64,000 nucleotides of DNA. Origin: Alphaproteobacteria bacterium. GTDB lineage: Bacteria; Pseudomonadota; Alphaproteobacteria; MPNO01; UBA830. Location of the stretch: NCBI GenBank assembly GCA_965243135.1, contig OZ251539.1, forward strand, positions 5,248,001 through 5,312,000, read 5' to 3'. The notes beneath the pieces were generated by a model, which ran no database searches, had not been told where the DNA came from, and saw only the letters and a program-made list of their open reading frames with translations. Below are positions 1 to 64,000 of this stretch, piece after piece (positions within the stretch are counted from its first letter, which is position 1; every line of letters starts with the position of its first letter). The position numbers and the translations under genes were made by a program.

Positions 1-1924
1 TCACATGTATGGCATTTTCAAACTCGTCGACGAGCAAAACGCCGCCCCTCGCGCCGGCGCATAGAAGTCCGATTTCGAACACGCGCCGCATGCCGTCGCC
101 AAACGACGACAGATCTCTCGCTTTCCCGTTGTCGTAGGTTACGAGAAAGCGGCCGGCGTCGTCCGACAGCTCGATGTTTTTGATATTCGGGTCGATGTGT
201 TCTCTGATAAAGTCGACGACCCGTTCCTTGGTCCCTGATTCCAGGCTGTCCTCGTTATAGCGCGTGAGCAATTCTGCACGGTTGAACGGGCCGGCGAAGA
301 CCGCGCGGCATACCCAGTGCCGGTCGCCCAGAAAACTGGTGCGCCGGGGACGCTCCGAAAAAAACGCCACATCGGAGCTTTGCTTTCGGCCGCCATAGTC
401 GGATTCGATGAGGAGTCTGGAAAGGAAGGAGGTGTGATCCGATACGGCATCGCCGGGGTCTTCCGAGCGCGATATCCGGAGGTTCGTCCGATTCTCGTCG
501 ACTTCGTCGAAAGTTCCGGAGATCCGCGCTTTCTGCGGAAGCTGTCGAGCGAGTCGGGAGGGATCCGGTTCCCTTTCCGCTCGATCCCGCCATCGGACGA
601 CGTCCAGAAGACCCCGTTCGTCGTTCTGTCTCGTCAGCAAATATATCGCTTCAAGGATCGACGTTTTCCCCGCATTGTTGATTCCCACGATCAGGTTAAG
701 TCTTCTTGTATTTTCAAGATCAAGATGGTTTATTACGCGATATTTCTCAATATGAATGGAGGAAAATTGCGATTGCGTGATTTCATTGAACGGCTTCCAA
801 GGGAAGCGGTCTCCAGTTTCGGGCGGTTGACGTTTGCGCGCCAGCGAGACTCCCTGAAGGCGTCCGATCAGTTGATCCACGCGGTCAAGATCGTCAGGTT
901 TGAGACCGCCGATCCGCGTATCAAGCTTCTGAAAACCGATATTGAAAGTCTCGAACGCTCTGTCGATTTCGTTTTTCATAAGCAGCGAGCTGGAAAGCGT
1001 GGCTTCCTGAAGGCTGCGGGTTTCGTCAAGACGTTTGAGAGCGGCCGGGTCTTCGATGATCTTGGAAAGTTCCCGAATGTGACCCACAGTGGTAATGACG
1101 GGAGAAAGAGCGCTATCCTCGTCATCCCTTTCTTCCTGCGACATCCACAGAAACAAGCGTTCCAGACGATCCGCTTTCGAGGCGGCGCATGTTTCGTTGC
1201 TCCAACCGAGCCATTCGCGTAGCGGCGGATTGCCAAGTATTTCTCTGAAGAGATTATACTGATCCGATTGGAACTGGTCGCCATAGTCGCTGTCTTTATA
1301 GGAATTCACCAAGGCGAGCGTGCGTAACGAATGATTGAATTCGCGCTTGCTGATGCCTAGGGATCGACATACTGCGTCTGTGTCGCCATCAAAATACCCG
1401 TTCAGTTTTTTGATTGCCTCGGCGCGATTTACGGCCGGCCAGCGTTGTTTTCCGGTGATGTGGTGAAGACCCATCATCACGAGGGATTGAGCGGGGTCGG
1501 CGTTGCTATAACGGACGACCGGAACTTTGGAGAACAAGGCGCTGTCCAATTTGCCCAGATCTATGGCGTCCTCTTCGTATCGGCGTTGAAGATACTTGAG
1601 GGTGGCCACGCGTCGATTGCCTTCGACGACGATATATCGCGCTTTTTCCTTATCCTGAACGAGAACGGGATCGATTTCGAGCCAGCCGTTTTCCTTTATG
1701 CTGGCGATCAAATCCTGCACGTTCTGTTGGGATCTCCCGAGGATGAAGGCGGTGGTGCGCCGTTGCACGTCCGCGTTGAAAGCGTCTTCCGGCGCAACGT
1801 GCTTGTATTCGGGAAGGTCTATGAACCGAAAATTATTCGGGTCCAGATACAGGCGCGAAAGAGCCGCCGTTCTCCGACTGCTCGATTGTTCGACGTGCGG
1901 TTGTTCAAGGCGGTCTTCGTTCAT
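1..1924 (-). CDS. ParB/Srx-like N-terminal domain fused to an ABC-type (AAA_15/AAA_21-like) ATPase; runs off the left edge (>640 aa)
   Basis: Not in the ORF track because there is no stop in the window. Manual translation from ATG 1924: MNEDRLEQ...LYLDPNNFRF...YIVVEGNRRVATLK (ParB-like), then LNLIVGINNAGKTSILEAI (Walker A), LSSFGDGMRR (signature) and VLLVDEFENAIH (Walker B/D-loop). Confidence 0.85.
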   Translation of the reverse strand, partial: MNEDRLEQPHVEQSSSRRTAALSRLYLDPNNFRFIDLPEYKHVAPEDAFNADVQRRTTAFILGRSQQNVQDLIASIKENGWLEIDPVLVQDKEKARYIVVEGNRRVATLKYLQRRYEEDAIDLGKLDSALFSKVPVVRYSNADPAQSLVMMGLHHITGKQRWPAVNRAEAIKKLNGYFDGDTDAVCRSLGISKREFNHSLRTLALVNSYKDSDYGDQFQSDQYNLFREILGNPPLREWLGWSNETCAASKADRLERLFLWMSQEERDDEDSALSPVITTVGHIRELSKIIEDPAALKRLDETRSLQEATLSSSLLMKNEIDRAFETFNIGFQKLDTRIGGLKPDDLDRVDQLIGRLQGVSLARKRQPPETGDRFPWKPFNEITQSQFSSIHIEKYRVINHLDLENTRRLNLIVGINNAGKTSILEAIYLLTRQNDERGLLDVVRWRDRAEREPDPSRLARQLPQKARISGTFDEVDENRTNLRISRSEDPGDAVSDHTSFLSRLLIESDYGGRKQSSDVAFFSERPRRTSFLGDRHWVCRAVFAGPFNRAELLTRYNEDSLESGTKERVVDFIREHIDPNIKNIELSDDAGRFLVTYDNGKARDLSSFGDGMRRVFEIGLLCAGARGGVLLVDEFENAIHV

Positions 1925-2099
1925 GGATTGCCTCGGCGCTGCGGATCGCAGCATTTCGTGCATGACATGCCCGAAATCTAATGCGCCGGCACCAGAAGCG
2001 CAATTGCCGGCTGTGCGCGCTGCCGCGGCGAACCCGCCCCGAAAGTTTTCCCGCTGGTCGAGATTTCTCCGGTTTGGGGCCTGCGGAAAGGCGGCGGGA

Positions 2100-2972
2100 A
2101 CGACTGCCCAATGGCAAAAGTCGGCACGGGCTTGTTCCGGCGCGTCGGCGGCCTCCCGGTTCCTGCCGCTGCCGCCTGACGCCGAGGTCGCCCGGCGCTT
2201 GCCGGACGCGCCGGTTGTCCACGGCGACGAGATGGGGTGGGCGGGCGAGGAGGACGAAGGCAACGCGCTTGCCTAGGGCCGGCCAGTCGGAGAACGCGGT
2301 CCCTCCGGCCGTCGCGAAAGGCCGCCTCGCGCCGTTCGGAGGGCTCGGCTCGCCCGAGCGAGTCTGCGATCGTCGCTCGGCCCGCCGGAAACTGGCGCGC
2401 GTCATGGAAGGGCGAATCGTTCGTGCATATTTTTGGGCTATGTTGCGGCTGGTTCATGCTTGGCGTGACCAACCTTGGAAACGGTTAACTCGCACCAGTC
2501 GCCGAAAAATGGATACTTGCTGCGCTGTCCCGGATGCTTGGCGCCTTGCGCATCCGGGCAACGCGACCGCCCGGCGACGGCTCGCAGGGGCTGTCGAGGC
2601 GTTCTTCGCGAAGGCGGGATAGGAGCGAGACAGCAGGGCAGACCGCGATTCGCGCGCCCGGACTCCCCGCTGCGTCGCCGCAGCGGCCTGGCGGTGCGCC
2701 TCGACAACCCGGCCGTCCCCAACAACGCCGCCGAACGCGGCTTGCGCGGCGTCAGTCGGAAGTTCTCGTTCGGAAGCGTGAACGGGGCGCGGTTGGCAGG
2801 CGCGCTCCGTTTTGTCTTCGGCATGTTGACTGGCCCGTACCGCCGGCTGCCCGGCGACCTCCGTGCCCGTCGCCGCGGTCCGCCGCCTGAAGACCCGGCC
2901 GCCTGGTTGCCGCCTGACGCCGACGGGCAGCGCCTCCGTTCCCGGGCTCCCTCTCTTCCCCAGGGGCCATGA
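2100..2972 (+). pseudogene. Degenerate IS66-family transposase (TnpC) fragment
   Basis: Motifs lie in different frames: APVVHGDEMGW (cf. HADETGW) and NPAVPNNAAERGLR..RKFSFGS (cf. DNNAAERALR..RK). Boundaries are approximate. Confidence 0.6.
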
Positions 2973-3847
2973 GTAGCGCCCCTTGCCGCTACTGCGGCCG
3001 CGACTTCTCCGAATCCGAGATCGGCATGATCCGCGCTCTGATCGCGAGGCGCGACCCGGCGCTCCACCGCCGGGCGTTGTCGCAGGAGGTTTGCCGACGC
3101 CTCGACTGGCGCAAGCCCGATGGCGGTCTCAAGGACATGAGCGCCCGCGTCGCCATGCTGCGCATGCACCGCGACGGCTTGATCGTCCTGCCGCCGCGGC
3201 GGCGGGCTCCCATTGTTCGCCGTCCGATCGTACCCGGTCCTGCCACCGACCCGCCCCTGTTCCCGATCCCGGAGCGTCTCGCCGAAATCCGGCCCGTGCT
3301 CGTGGAACCGATCCGGAACTCCGCGGAAGGCCGCATCTGGAACGAGTTTGTCGCTCGCTATCATTACCTCGGTTACTCGACCCTGCCCGGCGCGCAGATG
3401 CGCTACCTCGCCCGCGCCGCCGGCGGCGAGCCTCTCGCCGTTCTCGGCTTCGGCGCCGCAGCCTGGAAAATCGCGCCGCGGGACAAGCTCGTCGGATGGA
3501 CCCCCGAGACTCGTCGTCGCAACCTGCCCCTGGTTGTCAACAACGCGAGATTCCTGATCCTGCCTTGGGTCCGGATCAATAACCTCGCGTCCCATATCCT
3601 CGCTCTGATCGAACGCCGCCTGCCCGACGACTGGGAGAAGCGCTACGCGCTGCGCCCGGTCCTGCTTGAAACCTTCTGCGAATCCCCGAGGTTCGAGGGG
3701 ATCTGCTACCGCGCCGCCAACTGGATGAAGGTCGGCATGACCCAGGGTCGCGGCAAGCTCGACGTTCGGAAGGAACGCGCCCTGCCGGTCAAGGACATCT
3801 GGCTGAAACCCCTGCACCGCGACTGGAAACGGCTTCTCAACGAATAG
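2969..3847 (+). CDS. DUF4338 (DruA-like domain) protein
   Basis: WNEFVARYHYLGY, RDKLVGW, VVNNARFLILPWV, NLASHIL, PVLLETF, YRAANW. Its ATG overlaps the stop of the IS66 fragment (ATGA). Confidence 0.85.
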   Translation: MSSAPCRYCGRDFSESEIGMIRALIARRDPALHRRALSQEVCRRLDWRKPDGGLKDMSARVAMLRMHRDGLIVLPPRRRAPIVRRPIVPGPATDPPLFPIPERLAEIRPVLVEPIRNSAEGRIWNEFVARYHYLGYSTLPGAQMRYLARAAGGEPLAVLGFGAAAWKIAPRDKLVGWTPETRRRNLPLVVNNARFLILPWVRINNLASHILALIERRLPDDWEKRYALRPVLLETFCESPRFEGICYRAANWMKVGMTQGRGKLDVRKERALPVKDIWLKPLHRDWKRLLNE

Positions 3848-4236
3848 TCGCCGCCCCGCAAGCGAACGCTCGCGTCCGATGGGGCCCTCTTCTCGTTGCC
3901 GTCCGCGGAACGCCGGACAAGGAAGCCGCGGAAAGACGGGAAAGCCGGCGCGGCCTTCGACGCGGGCGGATCGTTTCCCGGGACGGCGCCGAGCGGTTGT
4001 CCAGGCTTCGCCAGGCTGCGCAGGTCGATCGCTCGGGAAGCGCGCGGGCTCGCGGCGATTTCAGGGACGAGGCGCGGGCTCGCTGCGCCGGGCGGCGAGG
4101 ATTTCGCGTTGCGCGGACGCCGCTCCATGCGGGATCGGGCGGCCGCGCCGCGAAGGGACGCCGGGCCGGCTGGCGGATTTTCGGACGTCCGTCGGCGAGC
4201 GTTCGGCAGTCGGCGATGACCGGCGGCGCGACAGGA

Positions 4237-4265
4237 TTGCCTTTCGCGTTCGGGCGGATTATATT
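4237..4265 (+). promoter_or_regulatory. Sigma70-type promoter of tRNA-Arg
   Basis: TTGCCT-17 nt-TATATT, 12 nt upstream of the tRNA. Confidence 0.65.
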
Positions 4266-4277
4266 GCCGTCTCTCGT

Positions 4278-4354
4278 GCGCCCGTAGCTCAACTGGATAG
4301 AGTACCTGACTACGGATCAGGGGGTTGGGGGTTCGAATCCTCCCGGGCGCGCCA
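4278..4354 (+). tRNA. tRNA-Arg (anticodon ACG)
   Basis: GCGCCCG acceptor stem, anticodon arm CCTGA-CTACGGA-TCAGG, T-loop GTTCGAATC, encoded 3' CCA; 77 nt. Confidence 0.95.
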
Positions 4355-4772
4355 CGACGCCTCGTCGGCGCGTCGTCATCCGCTTTCCATGAAAATGTCC
4401 GGACGCCGGACTTTCCCTGCGTCCGAGGCGGCCCGGTGCCGACGGCGGTCGGACAAACGCGGACCTTGAAGTGGGCTCTTAGCGCGCTGTCTGGCGGTCA
4501 GGTTCGACGCGCGAGGCTCGGGCCGGGCGCTGGCGGTTCCCTGTTTCCGGCCGCGCGACCGGACGTCGATAGAGGCGGCGGTCGGCCAGGCCCTGTCGCC
4601 GCCGGTCGAGGGCGATGCCCGACCTGGACGGGGCGGGCGCTCGCAAAAACGGCTTCTTCAAGCCGCCCATCATCAAGCAACGTTTGGACACCTCCAGCCC
4701 TGCGGGCCGGTCTCGCATCCGTCCAGGCTCGGGTTGCGTAGTATATTGGTTCAATCCCTATAGGAGACTGTC

Positions 4773-5951
4773 ATGCCCGGCCGCCATTTCCGAATATGGG
4801 ACGCTCGGTTCGCCCGTATCCTGCCGTCCGACAAGGTTCGCGTCCTCTCCAGGGTCGACGCGCGCTGCGCCAGTATCCGTCGCGTTGTCCGCGCCAGCTT
4901 CGCGGGCCGCGGCGAACCGGTTCGCCGCGGCCCGGGCCGCAAGGCGCGGCGGAGTCTCGCGGGTCGGACCGTTCCCCTGGCCGTCGCGCTGGTTTCGCTG
5001 GCGGCCGTCGCCGCGCGCGCCGCCGACTTCAAGCCGGCCGTGATCTACGGCAACAAGTCCGACAGGTCGTTCAACGAAGCCGTCTACAACGGCGCGCAGC
5101 GCTTCGCCGAGGAAACCGGCATCGCGGTGATGGAGTTCCAGGTCGCCAACGAGGCGCAGCGCCGGAGCGGGATGGAACTCCTGATCCAGCGCGGCGCGAC
5201 GGCCCTGCTGGCGGCGGGATTCCCCTATGCCGACGCCATCGACGGGGCGGCGGAAAACAATCCGGACGTGCTGTTCGGAATCATCGACGCGTTCTGGCTC
5301 GACCGGCCGAACCTGCGCCAATACTCGTTCAAGGAGCACGAAGGCAGCTACCTCGTCGGCGTCGCGGCGGCGACGAAGTCGCGAAGCGGCATCGTGGGCT
5401 TCGTCGGCGGGATGGACTCGCCGCTCATCCGCAAGTTCGCTTGCGGCTACGTCCAGGGCGTCAAATCGGTCGGCCCCGACGTCGCGGTCCTGCAAGACAT
5501 GACCGGCGCTACCCGCGCCGCCTGGAACGATCCGGCAAAGGGCGGCGAGTTGGCGAGAAGCCAGATCGGCCGCGGCGCCGACGTCGTCTACCACGCGGCC
5601 GGAGCCACTGGCCTCGGGGTGATCGAGGCGGCGGCGGACGCCGGCAAACTGGCCATCGGCGTCGACACGAACCAGAACCGCCTCGCGCCGGGCAAGGTGC
5701 TGACGTCCATGGTGAAGCGGGTCGATATCGCCGCCTACCGGTTCTTCAAGGACGTCCTTGAAGGCCGCTTCTCGGCCGGCGTCGAGCGGCTGGGGCTCGC
5801 CGAGGGCGGCGTGGACTGGGCCGTCGACGAGCACAACAGAGCGCTGGTCGCCGGCGAGATCGAGGCCGCGGTCGCCGCGGCGCGCGAAGCGATCGTTTCC
5901 GGCCGGATTGCGGTGCACGACTACCAGGACGACTCCTTGTGTCCGTATTGA
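4773..5951 (+). CDS. BMP/PnrA-family ABC transporter substrate-binding protein (true start probably later)
   Basis: DRSFNEA, FKEHEGSYLVG, GFVGGMD, GADVVYHAAG, AIGVDTNQ, TSMVKRVD. Confidence 0.85.
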   Translation: MPGRHFRIWDARFARILPSDKVRVLSRVDARCASIRRVVRASFAGRGEPVRRGPGRKARRSLAGRTVPLAVALVSLAAVAARAADFKPAVIYGNKSDRSFNEAVYNGAQRFAEETGIAVMEFQVANEAQRRSGMELLIQRGATALLAAGFPYADAIDGAAENNPDVLFGIIDAFWLDRPNLRQYSFKEHEGSYLVGVAAATKSRSGIVGFVGGMDSPLIRKFACGYVQGVKSVGPDVAVLQDMTGATRAAWNDPAKGGELARSQIGRGADVVYHAAGATGLGVIEAAADAGKLAIGVDTNQNRLAPGKVLTSMVKRVDIAAYRFFKDVLEGRFSAGVERLGLAEGGVDWAVDEHNRALVAGEIEAAVAAAREAIVSGRIAVHDYQDDSLCPY

Positions 5952-6123
5952 ACGGGGACGGCGACGCGAAGGAACGGCCGCGCTCCGGCGGAAGCCGAGC
6001 GAAGAGCCGGACGTTCGCAGGGCGGGGCGAGCGGAAATCGACCCGGCGGCGGTCGCGCGATTCGGCACGCGGCGCGGCGCGTGGACGACCGAGCGCGGCG
6101 GAACGGGGCCGCGCGCTCCTGAC

Positions 6124-6987
6124 TTAGACGTCGAACGCGAACGCTTCGCCGCGCGCGACGATGCGTCCGGCGGACGGCGCCGGAAAATGAGCCGGCATGA
6201 CCAGCGCGCCGCTTTCGGCATGGCGTTCGAGGAAGGCGCGGCGGGTGCGGCGGGACTGTTCCCGGTCGACGCAGAAGCAGCTGCTCAACTGCGGTTCGGC
6301 GCATTGCAGCGGGTGATGCATCAGATCTCCGCTCATGACGGCCTCCGTGCCGCCGCTGCGGATTCGCACGTTCACGTGGCCGGGCGTGTGTCCCGGCGAG
6401 GGTTCGAGCCGCACCCACGAGTCGATCTCGTGATCGTCCCGCACGAACTCCGCCATTCCCGCCGCGATTACCGGCAGGATCGCGTCCTCGTGATACGGGT
6501 CCTCGGCGAAGCGTTCCGTTTCCCGCTCCCAGTATTCCCATTCCCGGCGGCCGAACAGATAGCGGGCGTTCGGAAAAGTCGGAATCCAGCGCCCGTCGAG
6601 CAGCCGCGTGTTCCAGCCGACGTGATCGACGTGCAGATGGGTGCAGACCACGTAGTCGACCGCGTCGGGCGCTATGCCGACGCGGCGGAGGTTCTCGAGA
6701 TAGGGCCAGGATTTACGATGGTAGCGCCGCTTGCGCGGCCGCTCCCGGTCGTTGCCGCTGCAGGTATCGACGAGGACGACGTGCCGCGGCGTGGTGACGA
6801 CGAAACTGTGGAAGGCGAGCACGAGAAGACCGGTCGCCGGATCGAGGAGCCGCGGCTCGAGCCAAGGGCGATGCCGCGAGACCAGATCCGGATCCGCGTC
6901 GGGGAACAGGGTTTCGGGGAGCAGGAGGGGTTTCTCGAATTCGAGAACCCGGTCGATCCGCACTTCGCCCAAACGCCACCCGTTCAC
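6124..6987 (-). CDS. MBL-fold metallo-hydrolase
   Basis: THLHVDHVGWN, PGHTPGH, SGDLMH. GTG start at 6987 with upstream GAGAGG. Confidence 0.88.
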   Translation of the reverse strand: MNGWRLGEVRIDRVLEFEKPLLLPETLFPDADPDLVSRHRPWLEPRLLDPATGLLVLAFHSFVVTTPRHVVLVDTCSGNDRERPRKRRYHRKSWPYLENLRRVGIAPDAVDYVVCTHLHVDHVGWNTRLLDGRWIPTFPNARYLFGRREWEYWERETERFAEDPYHEDAILPVIAAGMAEFVRDDHEIDSWVRLEPSPGHTPGHVNVRIRSGGTEAVMSGDLMHHPLQCAEPQLSSCFCVDREQSRRTRRAFLERHAESGALVMPAHFPAPSAGRIVARGEAFAFDV

Positions 6988-7385
6988 GATCCTGCCTCTC
7001 GTTGCCGTGCGGGTTTCCGGTCGGTCGCGACGGCCGGCCGCCGGAGGGACGCGACCCCTGTCCGTCGGCGGCGAACGAACGGCGGGGCCGGCCGCCGCTT
7101 CCCGCCGCGAAGTCCGCGCAAGCCTGACGGTTCGGCGAAAACGATGCAACCTGCCGCGCGGCAGACGCGGTCCCTGAACGCCCGGAACGTCGGCAGCGGC
7201 CGCTCGCGCCTTCGCGGCGCCCATGCCGTTCGCCGCGTCGATAGGGCGCCTGCCGCGCCTCCCCGGCTCCGTTCTTCGCGCGGTTCCGGGAAGGCGCGTC
7301 GGCGCGGAATTAGGGTTGCAATGTTTGCGGCTTTCATCCTATGTACGGCCGCGTTGAAATCTGAGGACGAAGGGAGACAACGGAC

Positions 7386-8564
7386 ATGAGAACGCTAGCT
7401 GCGCTCGTCGCTTCTTGCCTTGCCCTGGCGCCTGCGGCCCAGGCCAAGGACATCAAGATCGGCGTGATTTTCGGATTCACGGGACCGATCGAATCGCTCA
7501 CGCCTCCGATGGCGGACGCCGTGGACATGGCCTTCGAGGAAATCTCCGGCAAGGTTCTCGGCGGAGACACGCTGGTCGCGGTTCGCGCCGATTCGACTTG
7601 CGTCGACTCCGCCGCGGCCTCGACCGCCGCCGAGCGCCTGGTGACCGCGGACGGGGTGGCGGCGATCGTCGGAGCGGACTGTTCGGGCGTGACCATCGCG
7701 ATCACGAACAACGTCGCGGTGCCCAACGGCGTGCCGATCATTTCGCCGTCGGCGACGTCGCCTGCGCTGTCGACCATAAAGGACAACGGCCTCTTTTTCC
7801 GCACGTCGCCTTCCGACGCCCGGCAGGGCGAGGTTCTGGCCGGCGTCCTCAAAAAGAGGGGCGTCGACAGCGTGGCGGTGACCTATACCAACAACGACTA
7901 CGGAAAGGGTCTCGCGGAAAGCTTCGGCAACGCCTACAAGGCGATGGGCGGCAAGGTCGAGATTCAGGCCGCTCACGAGGACGGCAAGGGCGACTACGGA
8001 GCCGAGGTCGGTGCGCTCGCGGCGTCGGGAGCCGAGCATCTGGCCGTCTTCGGCTACCTCGATCAGGGCGGCAAGGGCATCATCCAGACCGCGCTGGACC
8101 GGGGCGCGTTCGACAAGTTCATCCTCGCGGACGGCATGATCGGGGAATCCCTGACCAAGAGCATCGGCGCGGATCTGAACGGCGCGTTCGGCACCGTGCC
8201 GGGCTCCGATTCTCCGGGCGCCGCGACCTTCGCGAAACTCGCCGAGTCCATGGGCAAGAAAACCGGGCCTTTCGTGGGCGAGTCCTACGACGCCGCGGCC
8301 CTGATCGCGCTGGCGATACAGGCCGCCAAGTCGGCCGACCGCGCCGCCATTCAGTCGAAGATCATGTCGGTCGCGAACGCGCCGGGCGAAAAGATCATGC
8401 CGGGCGAACTCGCCAAGGGCTTGAAGATTCTCGCCTCGGGGGGCGACGTCGACTACGTGGGCGCGACGGACGTCGAGTTGAACAAGGTCGGCGAGGTTTC
8501 CGGGGTGTACCGCGAGGTCGAGGTCAAGAACCAGAAGTTCGAGACAGTCACCCACCACCGGTAG
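7386..8564 (+). CDS. Branched-chain amino acid ABC transporter substrate-binding protein
   Basis: Signal peptide, ISPSATSPAL, FFRTSPSDARQG, NNDYGKG; GGGAG RBS. Confidence 0.9.
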   Translation: MRTLAALVASCLALAPAAQAKDIKIGVIFGFTGPIESLTPPMADAVDMAFEEISGKVLGGDTLVAVRADSTCVDSAAASTAAERLVTADGVAAIVGADCSGVTIAITNNVAVPNGVPIISPSATSPALSTIKDNGLFFRTSPSDARQGEVLAGVLKKRGVDSVAVTYTNNDYGKGLAESFGNAYKAMGGKVEIQAAHEDGKGDYGAEVGALAASGAEHLAVFGYLDQGGKGIIQTALDRGAFDKFILADGMIGESLTKSIGADLNGAFGTVPGSDSPGAATFAKLAESMGKKTGPFVGESYDAAALIALAIQAAKSADRAAIQSKIMSVANAPGEKIMPGELAKGLKILASGGDVDYVGATDVELNKVGEVSGVYREVEVKNQKFETVTHHR

Positions 8565-8598
8565 AACCGCTCCTCGCGGCGCCGCCCCGGCGCGTTTC

Positions 8599-9423
8599 AT
8601 GGTGCGGACGGCCTCTCGGGAGTCCGCGCCTGCCGGGGCGGCTCGCGCCGCGGTCCGCGTCGTAGACGTACGCAAGAGTTTCGGCGGCCTGCGGGCCGTC
8701 GACGGCGTTTCCCTCGAAATCGAGAAGGGCGCGATCACCGGGCTCATCGGTCCGAACGGCGCCGGGAAGACGACCCTGTTCAACGTCGTCTGCGGCGCCC
8801 TCGAACCGACCCGGGGGCAGGTGTTCCTCGAAGACCGCGAAATCACGGGCCTGCCGCCTCACGAGCTGTTCCGCCTGGGGGTGTTGCGCACTTTCCAGAT
8901 CGCCCGGGAATTCCCGACGCTTTCCGTTCTCGAAAACCTGATGATGGTTCCCGGCGGCCAGTCCGGGGAGAATCTGCTCTCCGCCTGGTTCCGCCGCCGG
9001 GAAATCCGCGACCAGGAAGCGGCCGTCCGCGGCAAGGCGATGGAAGTCGCCGAGTTCCTCAACCTCGCCGGCCTCGCGGACGAGCCGGCCGGGAATCTTT
9101 CCGGCGGACAAAAGAAACTGCTCGAACTCGGCCGCACGATGATGGTCGACGCCAAGGTCGTGTTCCTGGACGAGGTGGGAGCGGGCATCAACCGCGCGCT
9201 GCTGTCCATGATCGTCTCTTCCATCCGCCGTATGAACAGGGAGTTCGGATACACGTTCTGCCTGATCGAACACGACATGGAGTTCATCAATCGCCTTTGC
9301 GATCATGTCGTGGTGATGGCCGAGGGCGCGATCCTCACGGAAGGCACCGCCGAACGGGTTCTCACGGACCGGCGCGTGATCTCCGCCTATCTCGGCTCCG
9401 GGCGGCAGGAGCGGCAACAGTGA
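8599..9423 (+). CDS. ABC transporter ATP-binding protein (LivG-like)
   Basis: GPNGAGKTT, LSGGQKK, FLDE, IEHDM. Confidence 0.9.
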   Translation: MVRTASRESAPAGAARAAVRVVDVRKSFGGLRAVDGVSLEIEKGAITGLIGPNGAGKTTLFNVVCGALEPTRGQVFLEDREITGLPPHELFRLGVLRTFQIAREFPTLSVLENLMMVPGGQSGENLLSAWFRRREIRDQEAAVRGKAMEVAEFLNLAGLADEPAGNLSGGQKKLLELGRTMMVDAKVVFLDEVGAGINRALLSMIVSSIRRMNREFGYTFCLIEHDMEFINRLCDHVVVMAEGAILTEGTAERVLTDRRVISAYLGSGRQERQQ

Positions 9424-10118
9424 TCGCCGGAGAAGGGATGACGGGCGGTTACGGCGGCGTCGACATCCTGCACGACTGCACCGTCAACGCCGAGCGGGGA
9501 GAGATCGTCGTAATCGTCGGTCCCAACGGAGCCGGCAAGTCCACGGCCATGAAGGCGCTGTTCGGCATGCTGCAGCTGCGCGCGGGCACGGTGCGCCTGG
9601 ACGGCGAGGACATCACCGCGCTCAGCCCGCAGGCGCGGGCGAGCAAGGGCATGGGATTCGTGCCGCAGACGCGGAACGTCTTCGCCGGGATGACGGTCGA
9701 GGAAAACCTCGAGATGGGCGCGTATCTGCGCGAGGACGACATTTCCGGGACGATGACGGAAGTGTTCGACCTGTTTCCGGCGCTGAAGGAAAGGCGGCGG
9801 CGACTGGCGGGCGAACTGTCCGGCGGGCAGCGCCAGCAGATCGCGGTGGCGCGGGCGCTGATGACCAGGCCGGCCGTGCTGATGCTGGACGAGCCGACGG
9901 CGGGCGTCGCGCCCATCGTCATGGACGAACTGTTCCAGCGGATTCTGGAGATCAGGGACACCGGCATCGCGGTTCTCATGGTCGAGCAGAACGCCGCCAA
10001 GGCGCTCGCGATCGCCGATCGGGGATACGTCCTCGTCACCGGCCGCAACCGGTTCGCGGACACCGGCGAAGCGCTCCTGGCGGATCCGAAGGTTCGCCGC
10101 TCGTTTCTCGGAGGCTGA
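9420..10118 (+). CDS. ABC transporter ATP-binding protein (LivF-like)
   Basis: GTG overlaps the upstream stop; GPNGAGKST, LSGGQRQ, LDEP, VEQNA. Confidence 0.9.
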   Translation: MIAGEGMTGGYGGVDILHDCTVNAERGEIVVIVGPNGAGKSTAMKALFGMLQLRAGTVRLDGEDITALSPQARASKGMGFVPQTRNVFAGMTVEENLEMGAYLREDDISGTMTEVFDLFPALKERRRRLAGELSGGQRQQIAVARALMTRPAVLMLDEPTAGVAPIVMDELFQRILEIRDTGIAVLMVEQNAAKALAIADRGYVLVTGRNRFADTGEALLADPKVRRSFLGG

Positions 10119-10121
10119 CCG

Positions 10122-11135
10122 GTGGAGGACGCGCTCAACGCCGCCGTCCTGTTGGCGAACTTCGTGATCGTGCCCGCACTGAGCTACGGTTCGCAACTCG
10201 CGCTCGGCGCCCTCGGGGTGACGCTGATCTTCGGGATCCTGCGTTTCGCGAACTTCGCGCACGGCGACATGATGGCGTTCGGAACCATGATCGTCGTACT
10301 CGCGACCTGGTGGCTGCAGGCGGCCGGCGTCGGCATCGCGCCCTTGCCGACGGCCCTGCTGGCGTTGCCGCTCGGCATCGCCGTCGCGGCCGCCGCCAGC
10401 CTGGCGGCGGACAGGTCCGTCTACCGCTTCTACCGGCGCAAGCGGAGCGCGCCGATGATCTTTCTCATCTGTTCGACCGGAGTGATGTTCGTGTTGAACG
10501 GCGTCGTTCGTTTCACGATCGGTCCGGACGACCGGTATTTTTCGGACGGGGCGCGATTCCTGATAAAGGCGCGGGAGTTCAAGAAGGCGACGGGACTCGA
10601 CGAGGGCCTTTCGATCAAGCTGTCGCAGGGGTTGACGGTCGCGGTGGCCGTCGCCGTCGTCGCGGCGCTGTTCTGGTTTCTGCAGAAATCGCGCGCGGGG
10701 AAGGCGATGCGCGCCTATTCCGACAACGAGGACCTCGCGCTGCTGTCCGGGATCAATCCCGAGCGCGTCGTGCTGTACGCCTGGCTGATCGCGTCGGCGC
10801 TCGCCACCGTGGCGGGAACGCTGTACGGCCTCGACAAGAGCTTCAAGCCGTTCACGTATTTCCAGTTGCTGCTGCCGATATTCGCGTCGGCGATTCTCGG
10901 CGGCATCGGGCAGCCGCTGGGCGCGATCGCGGGCGGCTTCGTCGTGGCGTTTTCCGAGGTCGGGATCACGTACGCCTACAAGAAGTTCCTGCGCTACCTG
11001 CTGCCCGAGGACTGGTGGCCCGACGGACTCGTTCAGTTGCTGTCCACGGACTACAAATTCGCGGTCTCGTTCGTCATCCTGGTGCTGGTGCTTCTGGTGC
11101 GGCCGACCGGGATATTCCGGGGGCGGGTCCTGTGA
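10122..11135 (+). CDS. Branched-chain amino acid ABC permease (LivH-like)
   Basis: ALGVTLIFGILRFANFAHGD, GKAMRA, RPTGIF; multiple hydrophobic segments. Confidence 0.9.
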   Translation: MEDALNAAVLLANFVIVPALSYGSQLALGALGVTLIFGILRFANFAHGDMMAFGTMIVVLATWWLQAAGVGIAPLPTALLALPLGIAVAAAASLAADRSVYRFYRRKRSAPMIFLICSTGVMFVLNGVVRFTIGPDDRYFSDGARFLIKAREFKKATGLDEGLSIKLSQGLTVAVAVAVVAALFWFLQKSRAGKAMRAYSDNEDLALLSGINPERVVLYAWLIASALATVAGTLYGLDKSFKPFTYFQLLLPIFASAILGGIGQPLGAIAGGFVVAFSEVGITYAYKKFLRYLLPEDWWPDGLVQLLSTDYKFAVSFVILVLVLLVRPTGIFRGRVL

Positions 11136-12445
11136 CCGACTCTTCGAGGGTGCGGGCCGCGTTCGCCGTCGCCGCCGGGGTCCTGATCGCGGTCGGGTTC
11201 GGGCAGTCCTGGGTCGTCAGCCTGTCGATCCTCAACCTCTGCCTGATCTCCGCGATCATGGCGCTGGCGCTGAACATGCAGTGGGGCTACGCCGGGCTGC
11301 TGAACTTCGGGTTGACCGGCTTCGCGGCGCTGGGCGGGCTGGCCGGGGTGCTGGTCTCGAAAGCTCCGGTGGTCGAAGCCTGGGAAGCGGGAGGGTCGGG
11401 ACTCGCCTACACCGTTCTGGCGCTGGCGGGCGCCGTTGCGGTCGTAATCGCCGCGCGCCGCCTCATGCGTCCGGGGCGCTGGCGGGCGCTCGCGACGGCG
11501 GCCGCGGCGCTTGGGGGGTATTTCGCGGTCAGGTTCTTCTTCGATCCGGCGACGGAGGCGATCGAGGCCGTCGACAGCGTCCGGACCGGCTATCTCGGCG
11601 GCCTGGGGCTTCCGATCATCCTGTCCTGGGCGGTCGGGGGCGCGTTCGCGGCGGCCGCCGCCTGGGCGATCGGCAAGGTCGCGCTCGGGCTGCGGGCGGA
11701 TTATTTCGCGGTGGCGACGCTGGGGATTTCGGAAATCATCATCGCCATCGTCAAGAACGAGGAGTGGCTGGCGCGCGGGGTGAAGAACGTGACCGGGCTG
11801 AGTTCGCCGGCGCCGCGCGAGATCGATCTGCAGACCGGCGGCTGGTTTCCGGAGTTCGCGGCGTGGGCCGGCATGGATCCGGTCGCGGCGTCGAGCCTGT
11901 TCGTGAAGCTGTGCCATGCGGCCCTGTTCGCGGTGGTGCTGGTCGTTCTCGTGGCGCTGTGCGAGCGGGCTCTGAATTCGCCGTGGGGCCGGATGATGCG
12001 GGCGATCCGGGACGACGACGAGGCGGCGGAGGCGCTCGGCAAGGACGTCAAGCGGCGGCATCTGCAGATATTCGTGCTCGGCGCGGCGGTGGCGGGGCTC
12101 GCCGGGGCGATGCTGACGACGCTGGACGGGCAGTTCACGCCGGGCTCCTACAATCCGCTGCGTTTCACGTTCCTGATCTGGGTGATGGTGCTGGTCGGCG
12201 GGTCGGGCAACAACTGGGGCGCGGTGCTGGGCGGTTTTCTGGTGTGGTTCTTCTGGGTGGAGGCGGAGCCGGCGGGGTTGTGGCTGGTGGACGCGGCGAC
12301 GGCCTGGCTGGCGGACGACAGTCCGTTGCGCACCCATCTGATGAAGAGCGCTCCCCACATGCGGCTCGTCGTCATGGGACTGCTGCTGCTGGTGGTGATG
12401 CGTTTCAGCCCGCGCGGGCTGATCCCGGAGACGCTGCGGAGGTAA
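11132..12445 (+). CDS. Branched-chain amino acid ABC permease (LivM-like)
   Basis: GTG at 11132; LNMQWGYAGLLNFG, LRADYFAVATLG, SPWGRMMRAIRD. Confidence 0.9.
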   Translation: MTDSSRVRAAFAVAAGVLIAVGFGQSWVVSLSILNLCLISAIMALALNMQWGYAGLLNFGLTGFAALGGLAGVLVSKAPVVEAWEAGGSGLAYTVLALAGAVAVVIAARRLMRPGRWRALATAAAALGGYFAVRFFFDPATEAIEAVDSVRTGYLGGLGLPIILSWAVGGAFAAAAAWAIGKVALGLRADYFAVATLGISEIIIAIVKNEEWLARGVKNVTGLSSPAPREIDLQTGGWFPEFAAWAGMDPVAASSLFVKLCHAALFAVVLVVLVALCERALNSPWGRMMRAIRDDDEAAEALGKDVKRRHLQIFVLGAAVAGLAGAMLTTLDGQFTPGSYNPLRFTFLIWVMVLVGGSGNNWGAVLGGFLVWFFWVEAEPAGLWLVDAATAWLADDSPLRTHLMKSAPHMRLVVMGLLLLVVMRFSPRGLIPETLRR

Positions 12446-12635
12446 GGGGCGACGGCTGTCGTTCTCCGATAAGGTCGAGGTTGTCACATCGAAAAGCAGA
12501 TCAGGCATCAAGGGGGTCGAGAACCTGTCGGTGACCGGGGTTAGCACCTTGATTGGCCAGCAAATTCATCCCGATGGCTTGCGTGACAGGGACTGCAGAT
12601 CACCTGAATCGCGCTTCAGGTTTGATGGGGGGAAC

Positions 12636-12755
12636 AATTCAGCCGCCGCCTGAGGGCGGCGGCTGAAAAGCCGGTGGATGACCTTGGGACACCGAGCCCG
12701 CACGAAGAGTCAATTTGCTACGAAAAGGAAATCGACCGCTTCTCGACTTGCTACA
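12636..12755 (-). ncRNA. tracrRNA of the type II-C system
   Basis: Minus strand TGTAGCAAGTCGAGAAGCGGTCG pairs with the repeat, and all 4 differences from a perfect complement are G.U-compatible. TTCGTAGC pairs with the repeat 5' end GCTGCGGA. Ends in the GC hairpin at 12638-12667. Confidence 0.88.
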
Positions 12756-12761
12756 GAAAGG

Positions 12762-12789
12762 ATGATAGCATCTTTTCTGGAGAATGCAA
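12762..12789 (-). promoter_or_regulatory. tracrRNA promoter
   Basis: TTGCAT-16 nt-TATCAT with an extended TG, 6 nt upstream of the anti-repeat. Confidence 0.7.
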
Positions 12790-12805
12790 CAGGGATTTTT
12801 GCAGA

Positions 12806-15800
12806 TTGTTGATTTTTGGCCTTGATATCGGGACCACCTCCGTCGGCTTCGCCGTCATCGACCACGATCCCGAGGCGGAGACGGGCAGGATCAAGCGTTT
12901 GGGCGTGCGCATCTTTCCCGAAACACGCGACCCGAAGGGCGGATCGCCGTTCAACCAAGAACGGCGGCAAGCGCGTCTGCGTAGGCGTCAACTGCGCCGC
13001 CGCCGCAAGCGTCTTCGGACTCTCCACGATATATTGCACGATGCCGGTCTGTTGCCTGTGCGCAGCTCGCACGAATGGCATGCGCTGATGAAAAGCGATC
13101 CTTATGACCTCCGGGCGCGTGCGGTCGAAGAGAAGCAGTTGAAGCCGTATGAGGTCGGACGAGCGCTTTACCATCTCGCCAAGCGCCGACATTTCAAGGG
13201 CAGGGACTTAGAAGAAGGCACCCCGGCGCCGAAGCAGCAGACGGACGCGGACGACGAAGAGAAGCAAGCGAGGATTGGTCGAGACGAGACGCTCGCCGCG
13301 TTGAAGGATGAAAGCCTGCATCTTGGGGCCTGGTTGGCGAAACGCGATCCACACAAAGAACGGCGGCGCGGCATCCACGCTACCCGCGAAACGGTAGAGG
13401 AAGAGTTCAACCGGATTTGCGAGAGACAAAGGGTGCTTGGGGCTTCAGCTTCCAAGGACCTGATCCGCGAAGCAATCTTTGTCCAGCGGCCCGTGTTCTG
13501 GCGGCTGAAAACGCTCGGCAGGTGCCGTTTTTTCCCCAATAAGGAGGAGTTGTGCCCGAAGGGCGCTTGGCTTTCGCAGCAACGACGGATGCTGGAGAAG
13601 TTGAACAATCTTGAGGTAGCGGGCGGAAACGCACGTCCGCTCGACGACGACGAGCGTCGAGCGATCCTTGATCGCCTTCAGACTCAGGCAGAGATGAGTT
13701 GGTCGGGCGCACGTAAGGCACTCGCACCTTTGTTCAGAGCTCGTGGCGAGCCGGGCGCGGAAAAACGCCTGAAATTCAACCTAGAAATCGGCGGTGACCG
13801 AAAGCTTCTCGGTAATGCGGTGGAGGCCAAGCTCGCAGATGTCTTCGATAACGATTGGCCTCAACATCCGTACAAACAGAACATCCGCAATGCAGTTTCC
13901 GAACGGCTCTGGCGAGCGGATTACAAGAAGGTCGGGAATCAACGGGTCGTTATCCGATCAGCGCGGGAGCGCAAAGAGAACCGAATACAAGCGGCTCGAA
14001 GTTTCGTCGACGATTTCGGCGTGACCGAAGAGCAGGCGGAAGCGCTCGCCGCCTTGAAACTGCCGACTGGTTGGGAGCCGTATTCGACCGAGGCACTACA
14101 AGCCGTATTACCCCATCTCGAAGCTGGCGTGCGGTTCGGAGCGCTCGTTAACGGGCCTCTTTGGGAAGATTGGCGTAACGAAACTTTCCCTGATCGAGCC
14201 CGTCCGACTGGAAAGACCGTGGATCGCCTGCCGAGTCCAGCAGATAGGGAAGAAGCTCGGCGAATCGCAGGGTTGCGTAATCCGACGGTGGTGCGCACAC
14301 AGAATGAACTTCGCAAGGTGATCAACAATCTCATCGACCTGTTCGGTAAACCGGATCTGATCTGCGTCGAAATGGCTCGCGAGGTCGGCAAGTCCAAACG
14401 TGAGCGCGAGGAGATGCAAGACCGGATCCGTACACAGGAGCGCCGTCGGAAGGCTGCACGGGAGGATTTGATCAAGAATGGAATATCCCAGCCTTCACGC
14501 GATGATGTCGAGAAGTGGATGCTCTGGGAGGAAAGCGGCAAGTGTTGTCCCTATACGGGCGATTTGATTTCCTTCGACGCTCTATTCACGGGTGAGTTTC
14601 AAGTAGAGCACATCAGGCCGCGCTCAAGGTCACTAGACGACAGCTTCGGCAACAAGACTTTATGCCGACGTGATGAAAACGTCAGGAAGGGCGATAGGAC
14701 TCCCTACGAATATCTTCACATGGACACCGACCGATGGGCGGCAATCAAGGAGCGTCTGGACAAGATGCAGGCGGTCAGGGCCGGAATGTCTCCTAGCAAG
14801 ATCAGGCGGTTCCTAGCCAAGGATTTACCGGACGACTTCGCTGCTCGTCAACTGAACGACACCGGCTATGCGGCGCGGCAAGCCGTTGCGTTTCTGGAGA
14901 GATTATGGCCCGATCTGGGGCCACACGCACCCGTAACCGTCCGGTCCGTATCTGGGCGCGTAACGGCGCAACTCCGCAGACTTTGGGGATTGAACAACAT
15001 TCTTGCCGAAGATGGCAAGAAGACTCGCGCCGATCATCGTCATCATGCCGTTGATGCACTAGCCATCGCGTGCGCTGGCGCGCATCCGGGCATGACGCAG
15101 AAACTGTCCCATTACTGGCAAGAAAAGGAATCCGGCGCGAAAGAACCATTGATGCCACCGCCTTGGAAATCGATCCGTGCCGACGCAACGAGAGCCGTTG
15201 CCGAAATTATTGTATCCCATCGCGTTCGCAAGAAGGTGTCTGGAGCACTCCATAAGGAGACGCAATACGGAGACACGGGCGAAACCGAAGGCATCTACCG
15301 ATTTTTCGTTACGCGCAAACCGGTCGAGGCTCTAAGCGGAAGAGAAATAGCGCAGATTCGGGATGAGAAAATACGTGAAATCGTACAGAAATGGGTTGAT
15401 GCACATGGAGGAGATCCTAAAAAGGCCTTTCCGCCATATCCGAAACGGAGTCGGAAAGGGCCGGAAATCCGTAAGGTCCGTCTGCGGAGAAAGCAGAAGA
15501 CGGATTTAATGGCAAAGATTACAGCCGGATATTACGATCTTGGAAAAAATCACCATATTGCGCTTTTCCACCTTCCCAACGGCAAGACGACATTCGAAGT
15601 TGTAAGTTTGTTTGAGGCGGCGCGGCGCTTGGCTCGAGGGGAACCGGTGGTGCAGCGCGACCGTGATGACGGTGCGAAGTTCGTTATGTCTTTATCTCAA
15701 AATGATGCCCTACAATTCCCAGGCACCGAAACTTCAATAAAGATAGTCGAGAGTTTATGGTCCAGTGGCCAAGTCGTCATGGTCGACCATACGGACGCGG

Positions 15801-15901
15801 TTGGTTATCCAGAGCGGCCAACCGCAAATACTATTTTGACAAAGGGTGCGAAGAAGATTTCTATCGATCCAATTGGTCGGATACGCCCGGCGAACGATTG
15901 A
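12806..15901 (+). CDS. cas9: Type II-C Cas9, about 1031 aa
   Basis: RuvC-I GLDIGTTSVG, Arg-rich bridge helix, RuvC-II VEMARE, HNH VEHIRPRS...NKTLC...N, RuvC-III DHRHHAVDA. TTG start inferred. Confidence 0.95.
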   Translation: MLIFGLDIGTTSVGFAVIDHDPEAETGRIKRLGVRIFPETRDPKGGSPFNQERRQARLRRRQLRRRRKRLRTLHDILHDAGLLPVRSSHEWHALMKSDPYDLRARAVEEKQLKPYEVGRALYHLAKRRHFKGRDLEEGTPAPKQQTDADDEEKQARIGRDETLAALKDESLHLGAWLAKRDPHKERRRGIHATRETVEEEFNRICERQRVLGASASKDLIREAIFVQRPVFWRLKTLGRCRFFPNKEELCPKGAWLSQQRRMLEKLNNLEVAGGNARPLDDDERRAILDRLQTQAEMSWSGARKALAPLFRARGEPGAEKRLKFNLEIGGDRKLLGNAVEAKLADVFDNDWPQHPYKQNIRNAVSERLWRADYKKVGNQRVVIRSARERKENRIQAARSFVDDFGVTEEQAEALAALKLPTGWEPYSTEALQAVLPHLEAGVRFGALVNGPLWEDWRNETFPDRARPTGKTVDRLPSPADREEARRIAGLRNPTVVRTQNELRKVINNLIDLFGKPDLICVEMAREVGKSKREREEMQDRIRTQERRRKAAREDLIKNGISQPSRDDVEKWMLWEESGKCCPYTGDLISFDALFTGEFQVEHIRPRSRSLDDSFGNKTLCRRDENVRKGDRTPYEYLHMDTDRWAAIKERLDKMQAVRAGMSPSKIRRFLAKDLPDDFAARQLNDTGYAARQAVAFLERLWPDLGPHAPVTVRSVSGRVTAQLRRLWGLNNILAEDGKKTRADHRHHAVDALAIACAGAHPGMTQKLSHYWQEKESGAKEPLMPPPWKSIRADATRAVAEIIVSHRVRKKVSGALHKETQYGDTGETEGIYRFFVTRKPVEALSGREIAQIRDEKIREIVQKWVDAHGGDPKKAFPPYPKRSRKGPEIRKVRLRRKQKTDLMAKITAGYYDLGKNHHIALFHLPNGKTTFEVVSLFEAARRLARGEPVVQRDRDDGAKFVMSLSQNDALQFPGTETSIKIVESLWSSGQVVMVDHTDAVGYPERPTANTILTKGAKKISIDPIGRIRPAND

Positions 15902-15913
15902 ACCGACCGAACG

Positions 15914-16843
15914 ATGATCCGCAAAACGGTCGAGTTTTCGACGCCGGGTACGCGCCTTTCGGTCTCGCATCGTCAACTTGTTGTGGAACGCCCCGATTTG
16001 CCCAAGGCAACGTTACCGATCGAGGATTTAGGTGTAGTGATCTTGGACGATGTTCGTGCGACCTATACACAAGCAGTCTTTCTGGAACTTCTACAGGGGG
16101 GCGCTACGGTGATGGTAACCGGTCGCGACCATCTCCCTGTCGGATTGATGCTCCCGCTCGACGCACACCATGTCCAGACTGAACGGCACCGCGCCCAGAT
16201 CGAAACCAGCGAACCCGTCCGCAAACGGGCATGGCAGGCGATCGTGCGCGCCAAGATCAACCAGCAAGCGGCGGTACTGTCCCACTTCACAGGCTCTCAC
16301 GGAGGTCTTGTACCCATGATCCGGCGTGTGCGCTCGGGCGATCCGGAGAATCTTGAGGCCCAAGCGGCGCAACGCTATTGGCCACGCCTTTTCGGTAGGT
16401 CATTCCGTCGCGACCGCGAGGCCGATGGCGTGAATGCGCTGTTGAACTACGGCTACGCCGTGGTGCGAGCTGCCGCGGCTCGCGCGATTGTCGCTTCGGG
16501 CTTGATCCCGTCGCTCGGCGTTCATCACAGACATCGAGGCAACCCGTTCTGTCTGGCCGACGACCTAGTGGAACCCTATCGTCCTTACGTCGATTGGCGA
16601 GTAAGATCGTTGGCAGACGCAGACGGCGATTTCGTACCCGACCTCTCCGAACGTTCGACACGCGCCGCTTTGCTATCGCTGCTCAACGAAACGGTTTGCG
16701 TCGCTGAACGCCGCGAGCCTCTACTGCTGGCTTTGCACGCAAGCGCGGCCTCACTCTGCCGTGCGTTGACAGGTGGCGACAAGACGCTGTCGCTCCCTGA
16801 AGGCTTACCTCTGGAGCTAGAACCGGCGGAGGCCGGCGAATGA
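15914..16843 (+). CDS. cas1: Type II Cas1
   Basis: NLEAQAAQRYW, NALLNYGYAV, LGVHH, LADDLVEPYRP. Confidence 0.95.
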   Translation: MIRKTVEFSTPGTRLSVSHRQLVVERPDLPKATLPIEDLGVVILDDVRATYTQAVFLELLQGGATVMVTGRDHLPVGLMLPLDAHHVQTERHRAQIETSEPVRKRAWQAIVRAKINQQAAVLSHFTGSHGGLVPMIRRVRSGDPENLEAQAAQRYWPRLFGRSFRRDREADGVNALLNYGYAVVRAAAARAIVASGLIPSLGVHHRHRGNPFCLADDLVEPYRPYVDWRVRSLADADGDFVPDLSERSTRAALLSLLNETVCVAERREPLLLALHASAASLCRALTGGDKTLSLPEGLPLELEPAEAGE

Positions 16844-17193
16844 CTTGTCAGCGTGGTCTCCTGCAGTTTCCATGGGGGTGGCGTTCCATGTGGGTCATTG
16901 CGATGTTCGATCTGCCCTCCGATACGCCAATGGCACGTAGGGCCTACGCTCGGTTTCGCAAGGACCTGCTTAGCGACGGCTTCACGATGATGCAGTATTC
17001 TGTCTATATTCGTCACTGTGCCTCCATCGAGAATGCCAAGGTTCATGCAGAGCGGATGGGAAAGCGGGTGCCATCGTTGGGAGAAGTACGGTTGTTGACC
17101 ATAACCGACAAACAGTTCGGCCGCATTGAGGTATATTCTGGAAAGAGTCGCCAGACGCCCTCGAATCCGCCCGCCCAGTTGGAGTTCTTTTGA
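16840..17193 (+). CDS. cas2: Type II Cas2 (start may be MWVIAMFD at 16888)
   Basis: MFDLP, GFTMMQYSVY, ITDKQF. Confidence 0.93.
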   Translation: MTCQRGLLQFPWGWRSMWVIAMFDLPSDTPMARRAYARFRKDLLSDGFTMMQYSVYIRHCASIENAKVHAERMGKRVPSLGEVRLLTITDKQFGRIEVYSGKSRQTPSNPPAQLEFF

Positions 17194-17242
17194 CCAAAGG
17201 GCGGGCGAAAAACGTTTTTTTTCAACCCCTTAGTACAGGGGT

Positions 17243-20200
17243 AGTGTAGCAAATCAAGAAACGGCCGCAATCCGCATCCGGCGTCGGATCGGTCCCGTGC
17301 CCGATAGTGTAGCAAATCAAGAAACGGCCGCAATCCGCAGCCGGCCGTGCGGTACTGGCGCGCCTCGCCGCAGTGTAGCAAATCAAGAAACGGCCGCAAT
17401 CCGCAGCTGTCCAATCATATCCTGCGATCCGTGGCGCAGTGTAGCAAATCAAGAAACGGCCGCAATCCGCAGCACAACGGGCCTGGAACGGATCGCCGAC
17501 CGGAGTGTAGCAAATCAAGAAACGGCCGCAATCCGCAGCCGGCCGCCAGCCTCACGGGCGATTAGGCCGAGTGTAGCAAATCAAGAAACGGCCGCAATCC
17601 GCAGCCGCCATCCCGCGTTGTGGAGCGTGAAAGTCAGTGTAGCAAATCAAGAAACGGCCGCAATCCGCAGCCATCAAGCGATATGTCTGCACGCCCGCGG
17701 CAGTGTAGCAAATCAAGAAACGGCCGCAATCCGCAGCATCGACAAGCGGTATCACGCCCGGCAGACCAGTGTAGCAAATCAAGAAACGGCCGCAATCCGC
17801 AGCGGCCCGCGCATGTTCCACGATCAGGATCGAGTGTAGCAAATCAAGAAACGGCCGCAATCCGCAGCGCACGCCCGCGGCGGCCGCGGCCGTGAGAAAG
17901 TGTAGCAAATCAAGAAACGGCCGCAATCCGCAGCGATTGCGAATATGACCATAGCGGCCGCCAGAGTGTAGCAAATCAAGAAACGGCCGCAATCCGCAGC
18001 GGATTGCTTCTTACCTTTCGCAGTATCGGCAGTGTAGCAAATCAAGAAACGGCCGCAATCCGCAGCGCGACGATACGCGCCATCCATCAATTCAAGAGTG
18101 TAGCAAATCAAGAAACGGCCGCAATCCGCAGCTATCCTTGAGCGCGAGGCTCGCGATCCGCCAGTGTAGCAAATCAAGAAACGGCCGCAATCCGCAGCCG
18201 GGCGGGCGACGACAGCTACGATCCGTTGAGTGTAGCAAATCAAGAAACGGCCGCAATCCGCAGCCGTTATACCTACGACCTTTCCAACATGATCAGTGTA
18301 GCAAATCAAGAAACGGCCGCAATCCGCAGCATCGCCATGGACGCCGAGACGAAAGCCGCAAGTGTAGCAAATCAAGAAACGGCCGCAATCCGCAGCCTTT
18401 CTTGAGCCCGGCCGGCGCGGTCGTCAAGTGTAGCAAATCAAGAAACGGCCGCAATCCGCAGCTCCAGCGCGTCGAGGTCGTTGCTAACGTCGAGTGTAGC
18501 AAATCAAGAAACGGCCGCAATCCGCAGCTAGGGATCGTCGGACGGCGCGGCCCGCACCAGTGTAGCAAATCAAGAAACGGCCGCAATCCGCAGCCGGTCG
18601 AAGCGCCTCGTCTGCATCATTTGCAGTGTAGCAAATCAAGAAACGGCCGCAATCCGCAGCTTCAAGCTCAAGCCGTTCGATTTCGTGAACAGTGTAGCAA
18701 ATCAAGAAACGGCCGCAATCCGCAGCCGCAAACCGTTACGAGTCTTGCGTCGGGCGAGTGTAGCAAATCAAGAAACGGCCGCAATCCGCAGCCGCAAACC
18801 GTTACGAGTCTTGCGTCGGGCGAGTGTAGCAAATCAAGAAACGGCCGCAATCCGCAGCTCGACGGCCGGCGATACTGGAGGACAGCCGAGTGTAGCAAAT
18901 CAAGAAACGGCCGCAATCCGCAGCGATATGGCGTTTGCGCTGTCTGATAGCAAAAGTGTAGCAAATCAAGAAACGGCCGCAATCCGCAGCATTGATTTCC
19001 ACGCATTGCCAACTGCTCTGAGTGTAGCAAATCAAGAAACGGCCGCAATCCGCAGCATACGGCGGGTGAACTCATTGACGCGCTGAAGTGTAGCAAATCA
19101 AGAAACGGCCGCAATCCGCAGCTGTTACTCCCTCGCGGTTCGCCCTCCCCGAAGTGTAGCAAATCAAGAAACGGCCGCAATCCGCAGCCGTCAGGCGCCA
19201 CGGGAGATTCCGGATTCTAGTGTAGCAAATCAAGAAACGGCCGCAATCCGCAGCGCATCGTCGCCGCGTTGTTCGGGATCGTCGAGTGTAGCAAATCAAG
19301 AAACGGCCGCAATCCGCAGCATGGGAACGCCGGGGATGCTGATCGGGTATAGTGTAGCAAATCAAGAAACGGCCGCAATCCGCAGCTGGTCTCCCCTAGG
19401 CCAGCCACGGGACCACAGTGTAGCAAATCAAGAAACGGCCGCAATCCGCAGCAGGACGGCGACCGGACAGGCGACCAGGACGAGTGTAGCAAATCAAGAA
19501 ACGGCCGCAATCCGCAGCTGGGCCGGCGGCGACCCGTTCCTCATGGAGAGTGTAGCAAATCAAGAAACGGCCGCAATCCGCAGCAAGGTAAGGGTTTGTC
19601 GGCAGACAAGATTCAGTGTAGCAAATCAAGAAACGGCCGCAATCCGCAGCTATCCATACAATGGAAGGCTTCTATGACAAAGTGTAGCAAATCAAGAAAC
19701 GGCCGCAATCCGCAGCGGGGAGATCCCAATATCGTATGTATCTCTCAGTGTAGCAAATCAAGAAACGGCCGCAATCCGCAGCTTCGTGCCGAAAGGGGTT
19801 TTCGTAGGCCAGAGTGTAGCAAATCAAGAAACGGCCGCAATCCGCAGCCCTCTAGTCTCACGGTGAAAACGGGATCCCAGTGTAGCAAATCAAGAAACGG
19901 CCGCAATCCGCAGCATGCGTTCGTCGGCGACCGTCTGCCGGTGAAGTGTAGCAAATCAAGAAACGGCCGCAATCCGCAGCCTCGAACGTGTGCTCATCTT
20001 CGCTCGACGGAGTGTAGCAAATCAAGAAACGGCCGCAATCCGCAGCTCTCATGCGCGAGCATCCCGACGCCGCCGAAGTGTAGCAAATCAAGAAACGGCC
20101 GCAATCCGCAGCGTTAATGCGAGATTTGCAATCATTCCTTCAAGTGTAGCAAATCAAGAAACGGCCGCAATCCGCAGCCTGGTATGCGCCGAAAAGGATT

Positions 20201-23200
20201 TGCGGAAGAGTGTAGCAAATCAAGAAACGGCCGCAATCCGCAGCCAGCGCCGCTCGGTCGTCATTCTCCGGCCTAGTGTAGCAAATCAAGAAACGGCCGC
20301 AATCCGCAGCGGGTCGACGATCGGCCCCTAGATGAGCACCAGTGTAGCAAATCAAGAAACGGCCGCAATCCGCAGCGTAGCGGACGTGAACGACCTCGCT
20401 GCGGGGAGTGTAGCAAATCAAGAAACGGCCGCAATCCGCAGCCACGCGCAAGCGTGGGGCATTTTCTTTGCGAGTGTAGCAAATCAAGAAACGGCCGCAA
20501 TCCGCAGCCTTCGAACGTCGGGACGATAGCCGCGTGGAAGTGTAGCAAATCAAGAAACGGCCGCAATCCGCAGCCAGGAGAGGACTCTGGACTCGCCCCG
20601 ACTCAGTGTAGCAAATCAAGAAACGGCCGCAATCCGCAGCATCCGTCGCTGAACGCCCTCGTCCAAATCCAGTGTAGCAAATCAAGAAACGGCCGCAATC
20701 CGCAGCCCCCGCGACGCCTGGGACGTAATGCTGGCGAGTGTAGCAAATCAAGAAACGGCCGCAATCCGCAGCGCAGGCGACGGGCTGGTCCGGGAGAGCC
20801 CGAGTGTAGCAAATCAAGAAACGGCCGCAATCCGCAGCCGAAGCGCCGACACGCCGCTGCCCCACTGCAGTGTAGCAAATCAAGAAACGGCCGCAATCCG
20901 CAGCCCCCGGAACATGGGGAAACTCCTTCCACTGAGTGTAGCAAATCAAGAAACGGCCGCAATCCGCAGCGTGCGGGTGTACGACGACAGCGGCACCGCG
21001 AGTGTAGCAAATCAAGAAACGGCCGCAATCCGCAGCTGCGGAACGCGGCGACCGTTGCCGCCGTTCAGTGTAGCAAATCAAGAAACGGCCGCAATCCGCA
21101 GCTCCAATCGCATGGGGTTGTAGTCGCCGCAAAGTGTAGCAAATCAAGAAACGGCCGCAATCCGCAGCACGGTATCGATGAGGCTACTCGCGTGTTCGAG
21201 TGTAGCAAATCAAGAAACGGCCGCAATCCGCAGCGCGATAACGAACGTTCCGATAATCGCTACGAGTGTAGCAAATCAAGAAACGGCCGCAATCCGCAGC
21301 TCGGCGATCAGTATCTCGGGGCGGATCGTGAGTGTAGCAAATCAAGAAACGGCCGCAATCCGCAGCGACGGCCCGTCGAAGGCCGCGTCGGCCACGAGTG
21401 TAGCAAATCAAGAAACGGCCGCAATCCGCAGCTGCAGGCTGCGATATACGAGCCGGGGATCTAGTGTAGCAAATCAAGAAACGGCCGCAATCCGCAGCTT
21501 GGATAAGAATGTCGAAAGCGTAGGACGAAGTGTAGCAAATCAAGAAACGGCCGCAATCCGCAGCTTTATCTTGAGGGAGTGATCGAAGCCATGAAGTGTA
21601 GCAAATCAAGAAACGGCCGCAATCCGCAGCTTTATCTTGAGGGAGTGATCGAAGCCATGAAGTGTAGCAAATCAAGAAACGGCCGCAATCCGCAGCTCGG
21701 GAACGCCCGTCAACTCGTAGACGTAGAGTGTAGCAAATCAAGAAACGGCCGCAATCCGCAGCGGCGGACGATGCCGGCGATCACGCGCCCGGAGTGTAGC
21801 AAATCAAGAAACGGCCGCAATCCGCAGCCCGCAGCTGGATGGCCATATGGTGAGCGCCAGTGTAGCAAATCAAGAAACGGCCGCAATCCGCAGCTGAGCG
21901 CCTTCACGGGATCTTCCAGTATTCAGTGTAGCAAATCAAGAAACGGCCGCAATCCGCAGCAGATCAGCGACGATCACTATTCGACCTTGAAGTGTAGCAA
22001 ATCAAGAAACGGCCGCAATCCGCAGCGTTGTAGCTATGCTCGTCCTCGCTCGACGGAGTGTAGCAAATCAAGAAACGGCCGCAATCCGCAGCATAACGGA
22101 AGCGGCTGACAACTTGTCCGGAAGTGTAGCAAATCAAGAAACGGCCGCAATCCGCAGCCTATGGACCTTTGCGGTTTTAGAATTGTGAAGTGTAGCAAAT
22201 CAAGAAACGGCCGCAATCCGCAGCCGCCGGTTGCGCCAGATGACTTCGATCCGTAGTGTAGCAAATCAAGAAACGGCCGCAATCCGCAGCGGAGGCTGGT
22301 CAAAGATCAAATCTTGTCCAAGTGTAGCAAATCAAGAAACGGCCGCAATCCGCAGCCGGAAGTGCCCTCCCCATCTCAATCCGATTAGTGTAGCAAATCA
22401 AGAAACGGCCGCAATCCGCAGCGTCCGCAACGGCGACAACGAGGTCGGGCTTAGTGTAGCAAATCAAGAAACGGCCGCAATCCGCAGCCCCTCCGCGCCG
22501 AAGTCCATTCGACCAGGAAGTGTAGCAAATCAAGAAACGGCCGCAATCCGCAGCCCGGGCCTGCGAAGCATCGTTCGCGGATTTAGTGTAGCAAATCAAG
22601 AAACGGCCGCAATCCGCAGCGCCAAGTCGCTTTGGATGAGTTGCTCCATGAGTGTAGCAAATCAAGAAACGGCCGCAATCCGCAGCCTTCCACGGATCGT
22701 CTTTGCGGTCCAGGTCAGTGTAGCAAATCAAGAAACGGCCGCAATCCGCAGCATATGCTTGTCTGCGATTATCTCCCGGATGAGTGTAGCAAATCAAGAA
22801 ACGGCCGCAATCCGCAGCGGGCGGATGTACCGCAACCGTGTCGGCTGAAGTGTAGCAAATCAAGAAACGGCCGCAATCCGCAGCACCTATCCGCTGACGG
22901 TCGGTGACTGCATCAGTGTAGCAAATCAAGAAACGGCCGCAATCCGCAGCGGTGGCTGATTCGCATCCGCCAGAACGGCGAGTGTAGCAAATCAAGAAAC
23001 GGCCGCAATCCGCAGCAGTTGCGCGGCCGGCTGAACGGCGGGGCGAAGTGTAGCAAATCAAGAAACGGCCGCAATCCGCAGCCCCTCCGCGCCGAAGTCC
23101 ATTCGACCAGGAAGTGTAGCAAATCAAGAAACGGCCGCAATCCGCAGCTACAGAGACAAAGAAACAATACAAAATATAAGTGTAGCAAATCAAGAAACGG

Positions 23201-24866
23201 CCGCAATCCGCAGCCCGCTCTCCGGAGCGGCAGCGTAGGCGTCGAGTGTAGCAAATCAAGAAACGGCCGCAATCCGCAGCCCGAAAGCGGCCGCGGGCTT
23301 GCTCCGCCGCAGTGTAGCAAATCAAGAAACGGCCGCAATCCGCAGCGGGCTGCCGTCCGCACCGGCGCCCGGCGACAGTGTAGCAAATCAAGAAACGGCC
23401 GCAATCCGCAGCGCCGAAGGGATGGACGACATGATCGTTCAGAGTGTAGCAAATCAAGAAACGGCCGCAATCCGCAGCTGCTGTCGATTGCAGGCGATGC
23501 CGATACGGAGTGTAGCAAATCAAGAAACGGCCGCAATCCGCAGCCGCGTCGTGGTTCCGAAGAAGCCCCGCATAAGTGTAGCAAATCAAGAAACGGCCGC
23601 AATCCGCAGCGTGGACCGCGTCGCCGACGCCCTGCTGCCGAGTGTAGCAAATCAAGAAACGGCCGCAATCCGCAGCGGAACCGACACGATGTCCACGTTC
23701 GGCGTGAAGTGTAGCAAATCAAGAAACGGCCGCAATCCGCAGCCTCTCCTGTAAATCGCGACGGCCGCATGAAGTGTAGCAAATCAAGAAACGGCCGCAA
23801 TCCGCAGCCCGAAGCGTGAAGGGAGCGTCGGCGTGATCAGTGTAGCAAATCAAGAAACGGCCGCAATCCGCAGCTGAGGTGACGCAGAGCGCCCGGTGGC
23901 CGGAAGTGTAGCAAATCAAGAAACGGCCGCAATCCGCAGCTTTCCGGATCCATTGATCTTGAATCGCGTTAGTGTAGCAAATCAAGAAACGGCCGCAATC
24001 CGCAGCCGCGGCCTTCAGCAGCTGTGCTACCTCGGGAGTGTAGCAAATCAAGAAACGGCCGCAATCCGCAGCCCGGATTGATGCAGAAGCATGGACTGAT
24101 CGAGTGTAGCAAATCAAGAAACGGCCGCAATCCGCAGCAATGCGCTTACATCTATCGCGGCTTCCATGAGTGTAGCAAATCAAGAAACGGCCGCAATCCG
24201 CAGCGTATCCCTCTCACTGAAATTAGAGAGGTATAGTGTAGCAAATCAAGAAACGGCCGCAATCCGCAGCTGTTTGTTCACTTCCATCATGTTCAGCACG
24301 AAGTGTAGCAAATCAAGAAACGGCCGCAATCCGCAGCTGTTTGTTCACTTCCATCATGTTCAGCACGAAGTGTAGCAAATCAAGAAACGGCCGCAATCCG
24401 CAGCGGGGCAATCGCAAGTGCGTTCGCCGTCCGCAGTGTAGCAAATCAAGAAACGGCCGCAATCCGCAGCGAAGCGATCGGCAAGCTCGAAACCGCCTTA
24501 AGTGTAGCAAATCAAGAAACGGCCGCAATCCGCAGCTACCGGAAAGCGTAGCTCCCCAACTCGTCGAGTGTAGCAAATCAAGAAACGGCCGCAATCCGCA
24601 GCAGTGCGCTCGTGCGGATTGAACACCCAGAAAGTGTAGCAAATCAAGAAACGGCCGCAATCCGCAGCAGTGCGCTCGTGCGGATTGAACACCCAGAAAG
24701 TGTAGCAAATCAAGAAACGGCCGCAATCCGCAGCGGAACCCCGGCAGGTACAGGTTGTGGTGGAAGTGTAGCAAATCAAGAAACGGCCGCAATCCGCAGC
24801 TTGATTTCGAACGGCCGACGACGGAAGGCGAGTGTAGAAAATCAAGAATCGAATATTTTTTCGCGG
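17243..24866 (-). CRISPR. Type II-C array, about 116 repeats and 115 spacers (mostly 30 nt)
   Basis: 36-nt repeat AGTGTAGCAAATCAAGAAACGGCCGCAATCCGCAGC with period 66; degenerate last copy at 24831. The minus-strand repeat ends in the extended -10-like TGCTACACT and is the strand that pairs with the tracrRNA. Confidence 0.97.
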
Positions 24867-25179
24867 TGGCGCTCGCCGTTCGAGAATTCGGGAGTGTGGC
24901 GCTAAGGCTGCCCCGTGTCGCCCTGTCTTCACGCCGAGACGCCCGGACGCGGAACGGTTATGTCGGCGAGCGGCGCGAGGCCGGGAGAACCACATCCGTA
25001 GTCACATGCTACGGGATGAGCAGGCTCCGAATCATGAGAGTTTGGCAAGATAGGTCGTTTCGCGGCAGCGCGAGTTCAATGATTTAAGTGTCCACTCGAA
25101 AACGCTCTATCGGTTCTCAATTTTCCTGCAATGACGCGTGAACACGCATTAAAATCGGAAGAGAACCGTCAGAGGCCGA

Positions 25180-26178
25180 TCAGGCGGCGGCATCGTCGGC
25201 CGAATCGGCCGCGAATTTCAGTTCAAGCTGTCCCAGGCCGAACACGGTTCCCTTTCCGGCGTGAACCCATTTTCCGGCCGCCAGAAGCGGCCACAGCGCT
25301 CCGGCGCCGCGCTGCAGGTCAAGCGATCCGGTGACTCCGTGCAGGTCCATTTCGCGCTGCTGGGAACCCGACCAGCGAACGAAATCGGCCCGATTGCCCT
25401 GCCATGTCATCGATTCGGTCTGCTTCGCGGCGGCGATCACGGAATCCAACAGCGTCCCGTCGATGCCTTCGCCGCCTGCCAGCGAGGCCAGACGCCGCAG
25501 CGACGCGACCGCGATGTCCGTGAAGGTCGGGCGCTCCATCAGTTTGCCGCGTCTCAGAATTCTGAGCGGAGCGCGGAATTTCAGGCGAATGGCGGCTTCG
25601 CCCGAAATCTTCGGACGCAAGGCTTCGGCGGCTTCCCGCAGGGCCCACCGCTGGTCCGCGGAGGTCATCGCCGCATTCGCATCGAGCGAACGAACCTCCC
25701 TGATCGCAAAGGGGTCCCGATCGGCTCCCAGACCCATTCCTGACGCCACGTCCCAAGCGCGCACCAGGGATCCTTCGAAACGACCGGCTTCTCCGATCAG
25801 TATCCAGTCCACTGCCGGTGCGAAGCTTGGGTCCGAGGGCGCCGGTCGGATCATGTACAACGGTGTTCGTTCCGAATAGCCTTCCCTTTGGCCCTCGAAT
25901 ACCCGCTCGTACGCGGTCGCATCGAGATGCCTGAGGGCGCGACCCCATACGCCCCTTACCATGGGTCCCGTCGCCCGGACCTTGCCGGTATCGAGCCGCA
26001 TGCGACGCGGAATGACCCGGATCTGCCCGAGCAGGTTTAGCAGCTCCTCTTCCAGATGCACTCGCTTTCCCTTTCGACTGTTGTTCCTCACGTTTGGGAG
26101 CCCGGCCGCCGTTTGCGTCCGTCGCGACCATCTCTTGCCGGAGAGGAACGGCGCCGTCCGTCCGGTCGAGTTTTCCAA
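25180..26178 (-). CDS. cas6: Cas6 endoribonuclease (start TTG 26178 or GTG 26061)
   Basis: MVRGVWGRAL, LKFRAPLR, RWSGSQ, and the C-terminal glycine loop HAGKGTVFGLG. Confidence 0.88.
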   Translation of the reverse strand: MENSTGRTAPFLSGKRWSRRTQTAAGLPNVRNNSRKGKRVHLEEELLNLLGQIRVIPRRMRLDTGKVRATGPMVRGVWGRALRHLDATAYERVFEGQREGYSERTPLYMIRPAPSDPSFAPAVDWILIGEAGRFEGSLVRAWDVASGMGLGADRDPFAIREVRSLDANAAMTSADQRWALREAAEALRPKISGEAAIRLKFRAPLRILRRGKLMERPTFTDIAVASLRRLASLAGGEGIDGTLLDSVIAAAKQTESMTWQGNRADFVRWSGSQQREMDLHGVTGSLDLQRGAGALWPLLAAGKWVHAGKGTVFGLGQLELKFAADSADDAAA

Positions 26179-26290
26179 CCGTGTCGCCGCCTCCTTTTGC
26201 TTCGGCGACTCTCGCGGTTATCATAAAGGCCATAACGACTTGACGGTACTTTGCCGGGCGAGACGCGCGGTTTATTCGGAGCCAGTATCG

Positions 26291-28864
26291 ATGACATCAA
26301 TCCGGCCGGTCGATTGGGAACGGCTCCTGCTGGTTTTCATGCATGATCCGGTGGACAAGGCGCTGGACGTCGAGAGCCGCGAAAGCCGCGCCGCGCGCTA
26401 CGCGTCGACCGCTCTGGAGCGGCAGGTCGACCGGAACGAGATGGAGTCGGCGGCGGCGCTCGAGGCGCAGCTCGCGGCGATCGCGGAGCGACCGTCGATG
26501 CCGACCGCTGGATCGGACGGAAAGCGCGCGGGCGCTCCCGTCGACGGCCGGTTGCAGATACGTCACCCCGTCAGCGGCGAAAAGGAAGAAATCCATTGCG
26601 GTTCGATAGACGAAGCCGGAGTGGATAAGGTGATTGCGGGAATCGTCGGTGGCCTCGGATCCCCCAAGGAGCGATTTCTCGCCCTCTGGCGCCTTCTTCC
26701 CGAAAGGCTCGACGAGGCGTTCGACGGCCGGATGACGCGGTTGCCGGCCGATACGCGCATTCCGGATCATTCCTGGATCGACCATGCCGATATCGCCGCC
26801 GGAATCTGGGCGAGCCGCGAGCAGGGCGGGCAGGGAGGAGCCTATCTCACTTTTGCGCTGGGACCGGTGCAACCGTTCATCGAAGCGGCCCGTTCGGTGC
26901 GCGACCTCTGGACCGGCAGCGCCATTCTCTCGTGGCTTTCCTTCGCCGCCATGCGGCCGATTCTGGATCTGTTGGGGCCGACTGCGTTCGTTTATCCGGC
27001 GCTGCGCGGCAATCCGCTCATGGATCTGTGGTTGCGTAACGATCTCGGGCTGGATCGCATCCGCTCGCCCGAGCACGTCGCCCGGAAGAGTCCTTCGCTG
27101 CCGAACCGCTTTATCGCCGTCGTTCCCTGGGGGTCGGACGGCGCTCTTGCCGACGAGCTGGCCGAGCGTTGCGAGGCTTCTTCGCGAGCGGCATGGACGC
27201 GGTTGGCCGACGACGTGCGCGGGCGGCTGGCGAAGACGTTGGAGGAAATCTCTCCGGGGTGGGACAGTCTGTGGACATCGCAGGTTGGAGATTTCTTCGA
27301 TATCGCGACCACGACGGTGCCGGAGCAGGCTCTCGACGACGATGCGATGGCGAGGCTTATGAGCGGAACGTCGTTCGGGGAAACATGGCCTGAGTGCGCG
27401 GCGATACGGTCGCTCGCCACGGCCATTCCGTCGGGTGACCGCGCTGCGCAGAATTCAGCCGGCCGTTGGCAGGCGCGAATGGAATTCTCGGCGCGTCTGA
27501 CGGAAGCGAGACGATCCATTCGCCACGTGCCGGGTTCCGCGGGGCGCGCCGGGGACAAATCGCCGCCCAAATGCAGCCTGTTCGGTTCATGGGAACAGAT
27601 GGGTCCCGCGGATTTCGATCAATCGGGGCGTTTCTGGCAGGAGGTTGCCGGCAAGCTTTCGCTTGACGGCGTCAGGTTGCGCTCGAACGAGAGGTTCTGC
27701 GCAGTCGCGCTTGCCAAACGCTTCTCCGGCCCGGCCGTGCTTGCGGACGAATTCGGCCTTGACCGCCTGTCGCTGCGTTTTCCCGATACGGCGACGATCG
27801 CCGCCGCGGAATGGTTGAACGAGGCCGGCATCGACCCCGACGAAATTCGAAGGCGGTACGGCGACTGGAGCGGGCGCTGGCTGCACGGTTTCGACGACGA
27901 GGACAAGCCTCCGCCGGAGGCGGAAGCTCTGATCGCAAACGCTTTGCGCGAGCTACGCCCGAAGCGGCCGGCCTCGTATCTCGCGATCCTCAAAATGGAC
28001 GGAGACGACATAGGCAGCTGGTTGCGGGGCGACTTTTCTCCGAAGCTGCGTGACGTCCTTCATCCAGAGATCGAAAATTATTTTCAAGCGCTTGGCGACG
28101 CGGGCGTTCAGGGTCTCGACGCTCGCCGGCCTGTCGATCCCGCGTTGCATGCGTCGATCAGCGCCGCGCTGGGAGATTTTGCGGCGCGCGTCGCCCCGGC
28201 AATCGTGAAACGGCACAACGGGACGCTCATATACTCCGGAGGCGACGACCTCCTCGCTCTGTTGCCGACAATTCGGGCCACGCGATGCGCCGAGGAACTG
28301 CGACGGGCGTTTCGGGGCGAAGCCGCGCCCGACTGCGGAAGGGGCATGGGATCCAAGGCGACGGTTTCGGTTGGAATATCCTACGTCCACCACATGGAAG
28401 ACCTTCGGTTGGCGCTCCGGTCCGCAAGAGATGCGGAACGTCGGGCAAAGGAGGACGGGAAGGACGCCGTCAACCTGCATTTCATGCGGCGGTCCGGGGA
28501 GCAGGCGGGCGCTACGTTGCCTTGGCCGCTCGCTTCCTGGTTCACGGAATTGACGGAGTTGTTCGCAACCGGGGCGACCGATCGGTGGGCGTATCATCTG
28601 AGGGCGGAGTTGCCGGTGCTCGCGACGGGCGATCTGCCCTGCGAAGCGGTGGCCGCCGAGATTCGGCGGCTCGGCAATCGAATCGACGATCGGAACTGGT
28701 CGAGCTACGCCAAGAGCTCCCGGCCGGGAGAGTTGATCGCGAACTGGTGGCGCGAATATCGAGACGCTCTTTCGCCCCGAAACCTGGGTCTCGAACGGAC
28801 GCTCGTTTCGTTCGTGACCTTATGCCAGGGCGCCGCTTTCGTCGCCCGGGGACGAGAGGGTTGA
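26291..28864 (+). CDS. cmr2: Cas10/Cmr2
   Basis: MHDP, PADTRIPDHS, GPVQPFIEAARSVRDLWTGS, KMDGD, IYSGGDD. Confidence 0.95.
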   Translation: MTSIRPVDWERLLLVFMHDPVDKALDVESRESRAARYASTALERQVDRNEMESAAALEAQLAAIAERPSMPTAGSDGKRAGAPVDGRLQIRHPVSGEKEEIHCGSIDEAGVDKVIAGIVGGLGSPKERFLALWRLLPERLDEAFDGRMTRLPADTRIPDHSWIDHADIAAGIWASREQGGQGGAYLTFALGPVQPFIEAARSVRDLWTGSAILSWLSFAAMRPILDLLGPTAFVYPALRGNPLMDLWLRNDLGLDRIRSPEHVARKSPSLPNRFIAVVPWGSDGALADELAERCEASSRAAWTRLADDVRGRLAKTLEEISPGWDSLWTSQVGDFFDIATTTVPEQALDDDAMARLMSGTSFGETWPECAAIRSLATAIPSGDRAAQNSAGRWQARMEFSARLTEARRSIRHVPGSAGRAGDKSPPKCSLFGSWEQMGPADFDQSGRFWQEVAGKLSLDGVRLRSNERFCAVALAKRFSGPAVLADEFGLDRLSLRFPDTATIAAAEWLNEAGIDPDEIRRRYGDWSGRWLHGFDDEDKPPPEAEALIANALRELRPKRPASYLAILKMDGDDIGSWLRGDFSPKLRDVLHPEIENYFQALGDAGVQGLDARRPVDPALHASISAALGDFAARVAPAIVKRHNGTLIYSGGDDLLALLPTIRATRCAEELRRAFRGEAAPDCGRGMGSKATVSVGISYVHHMEDLRLALRSARDAERRAKEDGKDAVNLHFMRRSGEQAGATLPWPLASWFTELTELFATGATDRWAYHLRAELPVLATGDLPCEAVAAEIRRLGNRIDDRNWSSYAKSSRPGELIANWWREYRDALSPRNLGLERTLVSFVTLCQGAAFVARGREG

Positions 28865-28865
28865 C

Positions 28866-29921
28866 GTGACGAATACGCTGTCTCTGCGAATCGAACCGCT
28901 CGACACGCTCTTCTTCAGGGATGCGCGTCCCTTCGACGCGTCGTCGAGAGCCTCTTCCGGTCTGCCGAAGCCGCAAACGGTCGCAGGAGCTCTGCGTACC
29001 GCGATGCTCCAGTCGGCCGGAGTGGATCTTGGGGAGGTCGCCGCCGCCGTGCGAGCCGGACAAACCTTTCGAGACGCTGCCGCGGTCGGAGGCTCGATCG
29101 GCAAGGCTATCGGCGAGGTCGGGTTTCGCGGCCCGTGGTTTGGCCGAGATGGAGAAATCCTGTATCCGGCGCCGGCCACGCTTCGGCAAGAGCGCGACAG
29201 CGGCAAGTTCGTTCGTCTCGATCCGATCGGCGCGGATCTTCCCGGTTGGAAACCCGCGGAAACCGGCATGTTGCCGCTCTGGTACAGGGGCCGGGCCCGT
29301 CTGAACAACGCTTCGGGTTATCTGAGGGCAAGCGACATGCTTCGGTTTCTCGACGGAGACCTGCCGGAGGCGGTCGTTCCCGAGGCCGAGCTCTTCGCAT
29401 ATCACGACCGAACCGGAATCGGGCTGGATGCGGAACGCGCCGTCGCAGCCGACGGCATGATCTACTCGGTGCGCCTGCTCGAGCTGTGCAGCGGCGTTTG
29501 CCTCCATGTCGAAATGACGGGCGCCGAAGAAGCGCTTGGCTTGTTTGCGCCTGAGGGCCAGCTCGTACCGCTCGGCGGCGAGGGCCGCAGGGCCGTGGTT
29601 ACCCCGGGACCGCAAGACACTCCGGAAGCCCAGCCTGCTTCTACGTCCGACCGGCGCCTCGTCGTGCTGACCACTCCCGCTCCGCTGGATGGCTGGAAAC
29701 TCCAGGGATCAAGACTTCTCTCGGCGGCGGTTCCGGGTTACGAAGCGGTGTCCGGTTGGGATTTGGCTCGCGGCGGGCCGAAACCCAATCGTTTTTCGGT
29801 GCCCGCCGGTTCCGTCTATTTTATGGAACCCGGCGCTTCCCCGGCGCATCCCCTCGTCGATCCGGAAGATGCCGCGGTCGGCTGGGGCAGTTATCTCGAA
29901 GGAACCTGGAATCATGTCTAA
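28866..29921 (+). CDS. cmr3: Cmr3 (Cas5 group)
   Basis: EPLDTLFFRDARPF, LGGEGR, SGWDLA, VPAGSVY. Confidence 0.93.
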   Translation: MTNTLSLRIEPLDTLFFRDARPFDASSRASSGLPKPQTVAGALRTAMLQSAGVDLGEVAAAVRAGQTFRDAAAVGGSIGKAIGEVGFRGPWFGRDGEILYPAPATLRQERDSGKFVRLDPIGADLPGWKPAETGMLPLWYRGRARLNNASGYLRASDMLRFLDGDLPEAVVPEAELFAYHDRTGIGLDAERAVAADGMIYSVRLLELCSGVCLHVEMTGAEEALGLFAPEGQLVPLGGEGRRAVVTPGPQDTPEAQPASTSDRRLVVLTTPAPLDGWKLQGSRLLSAAVPGYEAVSGWDLARGGPKPNRFSVPAGSVYFMEPGASPAHPLVDPEDAAVGWGSYLEGTWNHV

Positions 29922-30801
29922 CTCCGCATTGTTGTTCATTCACTGCCTGACGGGGCTTCACCCCGGCAGCGGCACGGCGCTGGGCGTCGTCGATCTGCCG
30001 GTTCAACGGGAACGCCATACGCAGTGGCCTATCGTCCCCGGATCTTCGCTGAAAGGCGTGCTCAGGGCTTCCTGTTCCGCAAAGCTGGACGACCGGCAGA
30101 ACGAGGACTTGCTCGCGGCTTTCGGTCCAGAAACGGGTTCGGCGAGCGATCACGCGGGGGCGCTTTCGATTTCGGACGCGCGCATACTGGCCTTCCCGGT
30201 GCGGTCCCTGAAAGGCGTTTTCGCCTGGACGACCTGTCCGGCGGCGTTGTCGCGGCTCCGCCGCGACGTCGAGCTGGCCGGAGGGACAGGCGTTCCCGAC
30301 ATTCCCGCCGTCGGGTCGAATACGGCGGTTTGCTCCGGCGGGAGTCCCCTGCTGGTCGGCGGCGACAAATTGATGCTCGAAGAATTCGAGTTCGATAAAG
30401 CCGACGGAGACGCCTCCGAGGTCGCAAACTGGATCGCGATGCAGGCCGTTCGGGATCATGCGACCGCCGATCGACTGAAATCGCATCTCGCCATCCTGGA
30501 TGACGACGATTTCTGCCATTTCGTTCGTCACGCGACCGAAGTGACGGCTCGCATCGGTCTCGATTACGAGACGAAGACGGTGCGCAGCGGGGCCCTGTTC
30601 TACGAAGAGTTCCTGCCGCCGGAAACGCTATTCTACAGTCTGGTGACGGCGGAACGCAGCCGGAGTTCGAAACGGATGAGTTCAGGCGAGATTCTCTCGT
30701 GGCTGCAAGAGAACGTTCGGCCGACCTTGCAGATCGGCGGCGGCGAAAGCGTCGGAAAGGGAGTATGCGCCGTGCGCTTCGCTCCCGGGGGGACGGAGTG
30801 A
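29914..30801 (+). CDS. cmr4: Cmr4 (Cas7 group)
   Basis: LHPGSG, VDLPVQRERHT (catalytic Asp present), PGSSLKG, QIGGGESVGKG. Confidence 0.95.
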   Translation: MSNSALLFIHCLTGLHPGSGTALGVVDLPVQRERHTQWPIVPGSSLKGVLRASCSAKLDDRQNEDLLAAFGPETGSASDHAGALSISDARILAFPVRSLKGVFAWTTCPAALSRLRRDVELAGGTGVPDIPAVGSNTAVCSGGSPLLVGGDKLMLEEFEFDKADGDASEVANWIAMQAVRDHATADRLKSHLAILDDDDFCHFVRHATEVTARIGLDYETKTVRSGALFYEEFLPPETLFYSLVTAERSRSSKRMSSGEILSWLQENVRPTLQIGGGESVGKGVCAVRFAPGGTE

Positions 30802-31181
30802 TGGAGCGCACACCGACTTTGGCGCAGCGGCGGGCGCGTCATGCCTGGCATGCCGTCGAGCGCGCCCGAGCGTCGCTCGGCAAGTCCGAGTCCGAAGACT
30901 ACGCTCGCGAGGCCAAGAGATTGCCCGTGCGAATCATGACTTCGGGCCTCGGGCAGACGCTTGCCTTCATGAAGGCGAAAGAAAGCAAGGGAGGGGAGCG
31001 CCTCAGGGACGATTTGGAGAACTGGTTGCTGGTGGAGCGCAAGTTCGGCGGCAAGAACCTCATGACGACGATCATCGAAGGCGACGCGGATCTTTTGCGC
31101 CGGGCGACCGAAGAGGCGCAAGCCTACCTGCAATGGTTGACCCGGTTTGCCGAGGCCGAAATCCGCGTCGACAGCGAATAG
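30801..31181 (+). CDS. cmr5: Cmr5 (Cas11)
   Basis: TLAQRRA, LPVRIMTSGLGQTLAF, ATEEAQAYLQWLTRFAEA. Confidence 0.92.
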   Translation: MERTPTLAQRRARHAWHAVERARASLGKSESEDYAREAKRLPVRIMTSGLGQTLAFMKAKESKGGERLRDDLENWLLVERKFGGKNLMTTIIEGDADLLRRATEEAQAYLQWLTRFAEAEIRVDSE

Positions 31182-31188
31182 GAATCCG

Positions 31189-33390
31189 ATGAACTCGCCG
31201 GTACTGCCCCGCAATACGGTCAAGCTGATCGAGCAGGTGAGGCTTGCAGAACGGCATCCGGGCCTGCAGCTCGACAAGTTGTCGTCCGCAGGAGACCAGA
31301 AGAAGCAGGGTCAGCTGATCGAGAGAGTCGCGCAATGCACGGGCGACAGCGATCTGTTGTCCGAACTTTTGTCGCGTCGCGGCGAAATGCTGAAGGATCT
31401 CGACGCGCTGCGCTTTCGGGGCCGGACGGTCGGACCTATGACTCTCCATCTCGCTCGATCCGGCGCTCTCGAGAACGCAGGCATCGCGCTGCATCCGGCG
31501 TACGGTTTCGCCTGGTTGCCCGGAACCGGGATCAAGGGCATGACGCGCGCCTGGGCGGAAACGGTCTGGGCGCCCGAACAATCAGATCCGGAAGAGGCGT
31601 GGAGACTGATCGACGCCGCGTTCGGAACCAGCCCGGGGTCGGAACGGAAGAAGAGTTGGCGATCGAGCGAACCGGCCGGCGCCGAGGCTGCGGGGCGGAT
31701 CGTTTTTCACGACGCCTGGCCGATCTCATGGCCACGCCTCGAACGCGACATCGTCAACAACCATCATGCCGCCTATTACCGTGGAGAGGGCGATCCCGGC
31801 GACTGGGAAGCCCCGGTTCCTGTAAATTTCCTCGCTATCGCTTCCGGCTCCGAGTTCGAATTCGCCGTTTCCGACCGCTCGCCCAACGGCGACGATCTGG
31901 CTGAACTGGCCATGAACTGGTTGCGCGCCGCCCTGTGGCATGCGGGGGCCGGCGCCAAGACGGCGGCCGGGTACGGGCGCATCGCGCCGGTCGAGGGCGA
32001 GCGGCCTCCGGCGGCTTCGGAGCGAAGCGTCAGGTCGGAGCATTCGCTGGAACTCGTTTCTCCGGCCTTCCTCGCAGGCGCCGGGCAGAAGAAGGCGGAC
32101 TGCGATCTGCGGCCCGCGACGCTGCGGGGCTTGCTGCGCTGGTGGTGGCGCACCATGCATGCAGCCCATCTCGCACGCGGCGATCTGGCGAAACTTGAAG
32201 CGCTCGTGTGGGGCGACACGGAGACCGGAAGCGCCGTCGCGCTGGCGCTCGAGTCGGACAAGAAAAACGGTGCTCCGATCCCATACAACAAGACAGAGAT
32301 ACAGAGGGAACACAAGCTCGAAAGTTCCGAGACTCGCAAAGTGACGCAGGGCCTGTTTTATGCTTCCTATGGCATGGACGAGACGAATAAGGGCGAGCGC
32401 CAACAGCGATGGTACAGGGAAGCTGGAGATAGCTGGAAGCTAGTTCTGGCTGCGCGGGAAGGGTTCTGGAAAGAAGAAAGAATTCCGGCGCAACGCATGA
32501 TGAAGCAGGCGGAAGCGGCGCTCTGGCTTCTGACGAGATACGGAGCGGCGGGATCCAAGTCACGCAAGGGTTTCGGCGCCTTTGCGGACATTCCAATTCA
32601 ATCGGTCGGTTCTCTTGAGGATTGCGTCGCCGCGGGCAGTCGCCTTCGAGAAATATGCGGCCTTCGGTCCGGCCAATCGACCGGCACGTCAGCCCTGGAG
32701 CAAAAGATAGGTCCGGTCGAGGTAAGGACTCCGTGGAAGGATCCGTGGTACGCGCTCGACAGGATGGGTCATGTCTATCAGACCGCCGTGAAGCGCCAGA
32801 GCGGCGATAACCGGAAGGTATTCGGCTTGCCACGCAAGGTTGGGCGTCCTCCGCACCCGCTCGGCGAGCTCGAACGTCACTCGTCTCCGATGCACTGGAG
32901 CCTCGCCCGGGGATCCGATGGCGCTATGGCGATCCGCCTGATCGCTTTTCCCTCGCCGAAACTTCCGGATCTGGAAACCAGCAGGACGGTGCTGGAGGAA
33001 ACGGTGCGCCATGCCGAAAACGCGATAAAGGAAGAGGCAAACCGACCGAGAACAGGGGAAAAGAAAGTGGGCAAGCCACCGGTGAAGCCAGCTATTACTG
33101 GTATGCCGGAGAAACACGCTCGCGTGCGGGCTGTTTTGCTTCCAGAAAAGACCAAGAACCTGCATTGGAAGGCCCAGCAGGTGGATGGTCCCATGATCGG
33201 CGAAATATTCAACCACGATGAAGTGCCGGGCGATCTCGAAGCGGGCCAAGAGGTCGAACTAGTCGTATCCAGTCCTGACCAAAGAAACGGTCGCTTCTTG
33301 TGGCCAAGTCCGAAGGTGGAAGAGCGAATGACAAGAGGGCCGCAAAATCGGTCTCCACGCGGCGGCGGAAATCGGAGAAAAGGGCGATGA
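31189..33390 (+). CDS. Cmr6-Cmr1 fusion with an additional C-terminal domain
   Basis: Cmr6 motifs LHPAYGFAWLPGTGIKG, VFHDAWP and GAKTAAGYG, followed in frame by Cmr1 motifs LVSPAFLAGA, LRPATLRGLLRWWWR and GSKSRKGFG. Confidence 0.88.
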   Translation: MNSPVLPRNTVKLIEQVRLAERHPGLQLDKLSSAGDQKKQGQLIERVAQCTGDSDLLSELLSRRGEMLKDLDALRFRGRTVGPMTLHLARSGALENAGIALHPAYGFAWLPGTGIKGMTRAWAETVWAPEQSDPEEAWRLIDAAFGTSPGSERKKSWRSSEPAGAEAAGRIVFHDAWPISWPRLERDIVNNHHAAYYRGEGDPGDWEAPVPVNFLAIASGSEFEFAVSDRSPNGDDLAELAMNWLRAALWHAGAGAKTAAGYGRIAPVEGERPPAASERSVRSEHSLELVSPAFLAGAGQKKADCDLRPATLRGLLRWWWRTMHAAHLARGDLAKLEALVWGDTETGSAVALALESDKKNGAPIPYNKTEIQREHKLESSETRKVTQGLFYASYGMDETNKGERQQRWYREAGDSWKLVLAAREGFWKEERIPAQRMMKQAEAALWLLTRYGAAGSKSRKGFGAFADIPIQSVGSLEDCVAAGSRLREICGLRSGQSTGTSALEQKIGPVEVRTPWKDPWYALDRMGHVYQTAVKRQSGDNRKVFGLPRKVGRPPHPLGELERHSSPMHWSLARGSDGAMAIRLIAFPSPKLPDLETSRTVLEETVRHAENAIKEEANRPRTGEKKVGKPPVKPAITGMPEKHARVRAVLLPEKTKNLHWKAQQVDGPMIGEIFNHDEVPGDLEAGQEVELVVSSPDQRNGRFLWPSPKVEERMTRGPQNRSPRGGGNRRKGR

Positions 33391-34685
33391 GCAGCGGCGC
33401 TGCGCTGGTTTTGACGATCGGAACTGGAAACAAGGAACGCTTGGAAGAAACACTCTATACTCCTCTAACTAAAAGCATCAGGGACGGAGAATGGCGCGAG
33501 ATCGTACTGCTTCCGTCGCAGGTGACAGAAGGCGTTGCCGAGGTTCTGAAGCAAAGGTTTCCCAATTTACGCGTCAATATGTATAGCTTGCCAGGCAAAA
33601 ACATGGAAAACAATGCGGATGCTTGTTTCGCGCATTTCAATGACGTATTAGGCAAACTGTTGAAGGAATACAAACGTGAAGAAATCCTGATTGACTTTAC
33701 TCGGGGAACCAAAGGAATGAGCGCTGCGCTCGTTCTTGCCGCCGTCCGGCACAATATACCACAGATGCGCTATATCGGCGGTCCGCGAGACAAGCATGGC
33801 GCGGTTATTCCGGGGAAGGAGGAGATAGCAAACCTGGATGCCGTTCAGGCGACGGGTCGCCGTCTTCTCGACGACGCGCGGCATCTTTTGCGTCAAGGAG
33901 ATTTTGCCGCGATGCCGAAACTGCTTTCGAACCTTTCGAATTTGCCTGAAGGACTGCAGCAAGAAGGAGCCGTGTTACTTGAACGGGCAGAATTCTATGG
34001 CGCTTGGGACAGGCTGGCCTATAGAGAGGCTGCTGAACTTGGCAAGGCGTTTTCTGAAAAATCCGCATTGCACGACGCCGTGGATTGGACACGAAAACTG
34101 GCCGATGCGCCGGAACGCTCGAATCATTCCGATATGTCGCGTTGGTTGAAGAAAGTCGCCTGCGACCTTTTGGAGAATGGACGACGCCGCGTTCGGGATC
34201 ATCATTTCGAAGACGCTCTGTTGCGAGCTTACCGCGTACTTGAACTGATTGGACAATTTCGGCTGTTCCATCGCGGTTACGATACTTCTTCCATTGATCC
34301 TGAAGATACACTCGTTAAAAAATTGGAAGAGCGTTTGAAAAAAAGGAAAAGCCATGGTTTTGGGGAGAATGGCAAAGGAAAATATACAGCGGCTCGTGCG
34401 ATTGCAGCCAGATTTCTCGAACATATCGGCGATCCGCTTGGAAGGCCGTTGTTCGATTTTGGGGAAAAGACATATGGCGGGTTCACGGCGACACAGAGAA
34501 ATCACAGCATTCTAGTTCACGGATTTGAAGCGGCCGCTGCAAAGGCCGACGAAAGCTCATTGGTTCAGGTTTATGATGACTTACAGAAGCTATTATGCTG
34601 CGCAGACGAGGAAGCGGAATCTCAACTAGACAAGATTCGCAGATGTTACAAAGATATTGACGCACAATGCCGAGTCTCTACGTGA
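33387..34685 (+). CDS. CARF-HEPN effector (TIGR02710-like)
   Basis: LTIGTG, IDFTRGTKGMSAAL, RAYRVLELIGQ, HEPN-like RNHSILVHG. Confidence 0.85.
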   Translation: MSSGAALVLTIGTGNKERLEETLYTPLTKSIRDGEWREIVLLPSQVTEGVAEVLKQRFPNLRVNMYSLPGKNMENNADACFAHFNDVLGKLLKEYKREEILIDFTRGTKGMSAALVLAAVRHNIPQMRYIGGPRDKHGAVIPGKEEIANLDAVQATGRRLLDDARHLLRQGDFAAMPKLLSNLSNLPEGLQQEGAVLLERAEFYGAWDRLAYREAAELGKAFSEKSALHDAVDWTRKLADAPERSNHSDMSRWLKKVACDLLENGRRRVRDHHFEDALLRAYRVLELIGQFRLFHRGYDTSSIDPEDTLVKKLEERLKKRKSHGFGENGKGKYTAARAIAARFLEHIGDPLGRPLFDFGEKTYGGFTATQRNHSILVHGFEAAAAKADESSLVQVYDDLQKLLCCADEEAESQLDKIRRCYKDIDAQCRVST

Positions 34686-35704
34686 CCGAACCTGGCGCCG
34701 TCGTACGTCGCCGGGCGGGTTCAATCATCGTCACTCTGGATAAAGATCCGGACGGGCCCGGTCCTTTGTCGAAAAGGAGGCGCGAACTAATCGAGGTCGA
34801 ACCACACAGGCTGGAAATGGTCGGTTTGGTGGGTCGCGTGCACATTACATCCGACGTCACGCGGCTTTGCCTGGAGCAAGGCATAGCCGTAGCCTGGTTC
34901 ACGCGAGGCGGCGATTTTCTCGGGCGACTCGTGCCGGAACTATCTCGAACGGCAGATTTGCGTCTGCGGCAATTCCGTCTGGCCGACAATCAGGCAACGG
35001 CAATCGATCTCGGACGAGTCTTTATCGACACCAAATTGCGCAATGCGGCAGCGACGATTGGCGCGGTGCGGTCCAATCGGCCGGGCGAAAGCCGTTTCGG
35101 AGAGGCGATCTTTCATTTGCGGCGCCTTCGTGAAGGTTTGACGAATGCCAAGGCGCGCGACGCGGTCATGGGAATTGAAGGAGAAGCCGCGCGGAGATAT
35201 TTTCAGGTTTTGGGACTTGCGTTCTCCGGTCCTATTCAATTCGAGTTAAGAAAGCGACGTCCGCCGCCGGATCCGGCCAATGCGCTTCTTTCGCTTGGCT
35301 ATGTGTTACTTGCGAACATGCTGGCGAGCCTTCTTGAGGCGCGTGGTTTCGACCCCTATCTCGGCATTCTACACACGGTACGGTCGGGCAGACCTAGTTT
35401 AGCGCTCGATCTCATGGAAGAACTGCGACATCCTCTTGTCGATCGCTTCGTTCTCCGTTTATGCAATCGTCGACAATTGACCCCGGAGGATTTCGAGAGC
35501 GACGAAGAGCGCGGCGGCGTTCGCTTGATTCGAGAAGGACTTAGGCGTTTTTTTCGCTCATGGGAGAAATATCTCGACGGCCCGATGCCGGGGGTGGATT
35601 CCGATTTGACCGTCGAACAAATAGTAGCTTTACAGGTAGATCGGTTAGCGGCTCATGTCAGAGGCTCTGCAATATACCAACCTCTTCTACTGCGGGGAGC
35701 TTGA
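34667..35704 (+). CDS. cas1: Cas1 of the type III locus (no RT fusion)
   Basis: MGIEGEAARRYF, RRPPPDPANALLSLGY, SLALDLMEELR. Confidence 0.95.
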   Translation: MPSLYVTEPGAVVRRRAGSIIVTLDKDPDGPGPLSKRRRELIEVEPHRLEMVGLVGRVHITSDVTRLCLEQGIAVAWFTRGGDFLGRLVPELSRTADLRLRQFRLADNQATAIDLGRVFIDTKLRNAAATIGAVRSNRPGESRFGEAIFHLRRLREGLTNAKARDAVMGIEGEAARRYFQVLGLAFSGPIQFELRKRRPPPDPANALLSLGYVLLANMLASLLEARGFDPYLGILHTVRSGRPSLALDLMEELRHPLVDRFVLRLCNRRQLTPEDFESDEERGGVRLIREGLRRFFRSWEKYLDGPMPGVDSDLTVEQIVALQVDRLAAHVRGSAIYQPLLLRGA

Positions 35705-35706
35705 CG

Positions 35707-35985
35707 ATGAGATATATTGTCTGCTACGATGTATCTGACGATAAAAGGCGGAGAAAGATTTCCGAAGTGCTTGATGGATACGGCGACCGCATTCAAGAGA
35801 GCGTTTTCGAACTTCCCGTTGAAAGTTCACTTATGGATAAATGCATGGGGGAACTAACGGACCTCGTAAAGGAAAGCGAGGATTGCGTGGCGATATATCG
35901 GCTTTGCGCTTCTTGCGACAGCGAACGAACCTATTTTGGGGACGCGGTGCCAGATATCGGTGAGGAAACTGCATTCGTCGTATAG
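35707..35985 (+). CDS. cas2: Cas2
   Basis: YIVCYDVSDDKRR, YGDRIQESVFE. Confidence 0.95.
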   Translation: MRYIVCYDVSDDKRRRKISEVLDGYGDRIQESVFELPVESSLMDKCMGELTDLVKESEDCVAIYRLCASCDSERTYFGDAVPDIGEETAFVV

Positions 35986-36179
35986 GCTTGGATTCGTAGT
36001 CGCTGGATGGAGCGAATATGCGAGAGATAACGAATCGCGCAAGTGACTGGTATGATTGGGAAATTCAGTATGCTATACTCACGAAGCGCATTTCGACCAA
36101 GGCTTCTTGTTCATGCGTACGAAGGTTACGACTATTTGGGTCGTAACTTGCTGATTCGATACACCCTCTTCTGGATGGT
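35986..36179 (+). promoter_or_regulatory. Leader of the type III array
   Basis: Lower-GC non-coding segment between cas2 and the first repeat. Confidence 0.7.
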
Positions 36180-39100
36180 GTCGAATGCGTTGCCCCGCTA
36201 TCGAGGGGATTGAAACTTAAGGATCCGAGCCGTGGCTAGAAGAGGTCAAGCAGTTAGTCGAATGCGTTGCCCCGCTATCGAGGGGATTGAAACGGCGTCT
36301 ATCTGCCGTTCCGCCGTGTTCCGTATCGTAGTGTCGAATGCGTTGCCCCGCTATCGAGGGGATTGAAACCCATGAGAAAAAACCGCCTGATCACCAGACT
36401 ACAGCAAGTGTCGAATGCGTTGCCCCGCTATCGAGGGGATTGAAACGGGTTGGATCCGGGAATCGCAGTTCCCGGATCCAACCTCGCCGTCGAATGCGTT
36501 GCCCCGCTATCGAGGGGATTGAAACGCGTCGCCGTAATGCGTACCGAAGTACCATCCCGAAGGGTCGAATGCGTTGCCCCGCTATCGAGGGGATTGAAAC
36601 ATCTCCTCATAGGACCCGTAGAGGAGGATCTCATGGGCCCGTCGAATGCGTTGCCCCGCTATCGAGGGGATTGAAACCTTGTCCAACACCTGCGCAGCAA
36701 AGTCGCGTTCATACCCAGGTCGAATGCGTTGCCCCGCTATCGAGGGGATTGAAACGCGCTGTTGTCGATCGCCGGGAACGCGGCATCCGCAAATGCGTCG
36801 AATGCGTTGCCCCGCTATCGAGGGGATTGAAACCGTTATCACGTCGCGTTCGGTGCGGTCGGTTTCCGTAAGGTCGAATGCGTTGCCCCGCTATCGAGGG
36901 GATTGAAACCTCCTTCAAAGGATTCAATCTTCTTGACAAACTCACCCATCAGTCGAATGCGTTGCCCCGCTATCGAGGGGATTGAAACATCGCTAACCAA
37001 ATGTCGTTCTGCCAATGTTCGAAGAAGGTGTCGAATGCGTTGCCCCGCTATCGAGGGGATTGAAACGCATATCCTGCCGTAACACGCGCATAAACCTGCG
37101 GCCAGTGTGTCGAATGCGTTGCCCCGCTATCGAGGGGATTGAAACATCGCTACGGTAAAAGCCCTTCCGTGCCGCCCGGCGACAGGGTCGAATGCGTTGC
37201 CCCGCTATCGAGGGGATTGAAACGCGATAGGGGTTGTAGTCGCCGCAATTGCGGATTACGGCGTCGAATGCGTTGCCCCGCTATCGAGGGGATTGAAACA
37301 CAGGCGGGTCGTGCAGGCCCGTGCCGCGACGATGCCCGGTCGAATGCGTTGCCCCGCTATCGAGGGGATTGAAACCTCCAAAGAGTATTTGTGCTCGTTG
37401 ATTTGCAAGAGAAGCCGTCGAATGCGTTGCCCCGCTATCGAGGGGATTGAAACGTTCATCATCCACGGGGGGATAAACCACGGCTTCCGGGACGCGTCGA
37501 ATGCGTTGCCCCGCTATCGAGGGGATTGAAACAGGGCCGTGGAGCTTCCCCGCGCTATCGAGGGCCGGGGCCGCTGTCGAATGCGTTGCCCCGCTATCGA
37601 GGGGATTGAAACGCATCGCAGCGCCGGGATCGCGCCGCTGGAAGCTCTTTCTCGTCGAATGCGTTGCCCCGCTATCGAGGGGATTGAAACCGGGCCTTTT
37701 CCAAGGCCGCATCCCCGTCCAGCAGGCTATGTCGAATGCGTTGCCCCGCTATCGAGGGGATTGAAACTCGAGCTTTGAACCGTCGGAATCCCCGGAAACC
37801 TCATCTCCAGTCGAATGCGTTGCCCCGCTATCGAGGGGATTGAAACGAATCGCCCGTGAACGCATCGGAGCGAAGGCATGACGGGTCGAATGCGTTGCCC
37901 CGCTATCGAGGGGATTGAAACCGACCCGGACGGACCTGACGACGCCGGCGGAATGGGGCGCTGTCGAATGCGTTGCCCCGCTATCGAGGGGATTGAAACT
38001 TTCAGGAACTTTGCAAGGTCGCGCCAATCATGCGTTTCCGTCGAATGCGTTGCCCCGCTATCGAGGGGATTGAAACTAAGTGCACGAATAGCCGGTATCG
38101 TGCATATCGACCCGCGTCGAATGCGTTGCCCCGCTATCGAGGGGATTGAAACAAAACTGTAACCTCTTCCTGTACCGCAACGTCGCCTCCCGAATGTCGA
38201 ATGCGTTGCCCCGCTATCGAGGGGATTGAAACAACGCCCGAGCGCCCCGTAGGACGGATCGATCCCGACGTAGGTCGAATGCGTTGCCCCGCTATCGAGG
38301 GGATTGAAACTACGTTCCTTCCTCGCCGCTGGCGAGTTCCTCGTTTCCGGTCGAATGCGTTGCCCCGCTATCGAGGGGATTGAAACCGGTCGACGTCTAT
38401 GAGGCGGCCCGTAGGCGCGTCGCGTGGGGGTCGAATGCGTTGCCCCGCTATCGAGGGGATTGAAACCAAACGCTTTACTGGTCCAACACCTACGCAACAG
38501 TGTGGGTCGAATGCGTTGCCCCGCTATCGAGGGGATTGAAACCTATCGAGATCGCCGGTGGGAGTACTGGTCGTCTTCGCGTGTCGAATGCGTTGCCCCG
38601 CTATCGAGGGGATTGAAACCATGCTACGGTATCCGCCGGAGGCGGCCGACCACTTTCACCGTCGAATGCGTTGCCCCGCTATCGAGGGGATTGAAACGAT
38701 CTCATGGGCCCGATCGCAGAGGTGCATCCTGACACTGCCGGTCGAATGCGTTGCCCCGCTATCGAGGGGATTGAAACGCGGGACCAACAGATCCTGCTTG
38801 AACCGAGGTTTCGCGGCCGGTCGAATGCGTTGCCCCGCTATCGAGGGGATTGAAACCTGACTGGCAAGCGGGCTGAGCCCATGCTTGGTAGCCGCCTGGT
38901 CGAATGCGTTGCCCCGCTATCGAGGGGATTGAAACTTTCAGCGGCACGGCCGCCGTCCGGATGCAGAAAGCTCCGTGTCGAATGCGTTGCCCCGCTATCG
39001 AGGGGATTGAAACCAGTACCGACCGCGGAATGGCCAGGGCCACATGGTAGCCCAGTCGAATGCGTTGCCCCGCTATCGAGGGGATTGAAACTTGGAAGAT

Positions 39101-39867
39101 TGTGCCTTTCTTCTTGGCGTGGACGTAGCTAGGTCGAATGCGTTGCCCCGCTATCGAGGGGATTGAAACTTTCCGCATACGACGCCGCAACGTTTTCGGA
39201 TTCAATCCGAAGTCGAATGCGTTGCCCCGCTATCGAGGGGATTGAAACAAAGCCTGAATCGCAGCGTAGGACTCGCCACGCGGCTCCAGGTCGAATGCGT
39301 TGCCCCGCTATCGAGGGGATTGAAACCTTTCTCGCGGCGGCGATGCTTCCGAAAAGTGCGGTTCGTCGAATGCGTTGCCCCGCTATCGAGGGGATTGAAA
39401 CCTTTGGAATAGCTTGTTCCAGTGATAGCTTACTTGGTATCGGTCGAATGCGTTGCCCCGCTATCGAGGGGATTGAAACCCGAACGGCCTGACGCGCTGA
39501 ATGGGCCAGCTTTTCGGCGGTCGAATGCGTTGCCCCGCTATCGAGGGGATTGAAACTCGAGAACAAGCCGAGCGTCAACGAATACGCTTTCCATATCGTC
39601 GAATGCGTTGCCCCGCTATCGAGGGGATTGAAACTCCATGGTGGCATACCCACTATCCGCCGAACGGGTGGGTCGAATGCGTTGCCCCGCTATCGAGGGG
39701 ATTGAAACTAGGTTTGGCAAACGACGTCAAACTCCTCGCCCAGGCCGGGTTCGTCGAATGCGTTGCCCCGCTATCGAGGGGATTGAAACGGGAACGCGGC
39801 ATCGGCAAACGCTTTGTTTGTCCAGCAGCGGTCGAATGCGTTGCCCCGCTATCGAGGGGATTGAAAC
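36180..39867 (+). CRISPR. Type III array, 48 repeats, spacers about 37-44 nt
   Basis: 37-nt repeat GTCGAATGCGTTGCCCCGCTATCGAGGGGATTGAAAC with a CCCC/GGGG hairpin and ATTGAAAC tag. Confidence 0.97.
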
Positions 39868-40050
39868 TTGGCGCAATCTTTGCCGTCGTCGGCGGATCGC
39901 AGCGTTTACCTGTCGTGACTGGACCGCGCTGCCGGCCTGTCGTATGCTCGGATCGGGCGCTTGATGGGCTTTCCAAGAGGCAATGTCGGCGCATATGCAG
40001 GGCGAATTCAAGAATGGCGCGATCATTGCCAAGCGCCGCCCTCGAGGAGG

Positions 40051-40266
40051 CAGCAGCGGCGCGAGATCCGCGTCGGCGGGACGATGGCGGCGCGAAGAGA
40101 CGGCAGCGGCGCGAGATCCGCGTCGGCGGGACGATGGCGGCGCGAAGAGACGGCAGCGGCGCGAGATCCGCGTCGGCGGGACGATGGCGGCGCGAAGAGA
40201 CGGCAGCGGCGCGAGATCCGCGTCGGCGGGACGATGGCGGCGCGAAGAGACGGCAGCGGTGCGAGA
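40051..40266. repeat. 50-bp tandem repeat, about 4.3 copies, inside the IS
   Basis: Unit CGGCAGCGGCGCGAGATCCGCGTCGGCGGGACGATGGCGGCGCGAAGAGA at 40051, 40101, 40151, 40201 and partially at 40251. Confidence 0.95.
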
Positions 40267-40286
40267 GGCGGGCCACCGGTCGGACG

Positions 40287-42047
40287 TCAGAAGACCTCCG
40301 TGGTCAGATCTCGAACGGCCTGACGCGAATCGTAGTGTCGGTGGGCCTGCGGCAGATAATCGAATCGTCCGCGCAACCGAACGATGGAAATCGCGGCGTT
40401 GCGAATCGAAGCCAGTGCACGGGCGCTGCTGCCGACGTGGTTGCGGCGGCGGTCCTCGTCGTAAGTCATGTCGCGAACATGATGCACCCGGTTCTCGATT
40501 TCCCAGTGACGGCGAGCGATGTCGAGAATTTCGGCAGGTCCTCCGCGCGACGGCGGGATGGAAGTTACCCCGTAAGCGATTTCCGAAGTTGTCCCGACGA
40601 TCTTTCCCTTTCTGAGTTTCTGACGTATGCGTTCGATACGGAATGCTTGCCGTCGTCCGGGCAGTTCGACGTACCCGTCCCAAGTTTTGTCGAGTTCGAC
40701 GACCAGACAACTGCGAGTGTCGATTCGACCGTGCGTTTTTTCCATCGTCTCGCTTTTACCGACTGCCTGATCGTTCCAGTCAATCGCTTTCAGATCGTCG
40801 AGTATCGTTTTTTGGTTGCCCTTGACGATCATCAAATAGTCAGCTCCCCTGTCCAAGATCAACTGGGTAGTTTCGACCTGGGTATGCATGGCGTCGGCGG
40901 TCACAATACGTCCGGACAACTGCATGCTTCGCAACAACTTTCGCGCAGCCGGAATCTCGTTTGACTTGTCTGCGACTTTCACCTGACCGCAAATTAGTCC
41001 GGTTTCGTGCTCGACGGCTCCGACCAGATGGCATCCGTCTCCATGCCGTGACGCTCCGCGCACGGATTTTCCGTCGAGGCTTCCGTTGGGATCCTGGTAT
41101 TGTGCGGTCCATTCTCGCAAAGCCTTGTCAAGGGCTTCCGGGTCGACATTCGAAAGCACGCGATGGAAGGTCGAATAGCTCGGGGCCGTCCGGATTCCAT
41201 CGCCTTTCATCCATGAGCGCACTTCCGCCAGCTGCGATTGATTCAACTTCCCGGAAAAGTCCGCTATGGCGGTTAGACTGAAAAAACCGCACAGTTGCGC
41301 CGCTATTGCGATGGCGAGGACCGTCGCCAACTGATAGCGCTGACCGCGACGACTTCGGAAGTCCGGCACCGTACTTAAATACTGGTACAAACTCCCCATT
41401 CTGTGATCCGGTATCTCGTCTACGTTCAATGTCTTGCAGTTCCAGAGCTTATTGTCGGAAAGCATGCAAAATTGCTTGCGGGCATCCTTTTCCAGTTCGA
41501 GCATCAGAATTTTTCTGGACGTTCCGTGTTCGCGGTAACCACCGCCCGATATGCGCTCGTATCCTTTTGTGAACCCAACGGCTCGCCAGTTCGCCGCCTG
41601 GTAACACGTTCCCTCGAAACGGTCCGGATCTACAAAAGTCTCCGCCATCAGAACTGGATGGTCATATGCTGCCTGAAAGTCAGCCGACAGGCGCCGGGTG
41701 CTGAGGGACAAAATATGGGACGTCAGGTTGTGTCGCCGCCAGGGCGGAAGAATCAACAAGCGCGCGTTGTTCGCCACAAGATGCAACCGGCGGCCGCGCT
41801 GCTCGGGCGTCCAGCCAATCCACTGGTCGCGCGCCCGCAGCCGCCAGGCCCCGGCTTTCCAACCAAGCAACGCCACCCATTCTCCGTCCGGGGCCACGGC
41901 GACATGCCGCACCGCCTCCCCGACCATGCCCCGAAATTCGAGGTAGTGGTGTTTCCGCATCGTCTCGTCCCACCGGTCGCGTTCCGCCGGGTCGAGCACC
42001 GGCCGAACGGCGATGTCGTCCGGCTCCCGTATGTTTTTCGTCATCAT
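40287..42047 (-). CDS. DUF4338-ISAs1 transposase fusion
   Basis: N-terminal HHYL, VANNARLLILP, AETFVDP, YQAANW; C-terminal VPDFRSRRG, DGKSVRG, KSNEIP, TADAMHTQ, VKGNQ, RRHWEIEN. Confidence 0.88.
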   Translation of the reverse strand: MMTKNIREPDDIAVRPVLDPAERDRWDETMRKHHYLEFRGMVGEAVRHVAVAPDGEWVALLGWKAGAWRLRARDQWIGWTPEQRGRRLHLVANNARLLILPPWRRHNLTSHILSLSTRRLSADFQAAYDHPVLMAETFVDPDRFEGTCYQAANWRAVGFTKGYERISGGGYREHGTSRKILMLELEKDARKQFCMLSDNKLWNCKTLNVDEIPDHRMGSLYQYLSTVPDFRSRRGQRYQLATVLAIAIAAQLCGFFSLTAIADFSGKLNQSQLAEVRSWMKGDGIRTAPSYSTFHRVLSNVDPEALDKALREWTAQYQDPNGSLDGKSVRGASRHGDGCHLVGAVEHETGLICGQVKVADKSNEIPAARKLLRSMQLSGRIVTADAMHTQVETTQLILDRGADYLMIVKGNQKTILDDLKAIDWNDQAVGKSETMEKTHGRIDTRSCLVVELDKTWDGYVELPGRRQAFRIERIRQKLRKGKIVGTTSEIAYGVTSIPPSRGGPAEILDIARRHWEIENRVHHVRDMTYDEDRRRNHVGSSARALASIRNAAISIVRLRGRFDYLPQAHRHYDSRQAVRDLTTEVF

Positions 42048-42572
42048 GGTCGGCACATTGGCGGCAAAACCTGGAAATGTCCAGAAAAAAATTATCCGCC
42101 GGTATTTCCGATCATTCACCCCCTTCTTGAAAAGCCGTGCGCGCTGTCCGCAACGCCTTGAAATGCGGATAGCTTTCAGGAGTACCGAATTTTTCCTCGG
42201 GTACGGAAAGCTGCGAATTCTTCGCGCTGGGACCGCGATTTTCGCAGATTCCACCCCACGGCCGGCCCCCTGGCCACCTACGTTCAGGCCACGGCCCGGC
42301 TCGCCCCGGGTTTGCGGCGCGGCAACACTCGCCTTTTGTTCCGAAGTCTGAGCGTCCGCGAGGCCCTTGCGGGTTGCCGACGGGCGGGCGGAGCGGACCG
42401 CGATGCGTCGGCAGGGCGGCGGGTCGAAAAAAATGGCGCAGCGCAAACGGCTCTTGAACGGCCTTTTCCTTGCATTATCATTAGGTTAGCCTGAAAGATA
42501 AATTCGCCCTGGCGCATATGCGAGGGCGCGGACCTCAGTCTCTGGGCGATCTATCGTTGGCGGGAGACAACA

Positions 42573-42980
42573 ATGACGATGCCTGAATCGGCGACTCACA
42601 CTCGATTCCTGCGGCGCGATCCGGTGGAAGAATCTGCAATGCGGAACATGGCGTTCGCATCGGCGCTGGAATCGCTGGACGTGGACGCGCTGCGGCGGCG
42701 CTACGGCGATGCGGATGGTGCTACGGCGACGGCGGATGCGCTGATGGATGCTGCCGACGCGCTGCGGGCGGTGGCGGATCATATCGTCGGCGCGGAACGC
42801 GCTGGATCGAGAGCGCTGGCGCTCGCGACATCTACGGCCGCGCTGGCAATCGCGCTGGCTGCCACATTCGGACCGGACGACCTGCGGCGGTCGCTGCAAT
42901 CCCGGCCGGCGATGCGGCCGGCGGACCTGGACAAGACGGCGAATCTGATCGCTGCTTTCGCTGGCGCGATGGATGGATAG
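42573..42980 (+). CDS. Hypothetical Ala-rich protein, 135 aa
   Basis: GGGAGA RBS about 5 nt before the ATG and GC3-rich codons; no recognisable motif. Confidence 0.6.
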   Translation: MTMPESATHTRFLRRDPVEESAMRNMAFASALESLDVDALRRRYGDADGATATADALMDAADALRAVADHIVGAERAGSRALALATSTAALAIALAATFGPDDLRRSLQSRPAMRPADLDKTANLIAAFAGAMDG

Positions 42981-43207
42981 GTCGGGCGGGCTGCCTGTCG
43001 GCGCGGCCTGCGATCCCTGCGGGCTGAGATAGGGTATTCGCGGCGCGGGATACCGCTGGCGGCCAAAAGCTAGGCGGATTGAAGTGGCGCAATCTCATTC
43101 CGCCGGCAACGGCGATCCCGGAATGAAATGGGTGCGGACCGGTAAGACTGGACCGATAGCGGAACGAGATCGCGGCGCTTCAACCGCTGTCGCCGAACTT
43201 GCAATAA

Positions 43208-43244
43208 GTCGAATGCATTGCCCCGCTACTGAGGGGATTGAAAA
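43208..43244 (+). CRISPR. Solitary or terminal degenerate type III repeat
   Basis: GTCGAATGCATTGCCCCGCTACTGAGGGGATTGAAAA, 33/37 identical to the array repeat, stem intact. Confidence 0.9.
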
Positions 43245-43262
43245 AAGCTGGTTTTCCAGCTT
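43241..43262 (-). terminator. Intrinsic terminator downstream of csx1
   Basis: Minus strand AAGCTGG-AAAA-CCAGCTT followed by a T-run, 35 nt after the stop. Confidence 0.7.
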
Positions 43263-43297
43263 CACCGGCCGAGTGGCGGTTTCCGTGGAAGCATATG

Positions 43298-44515
43298 TCA
43301 CCATCCCAAGATTGAACGCGAACTATCCAACAATTTTTGGAAGGATGTCTCCAATTCGCGGTAAAGGCGATCTCGATCCGTGAGCACATTGCGGTACCAA
43401 TTGTCAGGACCGGGACCGTGAGCGAGGCTGTTACGGATATTCTGTAAATTCCGGTAGGACGTTCGTAGCCATGGAGGTTTCGTGTGTAAATTTGATTCGA
43501 AAATTTTGACAGCGTTCTTGCGTTCCTCGAAATCGGTAGCGGACACGCCCTGAGCGCTGCATATGCGATTAGCGAACGCTTCCCATCCCAGCATGGCTGC
43601 GCGAACGAAGTCGTCTCGTTTGAGGTATTGATACGCCAGCAATCTCTGCTGCGACGCCAAGTCGGGCTCGTTCGCCCATCGCAATCGTGCGGTAAGCCGA
43701 CGTTGGAAGAGACCGGATGCGCCATCGAGGCGATCGTCTAGCGCAGGAAGGAAAGCCCGGAGCTTGTGCGCGGCGTCGCGCACGTTGAGGGTGCGCTCGT
43801 AGAATGCCGCATCCTTCAGGAGGTTGGCCATGTTGTCCTGTACGCCGTCGTCAATCAACAGCCGTTCGAAAACCCCGTAATCGCCGGTAGCGTCGAATCG
43901 GTCCAAGGCGTCTATCCAGTGTCTGACGCGGATCAGGCCATCGAGTTTCAATACCGGGGTGACGCCGTCGCGCGTCATGTCGAGCGCGCCATACCACAAA
44001 CTGCGGACGTTCAGGTTGCTGATGCGCTCCAACATGAACGCTGAGAGGAACCCGACCATGCCGAGATGACGGAATCCGTGAGTCAGGTCGAAGCTGACGG
44101 CGCCGTTCGGCACGGCTTCGGCGACGACGTCCAGGATGGCGTATTGCTCCTCCGCATTCTGGCCGAACGGGATAAGGCGCGGGTGCGCATCGCGGCCGAT
44201 GCCTTTTCTCATAAGTGGCGCCAATTGGTCGAGAAGAGGTTGGCGAACTGCATGATCGGCTTCGGCCTCGAGCAGCGTAAGGCGCACGTCCTCTTCGGTG
44301 CCGTCTTCTGCCAAGTGTTCGACCAGAACGCTCCACTGACTGCTGCAGGTGCCGAGGATGACGGTGGAGTCGGGATCGAGATACTGCGACAACGCCAGTC
44401 CAAAAAACGCTGTTTCGTGATTTGTCTTGTCCGGGAACTGGTAGACCGTCTTCCGATATCCGGCGTTTTCCGTCATTCGGCTCTTGCCGAGGAACGTGAC
44501 AAGTGTGTGATTCAT
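43298..44515 (-). CDS. csx1: Csx1-like CARF-HEPN ribonuclease (TM1812/TIGR02221-like)
   Basis: TLVTFLG, ILGTCSSQW, FDLTHGFRHL, HEPN RNSLAH. Confidence 0.88.
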   Translation of the reverse strand: MNHTLVTFLGKSRMTENAGYRKTVYQFPDKTNHETAFFGLALSQYLDPDSTVILGTCSSQWSVLVEHLAEDGTEEDVRLTLLEAEADHAVRQPLLDQLAPLMRKGIGRDAHPRLIPFGQNAEEQYAILDVVAEAVPNGAVSFDLTHGFRHLGMVGFLSAFMLERISNLNVRSLWYGALDMTRDGVTPVLKLDGLIRVRHWIDALDRFDATGDYGVFERLLIDDGVQDNMANLLKDAAFYERTLNVRDAAHKLRAFLPALDDRLDGASGLFQRRLTARLRWANEPDLASQQRLLAYQYLKRDDFVRAAMLGWEAFANRICSAQGVSATDFEERKNAVKIFESNLHTKPPWLRTSYRNLQNIRNSLAHGPGPDNWYRNVLTDRDRLYRELETSFQKLLDSSRSILGW

Positions 44516-44628
44516 GCGTCGACGGCTCCCGAGTTGTTGCGGTTATCCGGTTCGACGTAGACGGATTTCGCCGAGAGCGACGCATGCGAAGATGCTGTGG
44601 TCAGTTCCATGAAGCGACGGTATTGGCC

Positions 44629-45249
44629 TTATCTACGCCCAGAAAGATCGATCTTCGGCTCGGTCCCCGCTATCAGCCGCTGAATGTTGCGCCAGTGCCG
44701 CAGCCAGACAACGACGGCCAGCGCCAGTCCGAACTCCGCCATCTGAGGATCGGCGAGCCACCACAGAAAACCCGGCGCCGCCGCGATCGACACCAAAGCC
44801 GCCAGCGACGAGTACCGGAACGCCGCCGCTATGGCCAGCCACGTCAGGCAGCACAACGCGCCCGCCGCTGGCGCCAGCGCCAGCGCGATGCCGAACGCCG
44901 TCGCCACGCCCTTGCCGCCCCGAAAATTCACCCACGCAGGGAACAGATGCCCGACAAGCGCGCCCGCCGCGGCGATGATCGCAATGTCGGGCCCGTAGAA
45001 CTGGCCGAGCAGGACCGCCGCCGCGCCCTTGCCGCCGTCCAGCAACAGCGTCGCCGCCGCGAGGGGTCGGTCGCCGGTGCGCAGCACGTTGGTCGCGCCG
45101 ATATTGCCGGATCCGATGCCGCGAATGTCCGCCGTTCCCGCCAGCTTGGTCAGCAACAGCCCGAACGGAATCGAGCCGAGCACGTATCCGCCCGCGAAAC
45201 CCGCCACAATGTAAGGCCAGCTGTAGGCCCAACTGATCGGATCGATCAT
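44629..45249 (-). CDS. plsY: Glycerol-3-phosphate acyltransferase PlsY
   Basis: GSIPFG, GSGNIGATNVLR, GHLFP, FRGGKGVAT, HWRNIQRL. Confidence 0.95.
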   Translation of the reverse strand: MIDPISWAYSWPYIVAGFAGGYVLGSIPFGLLLTKLAGTADIRGIGSGNIGATNVLRTGDRPLAAATLLLDGGKGAAAVLLGQFYGPDIAIIAAAGALVGHLFPAWVNFRGGKGVATAFGIALALAPAAGALCCLTWLAIAAAFRYSSLAALVSIAAAPGFLWWLADPQMAEFGLALAVVVWLRHWRNIQRLIAGTEPKIDLSGRR

Positions 45250-46526
45250 CCCGCTTGTCCCTTCCAGATATGGATTTCGCGCCCGTCCGCGATCGTGCGC
45301 AACGCCCGGCCCCGCGCTCGATGGCCGTCGAACGGCGAATTCTTCGACTTGCTCCGCATGGCCGCCGTATCGATCGTCCAAGGCGCTTCCCGATCGAACA
45401 GTACCAGATCCGCCGGCCTACCGGCGGCGAGGCTTCCCGCCTTCAGGCCGAGCAGCGCGGCGGGCGCGGCCGTCATCCGCCGCAGCGCGTCGAGCAGGCT
45501 CATGCCTTCATTGTGATGCAGCGCCAGCGCCAGCGGCAACAGCGTTTCGAGCCCGACGATCCCGTTTTCGGCCTGTGCGAACGGCAGGCGCTTCGAGTCC
45601 TGGTCCTGCGGATTGTGATCCGACGCGATCGCGTCGATCGTGCCGTCGCGGAGCCCCTCGATCACCGCCAGGCGGTCCGGCTCGGCGCGCAGCGGCGGCG
45701 AAACCTTGGCGAAGGTCCGGTAATCCTCCACCGCGCTTTCGTTCAACGTGAAATATTGCGGTGCCGTATCGCAACTGACCGGCAGGCCGCGCCTCTTCGC
45801 CGACCGGATGACCTCGACCGCCGCCGCCGTCGAGACGTGCGCCGCATGGTAACGGGCGCCGGTCAGTTCGACCAGGCGCAGGTCTCGCTCGATCATCATC
45901 GCTTCGGCCGCGGACGGTATGCCCGTCAGGCCCAGCCGCGTCGACATTTCTCCCTCGTTCGCGTGGCCGTCCGCTGCAAGCCGCGGCTCCTCCGGATGTT
46001 GGACGATCAGCGTATCGAACGTGGCGGCGTAGGACAATGCGCGGCGCATGACCAGCGCGTCGGCGACCGCCCTGTCGCCGTCCGAAAACGCCGGAACGCC
46101 GGCTTCCCGAAGGGTGCCGAACTCCGTCAGCTCGATCCCGGCGCATTCGCGGGTGATGGCGCCGTAAGCGTAGATCTTCACGTCGTTCGGCGCCCGACGC
46201 GTGACGAACTCCGCGACGGCGACGCTGTCCACCGGCGGCTGGGGCAGGCAGACGAGCGACGTCACGCCCCCGGCCGCGGCGGCTTCCGACGCCGTTCCGA
46301 ACGTTTCCTTGTGCCCGCCCGGCAGATGGACGCGCATGTCGATCAGTCCGGGGGCCAGGCAATGGCCGCCGCAATCGACCGTTTCGGCGTCCGCGGGCGC
46401 GCTGTCGGCACGGATCCCGGGTCCCGCCTCGCGGATCCGTCCGTCTTCGACGAGCGCGCCGCCCGCTGCGTCCAGCCCCGTCGCCGGGTCCAGCAGGCGC
46501 GCGTTGATGAAGGCGCGTCGCTTCAT
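45246..46526 (-). CDS. pyrC: Dihydroorotase (or dihydroorotase-like PyrC')
   Basis: [37 protein letters not shown]; coupled to pyrB. Confidence 0.9.
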
Positions 46527-47464
46527 TGGCTGGCGCCCGACAGGTTGCGGGCCACGAGATCGAGGCAGGCCATGCGGACCGCGACCCCCATCTCGACCTG
46601 TTCGTGGATCACGCTGCGGTCGATGTCGTCGGCGAGTTCGGAATCGATTTCGATGCCGCGGTTCATCGGTCCCGGATGCATGACCAAAGCGTCCGGCTTC
46701 GCCCGCGACAGCTTCTTGCGGTCAAGGCCGAAGAACCGGAAATACTCCCGCGTGGAGGGCACGAAGGAGCCCTGCATCCGTTCGATCTGGAGACGCAGCA
46801 TCATGATGATGTCGGCGTCTCGCACGCCGACGCTCATGTCGTGGTGAATCTCGACGTCGAACCGTTCGATCGCGGCCGGCAGGAGCGTCTTCGGGGCGAC
46901 AAGGCGCACCCGCGCGCCCATGGCGTTCAGCAAATGGATATTGGACCGGGCGACTCGCGAATGCAGGATGTCGCCGCAGATCGCCACGACGATGCCCGCC
47001 AAAGCGCCCTTGCGCCGCCGGATCGTCAGCGCATCGAGGAGCGCCTGCGTGGGATGTTCGTGGCAACCGTCCCCGGCGTTGATCACCGAACAGCTTACCT
47101 TTTCGCTCAGCAGTTGCACGGCCCCCGATTCGCCGTGACGCACGACCAGCACGTCGGGACGCATGGCGTTCAGCGTCATCGCGGTGTCGATCAGGGTTTC
47201 GCCCTTCTTGATGGCGCTGGTGCCGACCGACATGTTGATCACGTCCGCGCCCAGGCGCTTGCCGGCGATCTCGAAGGAAGTGCGGGTGCGCGTGGAATTC
47301 TCGAAAAACACGTTCATCAGCGTGCGCCCGTTGAGCAGGGCGTTCTTCTTGTCCTCCTGGCGATTCTGCGCGATGTAGGATTCCGAAAGGTCGAGGAGAA
47401 GCTCGATTCGCTCGGCGGACACCCCTTCCGTGCCGAGGATGTGCCGAAAGCCCGCTTCAGCCAC
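46523..47464 (-). CDS. pyrB: Aspartate carbamoyltransferase
   Basis: [27 protein letters not shown]. Confidence 0.97.
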
Positions 47465-47512
47465 CTTCGTCCTTCCGGGACCGCCGCGGCGTTCCGGTCG
47501 GGCGGCCCCGCG

Positions 47513-48169
47513 TCATTCGGCCGCTTGCCTCGGGACGAGTTCTTCCGGCGTCAGCTTCTCCATGCGAAACATGTTGGTTTCGTCCACAAGGGCGTAGTCC
47601 TTGTAACCGAGCCGCGCGATCGGCTTGAGTCGCGCGACGTCAAGGATGCCGTCGTCGCTGATCGCCTCGTCGGCGATATGGACGCCCACCACGCGCCCGA
47701 ACACGACCTGGTGCGTCGAAACCTTCGTATGGCCGGGCAAGGTCACGGTTTCGTGATGCACGCATTCGAAGTGCACCGGCGAACCCTTTATGCGCGGCGG
47801 CCGGACCAGGCTCGAGGAAAGCGTTTCCAGGCCGGCCGCGGCGAGTTCGTCCGCGTCGCGGTCCACGATGAACGCCGTTTTGTTCATTTGCTCGCGCTGA
47901 TCCCACGTCGCCATGTTGTACACGAACTCGCCGGTCTCATGGATGTTGACCACCGTGTCCTTCTTTTCCGAGTCGTTCGGGTGGCCGCCCGACGAGAACA
48001 TTACGTATGGCGGATTGTAGCTCAGGCAGTTGAAAAAGCTGAAGGGCGCGGCGTTGGCGCGGCCTGACGCGTCGACGGTCGTGATCCAGCCGATGGGGCG
48101 CGGCACCACGCAGGCCTTGACGGGATTGTAGCGCAGTCCGTGGTCGTTTTTGTTGGGTTCGTAAAACAT
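47513..48169 (-). CDS. Flavin reductase-family protein
   Basis: VPRPIGWITT, NAAPFSFFN, KDTVVNI, PIARLG. Confidence 0.88.
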   Translation of the reverse strand: MFYEPNKNDHGLRYNPVKACVVPRPIGWITTVDASGRANAAPFSFFNCLSYNPPYVMFSSGGHPNDSEKKDTVVNIHETGEFVYNMATWDQREQMNKTAFIVDRDADELAAAGLETLSSSLVRPPRIKGSPVHFECVHHETVTLPGHTKVSTHQVVFGRVVGVHIADEAISDDGILDVARLKPIARLGYKDYALVDETNMFRMEKLTPEELVPRQAAE

Positions 48170-48183
48170 TCAGATCTCCCGGT

Positions 48184-49299
48184 TCAGCTTTCGAGGGCGA
48201 CGACGCGGCCGTCGGCGGCGCGCCCCTGCCGATGATAGTGCCCGATCTTTTCGAGCAGCGGACGGACGCTGTACAGGATTGCGTCTTCGGTCTCGCTCTC
48301 GTTCGCGAATCGGTGCCAGGCGCGGCCTGGCACCACGAAAAGGTCGTTTTGGCTCCACTCCAAACTTTCGCCATCGACCTCGGCGCGGCCCTTGCCGGCG
48401 ATTACGGCGTGAAAGGCGCCGGCGGTCGAGCGGGTTTCGGCCGTGACTTCTCCCGGTCGCAACAGCGTTGCCGAATAGCCGAGCGTCTTGAAGGAGGCGC
48501 CGCCGGACGCCGGGTTGGAGAATTCCGCCGTCACCGCATCCCAAGAAGTGCCGGCGACGTCTCGCATGCCGTCGAGCGCGGCGCGGATGTCCGCGCCGCG
48601 ATAGTGGAACATCGGCGAGTCCCCGCGGCCGGACGGAGGTGTCCGCGGCACGATGCCGCCCGTTCCGTAAAGCCGCTTCGACAGGCCCTCGTTCAAAGGC
48701 GTTCCGTTTGCGCCCTCCTGATCAATCCAGATGGCGTCGAGATATTCCAGCAGTGGCCAGTCGAGCACGTCGATCACTGGCGTGTCCGAGTCGTTGCCGT
48801 GGCCGTGCCACGTGCCCGCGGGCGTCAGAATCAAATCGCCGCGCCCGGCGGCGCAGCGCTCTCCCTCGACCGTCGTGTAGCCTCCGCCGTCCGACAGGAT
48901 CGTGCGGCTGGCGTTCGGCGTATGGGTCTCCGCCACGTCGCCCGGCTTGTAGATCGAAACGGCGACCCGGATCGAGGCGGTAACCTTAAGAGCGCCGCCG
49001 AACCCGGGATTGGTCAGGAGAAATTGCTGCCGCTCCGTGAATTCCAGCGGCGCGATCGCGGCGATGCGATGAAGATAGGGTTCGTATTCGGTCCATCGCC
49101 ACAGGCAGGGCGCGGCGCGCCCGGGCCGCGCCTGGGGCGGAAGATCCGGACGGTGCCATGGCGGATGCATGGCCGCGTTGGCCTGCGTCCTCAGCCAGAT
49201 GTTGAACCGCGCCGCTTCTTCGTTCATCCGCTCCATCTCGGCCAGCGCGGCGGCGGGCAACTCCGGAGCGGCCAGCGTTGGGCGAAGCTCTGCCGTCAT
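48184..49299 (-). CDS. Bicupin, gentisate 1,2-dioxygenase-like
   Basis: LTNPG, YTTVEGE, GDLILTPAGTWHGHGN, DLFVVPGRAWH. Confidence 0.8.
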   Translation of the reverse strand: MTAELRPTLAAPELPAAALAEMERMNEEAARFNIWLRTQANAAMHPPWHRPDLPPQARPGRAAPCLWRWTEYEPYLHRIAAIAPLEFTERQQFLLTNPGFGGALKVTASIRVAVSIYKPGDVAETHTPNASRTILSDGGGYTTVEGERCAAGRGDLILTPAGTWHGHGNDSDTPVIDVLDWPLLEYLDAIWIDQEGANGTPLNEGLSKRLYGTGGIVPRTPPSGRGDSPMFHYRGADIRAALDGMRDVAGTSWDAVTAEFSNPASGGASFKTLGYSATLLRPGEVTAETRSTAGAFHAVIAGKGRAEVDGESLEWSQNDLFVVPGRAWHRFANESETEDAILYSVRPLLEKIGHYHRQGRAADGRVVALES

Positions 49300-49303
49300 C
49301 GGT

Positions 49304-50368
49304 TCAGACTCCCTCGATCACGTCCGCCCAGCTCTCGATCGTTTCTGGCAGGCCGGTACGGACATGGGTGCTGAACAGAGTGTAGCCCATGTCTCCGAGG
49401 GCGCGAATCCGTTCGCGCAACTCCTCCTTCGTGCCGGACATGGTTGTGGCGCGAATCAGATCGCCCGTGATCAGATGCTTCTCTTCCGGGCGCACCGTCA
49501 TCAGATGGTTCTTGTGGTTCGACAGGTAGCGGGCTTCCTCCGGTTCGTAGCGCCGGTAGATCTCAAGGTATTCATCGCGCAAGCCTTCCATGCCCGGCGG
49601 CAGCCGCGCGCCGAGAGAGCCGAACTCTTCCGCTTCCGCGAGGTCGTGCAGAGCGACGGCCGCCGACGGACCGGCCTGGTCGCGAACGTAATCGGCGTCC
49701 CAATCGCCGGATCGTCGAAGCACCGCGCCGCCGCAATTGGCGTTCGCCGTAAGGTCCGCGGCGTCGCGGCCCGCCTCGGTCCAGACCCGTTTCATCTCGC
49801 CGATAGCCGCTTCCGCCCGCGCCGGAGATCCGACGGAGTTCGTCCAGCCGTATCCGCGTTCGGCGATCATGCGGCGTCCGCGCGGACCGAACGCGGATAC
49901 ATGGACGGGAATGGGGTCGGCGATGTTGATCAGGCCCAGTTCCGGGTTCATGAACCGGACGAGGCGTTTCCTGCCCTCTATCTCGGCCGCCGTGGTTTCG
50001 CCCTTCAGAAGCCGCTCCACCGCGTCGACGTAATCGAACATGGCCTTCAGCCCCATCGGACCGAGACCCATCGTGCGGCGTCCGGTGAAGCCGGTCCCGA
50101 CCCCGAAGTCTATCCGTCCGGGCGCGAGAGCGTTGAGGCTCGCGAGCGCGCTGGCGGCGACGGGAGCGAGCCTGTTCGACGGGATCAGCACGCCGGTTCC
50201 CAGCCGGATGCGCTCCGTCTTCATGGCCGCGGCCGTCATCGAGACGAACAGTTCCGCATTGATGAGTTGCGAGTCGATGAACCATGCCTCGTCGAAGCCC
50301 AATTCCTCCGCGCGCCGGACGAGTTTCCACGAGTCGGCCGCGGGCGCGATGCTGATGCCGAATTTCAT
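49304..50368 (-). CDS. LLM-class flavin/F420-dependent oxidoreductase
   Basis: MKFGI, AEELGFDEAW, TERIRLGTGV, APGRIDFGVGTG; GGAG RBS. Confidence 0.88.
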   Translation of the reverse strand: MKFGISIAPAADSWKLVRRAEELGFDEAWFIDSQLINAELFVSMTAAAMKTERIRLGTGVLIPSNRLAPVAASALASLNALAPGRIDFGVGTGFTGRRTMGLGPMGLKAMFDYVDAVERLLKGETTAAEIEGRKRLVRFMNPELGLINIADPIPVHVSAFGPRGRRMIAERGYGWTNSVGSPARAEAAIGEMKRVWTEAGRDAADLTANANCGGAVLRRSGDWDADYVRDQAGPSAAVALHDLAEAEEFGSLGARLPPGMEGLRDEYLEIYRRYEPEEARYLSNHKNHLMTVRPEEKHLITGDLIRATTMSGTKEELRERIRALGDMGYTLFSTHVRTGLPETIESWADVIEGV

Positions 50369-50970
50369 CGGAGTCTCCAGCGAATAGCGCCGACAGTATC
50401 GCACCGTCTCGGCGCGCCTGAAACGTCCGGCGCCCGATTCCTTTGGCGCGCTCGTCATCGTCCCGCCGGGAGGCCCGGTCCTCGGACATGCGCGGCGGCG
50501 CGACGGGCTTTGCGGGATGGTCCGTCGCCGGCAATGACGGGCGGCGAGAGAACGGGTGTCGGCGGGGGGCGAAAACGAGGCCGCGCGGCGCCGCGGTCCA
50601 GGGCTCTGCCGCGGTGCCGGCGCTCGCGTCATTTTCTTGAGGCGATTGTTGATCGGGAGTGAATATCGAGCTATCCGTTCGGGCCGAATGTCCATGTCGT
50701 CGGAAGGTCGCCGGGATTTTCCGAAGACGACGCCTTGCGTTCCGGCGTTTGCCGGTTCGCGGCGTCCTTGAGCTTGCGCGGAAAGGGCGATGCATGGCTT
50801 TGGGGGGCGCGGCAACTGCCTCGAACCGGACGGCAACGGAGATGACGGATTTTTGGAGTTTTCCAAAGAGGGCCTTGGGCATTGCGCGGCGTCCTCGGCG
50901 GAACGAGAGCGGTTCCCCGGGTGCCGGCGCGGCTGCGTTCCGTGACGCCGGAATCCCGCGCCGCTGAAAG

Positions 50971-51372
50971 ATGCCGATTTTCGATACCCCTGAAGCCGTA
51001 GACCGGAGCTCGCTCAAGCGGGAGATTCGGTCCTTGCGCGCCAAGGCGGCGAAAGGGGATGGCGAGGGAGCGGCCGCGCTCGAAGACGATGCCGTGAAGG
51101 TCGCACTCGAACTGGTCGATGCATTCCCGGGTTATATCGAAAATCCGGATGTCGACGTTTCCCCGCATGGCGAAATCGATTTCGACTGGATGATCGATGA
51201 AGACGCGATGCTTACCGTCAGCGTGCTGTCTTCGAGCGAGATAGGGTTTGCCGCATTGCTTCCTGACGCCAAGGCGAGCGGAAGAGAACCCTGGAGCGGG
51301 ACGTTGCCGCCCTTCGTGCATTGTTGCTTCGAGCGTCTCAAGGCGACGGAGATCGTGAAGGCTTCGGCGTAG
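50971..51372 (+). CDS. Hypothetical acidic protein, 133 aa
   Basis: Protein-like composition (GDGEGA...FP...PDVDVSPHGEIDFDW); function not recognised. Confidence 0.6.
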   Translation: MPIFDTPEAVDRSSLKREIRSLRAKAAKGDGEGAAALEDDAVKVALELVDAFPGYIENPDVDVSPHGEIDFDWMIDEDAMLTVSVLSSSEIGFAALLPDAKASGREPWSGTLPPFVHCCFERLKATEIVKASA

Positions 51373-51814
51373 TTTGCGGATCTGCAACGGAAAGCCGCCG
51401 GCCAACCAAAAGCGCTGCGAAGGACGAGTCGTTGGACCCGAACGAAAACGGCGAGTTGTCCGAATGTCGCGCAAGTGGACGGGTCGCGGCGACGGCGGCG
51501 CGAATTGGCGGCAGACGGCAAAGTTTACGGTTGGGACGCATCGCGAATTGTCGTCGACAAGGCCGCGAGAATATTCTCCTGGCGGTTCTCCTTTCGAAGG
51601 CGACGAGGTTCGCGGCAGGGATTCTCCGATCTCGGCGGGATTTCGCTACGAGGCCCGGCGACCGCTTCTTCCGTGCGTCCGCTGCCTTTGTCGGGGGAAG
51701 TCCGGGGAATTCTCGCCGGCTCAATGCCGGAGTCCGTCCGCGCGTCCGTCTATAATGCCTTGAAGGCGGTTTCCGGCGAGCCGGCAATGAGCCGCCTACA
51801 ACGCGGAGGACGCG

Positions 51815-52603
51815 ATGCTCACGCTCTATCACAACGGCATGTCGACCTGCTCCCAGAAGGTCCGGCTTGCGCTCGCCGAAAAGGATCTCGAATGGGAAGA
51901 CCGCCACCTCGACCTCCGGGCGGGCGAGACCCACACGCCCGAATATCTCGAACTCAATCCTCGGGGCGTCGTGCCGACCCTCCTCCACGACGGGCAGGTC
52001 GTGCGCGAATCCAACGTCATTCTCGAGTATCTCGACGACGCTTTCCCCGACCCGCCGCTTCGGCCCGGCTCTCCCATCGGCAGAGCGCAAGTCCGCCTGT
52101 GGCTCAAGCGGCTCGACGAGGGCCATCACGATTTGGCGACCTCCACCCTGAGCATGGCGGTGGCGTTCCGCCATCAGTACCTCGCCAAGGGAACCGCGGA
52201 GAGCGCCATCGCAAGCGTGCCGGATCCCGTGAGGCGGGAACGCCGCCGCGATCTGATCCGCAACGGCACCGAAGCGCGCGAATTCCCGACGGCGATCGGC
52301 ATGTGGGTGCGTCTGCTCGAAGATATGGAGACGGCGCTGCGCGACAGCCCTTGGCTCGCAGGCGAAAGCTATTCCATCGCCGATGCCGCCTGGACGCCCT
52401 ACATCGTTCGTCTCGATCACCTTCGCGCGCTCGAGCTTGTCGCCCGAAAACCCCGCCTGATCGACTGGCATGCCCGCGTGCAGGCGCGTCCCGCCTACCG
52501 GAAGGCGATGACCGACTGGTTCTCGCCCGACTATCTCTCGCTGATGGCGGAAAAGGGCGAGGAAGCCTGGCCGCGCATTGCGGAGATCGCGGCCAAGCTA
52601 TGA
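51815..52603 (+). CDS. Glutathione S-transferase family protein
   Basis: STCSQKVRLAL, LNPRGVVPTL, ESNVILEYLD, YSIAD; GGAGG RBS. Confidence 0.92.
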   Translation: MLTLYHNGMSTCSQKVRLALAEKDLEWEDRHLDLRAGETHTPEYLELNPRGVVPTLLHDGQVVRESNVILEYLDDAFPDPPLRPGSPIGRAQVRLWLKRLDEGHHDLATSTLSMAVAFRHQYLAKGTAESAIASVPDPVRRERRRDLIRNGTEAREFPTAIGMWVRLLEDMETALRDSPWLAGESYSIADAAWTPYIVRLDHLRALELVARKPRLIDWHARVQARPAYRKAMTDWFSPDYLSLMAEKGEEAWPRIAEIAAKL

Positions 52604-52607
52604 CGGG

Positions 52608-53522
52608 TCACGGCCCGAGAAAGGCAATCCACAACGGCAGGGTGATGACGGCCAGCGCCGTCTGCATGGTGAGCATGCCGGCCATCAGCAGTGCGTCGCC
52701 GCCGAGTTGACGCGCCAGAATATATGCCGCCGGCGCCGTCGGAAGAGCGTGGAATATCACCAATACCTTCGTCGCGGTGTCGGAAAGTCCCAGCGTCCAG
52801 GCCAGGGCCAGCGCGATCGCCGGCATCGCGACGAGCTTCAGCGCACAGCACAACGCGACCCAGAAACGCCCGGCGCGAACCGCCATAAGGTCGAGCCCGG
52901 CGCCGACGCAGAGCAGGCCGACCGGCGGCGCCGCGCCGCTCAGCAGTTCGAGAACGCCCTCGAAAGGGGCGAGAGAGCCGAAACCGGAAACGTTGGCGGC
53001 TATGCCGAGAACGCAGGCGAGTATCAGCGGATTGCGGCACATTTCCCGGATTGCGGCGACGACGCCGACCCTGCTCCCGCCGTATCGCGCGAGCGTCCAG
53101 ACGCAGACCACGTTGATGAAGGGCACCATCACGCCGATGAACAGGGCGGCGAGCGCGAGCGCTTCCTCTCCGAAGAAGGCGGCGACGAGCGGAATGCCGA
53201 CGTAGGTGTTGAAGCGAACCGCCCCTTGGAGCAGAGACGTGAAACCCGGCCCGTCGAGGCGGAGCAGCGGGCGAACCGCCAGCAAGGCCAGCGTCATGAG
53301 AAGGGGCGTGCCCGCGACGCCGACCGCCATCGCGCCGACGGGCAGCCCGCCAAGGTCGGCGCGCGCCAGACTGAGGACCAGCAGCGACGGAAACAGCACG
53401 TAATAGGTCAGCCGTTCGACCGGCGGCCACGCCGCGGCCGGAAAAAGCCGGGTGCGGCGCAGGCAGAAACCCGCAACGACGATCAGAAAGATCGGCGCAA
53501 TCGTGACGCTGACGACGAGCAT
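52608..53522 (-). CDS. AEC-family transporter
   Basis: LTYYVLFPSLL, RFNTYVG, NPLI, PTAPAAYILARQLGGD. Confidence 0.88.
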   Translation of the reverse strand: MLVVSVTIAPIFLIVVAGFCLRRTRLFPAAAWPPVERLTYYVLFPSLLVLSLARADLGGLPVGAMAVGVAGTPLLMTLALLAVRPLLRLDGPGFTSLLQGAVRFNTYVGIPLVAAFFGEEALALAALFIGVMVPFINVVCVWTLARYGGSRVGVVAAIREMCRNPLILACVLGIAANVSGFGSLAPFEGVLELLSGAAPPVGLLCVGAGLDLMAVRAGRFWVALCCALKLVAMPAIALALAWTLGLSDTATKVLVIFHALPTAPAAYILARQLGGDALLMAGMLTMQTALAVITLPLWIAFLGP

Positions 53523-53530
53523 GCCGGCCG

Positions 53531-53986
53531 TCAGCGGGACAGGAAGTCGAGGAGGCCCTGGAGGACGAACTGGGCCGCCATCTTGTCGATCACTTCGGCC
53601 CGGCGTTTTCGCGTGACGTCCTGCGCGATCAGATGCCGTTCCATGGCGCGGGTCGACAGGCGTTCGTCCCAGAAGCAGATCGGCAGGTCGGTCAATTCCG
53701 CCAGGTTGGCGCCGAACTGGCGCGCCGACTGGCATCGCGGTCCTTCGCTGCCGTTCATGTTGACCGGCAGACCGATGACGATGCCGCCGACCTCGTAATC
53801 GGCGGCGGTCTCGATAATCCGATGCGCGTCCCCGGAGAACCGGGTTCGCCGGATCGTCGTCAGCGGCGTCGCGATCTTGAGGCCGTCGTCCGAGACTGCG
53901 ATGCCGATGTTCTTCGTTCCCAAGTCCAGGCCCAGAAGGCAGGTGCGCGGTGCGGGTCGAATCTGGGCCGTTTCGACGATTGGCAT
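53531..53986 (-). CDS. ruvX: YqgF/RuvX family nuclease
   Basis: LGLDLGTKNIGIAVSD, GLPVNMNG, WDERLST, IDKMAA. Confidence 0.95.
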   Translation of the reverse strand: MPIVETAQIRPAPRTCLLGLDLGTKNIGIAVSDDGLKIATPLTTIRRTRFSGDAHRIIETAADYEVGGIVIGLPVNMNGSEGPRCQSARQFGANLAELTDLPICFWDERLSTRAMERHLIAQDVTRKRRAEVIDKMAAQFVLQGLLDFLSR

Positions 53987-54375
53987 CAGGCGGTTCGTTT
54001 GTTGTAGCGCACTGCAAACGCACGGCGAATTCGGACATTGGCGATCCGCGCTGTTTCCGTCGCGTTGCTGATTCTCGCCGACATCACGCGGTTTTCCATC
54101 ACCGGGATCGTTCGCGCAAGCGCTGCGCGCTTTGCTTCGAGACTATCCCACGCTTTTTTGTGCAACGGAGTGTTCGTTGGAACCAATTTGCGGCACTGGT
54201 TCGGAGGCCGCAGACTGCGGGCCCCGTGAGGCTGAGTTGGGGGCGTGGTATGCCACTTTGCGGTAGGCAGAAGCGTCCCACCGCTTCTATACCCTGACCC
54301 GCCAGCCAGCCCTTGTTGCCCTTACGACAGAGATCGCCGCCCGTCTGTGTCGTACTCTGGGGTTGATGACGGGCA

Positions 54376-57300
54376 TTAGGTGTATCCGGCGTGCGGGGGA
54401 AGCTGTCCGCCAGCCGTAGAGGGACCGGACGACGAAGGTACATCCCCGCGTGTGCGGGGGAAGCTCGGTCCACAGCGCGTCGACCGCGTTGACGAAAGGT
54501 ACATCCCCGCGTGTGCGGGGGAAGCACGACTAGGGCGATTTGCTTCACGGTATAGTCGGGTACATCCCCGCGTGTGCGGGGGAAGCATGCCGGGGGAACG
54601 CGCAACGCATCCCCCCGGCGGTACATCCCCGCGTGTGCGGGGGAAGCTTCCGGCCCGGCCTGGAGAATCCGCCTGCTCGGGGTACATCCCCGCGTGTGCG
54701 GGGGAAGCTTTCACTGGCCGTTTCCGGTACCGCGTTTATCGGGTACATCCCCGCGTGTGCGGGGGAAGCATAGAATCTTTTGAGAAAAGAACGTTTATTA
54801 CGGGTACATCCCCGCGTGTGCGGGGGAAGCCGGATCCTGCTGTGCGCCGAGCGCGTGGCGGTCGGTACATCCCCGCGTGTGCGGGGGAAGCTGATATGAG
54901 ATTCACGGACGTTTTGGCGGTTGGGGTACATCCCCGCGTGTGCGGGGGAAGCTTCGGCCGGTAGAAAGGTCATGCATCCAGCTCAGGTACATCCCCGCGT
55001 GTGCGGGGGAAGCGCCGCGACAAACCGAGGCGACCACCTCGTCCGGGGTACATCCCCGCGTGTGCGGGGGAAGCCGAGCGATGACCGCAATTCCGAGACT
55101 GCAACCGGGTACATCCCCGCGTGTGCGGGGGAAGCCTGGCGCCGGCGGACGAACATGACGGCCCGCGCGGTACATCCCCGCGTGTGCGGGGGAAGCTTCT
55201 CCAGCGTTTGCGAGCATCACATGATGCCGGGTACATCCCCGCGTGTGCGGGGGAAGCCGTCTTCCACCGACGGCAGCCCGTGCACGATGCGGTACATCCC
55301 CGCGTGTGCGGGGGAAGCCGGTTCTGACGGCCGCGGAAGCGCGGAAGGCTGGGTACATCCCCGCGTGTGCGGGGGAAGCATGCAGACTAAGGCTTGAAAG
55401 GCTTGCGGTTTACGGTACATCCCCGCGTGTGCGGGGGAAGCCTTCCTGAAAGGATAACGGACATGACCAAGACGGGGTACATCCCCGCGTGTGCGGGGGA
55501 AGCGAGCTCGCGTCGGACCTCCTCATGCGCCTCTCGGGTACATCCCCGCGTGTGCGGGGGAAGCACCTTGAAGCTGGCCGGCTGACCCTTCGACAAAGGT
55601 ACATCCCCGCGTGTGCGGGGGAAGCTACCGGCGATAACGGCGATAACGAGAAACAAAAGGTACATCCCCGCGTGTGCGGGGGAAGCCGTGAGACTTCATA
55701 ACTCAGACTCCCATATGAGGGTACATCCCCGCGTGTGCGGGGGAAGCAAGGTGACGTGTTCGATTACTTCGACCCGGACGGGTACATCCCCGCGTGTGCG
55801 GGGGAAGCAGCCCGAACCAGTCGCGCCCGCGCTTCCGCAACGGTACATCCCCGCGTGTGCGGGGGAAGCCGCGGCCTGCGCAATCTCTTCGTCGTCAGGA
55901 AAGGTACATCCCCGCGTGTGCGGGGGAAGCCCTACGGAAGCGAGTCCCTGGTACTGCGTTTCGGGTACATCCCCGCGTGTGCGGGGGAAGCCGTCACAAC
56001 GGGAGATAAAAAGATGACGACCACGGTACATCCCCGCGTGTGCGGGGGAAGCCTGGATCGCCGACGGCGGAATGCCGTTCAACTTGGTACATCCCCGCGT
56101 GTGCGGGGGAAGCCGGAAAAACTGGTGGGACAACTGCACGCTCCGCGGTACATCCCCGCGTGTGCGGGGGAAGCTGCCGACAGCCAGAATGTCCCTGAAC
56201 CGCATCGGGTACATCCCCGCGTGTGCGGGGGAAGCTCCTCAACATGATCGAAAAGAAGGGCGTTACCAGGTACATCCCCGCGTGTGCGGGGGAAGCCGCG
56301 CTCTGACGTTTTCCGGCAATTTTGCCGAGGGTACATCCCCGCGTGTGCGGGGGAAGCGTGATGTCGACCCACAACGGGGAATCGAATCCGGGTACATCCC
56401 CGCGTGTGCGGGGGAAGCCCGCCGTTCCCGGCGGAAGTCGAACCAGCATCAGGTACATCCCCGCGTGTGCGGGGGAAGCGCGTTGCGTTCGACGATTTGC
56501 CCTTCCAGACGGGGTACATCCCCGCGTGTGCGGGGGAAGCGTGGGCGCCTACGCGCGGGAGCGCGACGCCCATGGTACATCCCCGCGTGTGCGGGGGAAG
56601 CCTCGTCCACTGCCCCTCGACCAGGAACTCCAGAGGTACATCCCCGCGTGTGCGGGGGAAGCGATAGCGAGGCCGTCGAAGAAGCGGAGGAGGGCGGTAC
56701 ATCCCCGCGTGTGCGGGGGAAGCGCCGGGCGATACCGGCGGACGTGCTGTACCACGGGTACATCCCCGCGTGTGCGGGGGAAGCCCGTCCTGGACCGCCG
56801 GGATCGTCCTGCAGCTGGGTACATCCCCGCGTGTGCGGGGGAAGCGGGATCGTCCGGGTCCGCACGGGCAAGCGCACCGGTACATCCCCGCGTGTGCGGG
56901 GGAAGCTCGAACGCCGCCTGGCGTCGCGCCGTCCGGTCGGGTACATCCCCGCGTGTGCGGGGGAAGCCAGCGTCGACCAGACCAAGCGGGACGGCTACGC
57001 GGTACATCCCCGCGTGTGCGGGGGAAGCTACGGCCGCGCGCGGGTCCAGGTGCAGACGCACGGTACATCCCCGCGTGTGCGGGGGAAGCAGCTGGCAGTT
57101 GGTGAAGGTGGACGAAATATCGGGTACATCCCCGCGTGTGCGGGGGAAGCGAAATCGCCAACCGGACGGTCAAAGCGCATCGGGGTACATCCCCGCGTGT
57201 GCGGGGGAAGCTGACGATTGCCGGCGGACGCGGACCCGCAACCGGGTACATCCCCGCGTGTGCGGGGGAAGCTCACCCGGTAGACGCAGGCGGCGCGCTT

Positions 57301-59163
57301 CGAGGGGTACATCCCCGCGTGTGCGGGGGAAGCGTCGCGGCGGCGATCTCCGCGGCATGAGCGAGGGGTACATCCCCGCGTGTGCGGGGGAAGCGACGAG
57401 GCCTGCCAGACGTCGCCGCCCGGAGAGGGTACATCCCCGCGTGTGCGGGGGAAGCGTCCCGTCCGAGGCCGACCGCGGCAGCCGGATAGGTACATCCCCG
57501 CGTGTGCGGGGGAAGCCGGTCGTCGGTCGACCCGAGAGAGATCTCCCGAGGTACATCCCCGCGTGTGCGGGGGAAGCGTCGCGCCATTCGCGTTCGCTGT
57601 AGGGCGTGAGGGTACATCCCCGCGTGTGCGGGGGAAGCCATGCAGGGAATAAAGCTTCTATACCTGACTGAGGTACATCCCCGCGTGTGCGGGGGAAGCC
57701 GCTTTGTCAATCCCTAACCGAATCAAGCTGAAGGTACATCCCCGCGTGTGCGGGGGAAGCCATCCAAGAAAGTCACTCATCGCCCCGTAGGCGGGTACAT
57801 CCCCGCGTGTGCGGGGGAAGCGCGATGGGAGCCGGCGTGATGCCGGAAGTGATCGGTACATCCCCGCGTGTGCGGGGGAAGCGTGGAGGAAGCCCGGGCA
57901 CGGCTCGGGATGATGGGTACATCCCCGCGTGTGCGGGGGAAGCTAGGCCAGTCCGCTGTCGCCGCCGAAGCCGTCCGGTACATCCCCGCGTGTGCGGGGG
58001 AAGCCGTCGACGCGGTGGTCACCGATCCGCCGTATCAGGTACATCCCCGCGTGTGCGGGGGAAGCGCGCCGGACTGGTCCGACGAGGCGCCGGTGAACGG
58101 TACATCCCCGCGTGTGCGGGGGAAGCGCGTTGCGGTCGTCGCGCGCCCACCGGGCGCCGGGTACATCCCCGCGTGTGCGGGGGAAGCGTCAGCAGGTCGA
58201 TCGTCTCCGGCTCCAGGGCGGGTACATCCCCGCGTGTGCGGGGGAAGCACCGTTCCGCACTTCGCCCGGTCCGCCGTCCAAGGTACATCCCCGCGTGTGC
58301 GGGGGAAGCGGCGATCACCGAGCGCGACGACGGGTCGGGAGCGGTACATCCCCGCGTGTGCGGGGGAAGCCGAAAGGCGTAAGGGCGACGGAGCGCGAAA
58401 TAAGGTACATCCCCGCGTGTGCGGGGGAAGCGTCGTCAGGCGGTAGATCGGCAGCTCCACCCAGGGTACATCCCCGCGTGTGCGGGGGAAGCCGCTCACC
58501 GGCGCTCGCATCGCTTTCAACACCAGGTACATCCCCGCGTGTGCGGGGGAAGCGTCTGGAGATAGCCGGCATACGACGCCAGTTGCGGTACATCCCCGCG
58601 TGTGCGGGGGAAGCCCCGCCGCACCTCCTCCAGCACACGGCGATCCAGGTACATCCCCGCGTGTGCGGGGGAAGCCGAGGGAAGTCGGGGGTCCGGACCT
58701 CGCAAGTGGGTACATCCCCGCGTGTGCGGGGGAAGCGGTGAAGGCGTTCCTGGACAACTCTCTCCGCTCGGTACATCCCCGCGTGTGCGGGGGAAGCCCG
58801 TAGACCCGCGCCACTTCCATCAACTCGTAAGGTACATCCCCGCGTGTGCGGGGGAAGCCCCGGCGCCGGCGGTCGGCCTCAACCTGACGAAGGTACATCC
58901 CCGCGTGTGCGGGGGAAGCGAGGAATTTCTCAGGGCGCCCGGGAAGACGATGGGTACATCCCCGCGTGTGCGGGGGAAGCTTCGCGGTCACTTGTCGAGC
59001 GTAGACGACGTACGGTACATCCCCGCGTGTGCGGGGGAAGCCGCGATCGGGGCCGGGGAGCGAAGGCATCCTCGGGTACATCCCCGCGTGTGCGGGGGAA
59101 GCGCGGCGACCGTGCGGGCCATCCTCGAACCGTTCGGTACATCCCCGCGTGTGCGGGGGAAGC
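54376..59163 (-). CRISPR. Type I-E array, about 79 repeats and 78 spacers
   Basis: Core GGTACATCCCCGCGTGTGCGGGGGAAGC with period 61; degenerate copy at the left end, leader on the cas2 side. Confidence 0.97.
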
Positions 59164-59220
59164 CCTAGGAGGTAAGTCCCTAATACCGCTGAATATTCAC
59201 TTCGATATTCACGATGTCAA
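59164..59220 (-). promoter_or_regulatory. Short I-E leader with a putative promoter
   Basis: TTGACA (59220-59215, overlapping the cas2 stop)-17 nt-AATATT. Confidence 0.55.
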
Positions 59221-59537
59221 AGAGCGTGGCGGCGATCATCGCGCAATAGCCGCCTCGTGATATGCAAGCCGTCGTACTCCACCAAGTCCTTCGGCGGTTC
59301 GCCGAGCATTAGAACGCCTTGCCGGGGCGCAGCGCCCGGAGCCGCCCAAGTCATGACGACCGATCCCTGGCGATATGCGGCCCACCAGTCGTCGAGCACG
59401 CTCCAAACCCGCTCGCGCACGCCGGCGGACATGTCGGGCTGAGTGTAAACCCCGGGCGCGATCTCCAACATGCAGCTGGACAGGAAACCGCGAAAACGAG
59501 CAGGAACGTCACGGGTCACCACCACGCACATCGGCAT
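59217..59537 (-). CDS. cas2: Type I-E Cas2
   Basis: RFRGFLSSCMLEIAPGVY, VRERVW, DGL. Confidence 0.93.
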   Translation of the reverse strand: MPMCVVVTRDVPARFRGFLSSCMLEIAPGVYTQPDMSAGVRERVWSVLDDWWAAYRQGSVVMTWAAPGAAPRQGVLMLGEPPKDLVEYDGLHITRRLLRDDRRHAL

Positions 59538-60393
59538 CGAACAACTCCTTAATGCGACCAATCATCGCCGGGATCAGCTTCTTGCGGCGAAACTCCGTTC
59601 CGGCCAGTCGGCGGACATGCCGTTCCAGCGGCACGGTGGGCTCGCGCTCGTAAGCCCGCGTAGCGCCGAAGGCAACCGGGACAGTCACGTCTCCCCGGTA
59701 AAGGTCCGCAATATCCAGAACGAATGCGATGCCGGAGGCTTCATGGATGAAACCAAGCTGCGGCAGTGCTCCGACGCTGGTTACGGCGATGGAAGCGGCG
59801 GCCTCCACCGCCGTCGCGGCGTGGTTGATGGCTTGATTCGGCGGATCGGCCGCTGTCGGATCCGCGCGATCGTATCTCCGCCCCTTCCAGTCGATGCCGT
59901 ATTGATCGGCAATCGTCCGATAGAGCGTCTTCATTCGAGCGCCCTCGATCCCGCGCAACACGTCGAGATCGCGATGGGGCAGGATGCGGCCCAACCGCCA
60001 AGCGTAGAGGCGTCGCGTAACGCCGAGTCGGCTTGCGTCATCTGCCCAGAGCTGGGCTTGGCGGCGGGCGATGGAGGAGTTGTCTGGGCCGAGGGGTGGA
60101 GCGGTGTATGCTCGCACCCCGTCTTCGCCCACCGCCATCAAGCAGGTTCCATGCCGCGCGCAGAGCCGCAGCGCGTCGTGGCTGACGGTGCTGCCGGGGC
60201 CGAGCAGCAGCATCGAGACCATCTGAAAGGGGATGGCGTAATCGCCCGCTTCCAGGTCGCCGCCTCCGGTCGTCTGGAAGTGCAAGGTGCCGTCTTCGAC
60301 GGAAAGATGCCCGCGCGCGAGCCAAAGCAGGCCGTGGCGGTCGGCATGCGGGATGCGTGCGGTTTCGAGCCCCAGACGACCTGCCAGCACCAT
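59509..60393 (-). CDS. cas1: Type I-E Cas1
   Basis: LLGPGSTVSHDA, GEDGVR, LRGIEGARM, LGFIH, FVLDIADLY. Confidence 0.95.
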   Translation of the reverse strand: MVLAGRLGLETARIPHADRHGLLWLARGHLSVEDGTLHFQTTGGGDLEAGDYAIPFQMVSMLLLGPGSTVSHDALRLCARHGTCLMAVGEDGVRAYTAPPLGPDNSSIARRQAQLWADDASRLGVTRRLYAWRLGRILPHRDLDVLRGIEGARMKTLYRTIADQYGIDWKGRRYDRADPTAADPPNQAINHAATAVEAAASIAVTSVGALPQLGFIHEASGIAFVLDIADLYRGDVTVPVAFGATRAYEREPTVPLERHVRRLAGTEFRRKKLIPAMIGRIKELFDADVRGGDP

Positions 60394-60427
60394 GACCGTT
60401 CTACCTTGCGTTACGTTCGAGCGACGC

Positions 60428-61318
60428 TCAGGCTGGCTTCAGCAACAACATGCCGAAGCCGAAGCCGCAGTGCCGACCGACCCCTCTGGCCAGCACGCGG
60501 GGGAAGGCTTCCGGATTGACGATTCGCAACACGCCGGAGAAACGCACTTCCGGTCGCGTGAGCCAGCAGGATTCGCGGTTTTCGCTGCCGTTGCGGAGCG
60601 GCCGGCGTAGCAAGCGGGTGGAACGCCACGAGTCGACGCGGACATTGTAGCGGTCGCGCTCTTCGTCTTGGACGAGGGCGGCGGCTTGCGGCGCATCGCC
60701 TCCCGGCGAAGAAGCGAAGCGTTCGGCGAGCCACTGGACGTAAACATGGTCGCGACTGGGCACGTCGATACCGTTCTCCGCGGCGCGCGCCGCGACGAGT
60801 TGGTATGCGTCCATTTCGCGTTGGCCCTCGGCATCAAGAACGACGGACTTCATCGGGCCGTCGCGCCGGGTCACGAGCTGCCGCTTGGCTAGCCGCCGCT
60901 TCACGGGGCATGCCCTTAGTTCGAAGCGCAGATGGAGGCTCTCGGGCCATGAGGCGGGCATGCTCTTGGAACTGAAGCGGGGCCAGTCGATCATCGTGGA
61001 GAGATCGTCGCTTGCGAGTTTGGCCACCTCGCCTAGAGCGTCGGCCGTTCGGCGGGCGTAACCCCACACCTCCAACCGAGCGTCCCGCGGGTCGTGCCGT
61101 CGTTGCTCCCGTTGGCCGAGTGGCGGCGGACAGAACGGTCGTGGAGCCTCTCGGCCGAACAAGCCGGTCATCAGCGCGTGCAAAGCATAACCCAGGTCGG
61201 CGTCGCGTGGCTTGCCGCGGCCTTCGCCCGGCGGCGTTTCCAGATAGCCTTTCGCCGCCGCCCATTCGGCGAATCTGCGTGTTTTCACCGGTAATCGCAG
61301 AAGATGGAGTTCGCTCAT
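60428..61318 (-). CDS. cas6e: Type I-E Cas6e/Cse3
   Basis: DLGYALH, LRFELRACP, GVGRHCGFGFGMLLL. Confidence 0.9.
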   Translation of the reverse strand: MSELHLLRLPVKTRRFAEWAAAKGYLETPPGEGRGKPRDADLGYALHALMTGLFGREAPRPFCPPPLGQREQRRHDPRDARLEVWGYARRTADALGEVAKLASDDLSTMIDWPRFSSKSMPASWPESLHLRFELRACPVKRRLAKRQLVTRRDGPMKSVVLDAEGQREMDAYQLVAARAAENGIDVPSRDHVYVQWLAERFASSPGGDAPQAAALVQDEERDRYNVRVDSWRSTRLLRRPLRNGSENRESCWLTRPEVRFSGVLRIVNPEAFPRVLARGVGRHCGFGFGMLLLKPA

Positions 61319-62091
61319 GACTTGTCTTCCGTGACGTTGCCGAGCTTCATCCGTCGGCGCAGGACGACCCGCTCGCCGCCGTGCAGGCGGTTTCGCCAGT
61401 CGCGTCGATCGATCACGCGCAAGGCTTGCAAACGCTTGCTGTCTGATAACGTTCGTTCGTCCGCGATCGGCAATTCGATTTCGGGTTCGGGAGAGGCGTC
61501 TCCCCGCTCGATTTCGGCCCAACGGTTCGGAAATGCAGCCGGTGCCCGTGCAAGTGCGTCGGCCAGGCAGTCGACTGCTTCAATCAATCCAACCAGTACC
61601 GGCGTGGCAGGGAGGCACGGCTTGCGGCCGAGGAACAGTGGGCGCGCAGGACGATCCAGCGCGGCCCGCAAGTCCGTTAGTGTCGGCGCTTCGTCGGCCG
61701 GATCCAGCGCAACGGCGGTCAACACGTTCGAATCGGCGCGATAGCGGCGGTAACGGATATGGGTGCCGAATCGCGCATCGCCGCCGTCCCGGTGCTCGGC
61801 GCGTCCGTTGGTGGTCCAGCCGGGGTTGCGCAGATGCTCTTGGCCGAGATCGACGGTCTGGTAATCCGGCAATTCCCGCCCCTCCCTTACCAAGGCGCTC
61901 CCTACCCGTAGGCGGTCTTGCAAGGCTTGGGTCCGGTCCCAATTCCGATGGTCGTAGCCCAGTGCGTTTGCCAGCAGTCCGGCGATCTGGCTGAGCGTCG
62001 GGAAACGGCCGGTTGGCCCGATCTGATCGATCTGCGGTCCGCCGAAGCTCATCAACGGAGCTTGGAGGTGGAGGATCAGCGCGGCCATCAC
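61315..62091 (-). CDS. cas5e: Type I-E Cas5
   Basis: LQAPLMSFG, FPTLSQIAGLLANALG, PARPLFLGRKPC. Confidence 0.93.
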   Translation of the reverse strand: MMAALILHLQAPLMSFGGPQIDQIGPTGRFPTLSQIAGLLANALGYDHRNWDRTQALQDRLRVGSALVREGRELPDYQTVDLGQEHLRNPGWTTNGRAEHRDGGDARFGTHIRYRRYRADSNVLTAVALDPADEAPTLTDLRAALDRPARPLFLGRKPCLPATPVLVGLIEAVDCLADALARAPAAFPNRWAEIERGDASPEPEIELPIADERTLSDSKRLQALRVIDRRDWRNRLHGGERVVLRRRMKLGNVTEDKS

Positions 62092-63266
62092 GCTGCCTCC
62101 GCGATTTGGGCCGATGCCCAGGAAGCGAGTTCGTCAAGCGTGACTCGCTCGCCTGCGTGGGCGGGAGCCGGTTCGATCATGGTGGCGAACCTCCGATCCT
62201 CGTGTTCGCCGTACATAGCGTCGAAACGCGCCAGATAATCGTCAAGCGCCTTGGTCGCCTTGGCCTTCACTTCCCTTTTGCTCACCGGATCCATGAAAGC
62301 GTTGGCGAGCGTGCGTGGCTGCCGTTCTCCCGCCTCGGCTAGCATCAGTTCGGCGCATGCGTAAGGCGCCGTCGCCCCTAACTTTGCGCCGGGGGAGACG
62401 GTCGCGATCAGATGAACCAACCGCCGCAGTGCGCTCTTGGCCAGTTCCAGGTCGCCGGAGAGGTTCTTCGTCAGTTGCCGCAGGTCGACGACGGTATAGG
62501 CGTAGAACAGACCGCTGGTGAGTTCGGTCGTGTTGATATGGCCGGAGCCGAGTTCGCCTCCTTCCGCCACCAGATCGTCCAGGGCCGAGAAGTAGTCGGG
62601 TTCGGCCTCCTCCGCATGTACAGTGAAGCTGTGAGCGACATGGACCGCCGCATCGTAGCGGGCCATCGAATCCGAGGTCACCATGCGGCCAAACAATGCG
62701 GCGTCCACGCCGGCGCCGCGGGCGAGAGCCTTCAGATTGTCCTTGCTCTTTCTGTCCTTGAAGTAGGATTTGACTGCTTTCTTGGTCTCCGCCGGATCGT
62801 CTTTCGCGAGTTCGGCGGCGAGGTCGGTGAGGAACGCGATCTCCGGCTCTCCGAAGACGATGACTTGCTCCGTGCGCAGTCCAGCGAATGGTTCCGCCGC
62901 TTCGTCTGTTATTTCCGACGCCGTATCGCGAGCGGCTCGCGCCTTCTCGCTCTTGCCGAGGACGACGGAGCGTATGGGATCCAGAACGTTTAGAATCTGC
63001 TCCGTCGAGAGTTGGCGATCCTTCAGACGCGGTGCGATGACGTCGCTGAAAATCCTCCGCGAACGCAGTGCTTTGCCGGAATCGATCCCATCAAGCGACC
63101 ATTCGCCGCCCTGTTCGCGCCAGTGGCGCTTCAGGCATTGAGAGGATACGCGGATGCGGTCGCAGCCGCCGAACGGCAGGCGCTTTGCCCTGCCGATGTC
63201 GTCGCGGTTGAGAAGGGTGGCGGAAAAGCCGGTAAGGGTGTGAAGCTGCAGGAAATTCGTAGTCAT
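62088..63266 (-). CDS. cas7e: Type I-E Cas7/Cse4
   Basis: LNRDDIGRAK, RVSSQCLKRHWR, ALFGRM, VAHSFTVH, DYFSALDDL. Confidence 0.95.
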   Translation of the reverse strand: MTTNFLQLHTLTGFSATLLNRDDIGRAKRLPFGGCDRIRVSSQCLKRHWREQGGEWSLDGIDSGKALRSRRIFSDVIAPRLKDRQLSTEQILNVLDPIRSVVLGKSEKARAARDTASEITDEAAEPFAGLRTEQVIVFGEPEIAFLTDLAAELAKDDPAETKKAVKSYFKDRKSKDNLKALARGAGVDAALFGRMVTSDSMARYDAAVHVAHSFTVHAEEAEPDYFSALDDLVAEGGELGSGHINTTELTSGLFYAYTVVDLRQLTKNLSGDLELAKSALRRLVHLIATVSPGAKLGATAPYACAELMLAEAGERQPRTLANAFMDPVSKREVKAKATKALDDYLARFDAMYGEHEDRRFATMIEPAPAHAGERVTLDELASWASAQIAEAA

Positions 63267-63288
63267 GGGGCACGTCTCCGGTTGGGGT

Positions 63289-63861
63289 TCAGGATGTTGC
63301 CGCTTGTACCCGGAAGTAGTCGCGGGCGAGCCGGTGGGTTACGGTATTGGGGGGGCGGATTTTCAGGCCGCGGACGCCGGGGGCGATGCGGCCGAGGATT
63401 AGCTCCGTCGGCTCGCGCCAGTTCGCTTTCTGCCCGGCGCCGGAGAGCCAGGCGGCGGCGATTCGGGTTTCGCGAGCCAAGTCCTCGTCCTTGGCCCGCA
63501 AGAAGCGAACGAAGCGCGCTTCCGCGTATCCGGTTTTGGCGAGTGCCGCCCCGAAGGTCTCGTCGCTCCTGTGCGGGTCGGGCGCGGCTTCGGCCATGGC
63601 GCGAAGCAGGCTGGCCCAGGCGAGATCGACCCTGTCGTTGTCGCGGTCCTCCGGTTCGCGCCACGCCGCCGGTACGTTCCTGAGATAGAAATCCCAGAAG
63701 CTCGGGGGGAACTCTTTCCATGCCATTCGGCGAAGCTCGGCCAGACGGCCGGTGCCGATCCGGTCCGCGTTCAGTGCGCCCGAGACAGTGGCGACGACGC
63801 GCCCGATGAATTCCGGCGTCTTGTCGGGAGCAGGAGTTTCAAGTATCGCTCTATCGTTCAT
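63289..63861 (-). CDS. cse2: Type I-E Cas11/Cse2
   Basis: LAELRR, AEARFVRFL, LARDYF; lies between cas8e and cas7. Confidence 0.8.
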   Translation of the reverse strand: MNDRAILETPAPDKTPEFIGRVVATVSGALNADRIGTGRLAELRRMAWKEFPPSFWDFYLRNVPAAWREPEDRDNDRVDLAWASLLRAMAEAAPDPHRSDETFGAALAKTGYAEARFVRFLRAKDEDLARETRIAAAWLSGAGQKANWREPTELILGRIAPGVRGLKIRPPNTVTHRLARDYFRVQAATS

Positions 63862-64000
63862 TCCGTGTCCTCCTGTGCGTCGTGGCTAAATGCGTCGGGC
63901 AGGCATTTGCGCAAGCCTCCGTAGAATACGGCCTCGGAGGCCGCGCGCGCTTTCTCGCGTCTCGCGCCGGGCGCGGCGGTGGCCCAGACCTCGCGGGCAA
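63858..64000 (-). CDS. C-terminus of a probable Cas8e/Cse1 (partial)
   Basis: Open frame ...REKARAASEAVFYGGLRKCLP...* whose stop overlaps the cse2 ATG; called from position only. Confidence 0.6.
   Translation of the reverse strand, partial: AREVWATAAPGARREKARAASEAVFYGGLRKCLPDAFSHDAQEDTE

Follow-up and report, generated by a model that had tools for sequence, protein, structure and literature searches.

We lean, with some reserve, towards reading the last interval of the type III-B CRISPR array in the window (the whole stretch of 64,000 nucleotides that was analysed) as the distal (oldest) end of the array in rearranged form, later hit by an insertion sequence (IS), with no dedicated cargo module in it. 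The unit between the last two repeats resembles the scar of a rearrangement more than it does a new and proven type of CRISPR cargo. Internal copies of the junction between the repeat and spacer 48 point to duplication and inversion at the distal end of the array. What is new here, as judged from sequence comparison, is that the "hairpin-rich region" of the original prediction is an inverted repeat built from these junction copies.

The terminal interval of the array

The cmr genes and cas6 beside the array identify the locus as a type III-B (Cmr) CRISPR-Cas system. Profile matches above the cut-offs were obtained for cas10/cmr2, cmr3 and cmr4 (TIGR02577, 212.9 bits; TIGR01888, 116.5 bits; TIGR02580, 253.9 bits) as well as for cmr6 and cmr1 (TIGR01898, 108.2 bits; TIGR01894, 34.5 bits). 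The cas6 gene lies at 25180-26178 on the minus strand (PF10040, 47.7 bits), and cas1 and cas2 were also found in the locus. Convergent with the array is csx1 (43298-44515, minus strand), a CARF-HEPN gene of the Csx1 type (TIGR02221, 151.1 bits with a cut-off of 76.25; PDLC01825, E = 1.6e-131). The array itself comprises 48 repeats of 37 nt at 36180-39867, all of them identical. The same repeat was present within the fetched flanks of none of 43 csx1-relative loci, which are thereby uninformative on the ancestral array end. In GTDB contigs its exact 27-mer was found at 0 loci and the degenerate 37-mer at 1 locus.

The layout that had been predicted for the array end was largely recovered. Repeat 48 (39831-39867, plus strand), the last canonical 37-nt repeat, is followed by the expected 44 nt ("spacer 48", 39868-39911, plus strand), a length within the range of the 47 regular spacers (37-44 nt) and shared by one other spacer, and then directly by GTCG at 39912-39915 on the same strand. 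The presence of GTCG was borne out, and its proposed identity as a repeat stub was not: the motif occurs at 1.07% of genome positions, the interval holds 10 of them against 8.7 expected, and a start 38-45 nt past a repeat has a chance probability of P ~0.08, so that a truncated repeat is not beyond chance. No further repeat similarity was found after GTCG. The left unique segment that comes next (39916-39997, plus strand) includes the first copy of a 9-bp target duplication at 39989-39997 and has no second copy in the genome by BLAST.

On the far side, the interval is closed at 43208, as had been claimed, by a degenerate terminal repeat in the orientation of the array (repeat 49, 43208-43244, plus strand; 33/37 positions matching). 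Its four changes, relative to all 48 other repeats, each lie outside the CCCC/GGGG stem, and the same fold, a 4-bp hairpin of -8.0 kcal/mol, is predicted for repeats 48 and 49. Against the Rfam family CRISPR-DR10, which has a gathering score of 39, the two repeats score 42.1 and 35.7 bits, respectively. The enclosure of the unit by two same-orientation repeats with intact stems is as originally described, and the locus carries cas6; the putative Cas6 cut in repeat 48 is presumably before 39860, leaving the 8-nt handle ATTGAAAC, if the general 8-nt handle rule is applied. Read on the minus strand, the 3' A-run of repeat 49 is also the U-tract of a hairpin (43245-43262) that resembles a terminator for csx1.

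Without the IS, the last two repeats are 817 nt apart, and 773 nt are left once the first 44 nt are subtracted, in agreement with the roughly 770 bp predicted to remain without the IS and one target duplication. An ordinary spacer integrated by Cas1-Cas2 was ruled out, as 817 nt compares with 37-44 nt in the regular spacers. In the other two arrays of the window, with 116 and 78 repeats, all intervals fall within 55-90 nt, which makes the long interval exceptional locally. The 773-nt unit was also considered as a MITE or transposon, which was rejected given its single genome copy and the chance-level GTCG "duplication"; inverted repeats pairing the two ends of the unit were absent among the 25 pairs listed out of 34 and in the end sequences. 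A search for hidden decayed repeats inside the interval gave none (best 19/37, shuffle mean maximum 19.0), and no RNA family or tRNA was found in the unit. The G+C content of the 686-687-nt right part (0.657) is like that of the genome (0.650) and unlike that of the neighbouring cas1 and csx1 (0.565-0.571), which suggests arrival after the island.

Junction copies and the orphan frame

Three copies of the junction between the 3' end of the repeat and spacer 48 were recognized. Copy A is the junction itself at 39855-39898. Copy B (43072-43117, plus strand) is a diverged direct copy consisting of the repeat 3' end and the first ~30 nt of spacer 48, with a similarity score of 31 that was reached by 0/1000 shuffles. 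Copy B' (43159-43187, minus strand) is an inverted copy with 25/30 matches to B, and its score was likewise reached by none of 1000 shuffles. Changes relative to A are common to B and B', which is what successive duplications would give. Beyond ~45 nt, the similarity between A and B is not significant when taken by itself (81/1000 shuffles).

Copies B and B' form the 5' and 3' arms of an imperfect inverted repeat of 30 nt (43074-43103 and 43159-43187). The corresponding hairpin at 43073-43188 has a predicted stability of -61.2 kcal/mol (z = -4.38), which was attained by none of 200 shuffles. The "hairpin-rich region" is thereby reduced to essentially one long imperfect hairpin. The arms are more alike than either is to copy A; with this mutual likeness and the stability, the structure could be maintained by selection. 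Targeting of copy B' by crRNA 48 was rejected, as the manual alignment needs indels after 6-7 nt.

The predicted 135-aa frame led by a ribosome-binding site was confirmed at 42573-42980 on the plus strand (ORF135), an orphan with GGAG 6 nt before the ATG. That it is translated at all is possible and, in our estimate, somewhat doubtful. With 25% Ala, 10% Arg and 0.7% Lys, its amino-acid composition is what a chance frame in DNA of 65% G+C would be expected to give. The coding score of 0.004 is ambiguous: it is below 95.7% of true gene windows and exceeds 87% of 1523 comparably long spurious ORFs, while the scores next door are similar (cmr4, 0.003; cas1, -0.015). Among the overlapping frames ORF135 scores best. 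Residues 81-99 form a hydrophobic helix (Kyte-Doolittle 1.88), and the single-sequence AF2 model is helical with a mean pLDDT of 67, rising to ~80 over residues 21-70.

No match to ORF135 was found in Pfam, NCBIfam, PHROGs or PADLOC, no relative in GTDB contigs and JGI metagenomes, no usable match in the Atlas and, for the model, no Foldseek match in the PDB at E <= 0.001. Its own cluster was the sole match among 5.8 billion clusters, and a search of 1.84 billion representatives returned only itself and two low-complexity proteins. A six-frame search of 400 other class-level genomes gave 17-20-bit noise in 14 and nothing more. The right part of the unit fared similarly, with 34-47-nt chance-level matches in only 3 of 40 relatives and no similarity to plasmid and phage records. 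As neither ORF135 nor the right part has relatives in these searches, every observed copy represents one orthologous locus.

The insertion sequence and IS-free forms

The element at 39998-42511 (2514 bp, minus strand) is an ISAs1-family IS, as is evident from its transposase, terminal inverted repeats, target duplication and further copies. The transposase (40287-42050, minus strand) matches the ISAs1 profile NF033564 with 215.5 bits (cut-off 70) and has a DruA/DUF4338-like N-terminal domain. The ends of the element were set by genome BLAST together with loose ends at 39998 in 4/4 runs; it has 11-nt terminal inverted repeats, CAGGGCGAATT, and is flanked by the 9-bp duplication GCGCATATG at 39989-39997 and 42512-42520. 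Target duplications of 8-10 bp are typical of the ISAs1 family. Inside the IS are a 50-bp tandem array (40043-40292) and a nested high-copy element of ~320 bp (~42132-42452). Five near-full-length copies with 85-91% identity are found elsewhere in the genome.

The IS is polymorphic between strains. Both of its junctions are spanned by error-free contigs in run X1, while in run X4, labelled as a sponge metagenome, contig record 9 joins 39987 to 42511 in the exact empty-site form. The empty site was encountered again in another sample, where protein P0004 reads straight through the IS site and the same "spacer 48" segment is present. An IS-free unit, as had been postulated, does exist, and the 9-bp duplication together with this empty-site allele places the IS insertion later than the unit. 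The proposed test of linkage to type III repeats came out empty, there being no homologs in the searches.

The divergence among these forms is slight. The ORF135 cluster contains P0001, P0003 and P0004, each one residue off ORF135, with two substitutions in all, and P0004 has 2 changes in 84 translated upstream codons, a divergence too small for a selection test. The X4 contig differs from this locus by 20 mismatches and 7 gap letters. Whether these differences avoid ORF135 was assessed by comparison of word shares: the contig gave 0.53, a value between the 0.34-0.41 expected of a uniform spread and the 0.60-0.63 expected if the ORF were spared.

The IS sits 61 nt upstream of ORF135. Silencing of the frame by the IS is plausible, though other outcomes are conceivable: an outward sigma-70-like site in the IS end (42454-42481, 9/12 positions matching) lies 92 nt before the ATG of ORF135.

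A proposed rearranged array end, its alternatives and known systems

The course of events that we favour would be as follows. Before the IS arrived, 817 nt would have separated the last regular repeat from an old degenerate terminal repeat. This stretch would be a mosaic of a spacer-like start, unique DNA of host-like G+C with an orphan ORF, and two junction copies, one direct and one inverted, which together form the 30-bp imperfect hairpin. Such an arrangement may be the scar of a duplication and inversion, by illegitimate recombination, at the repeat-48/spacer-48 junction, an event by which foreign or reshuffled DNA would have become enclosed in the array. The ISAs1-family IS inserted afterwards in this strain, upstream of ORF135. 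Transcription would cover the interval only as the last part of the pre-crRNA; after the Cas6 cut in repeat 48 and 3' trimming, the Cmr complex would retain the handle and ~40 nt as a normal crRNA 48. The remainder, including ORF135 and the hairpin, would probably be a by-product without a role in interference.

Several observations argue against such a scar. The unit persists IS-free in other samples despite its deletion-prone flanking direct repeats, ORF135 has a well-spaced GGAG, the best score among its frames and a cas-like coding score, and its AF2 model is moderately confident. The stability of the hairpin and the closer likeness of its arms to each other than to copy A weigh in the same direction. 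So does the fact that the rearrangement path cannot be exactly reconstructed, with the A/B extension past ~45 nt not being significant.

In the original proposal of an array-embedded gene, the pre-crRNA would run through ORF135, and cleavage by Cas6 in repeats 48 and 49 would free an mRNA that begins with a crRNA 5' handle and encodes an accessory factor, a toxin or a regulator of the type III system. The identical predicted stems of the two flanking repeats in the same orientation, the presence of cas6 and the absence of any terminator-like site between repeats 48 and 49 on either strand are all in its favour, as are the Shine-Dalgarno sequence, intermediate coding score and hydrophobic helix of ORF135 and the finding that other samples keep the unit in this array setting. 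We nevertheless regard it as unlikely, since no homolog of ORF135 was found that would link it independently to CRISPR loci, the composition of the frame is that of a chance frame, and here the unit is separated from the array promoter by 2.5 kb of IS with an opposing transposase. Type III systems normally remove the 3' portion of the Cas6 product by trimming, and this speaks against a stable mRNA bearing the handle. In its fullest form, the interval would be a giant spacer: the type III array would carry a gene, with the pre-crRNA as mRNA precursor from which Cas6 frees an RNA of ~850 nt; the 5' end of this RNA would be a functional crRNA handle and guide; its 3' UTR would be capped by the 30-bp hairpin made from guide copies; and the expression of a small, possibly membrane, protein would be coupled to array transcription and Cas6 activity. 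For these claims taken jointly, we see little probability.

Also unlikely is a mobile-element remnant, in which an element with a repeat-like sequence or mini-array would have recombined with the host array through that sequence and decayed to ~770 nt, repeat 49 and copies B and B' being, in the same improbable account, leftovers of its own repeat/spacer unit. Viral genomes have been proposed to integrate into arrays when their solitary repeat units recombine with host repeats (PMC8616872, citing Faure et al. 2019). Repeat 49 does differ from all 48 others at four positions, and the extra junction copies adjoin it; yet the right part resembles no phage or plasmid record, ORF135 has no PHROGs match, no integrase or other mobile-element gene remains, and the G+C content equals that of the host. 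Since terminal repeats are normally degenerate, a foreign origin need not be invoked for repeat 49. It is very improbable that two former arrays met here, with repeat 49 as the last survivor of a collapsed second array and the 770 nt as its leader. In favour of this, repeat 49 is isolated and adjoins a second block of CRISPR-associated genes (csx1). On the other side, the similarity of the unit to the real array leader is not significant (48/300 shuffles score equally well), the unit is richer in G+C (0.64-0.67) than the leader (0.469), a second cas1-cas2 pair is missing next to it, and the junction copies argue against it.

Should the unit be no more than a scar, it would be a clear worked example of array-end decay, in which a junction was duplicated and inverted, non-spacer DNA was trapped and an IS followed, while 48 perfect repeats were kept. 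It also matters for automatic CRISPR annotation, as array finders will either close the array after repeat 48 or report a "spacer" of 3.3 kb. Were the cargo reading true, arrays would carry and co-process protein-coding cargo, a new regulatory layer of type III systems; such a claim from one lineage without homologs is not justified.

Among known systems, viruses have solitary repeat units, mini-arrays and RNA anti-CRISPRs, which are described as residing on mobile elements (PMC8616872, PMC10651486). As in those accounts, the isolated and slightly diverged repeat 49 stands beside non-spacer DNA; unlike what they describe, it is chromosomal, terminates an array of 48 spacers next to cas genes and shows no phage or plasmid similarity. 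CreTA is a CRISPR-repressed toxin-antitoxin module. In the related CrePA, which belongs to a DNA-binding type I-F system, the pseudo-spacer has its match ~120 bp upstream of the toxin ORF, at a site flanked by a PAM (bioRxiv 10.1101/2024.01.05.574328). The likeness lies in a small gene of unknown family beside repeat-like sequences and in a spacer-like sequence with nearby partial copies; the differences are that the present system is type III and that the partial copies lie downstream of ORF135, with repeat-handle sequence and indels. A CreTA/CrePA-like pseudo-spacer was rejected here, as the copies are 92-207 nt past the stop of ORF135 rather than at a promoter, and the array spacers match no unique part of the unit. 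By their sequence, the partial copies of spacer 48 look like array debris rather than a target.

CRISPR arrays interrupted by an IS are known, for example IS6110 in the DR locus of Mycobacterium tuberculosis. The present case is similar in that a complete IS with a target duplication interrupts the array in some strains and not in others. It differs in that the IS landed in an already abnormal 817-nt interval, neither repeat nor normal spacer, and in that it carries a nested high-copy element and a 50-bp tandem array. Terminal repeats are normally degenerate at the leader-distal ends of arrays (see also PMC12839519). The gap to the previous repeat sets the present array apart from the usual case, with 817 nt instead of ~41 nt; in common with it, only the last repeat is mutated (4/37), on the side of the array away from the leader and cas1-cas2.

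The type III-B locus and its last repeats

With three arrays, the window forms a CRISPR island, in which the type III-B locus is complete: cas6 (25180-26178, minus strand), cmr2 (25961-28864), cmr3, cmr4, a cmr6/cmr1 reading frame, a CARF gene, cas1 and cas2 (35707-35985). The cmr6/cmr1 frame is a single ORF of 747 aa (31147-33390, plus strand) matching Cmr6 over residues 110-279 and Cmr1 over residues 302-479, which could reflect either a cmr6-cmr1 fusion or an ORF that was called too long. The two other arrays (17243-24870 and 54437-59160) are wholly regular with no irregular intervals; one has 116 repeats at a 66-nt period with a degenerate last repeat, the other 78 repeats at a 61-nt period.

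The type III-B array has a leader of 47% G+C and lies on the plus strand; its repeat ends at 3′ with ATTGAAAC and matches Rfam CRISPR-DR10 on that strand. It comprises 48 identical repeats of 37 nt, the first starting at 36180 and the last at 39831, and 47 spacers of 37-44 nt. The spacer at 37613-37653 matches 28 of 30 positions at 49042-49071 (minus strand), 11 kb downstream in the same window and within overlapping long ORFs (48184-49299 minus, 48232-49374 plus); judged by this match, the site may be a partial self-target.

Repeat 48 (39831-39867) is separated from repeat 49 (43208-43244) by an interval of 817 nt once an insertion sequence is removed. Repeat 49 matches the array repeat at 33 of 37 positions, all four changes spare the CCCC/GGGG stem, and its predicted hairpin is that of repeat 48, in agreement with the closing repeat with an intact stem noted originally. 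The 44 nt of spacer 48 (39868-39911) followed by GTCG (39912-39915) are also present as described. GTCG had been read as the stub of a truncated repeat, for which it is no evidence: the motif occupies 1.07% of genome positions, has a ~8% chance of beginning 38-45 nt downstream of a repeat, occurs 10 times in the interval versus 8.7 expected, and is followed by no further repeat similarity in these 817 nt.

Beyond the array lie a csx1-type CARF-HEPN gene (43298-44515, minus strand) and plsY. A terminator-like hairpin of csx1 (43241-43262, minus strand; a 7-bp stem, then a U run) was unlisted by the consensus scanner. The 3′ A-run of repeat 49, to which the C-to-A change in its final base belongs, supplies the U-tract. 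Relatives of this gene (42-67% identity) were found in MAGs of many phyla, their hosts being Poribacteria, Binatia, Vicinamibacterales, Gamma- and Alphaproteobacteria, Spirochaetia and Nitrospira, and the repeat of the type III-B array was absent from the flanks examined at all 43 loci encoding them (L005-L047). Wide spread of the csx1-type gene by horizontal transfer is suggested.

The insertion sequence and the uninterrupted allele

The insertion sequence (IS) was delimited to 39998-42511 by genome BLAST and by loose ends at 39998 in four of four mapped runs. It carries 11-nt terminal inverted repeats and is flanked by a 9-bp duplication, GCGCATATG, at 39989-39997 and 42512-42520. In its 587-aa transposase, a DruA/DUF4338-like N-terminal domain is joined to DDE_Tnp_1_assoc and DDE_Tnp_1; the protein scores 215.5 bits on the ISAs1 model, so that the assignment to ISAs1 with a target duplication holds. 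The genome contains five further near-full-length copies of 85-91% identity. A tandem array of ~4.5 copies of a 50-bp unit (40043-40292) follows the transposase stop, the copy number varying among contigs and other genomic IS copies (skips of 171-212 nt). A nested element of ~320 bp (~42132-42452), lying between the start of the transposase gene and the end of the IS, is missing in the other IS copies (joints 42108/42124 to 42452); with dozens of partial copies genome-wide at 66-97% identity, it resembles a high-copy repeat of the MITE or REP kind.

Three studies supplied the runs containing the stretch, and the genome itself probably came from one of them. In X4, a run labelled as sponge metagenome, the alignment of a 924-nt contig passes straight from 39838-39987 to 42511-43291, an exact empty site with the 9-bp target in one copy; it differs from the window at one position on the left and by 20 differences and 7 gap letters on the right. 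P0004, a 232-aa protein on a 4,490-nt contig that clusters with ORF135 (the 135-aa frame at 42573-42980, plus strand), continues from repeat through spacer, repeat, spacer 48 and the left unique segment into ORF135 without the IS. That array, from another sample, retains a conserved spacer 48 and unit, but its penultimate spacer, before repeat 48, is a different one. One residue is changed in its translated repeat 48, implying a change in the 8-nt handle. In X1, the isolate's own run, error-free contigs span both IS junctions. Taken together, these contigs bear out the predicted IS-free unit, and indicate that the IS insertion is a late, strain-specific event and that in the sampled population the 817-nt interval is the ancestral state.

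The reading frame and the junction copies

ORF135 is preceded by GGAG 6 nt upstream of its ATG, as expected of the RBS-led ORF proposed originally. No match was found in Pfam, NCBIfam, PHROG or PADLOC; among 5.8 billion clusters only the four near-identical members of its own cluster were related, HMMER run in full on 1.84 billion representatives added only two long low-complexity proteins, and a six-frame search of 400 other class-level genomes gave only noise of 17-20 bits, in 14 of them. With a 3-periodic Markov model trained on long genes of the same genome, its coding score (0.004 per base) is above that of 87% of 1523 similar-length spurious ORFs and under that of 95.7% of true gene windows, and falls among those of the adjacent cas genes. 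Ala makes up 25% of the protein, a hydrophobic stretch lies at residues 81-99, and the AF2 model is helical (mean pLDDT 67) with no fold match. That ORF135 is a gene is possible, if somewhat doubtful. The IS may separate it from the array promoter. Silencing is not the sole possible outcome, as a sigma-70-like site (TTGAAC, 16-nt gap, TATCAT; 9/12) in the conserved IS end (42454-42481, plus strand) points towards ORF135 and, as predicted from its motifs, could drive it instead.

The most informative feature of the interval is a set of junction copies. The last ~13 nt of repeat 48 and first ~30 nt of spacer 48 (39855-39898) recur at 43072-43117, diverged and with small indels, and again, inverted, at 43159-43187, where 25 of 30 positions match the second copy (0/1000 shuffles for each). 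The downstream copies have common changes relative to the first, indicating that one of them gave rise to the other once they had diverged from the first. They pair into a long imperfect hairpin (43073-43188, −61.2 kcal/mol, z = −4.38) ending 20 nt before repeat 49; this single hairpin is what had originally been described as a "hairpin-rich region".

Origin of the interval and known systems

At 817 nt the interval is no ordinary spacer (37-44 nt); the unit has neither another copy nor end repeats, as a transposon would, and does not resemble the array leader. Searches of the interval revealed neither an Rfam family (the repeats aside) nor a tRNA, nor a terminator-like site on either strand. 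The G+C of the unit (0.657) is that of the genome (0.650) and lies above the values for cas1 and csx1 (0.565-0.571), which suggests that its DNA was trapped after the CRISPR island had settled in the lineage. Rearrangements of the duplication and fold-back type leave an array junction in multiple copies, some direct and some inverted. Given such copies and host-like G+C, we read the region as probably a rearranged array trailer, a genuine though probably functionless form of array-end decay combined with IS insertion. Cas6 and the Cmr complex would process the first ~40 nt into an ordinary crRNA, a downstream Cas6 cut not being needed owing to type III 3′ trimming, and the rest would be transcript tail.

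The anatomy originally described, with repeats, interval, IS and ORF135 as located, is confirmed. The function proposed for it, a gene enclosed by Cas6 sites and excised from the array transcript by cuts in repeats 48 and 49, is currently unsupported. In its favour, cas6 is present and both repeats appear to be intact Cas6-type sites, with no terminator-like site detected between them; ORF135 is the best of the frames, and its ribosome-binding site is good; the samples seen show no loss of the unit through repeat-repeat recombination; and the hairpin is unusually stable. These points are no positive evidence of function.

IS-interrupted arrays and degenerate terminal repeats are both well known. 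Keyword searches of open-access text found no account of an array whose last two repeats enclose a protein-coding ORF, from which absence from the literature is not claimed. Viral solitary repeats and mini-arrays have been proposed to mediate integration into host arrays (PMC8616872), and the unit could have been derived in this way, but its 687-nt right part has no similarity to phage or plasmid records, and ORF135 has no match in PHROG. CrePA/CreTA modules (for CrePA, bioRxiv 10.1101/2024.01.05.574328) differ from the unit in where the partial spacer match lies, in what kind of match it is and in the type of CRISPR system.
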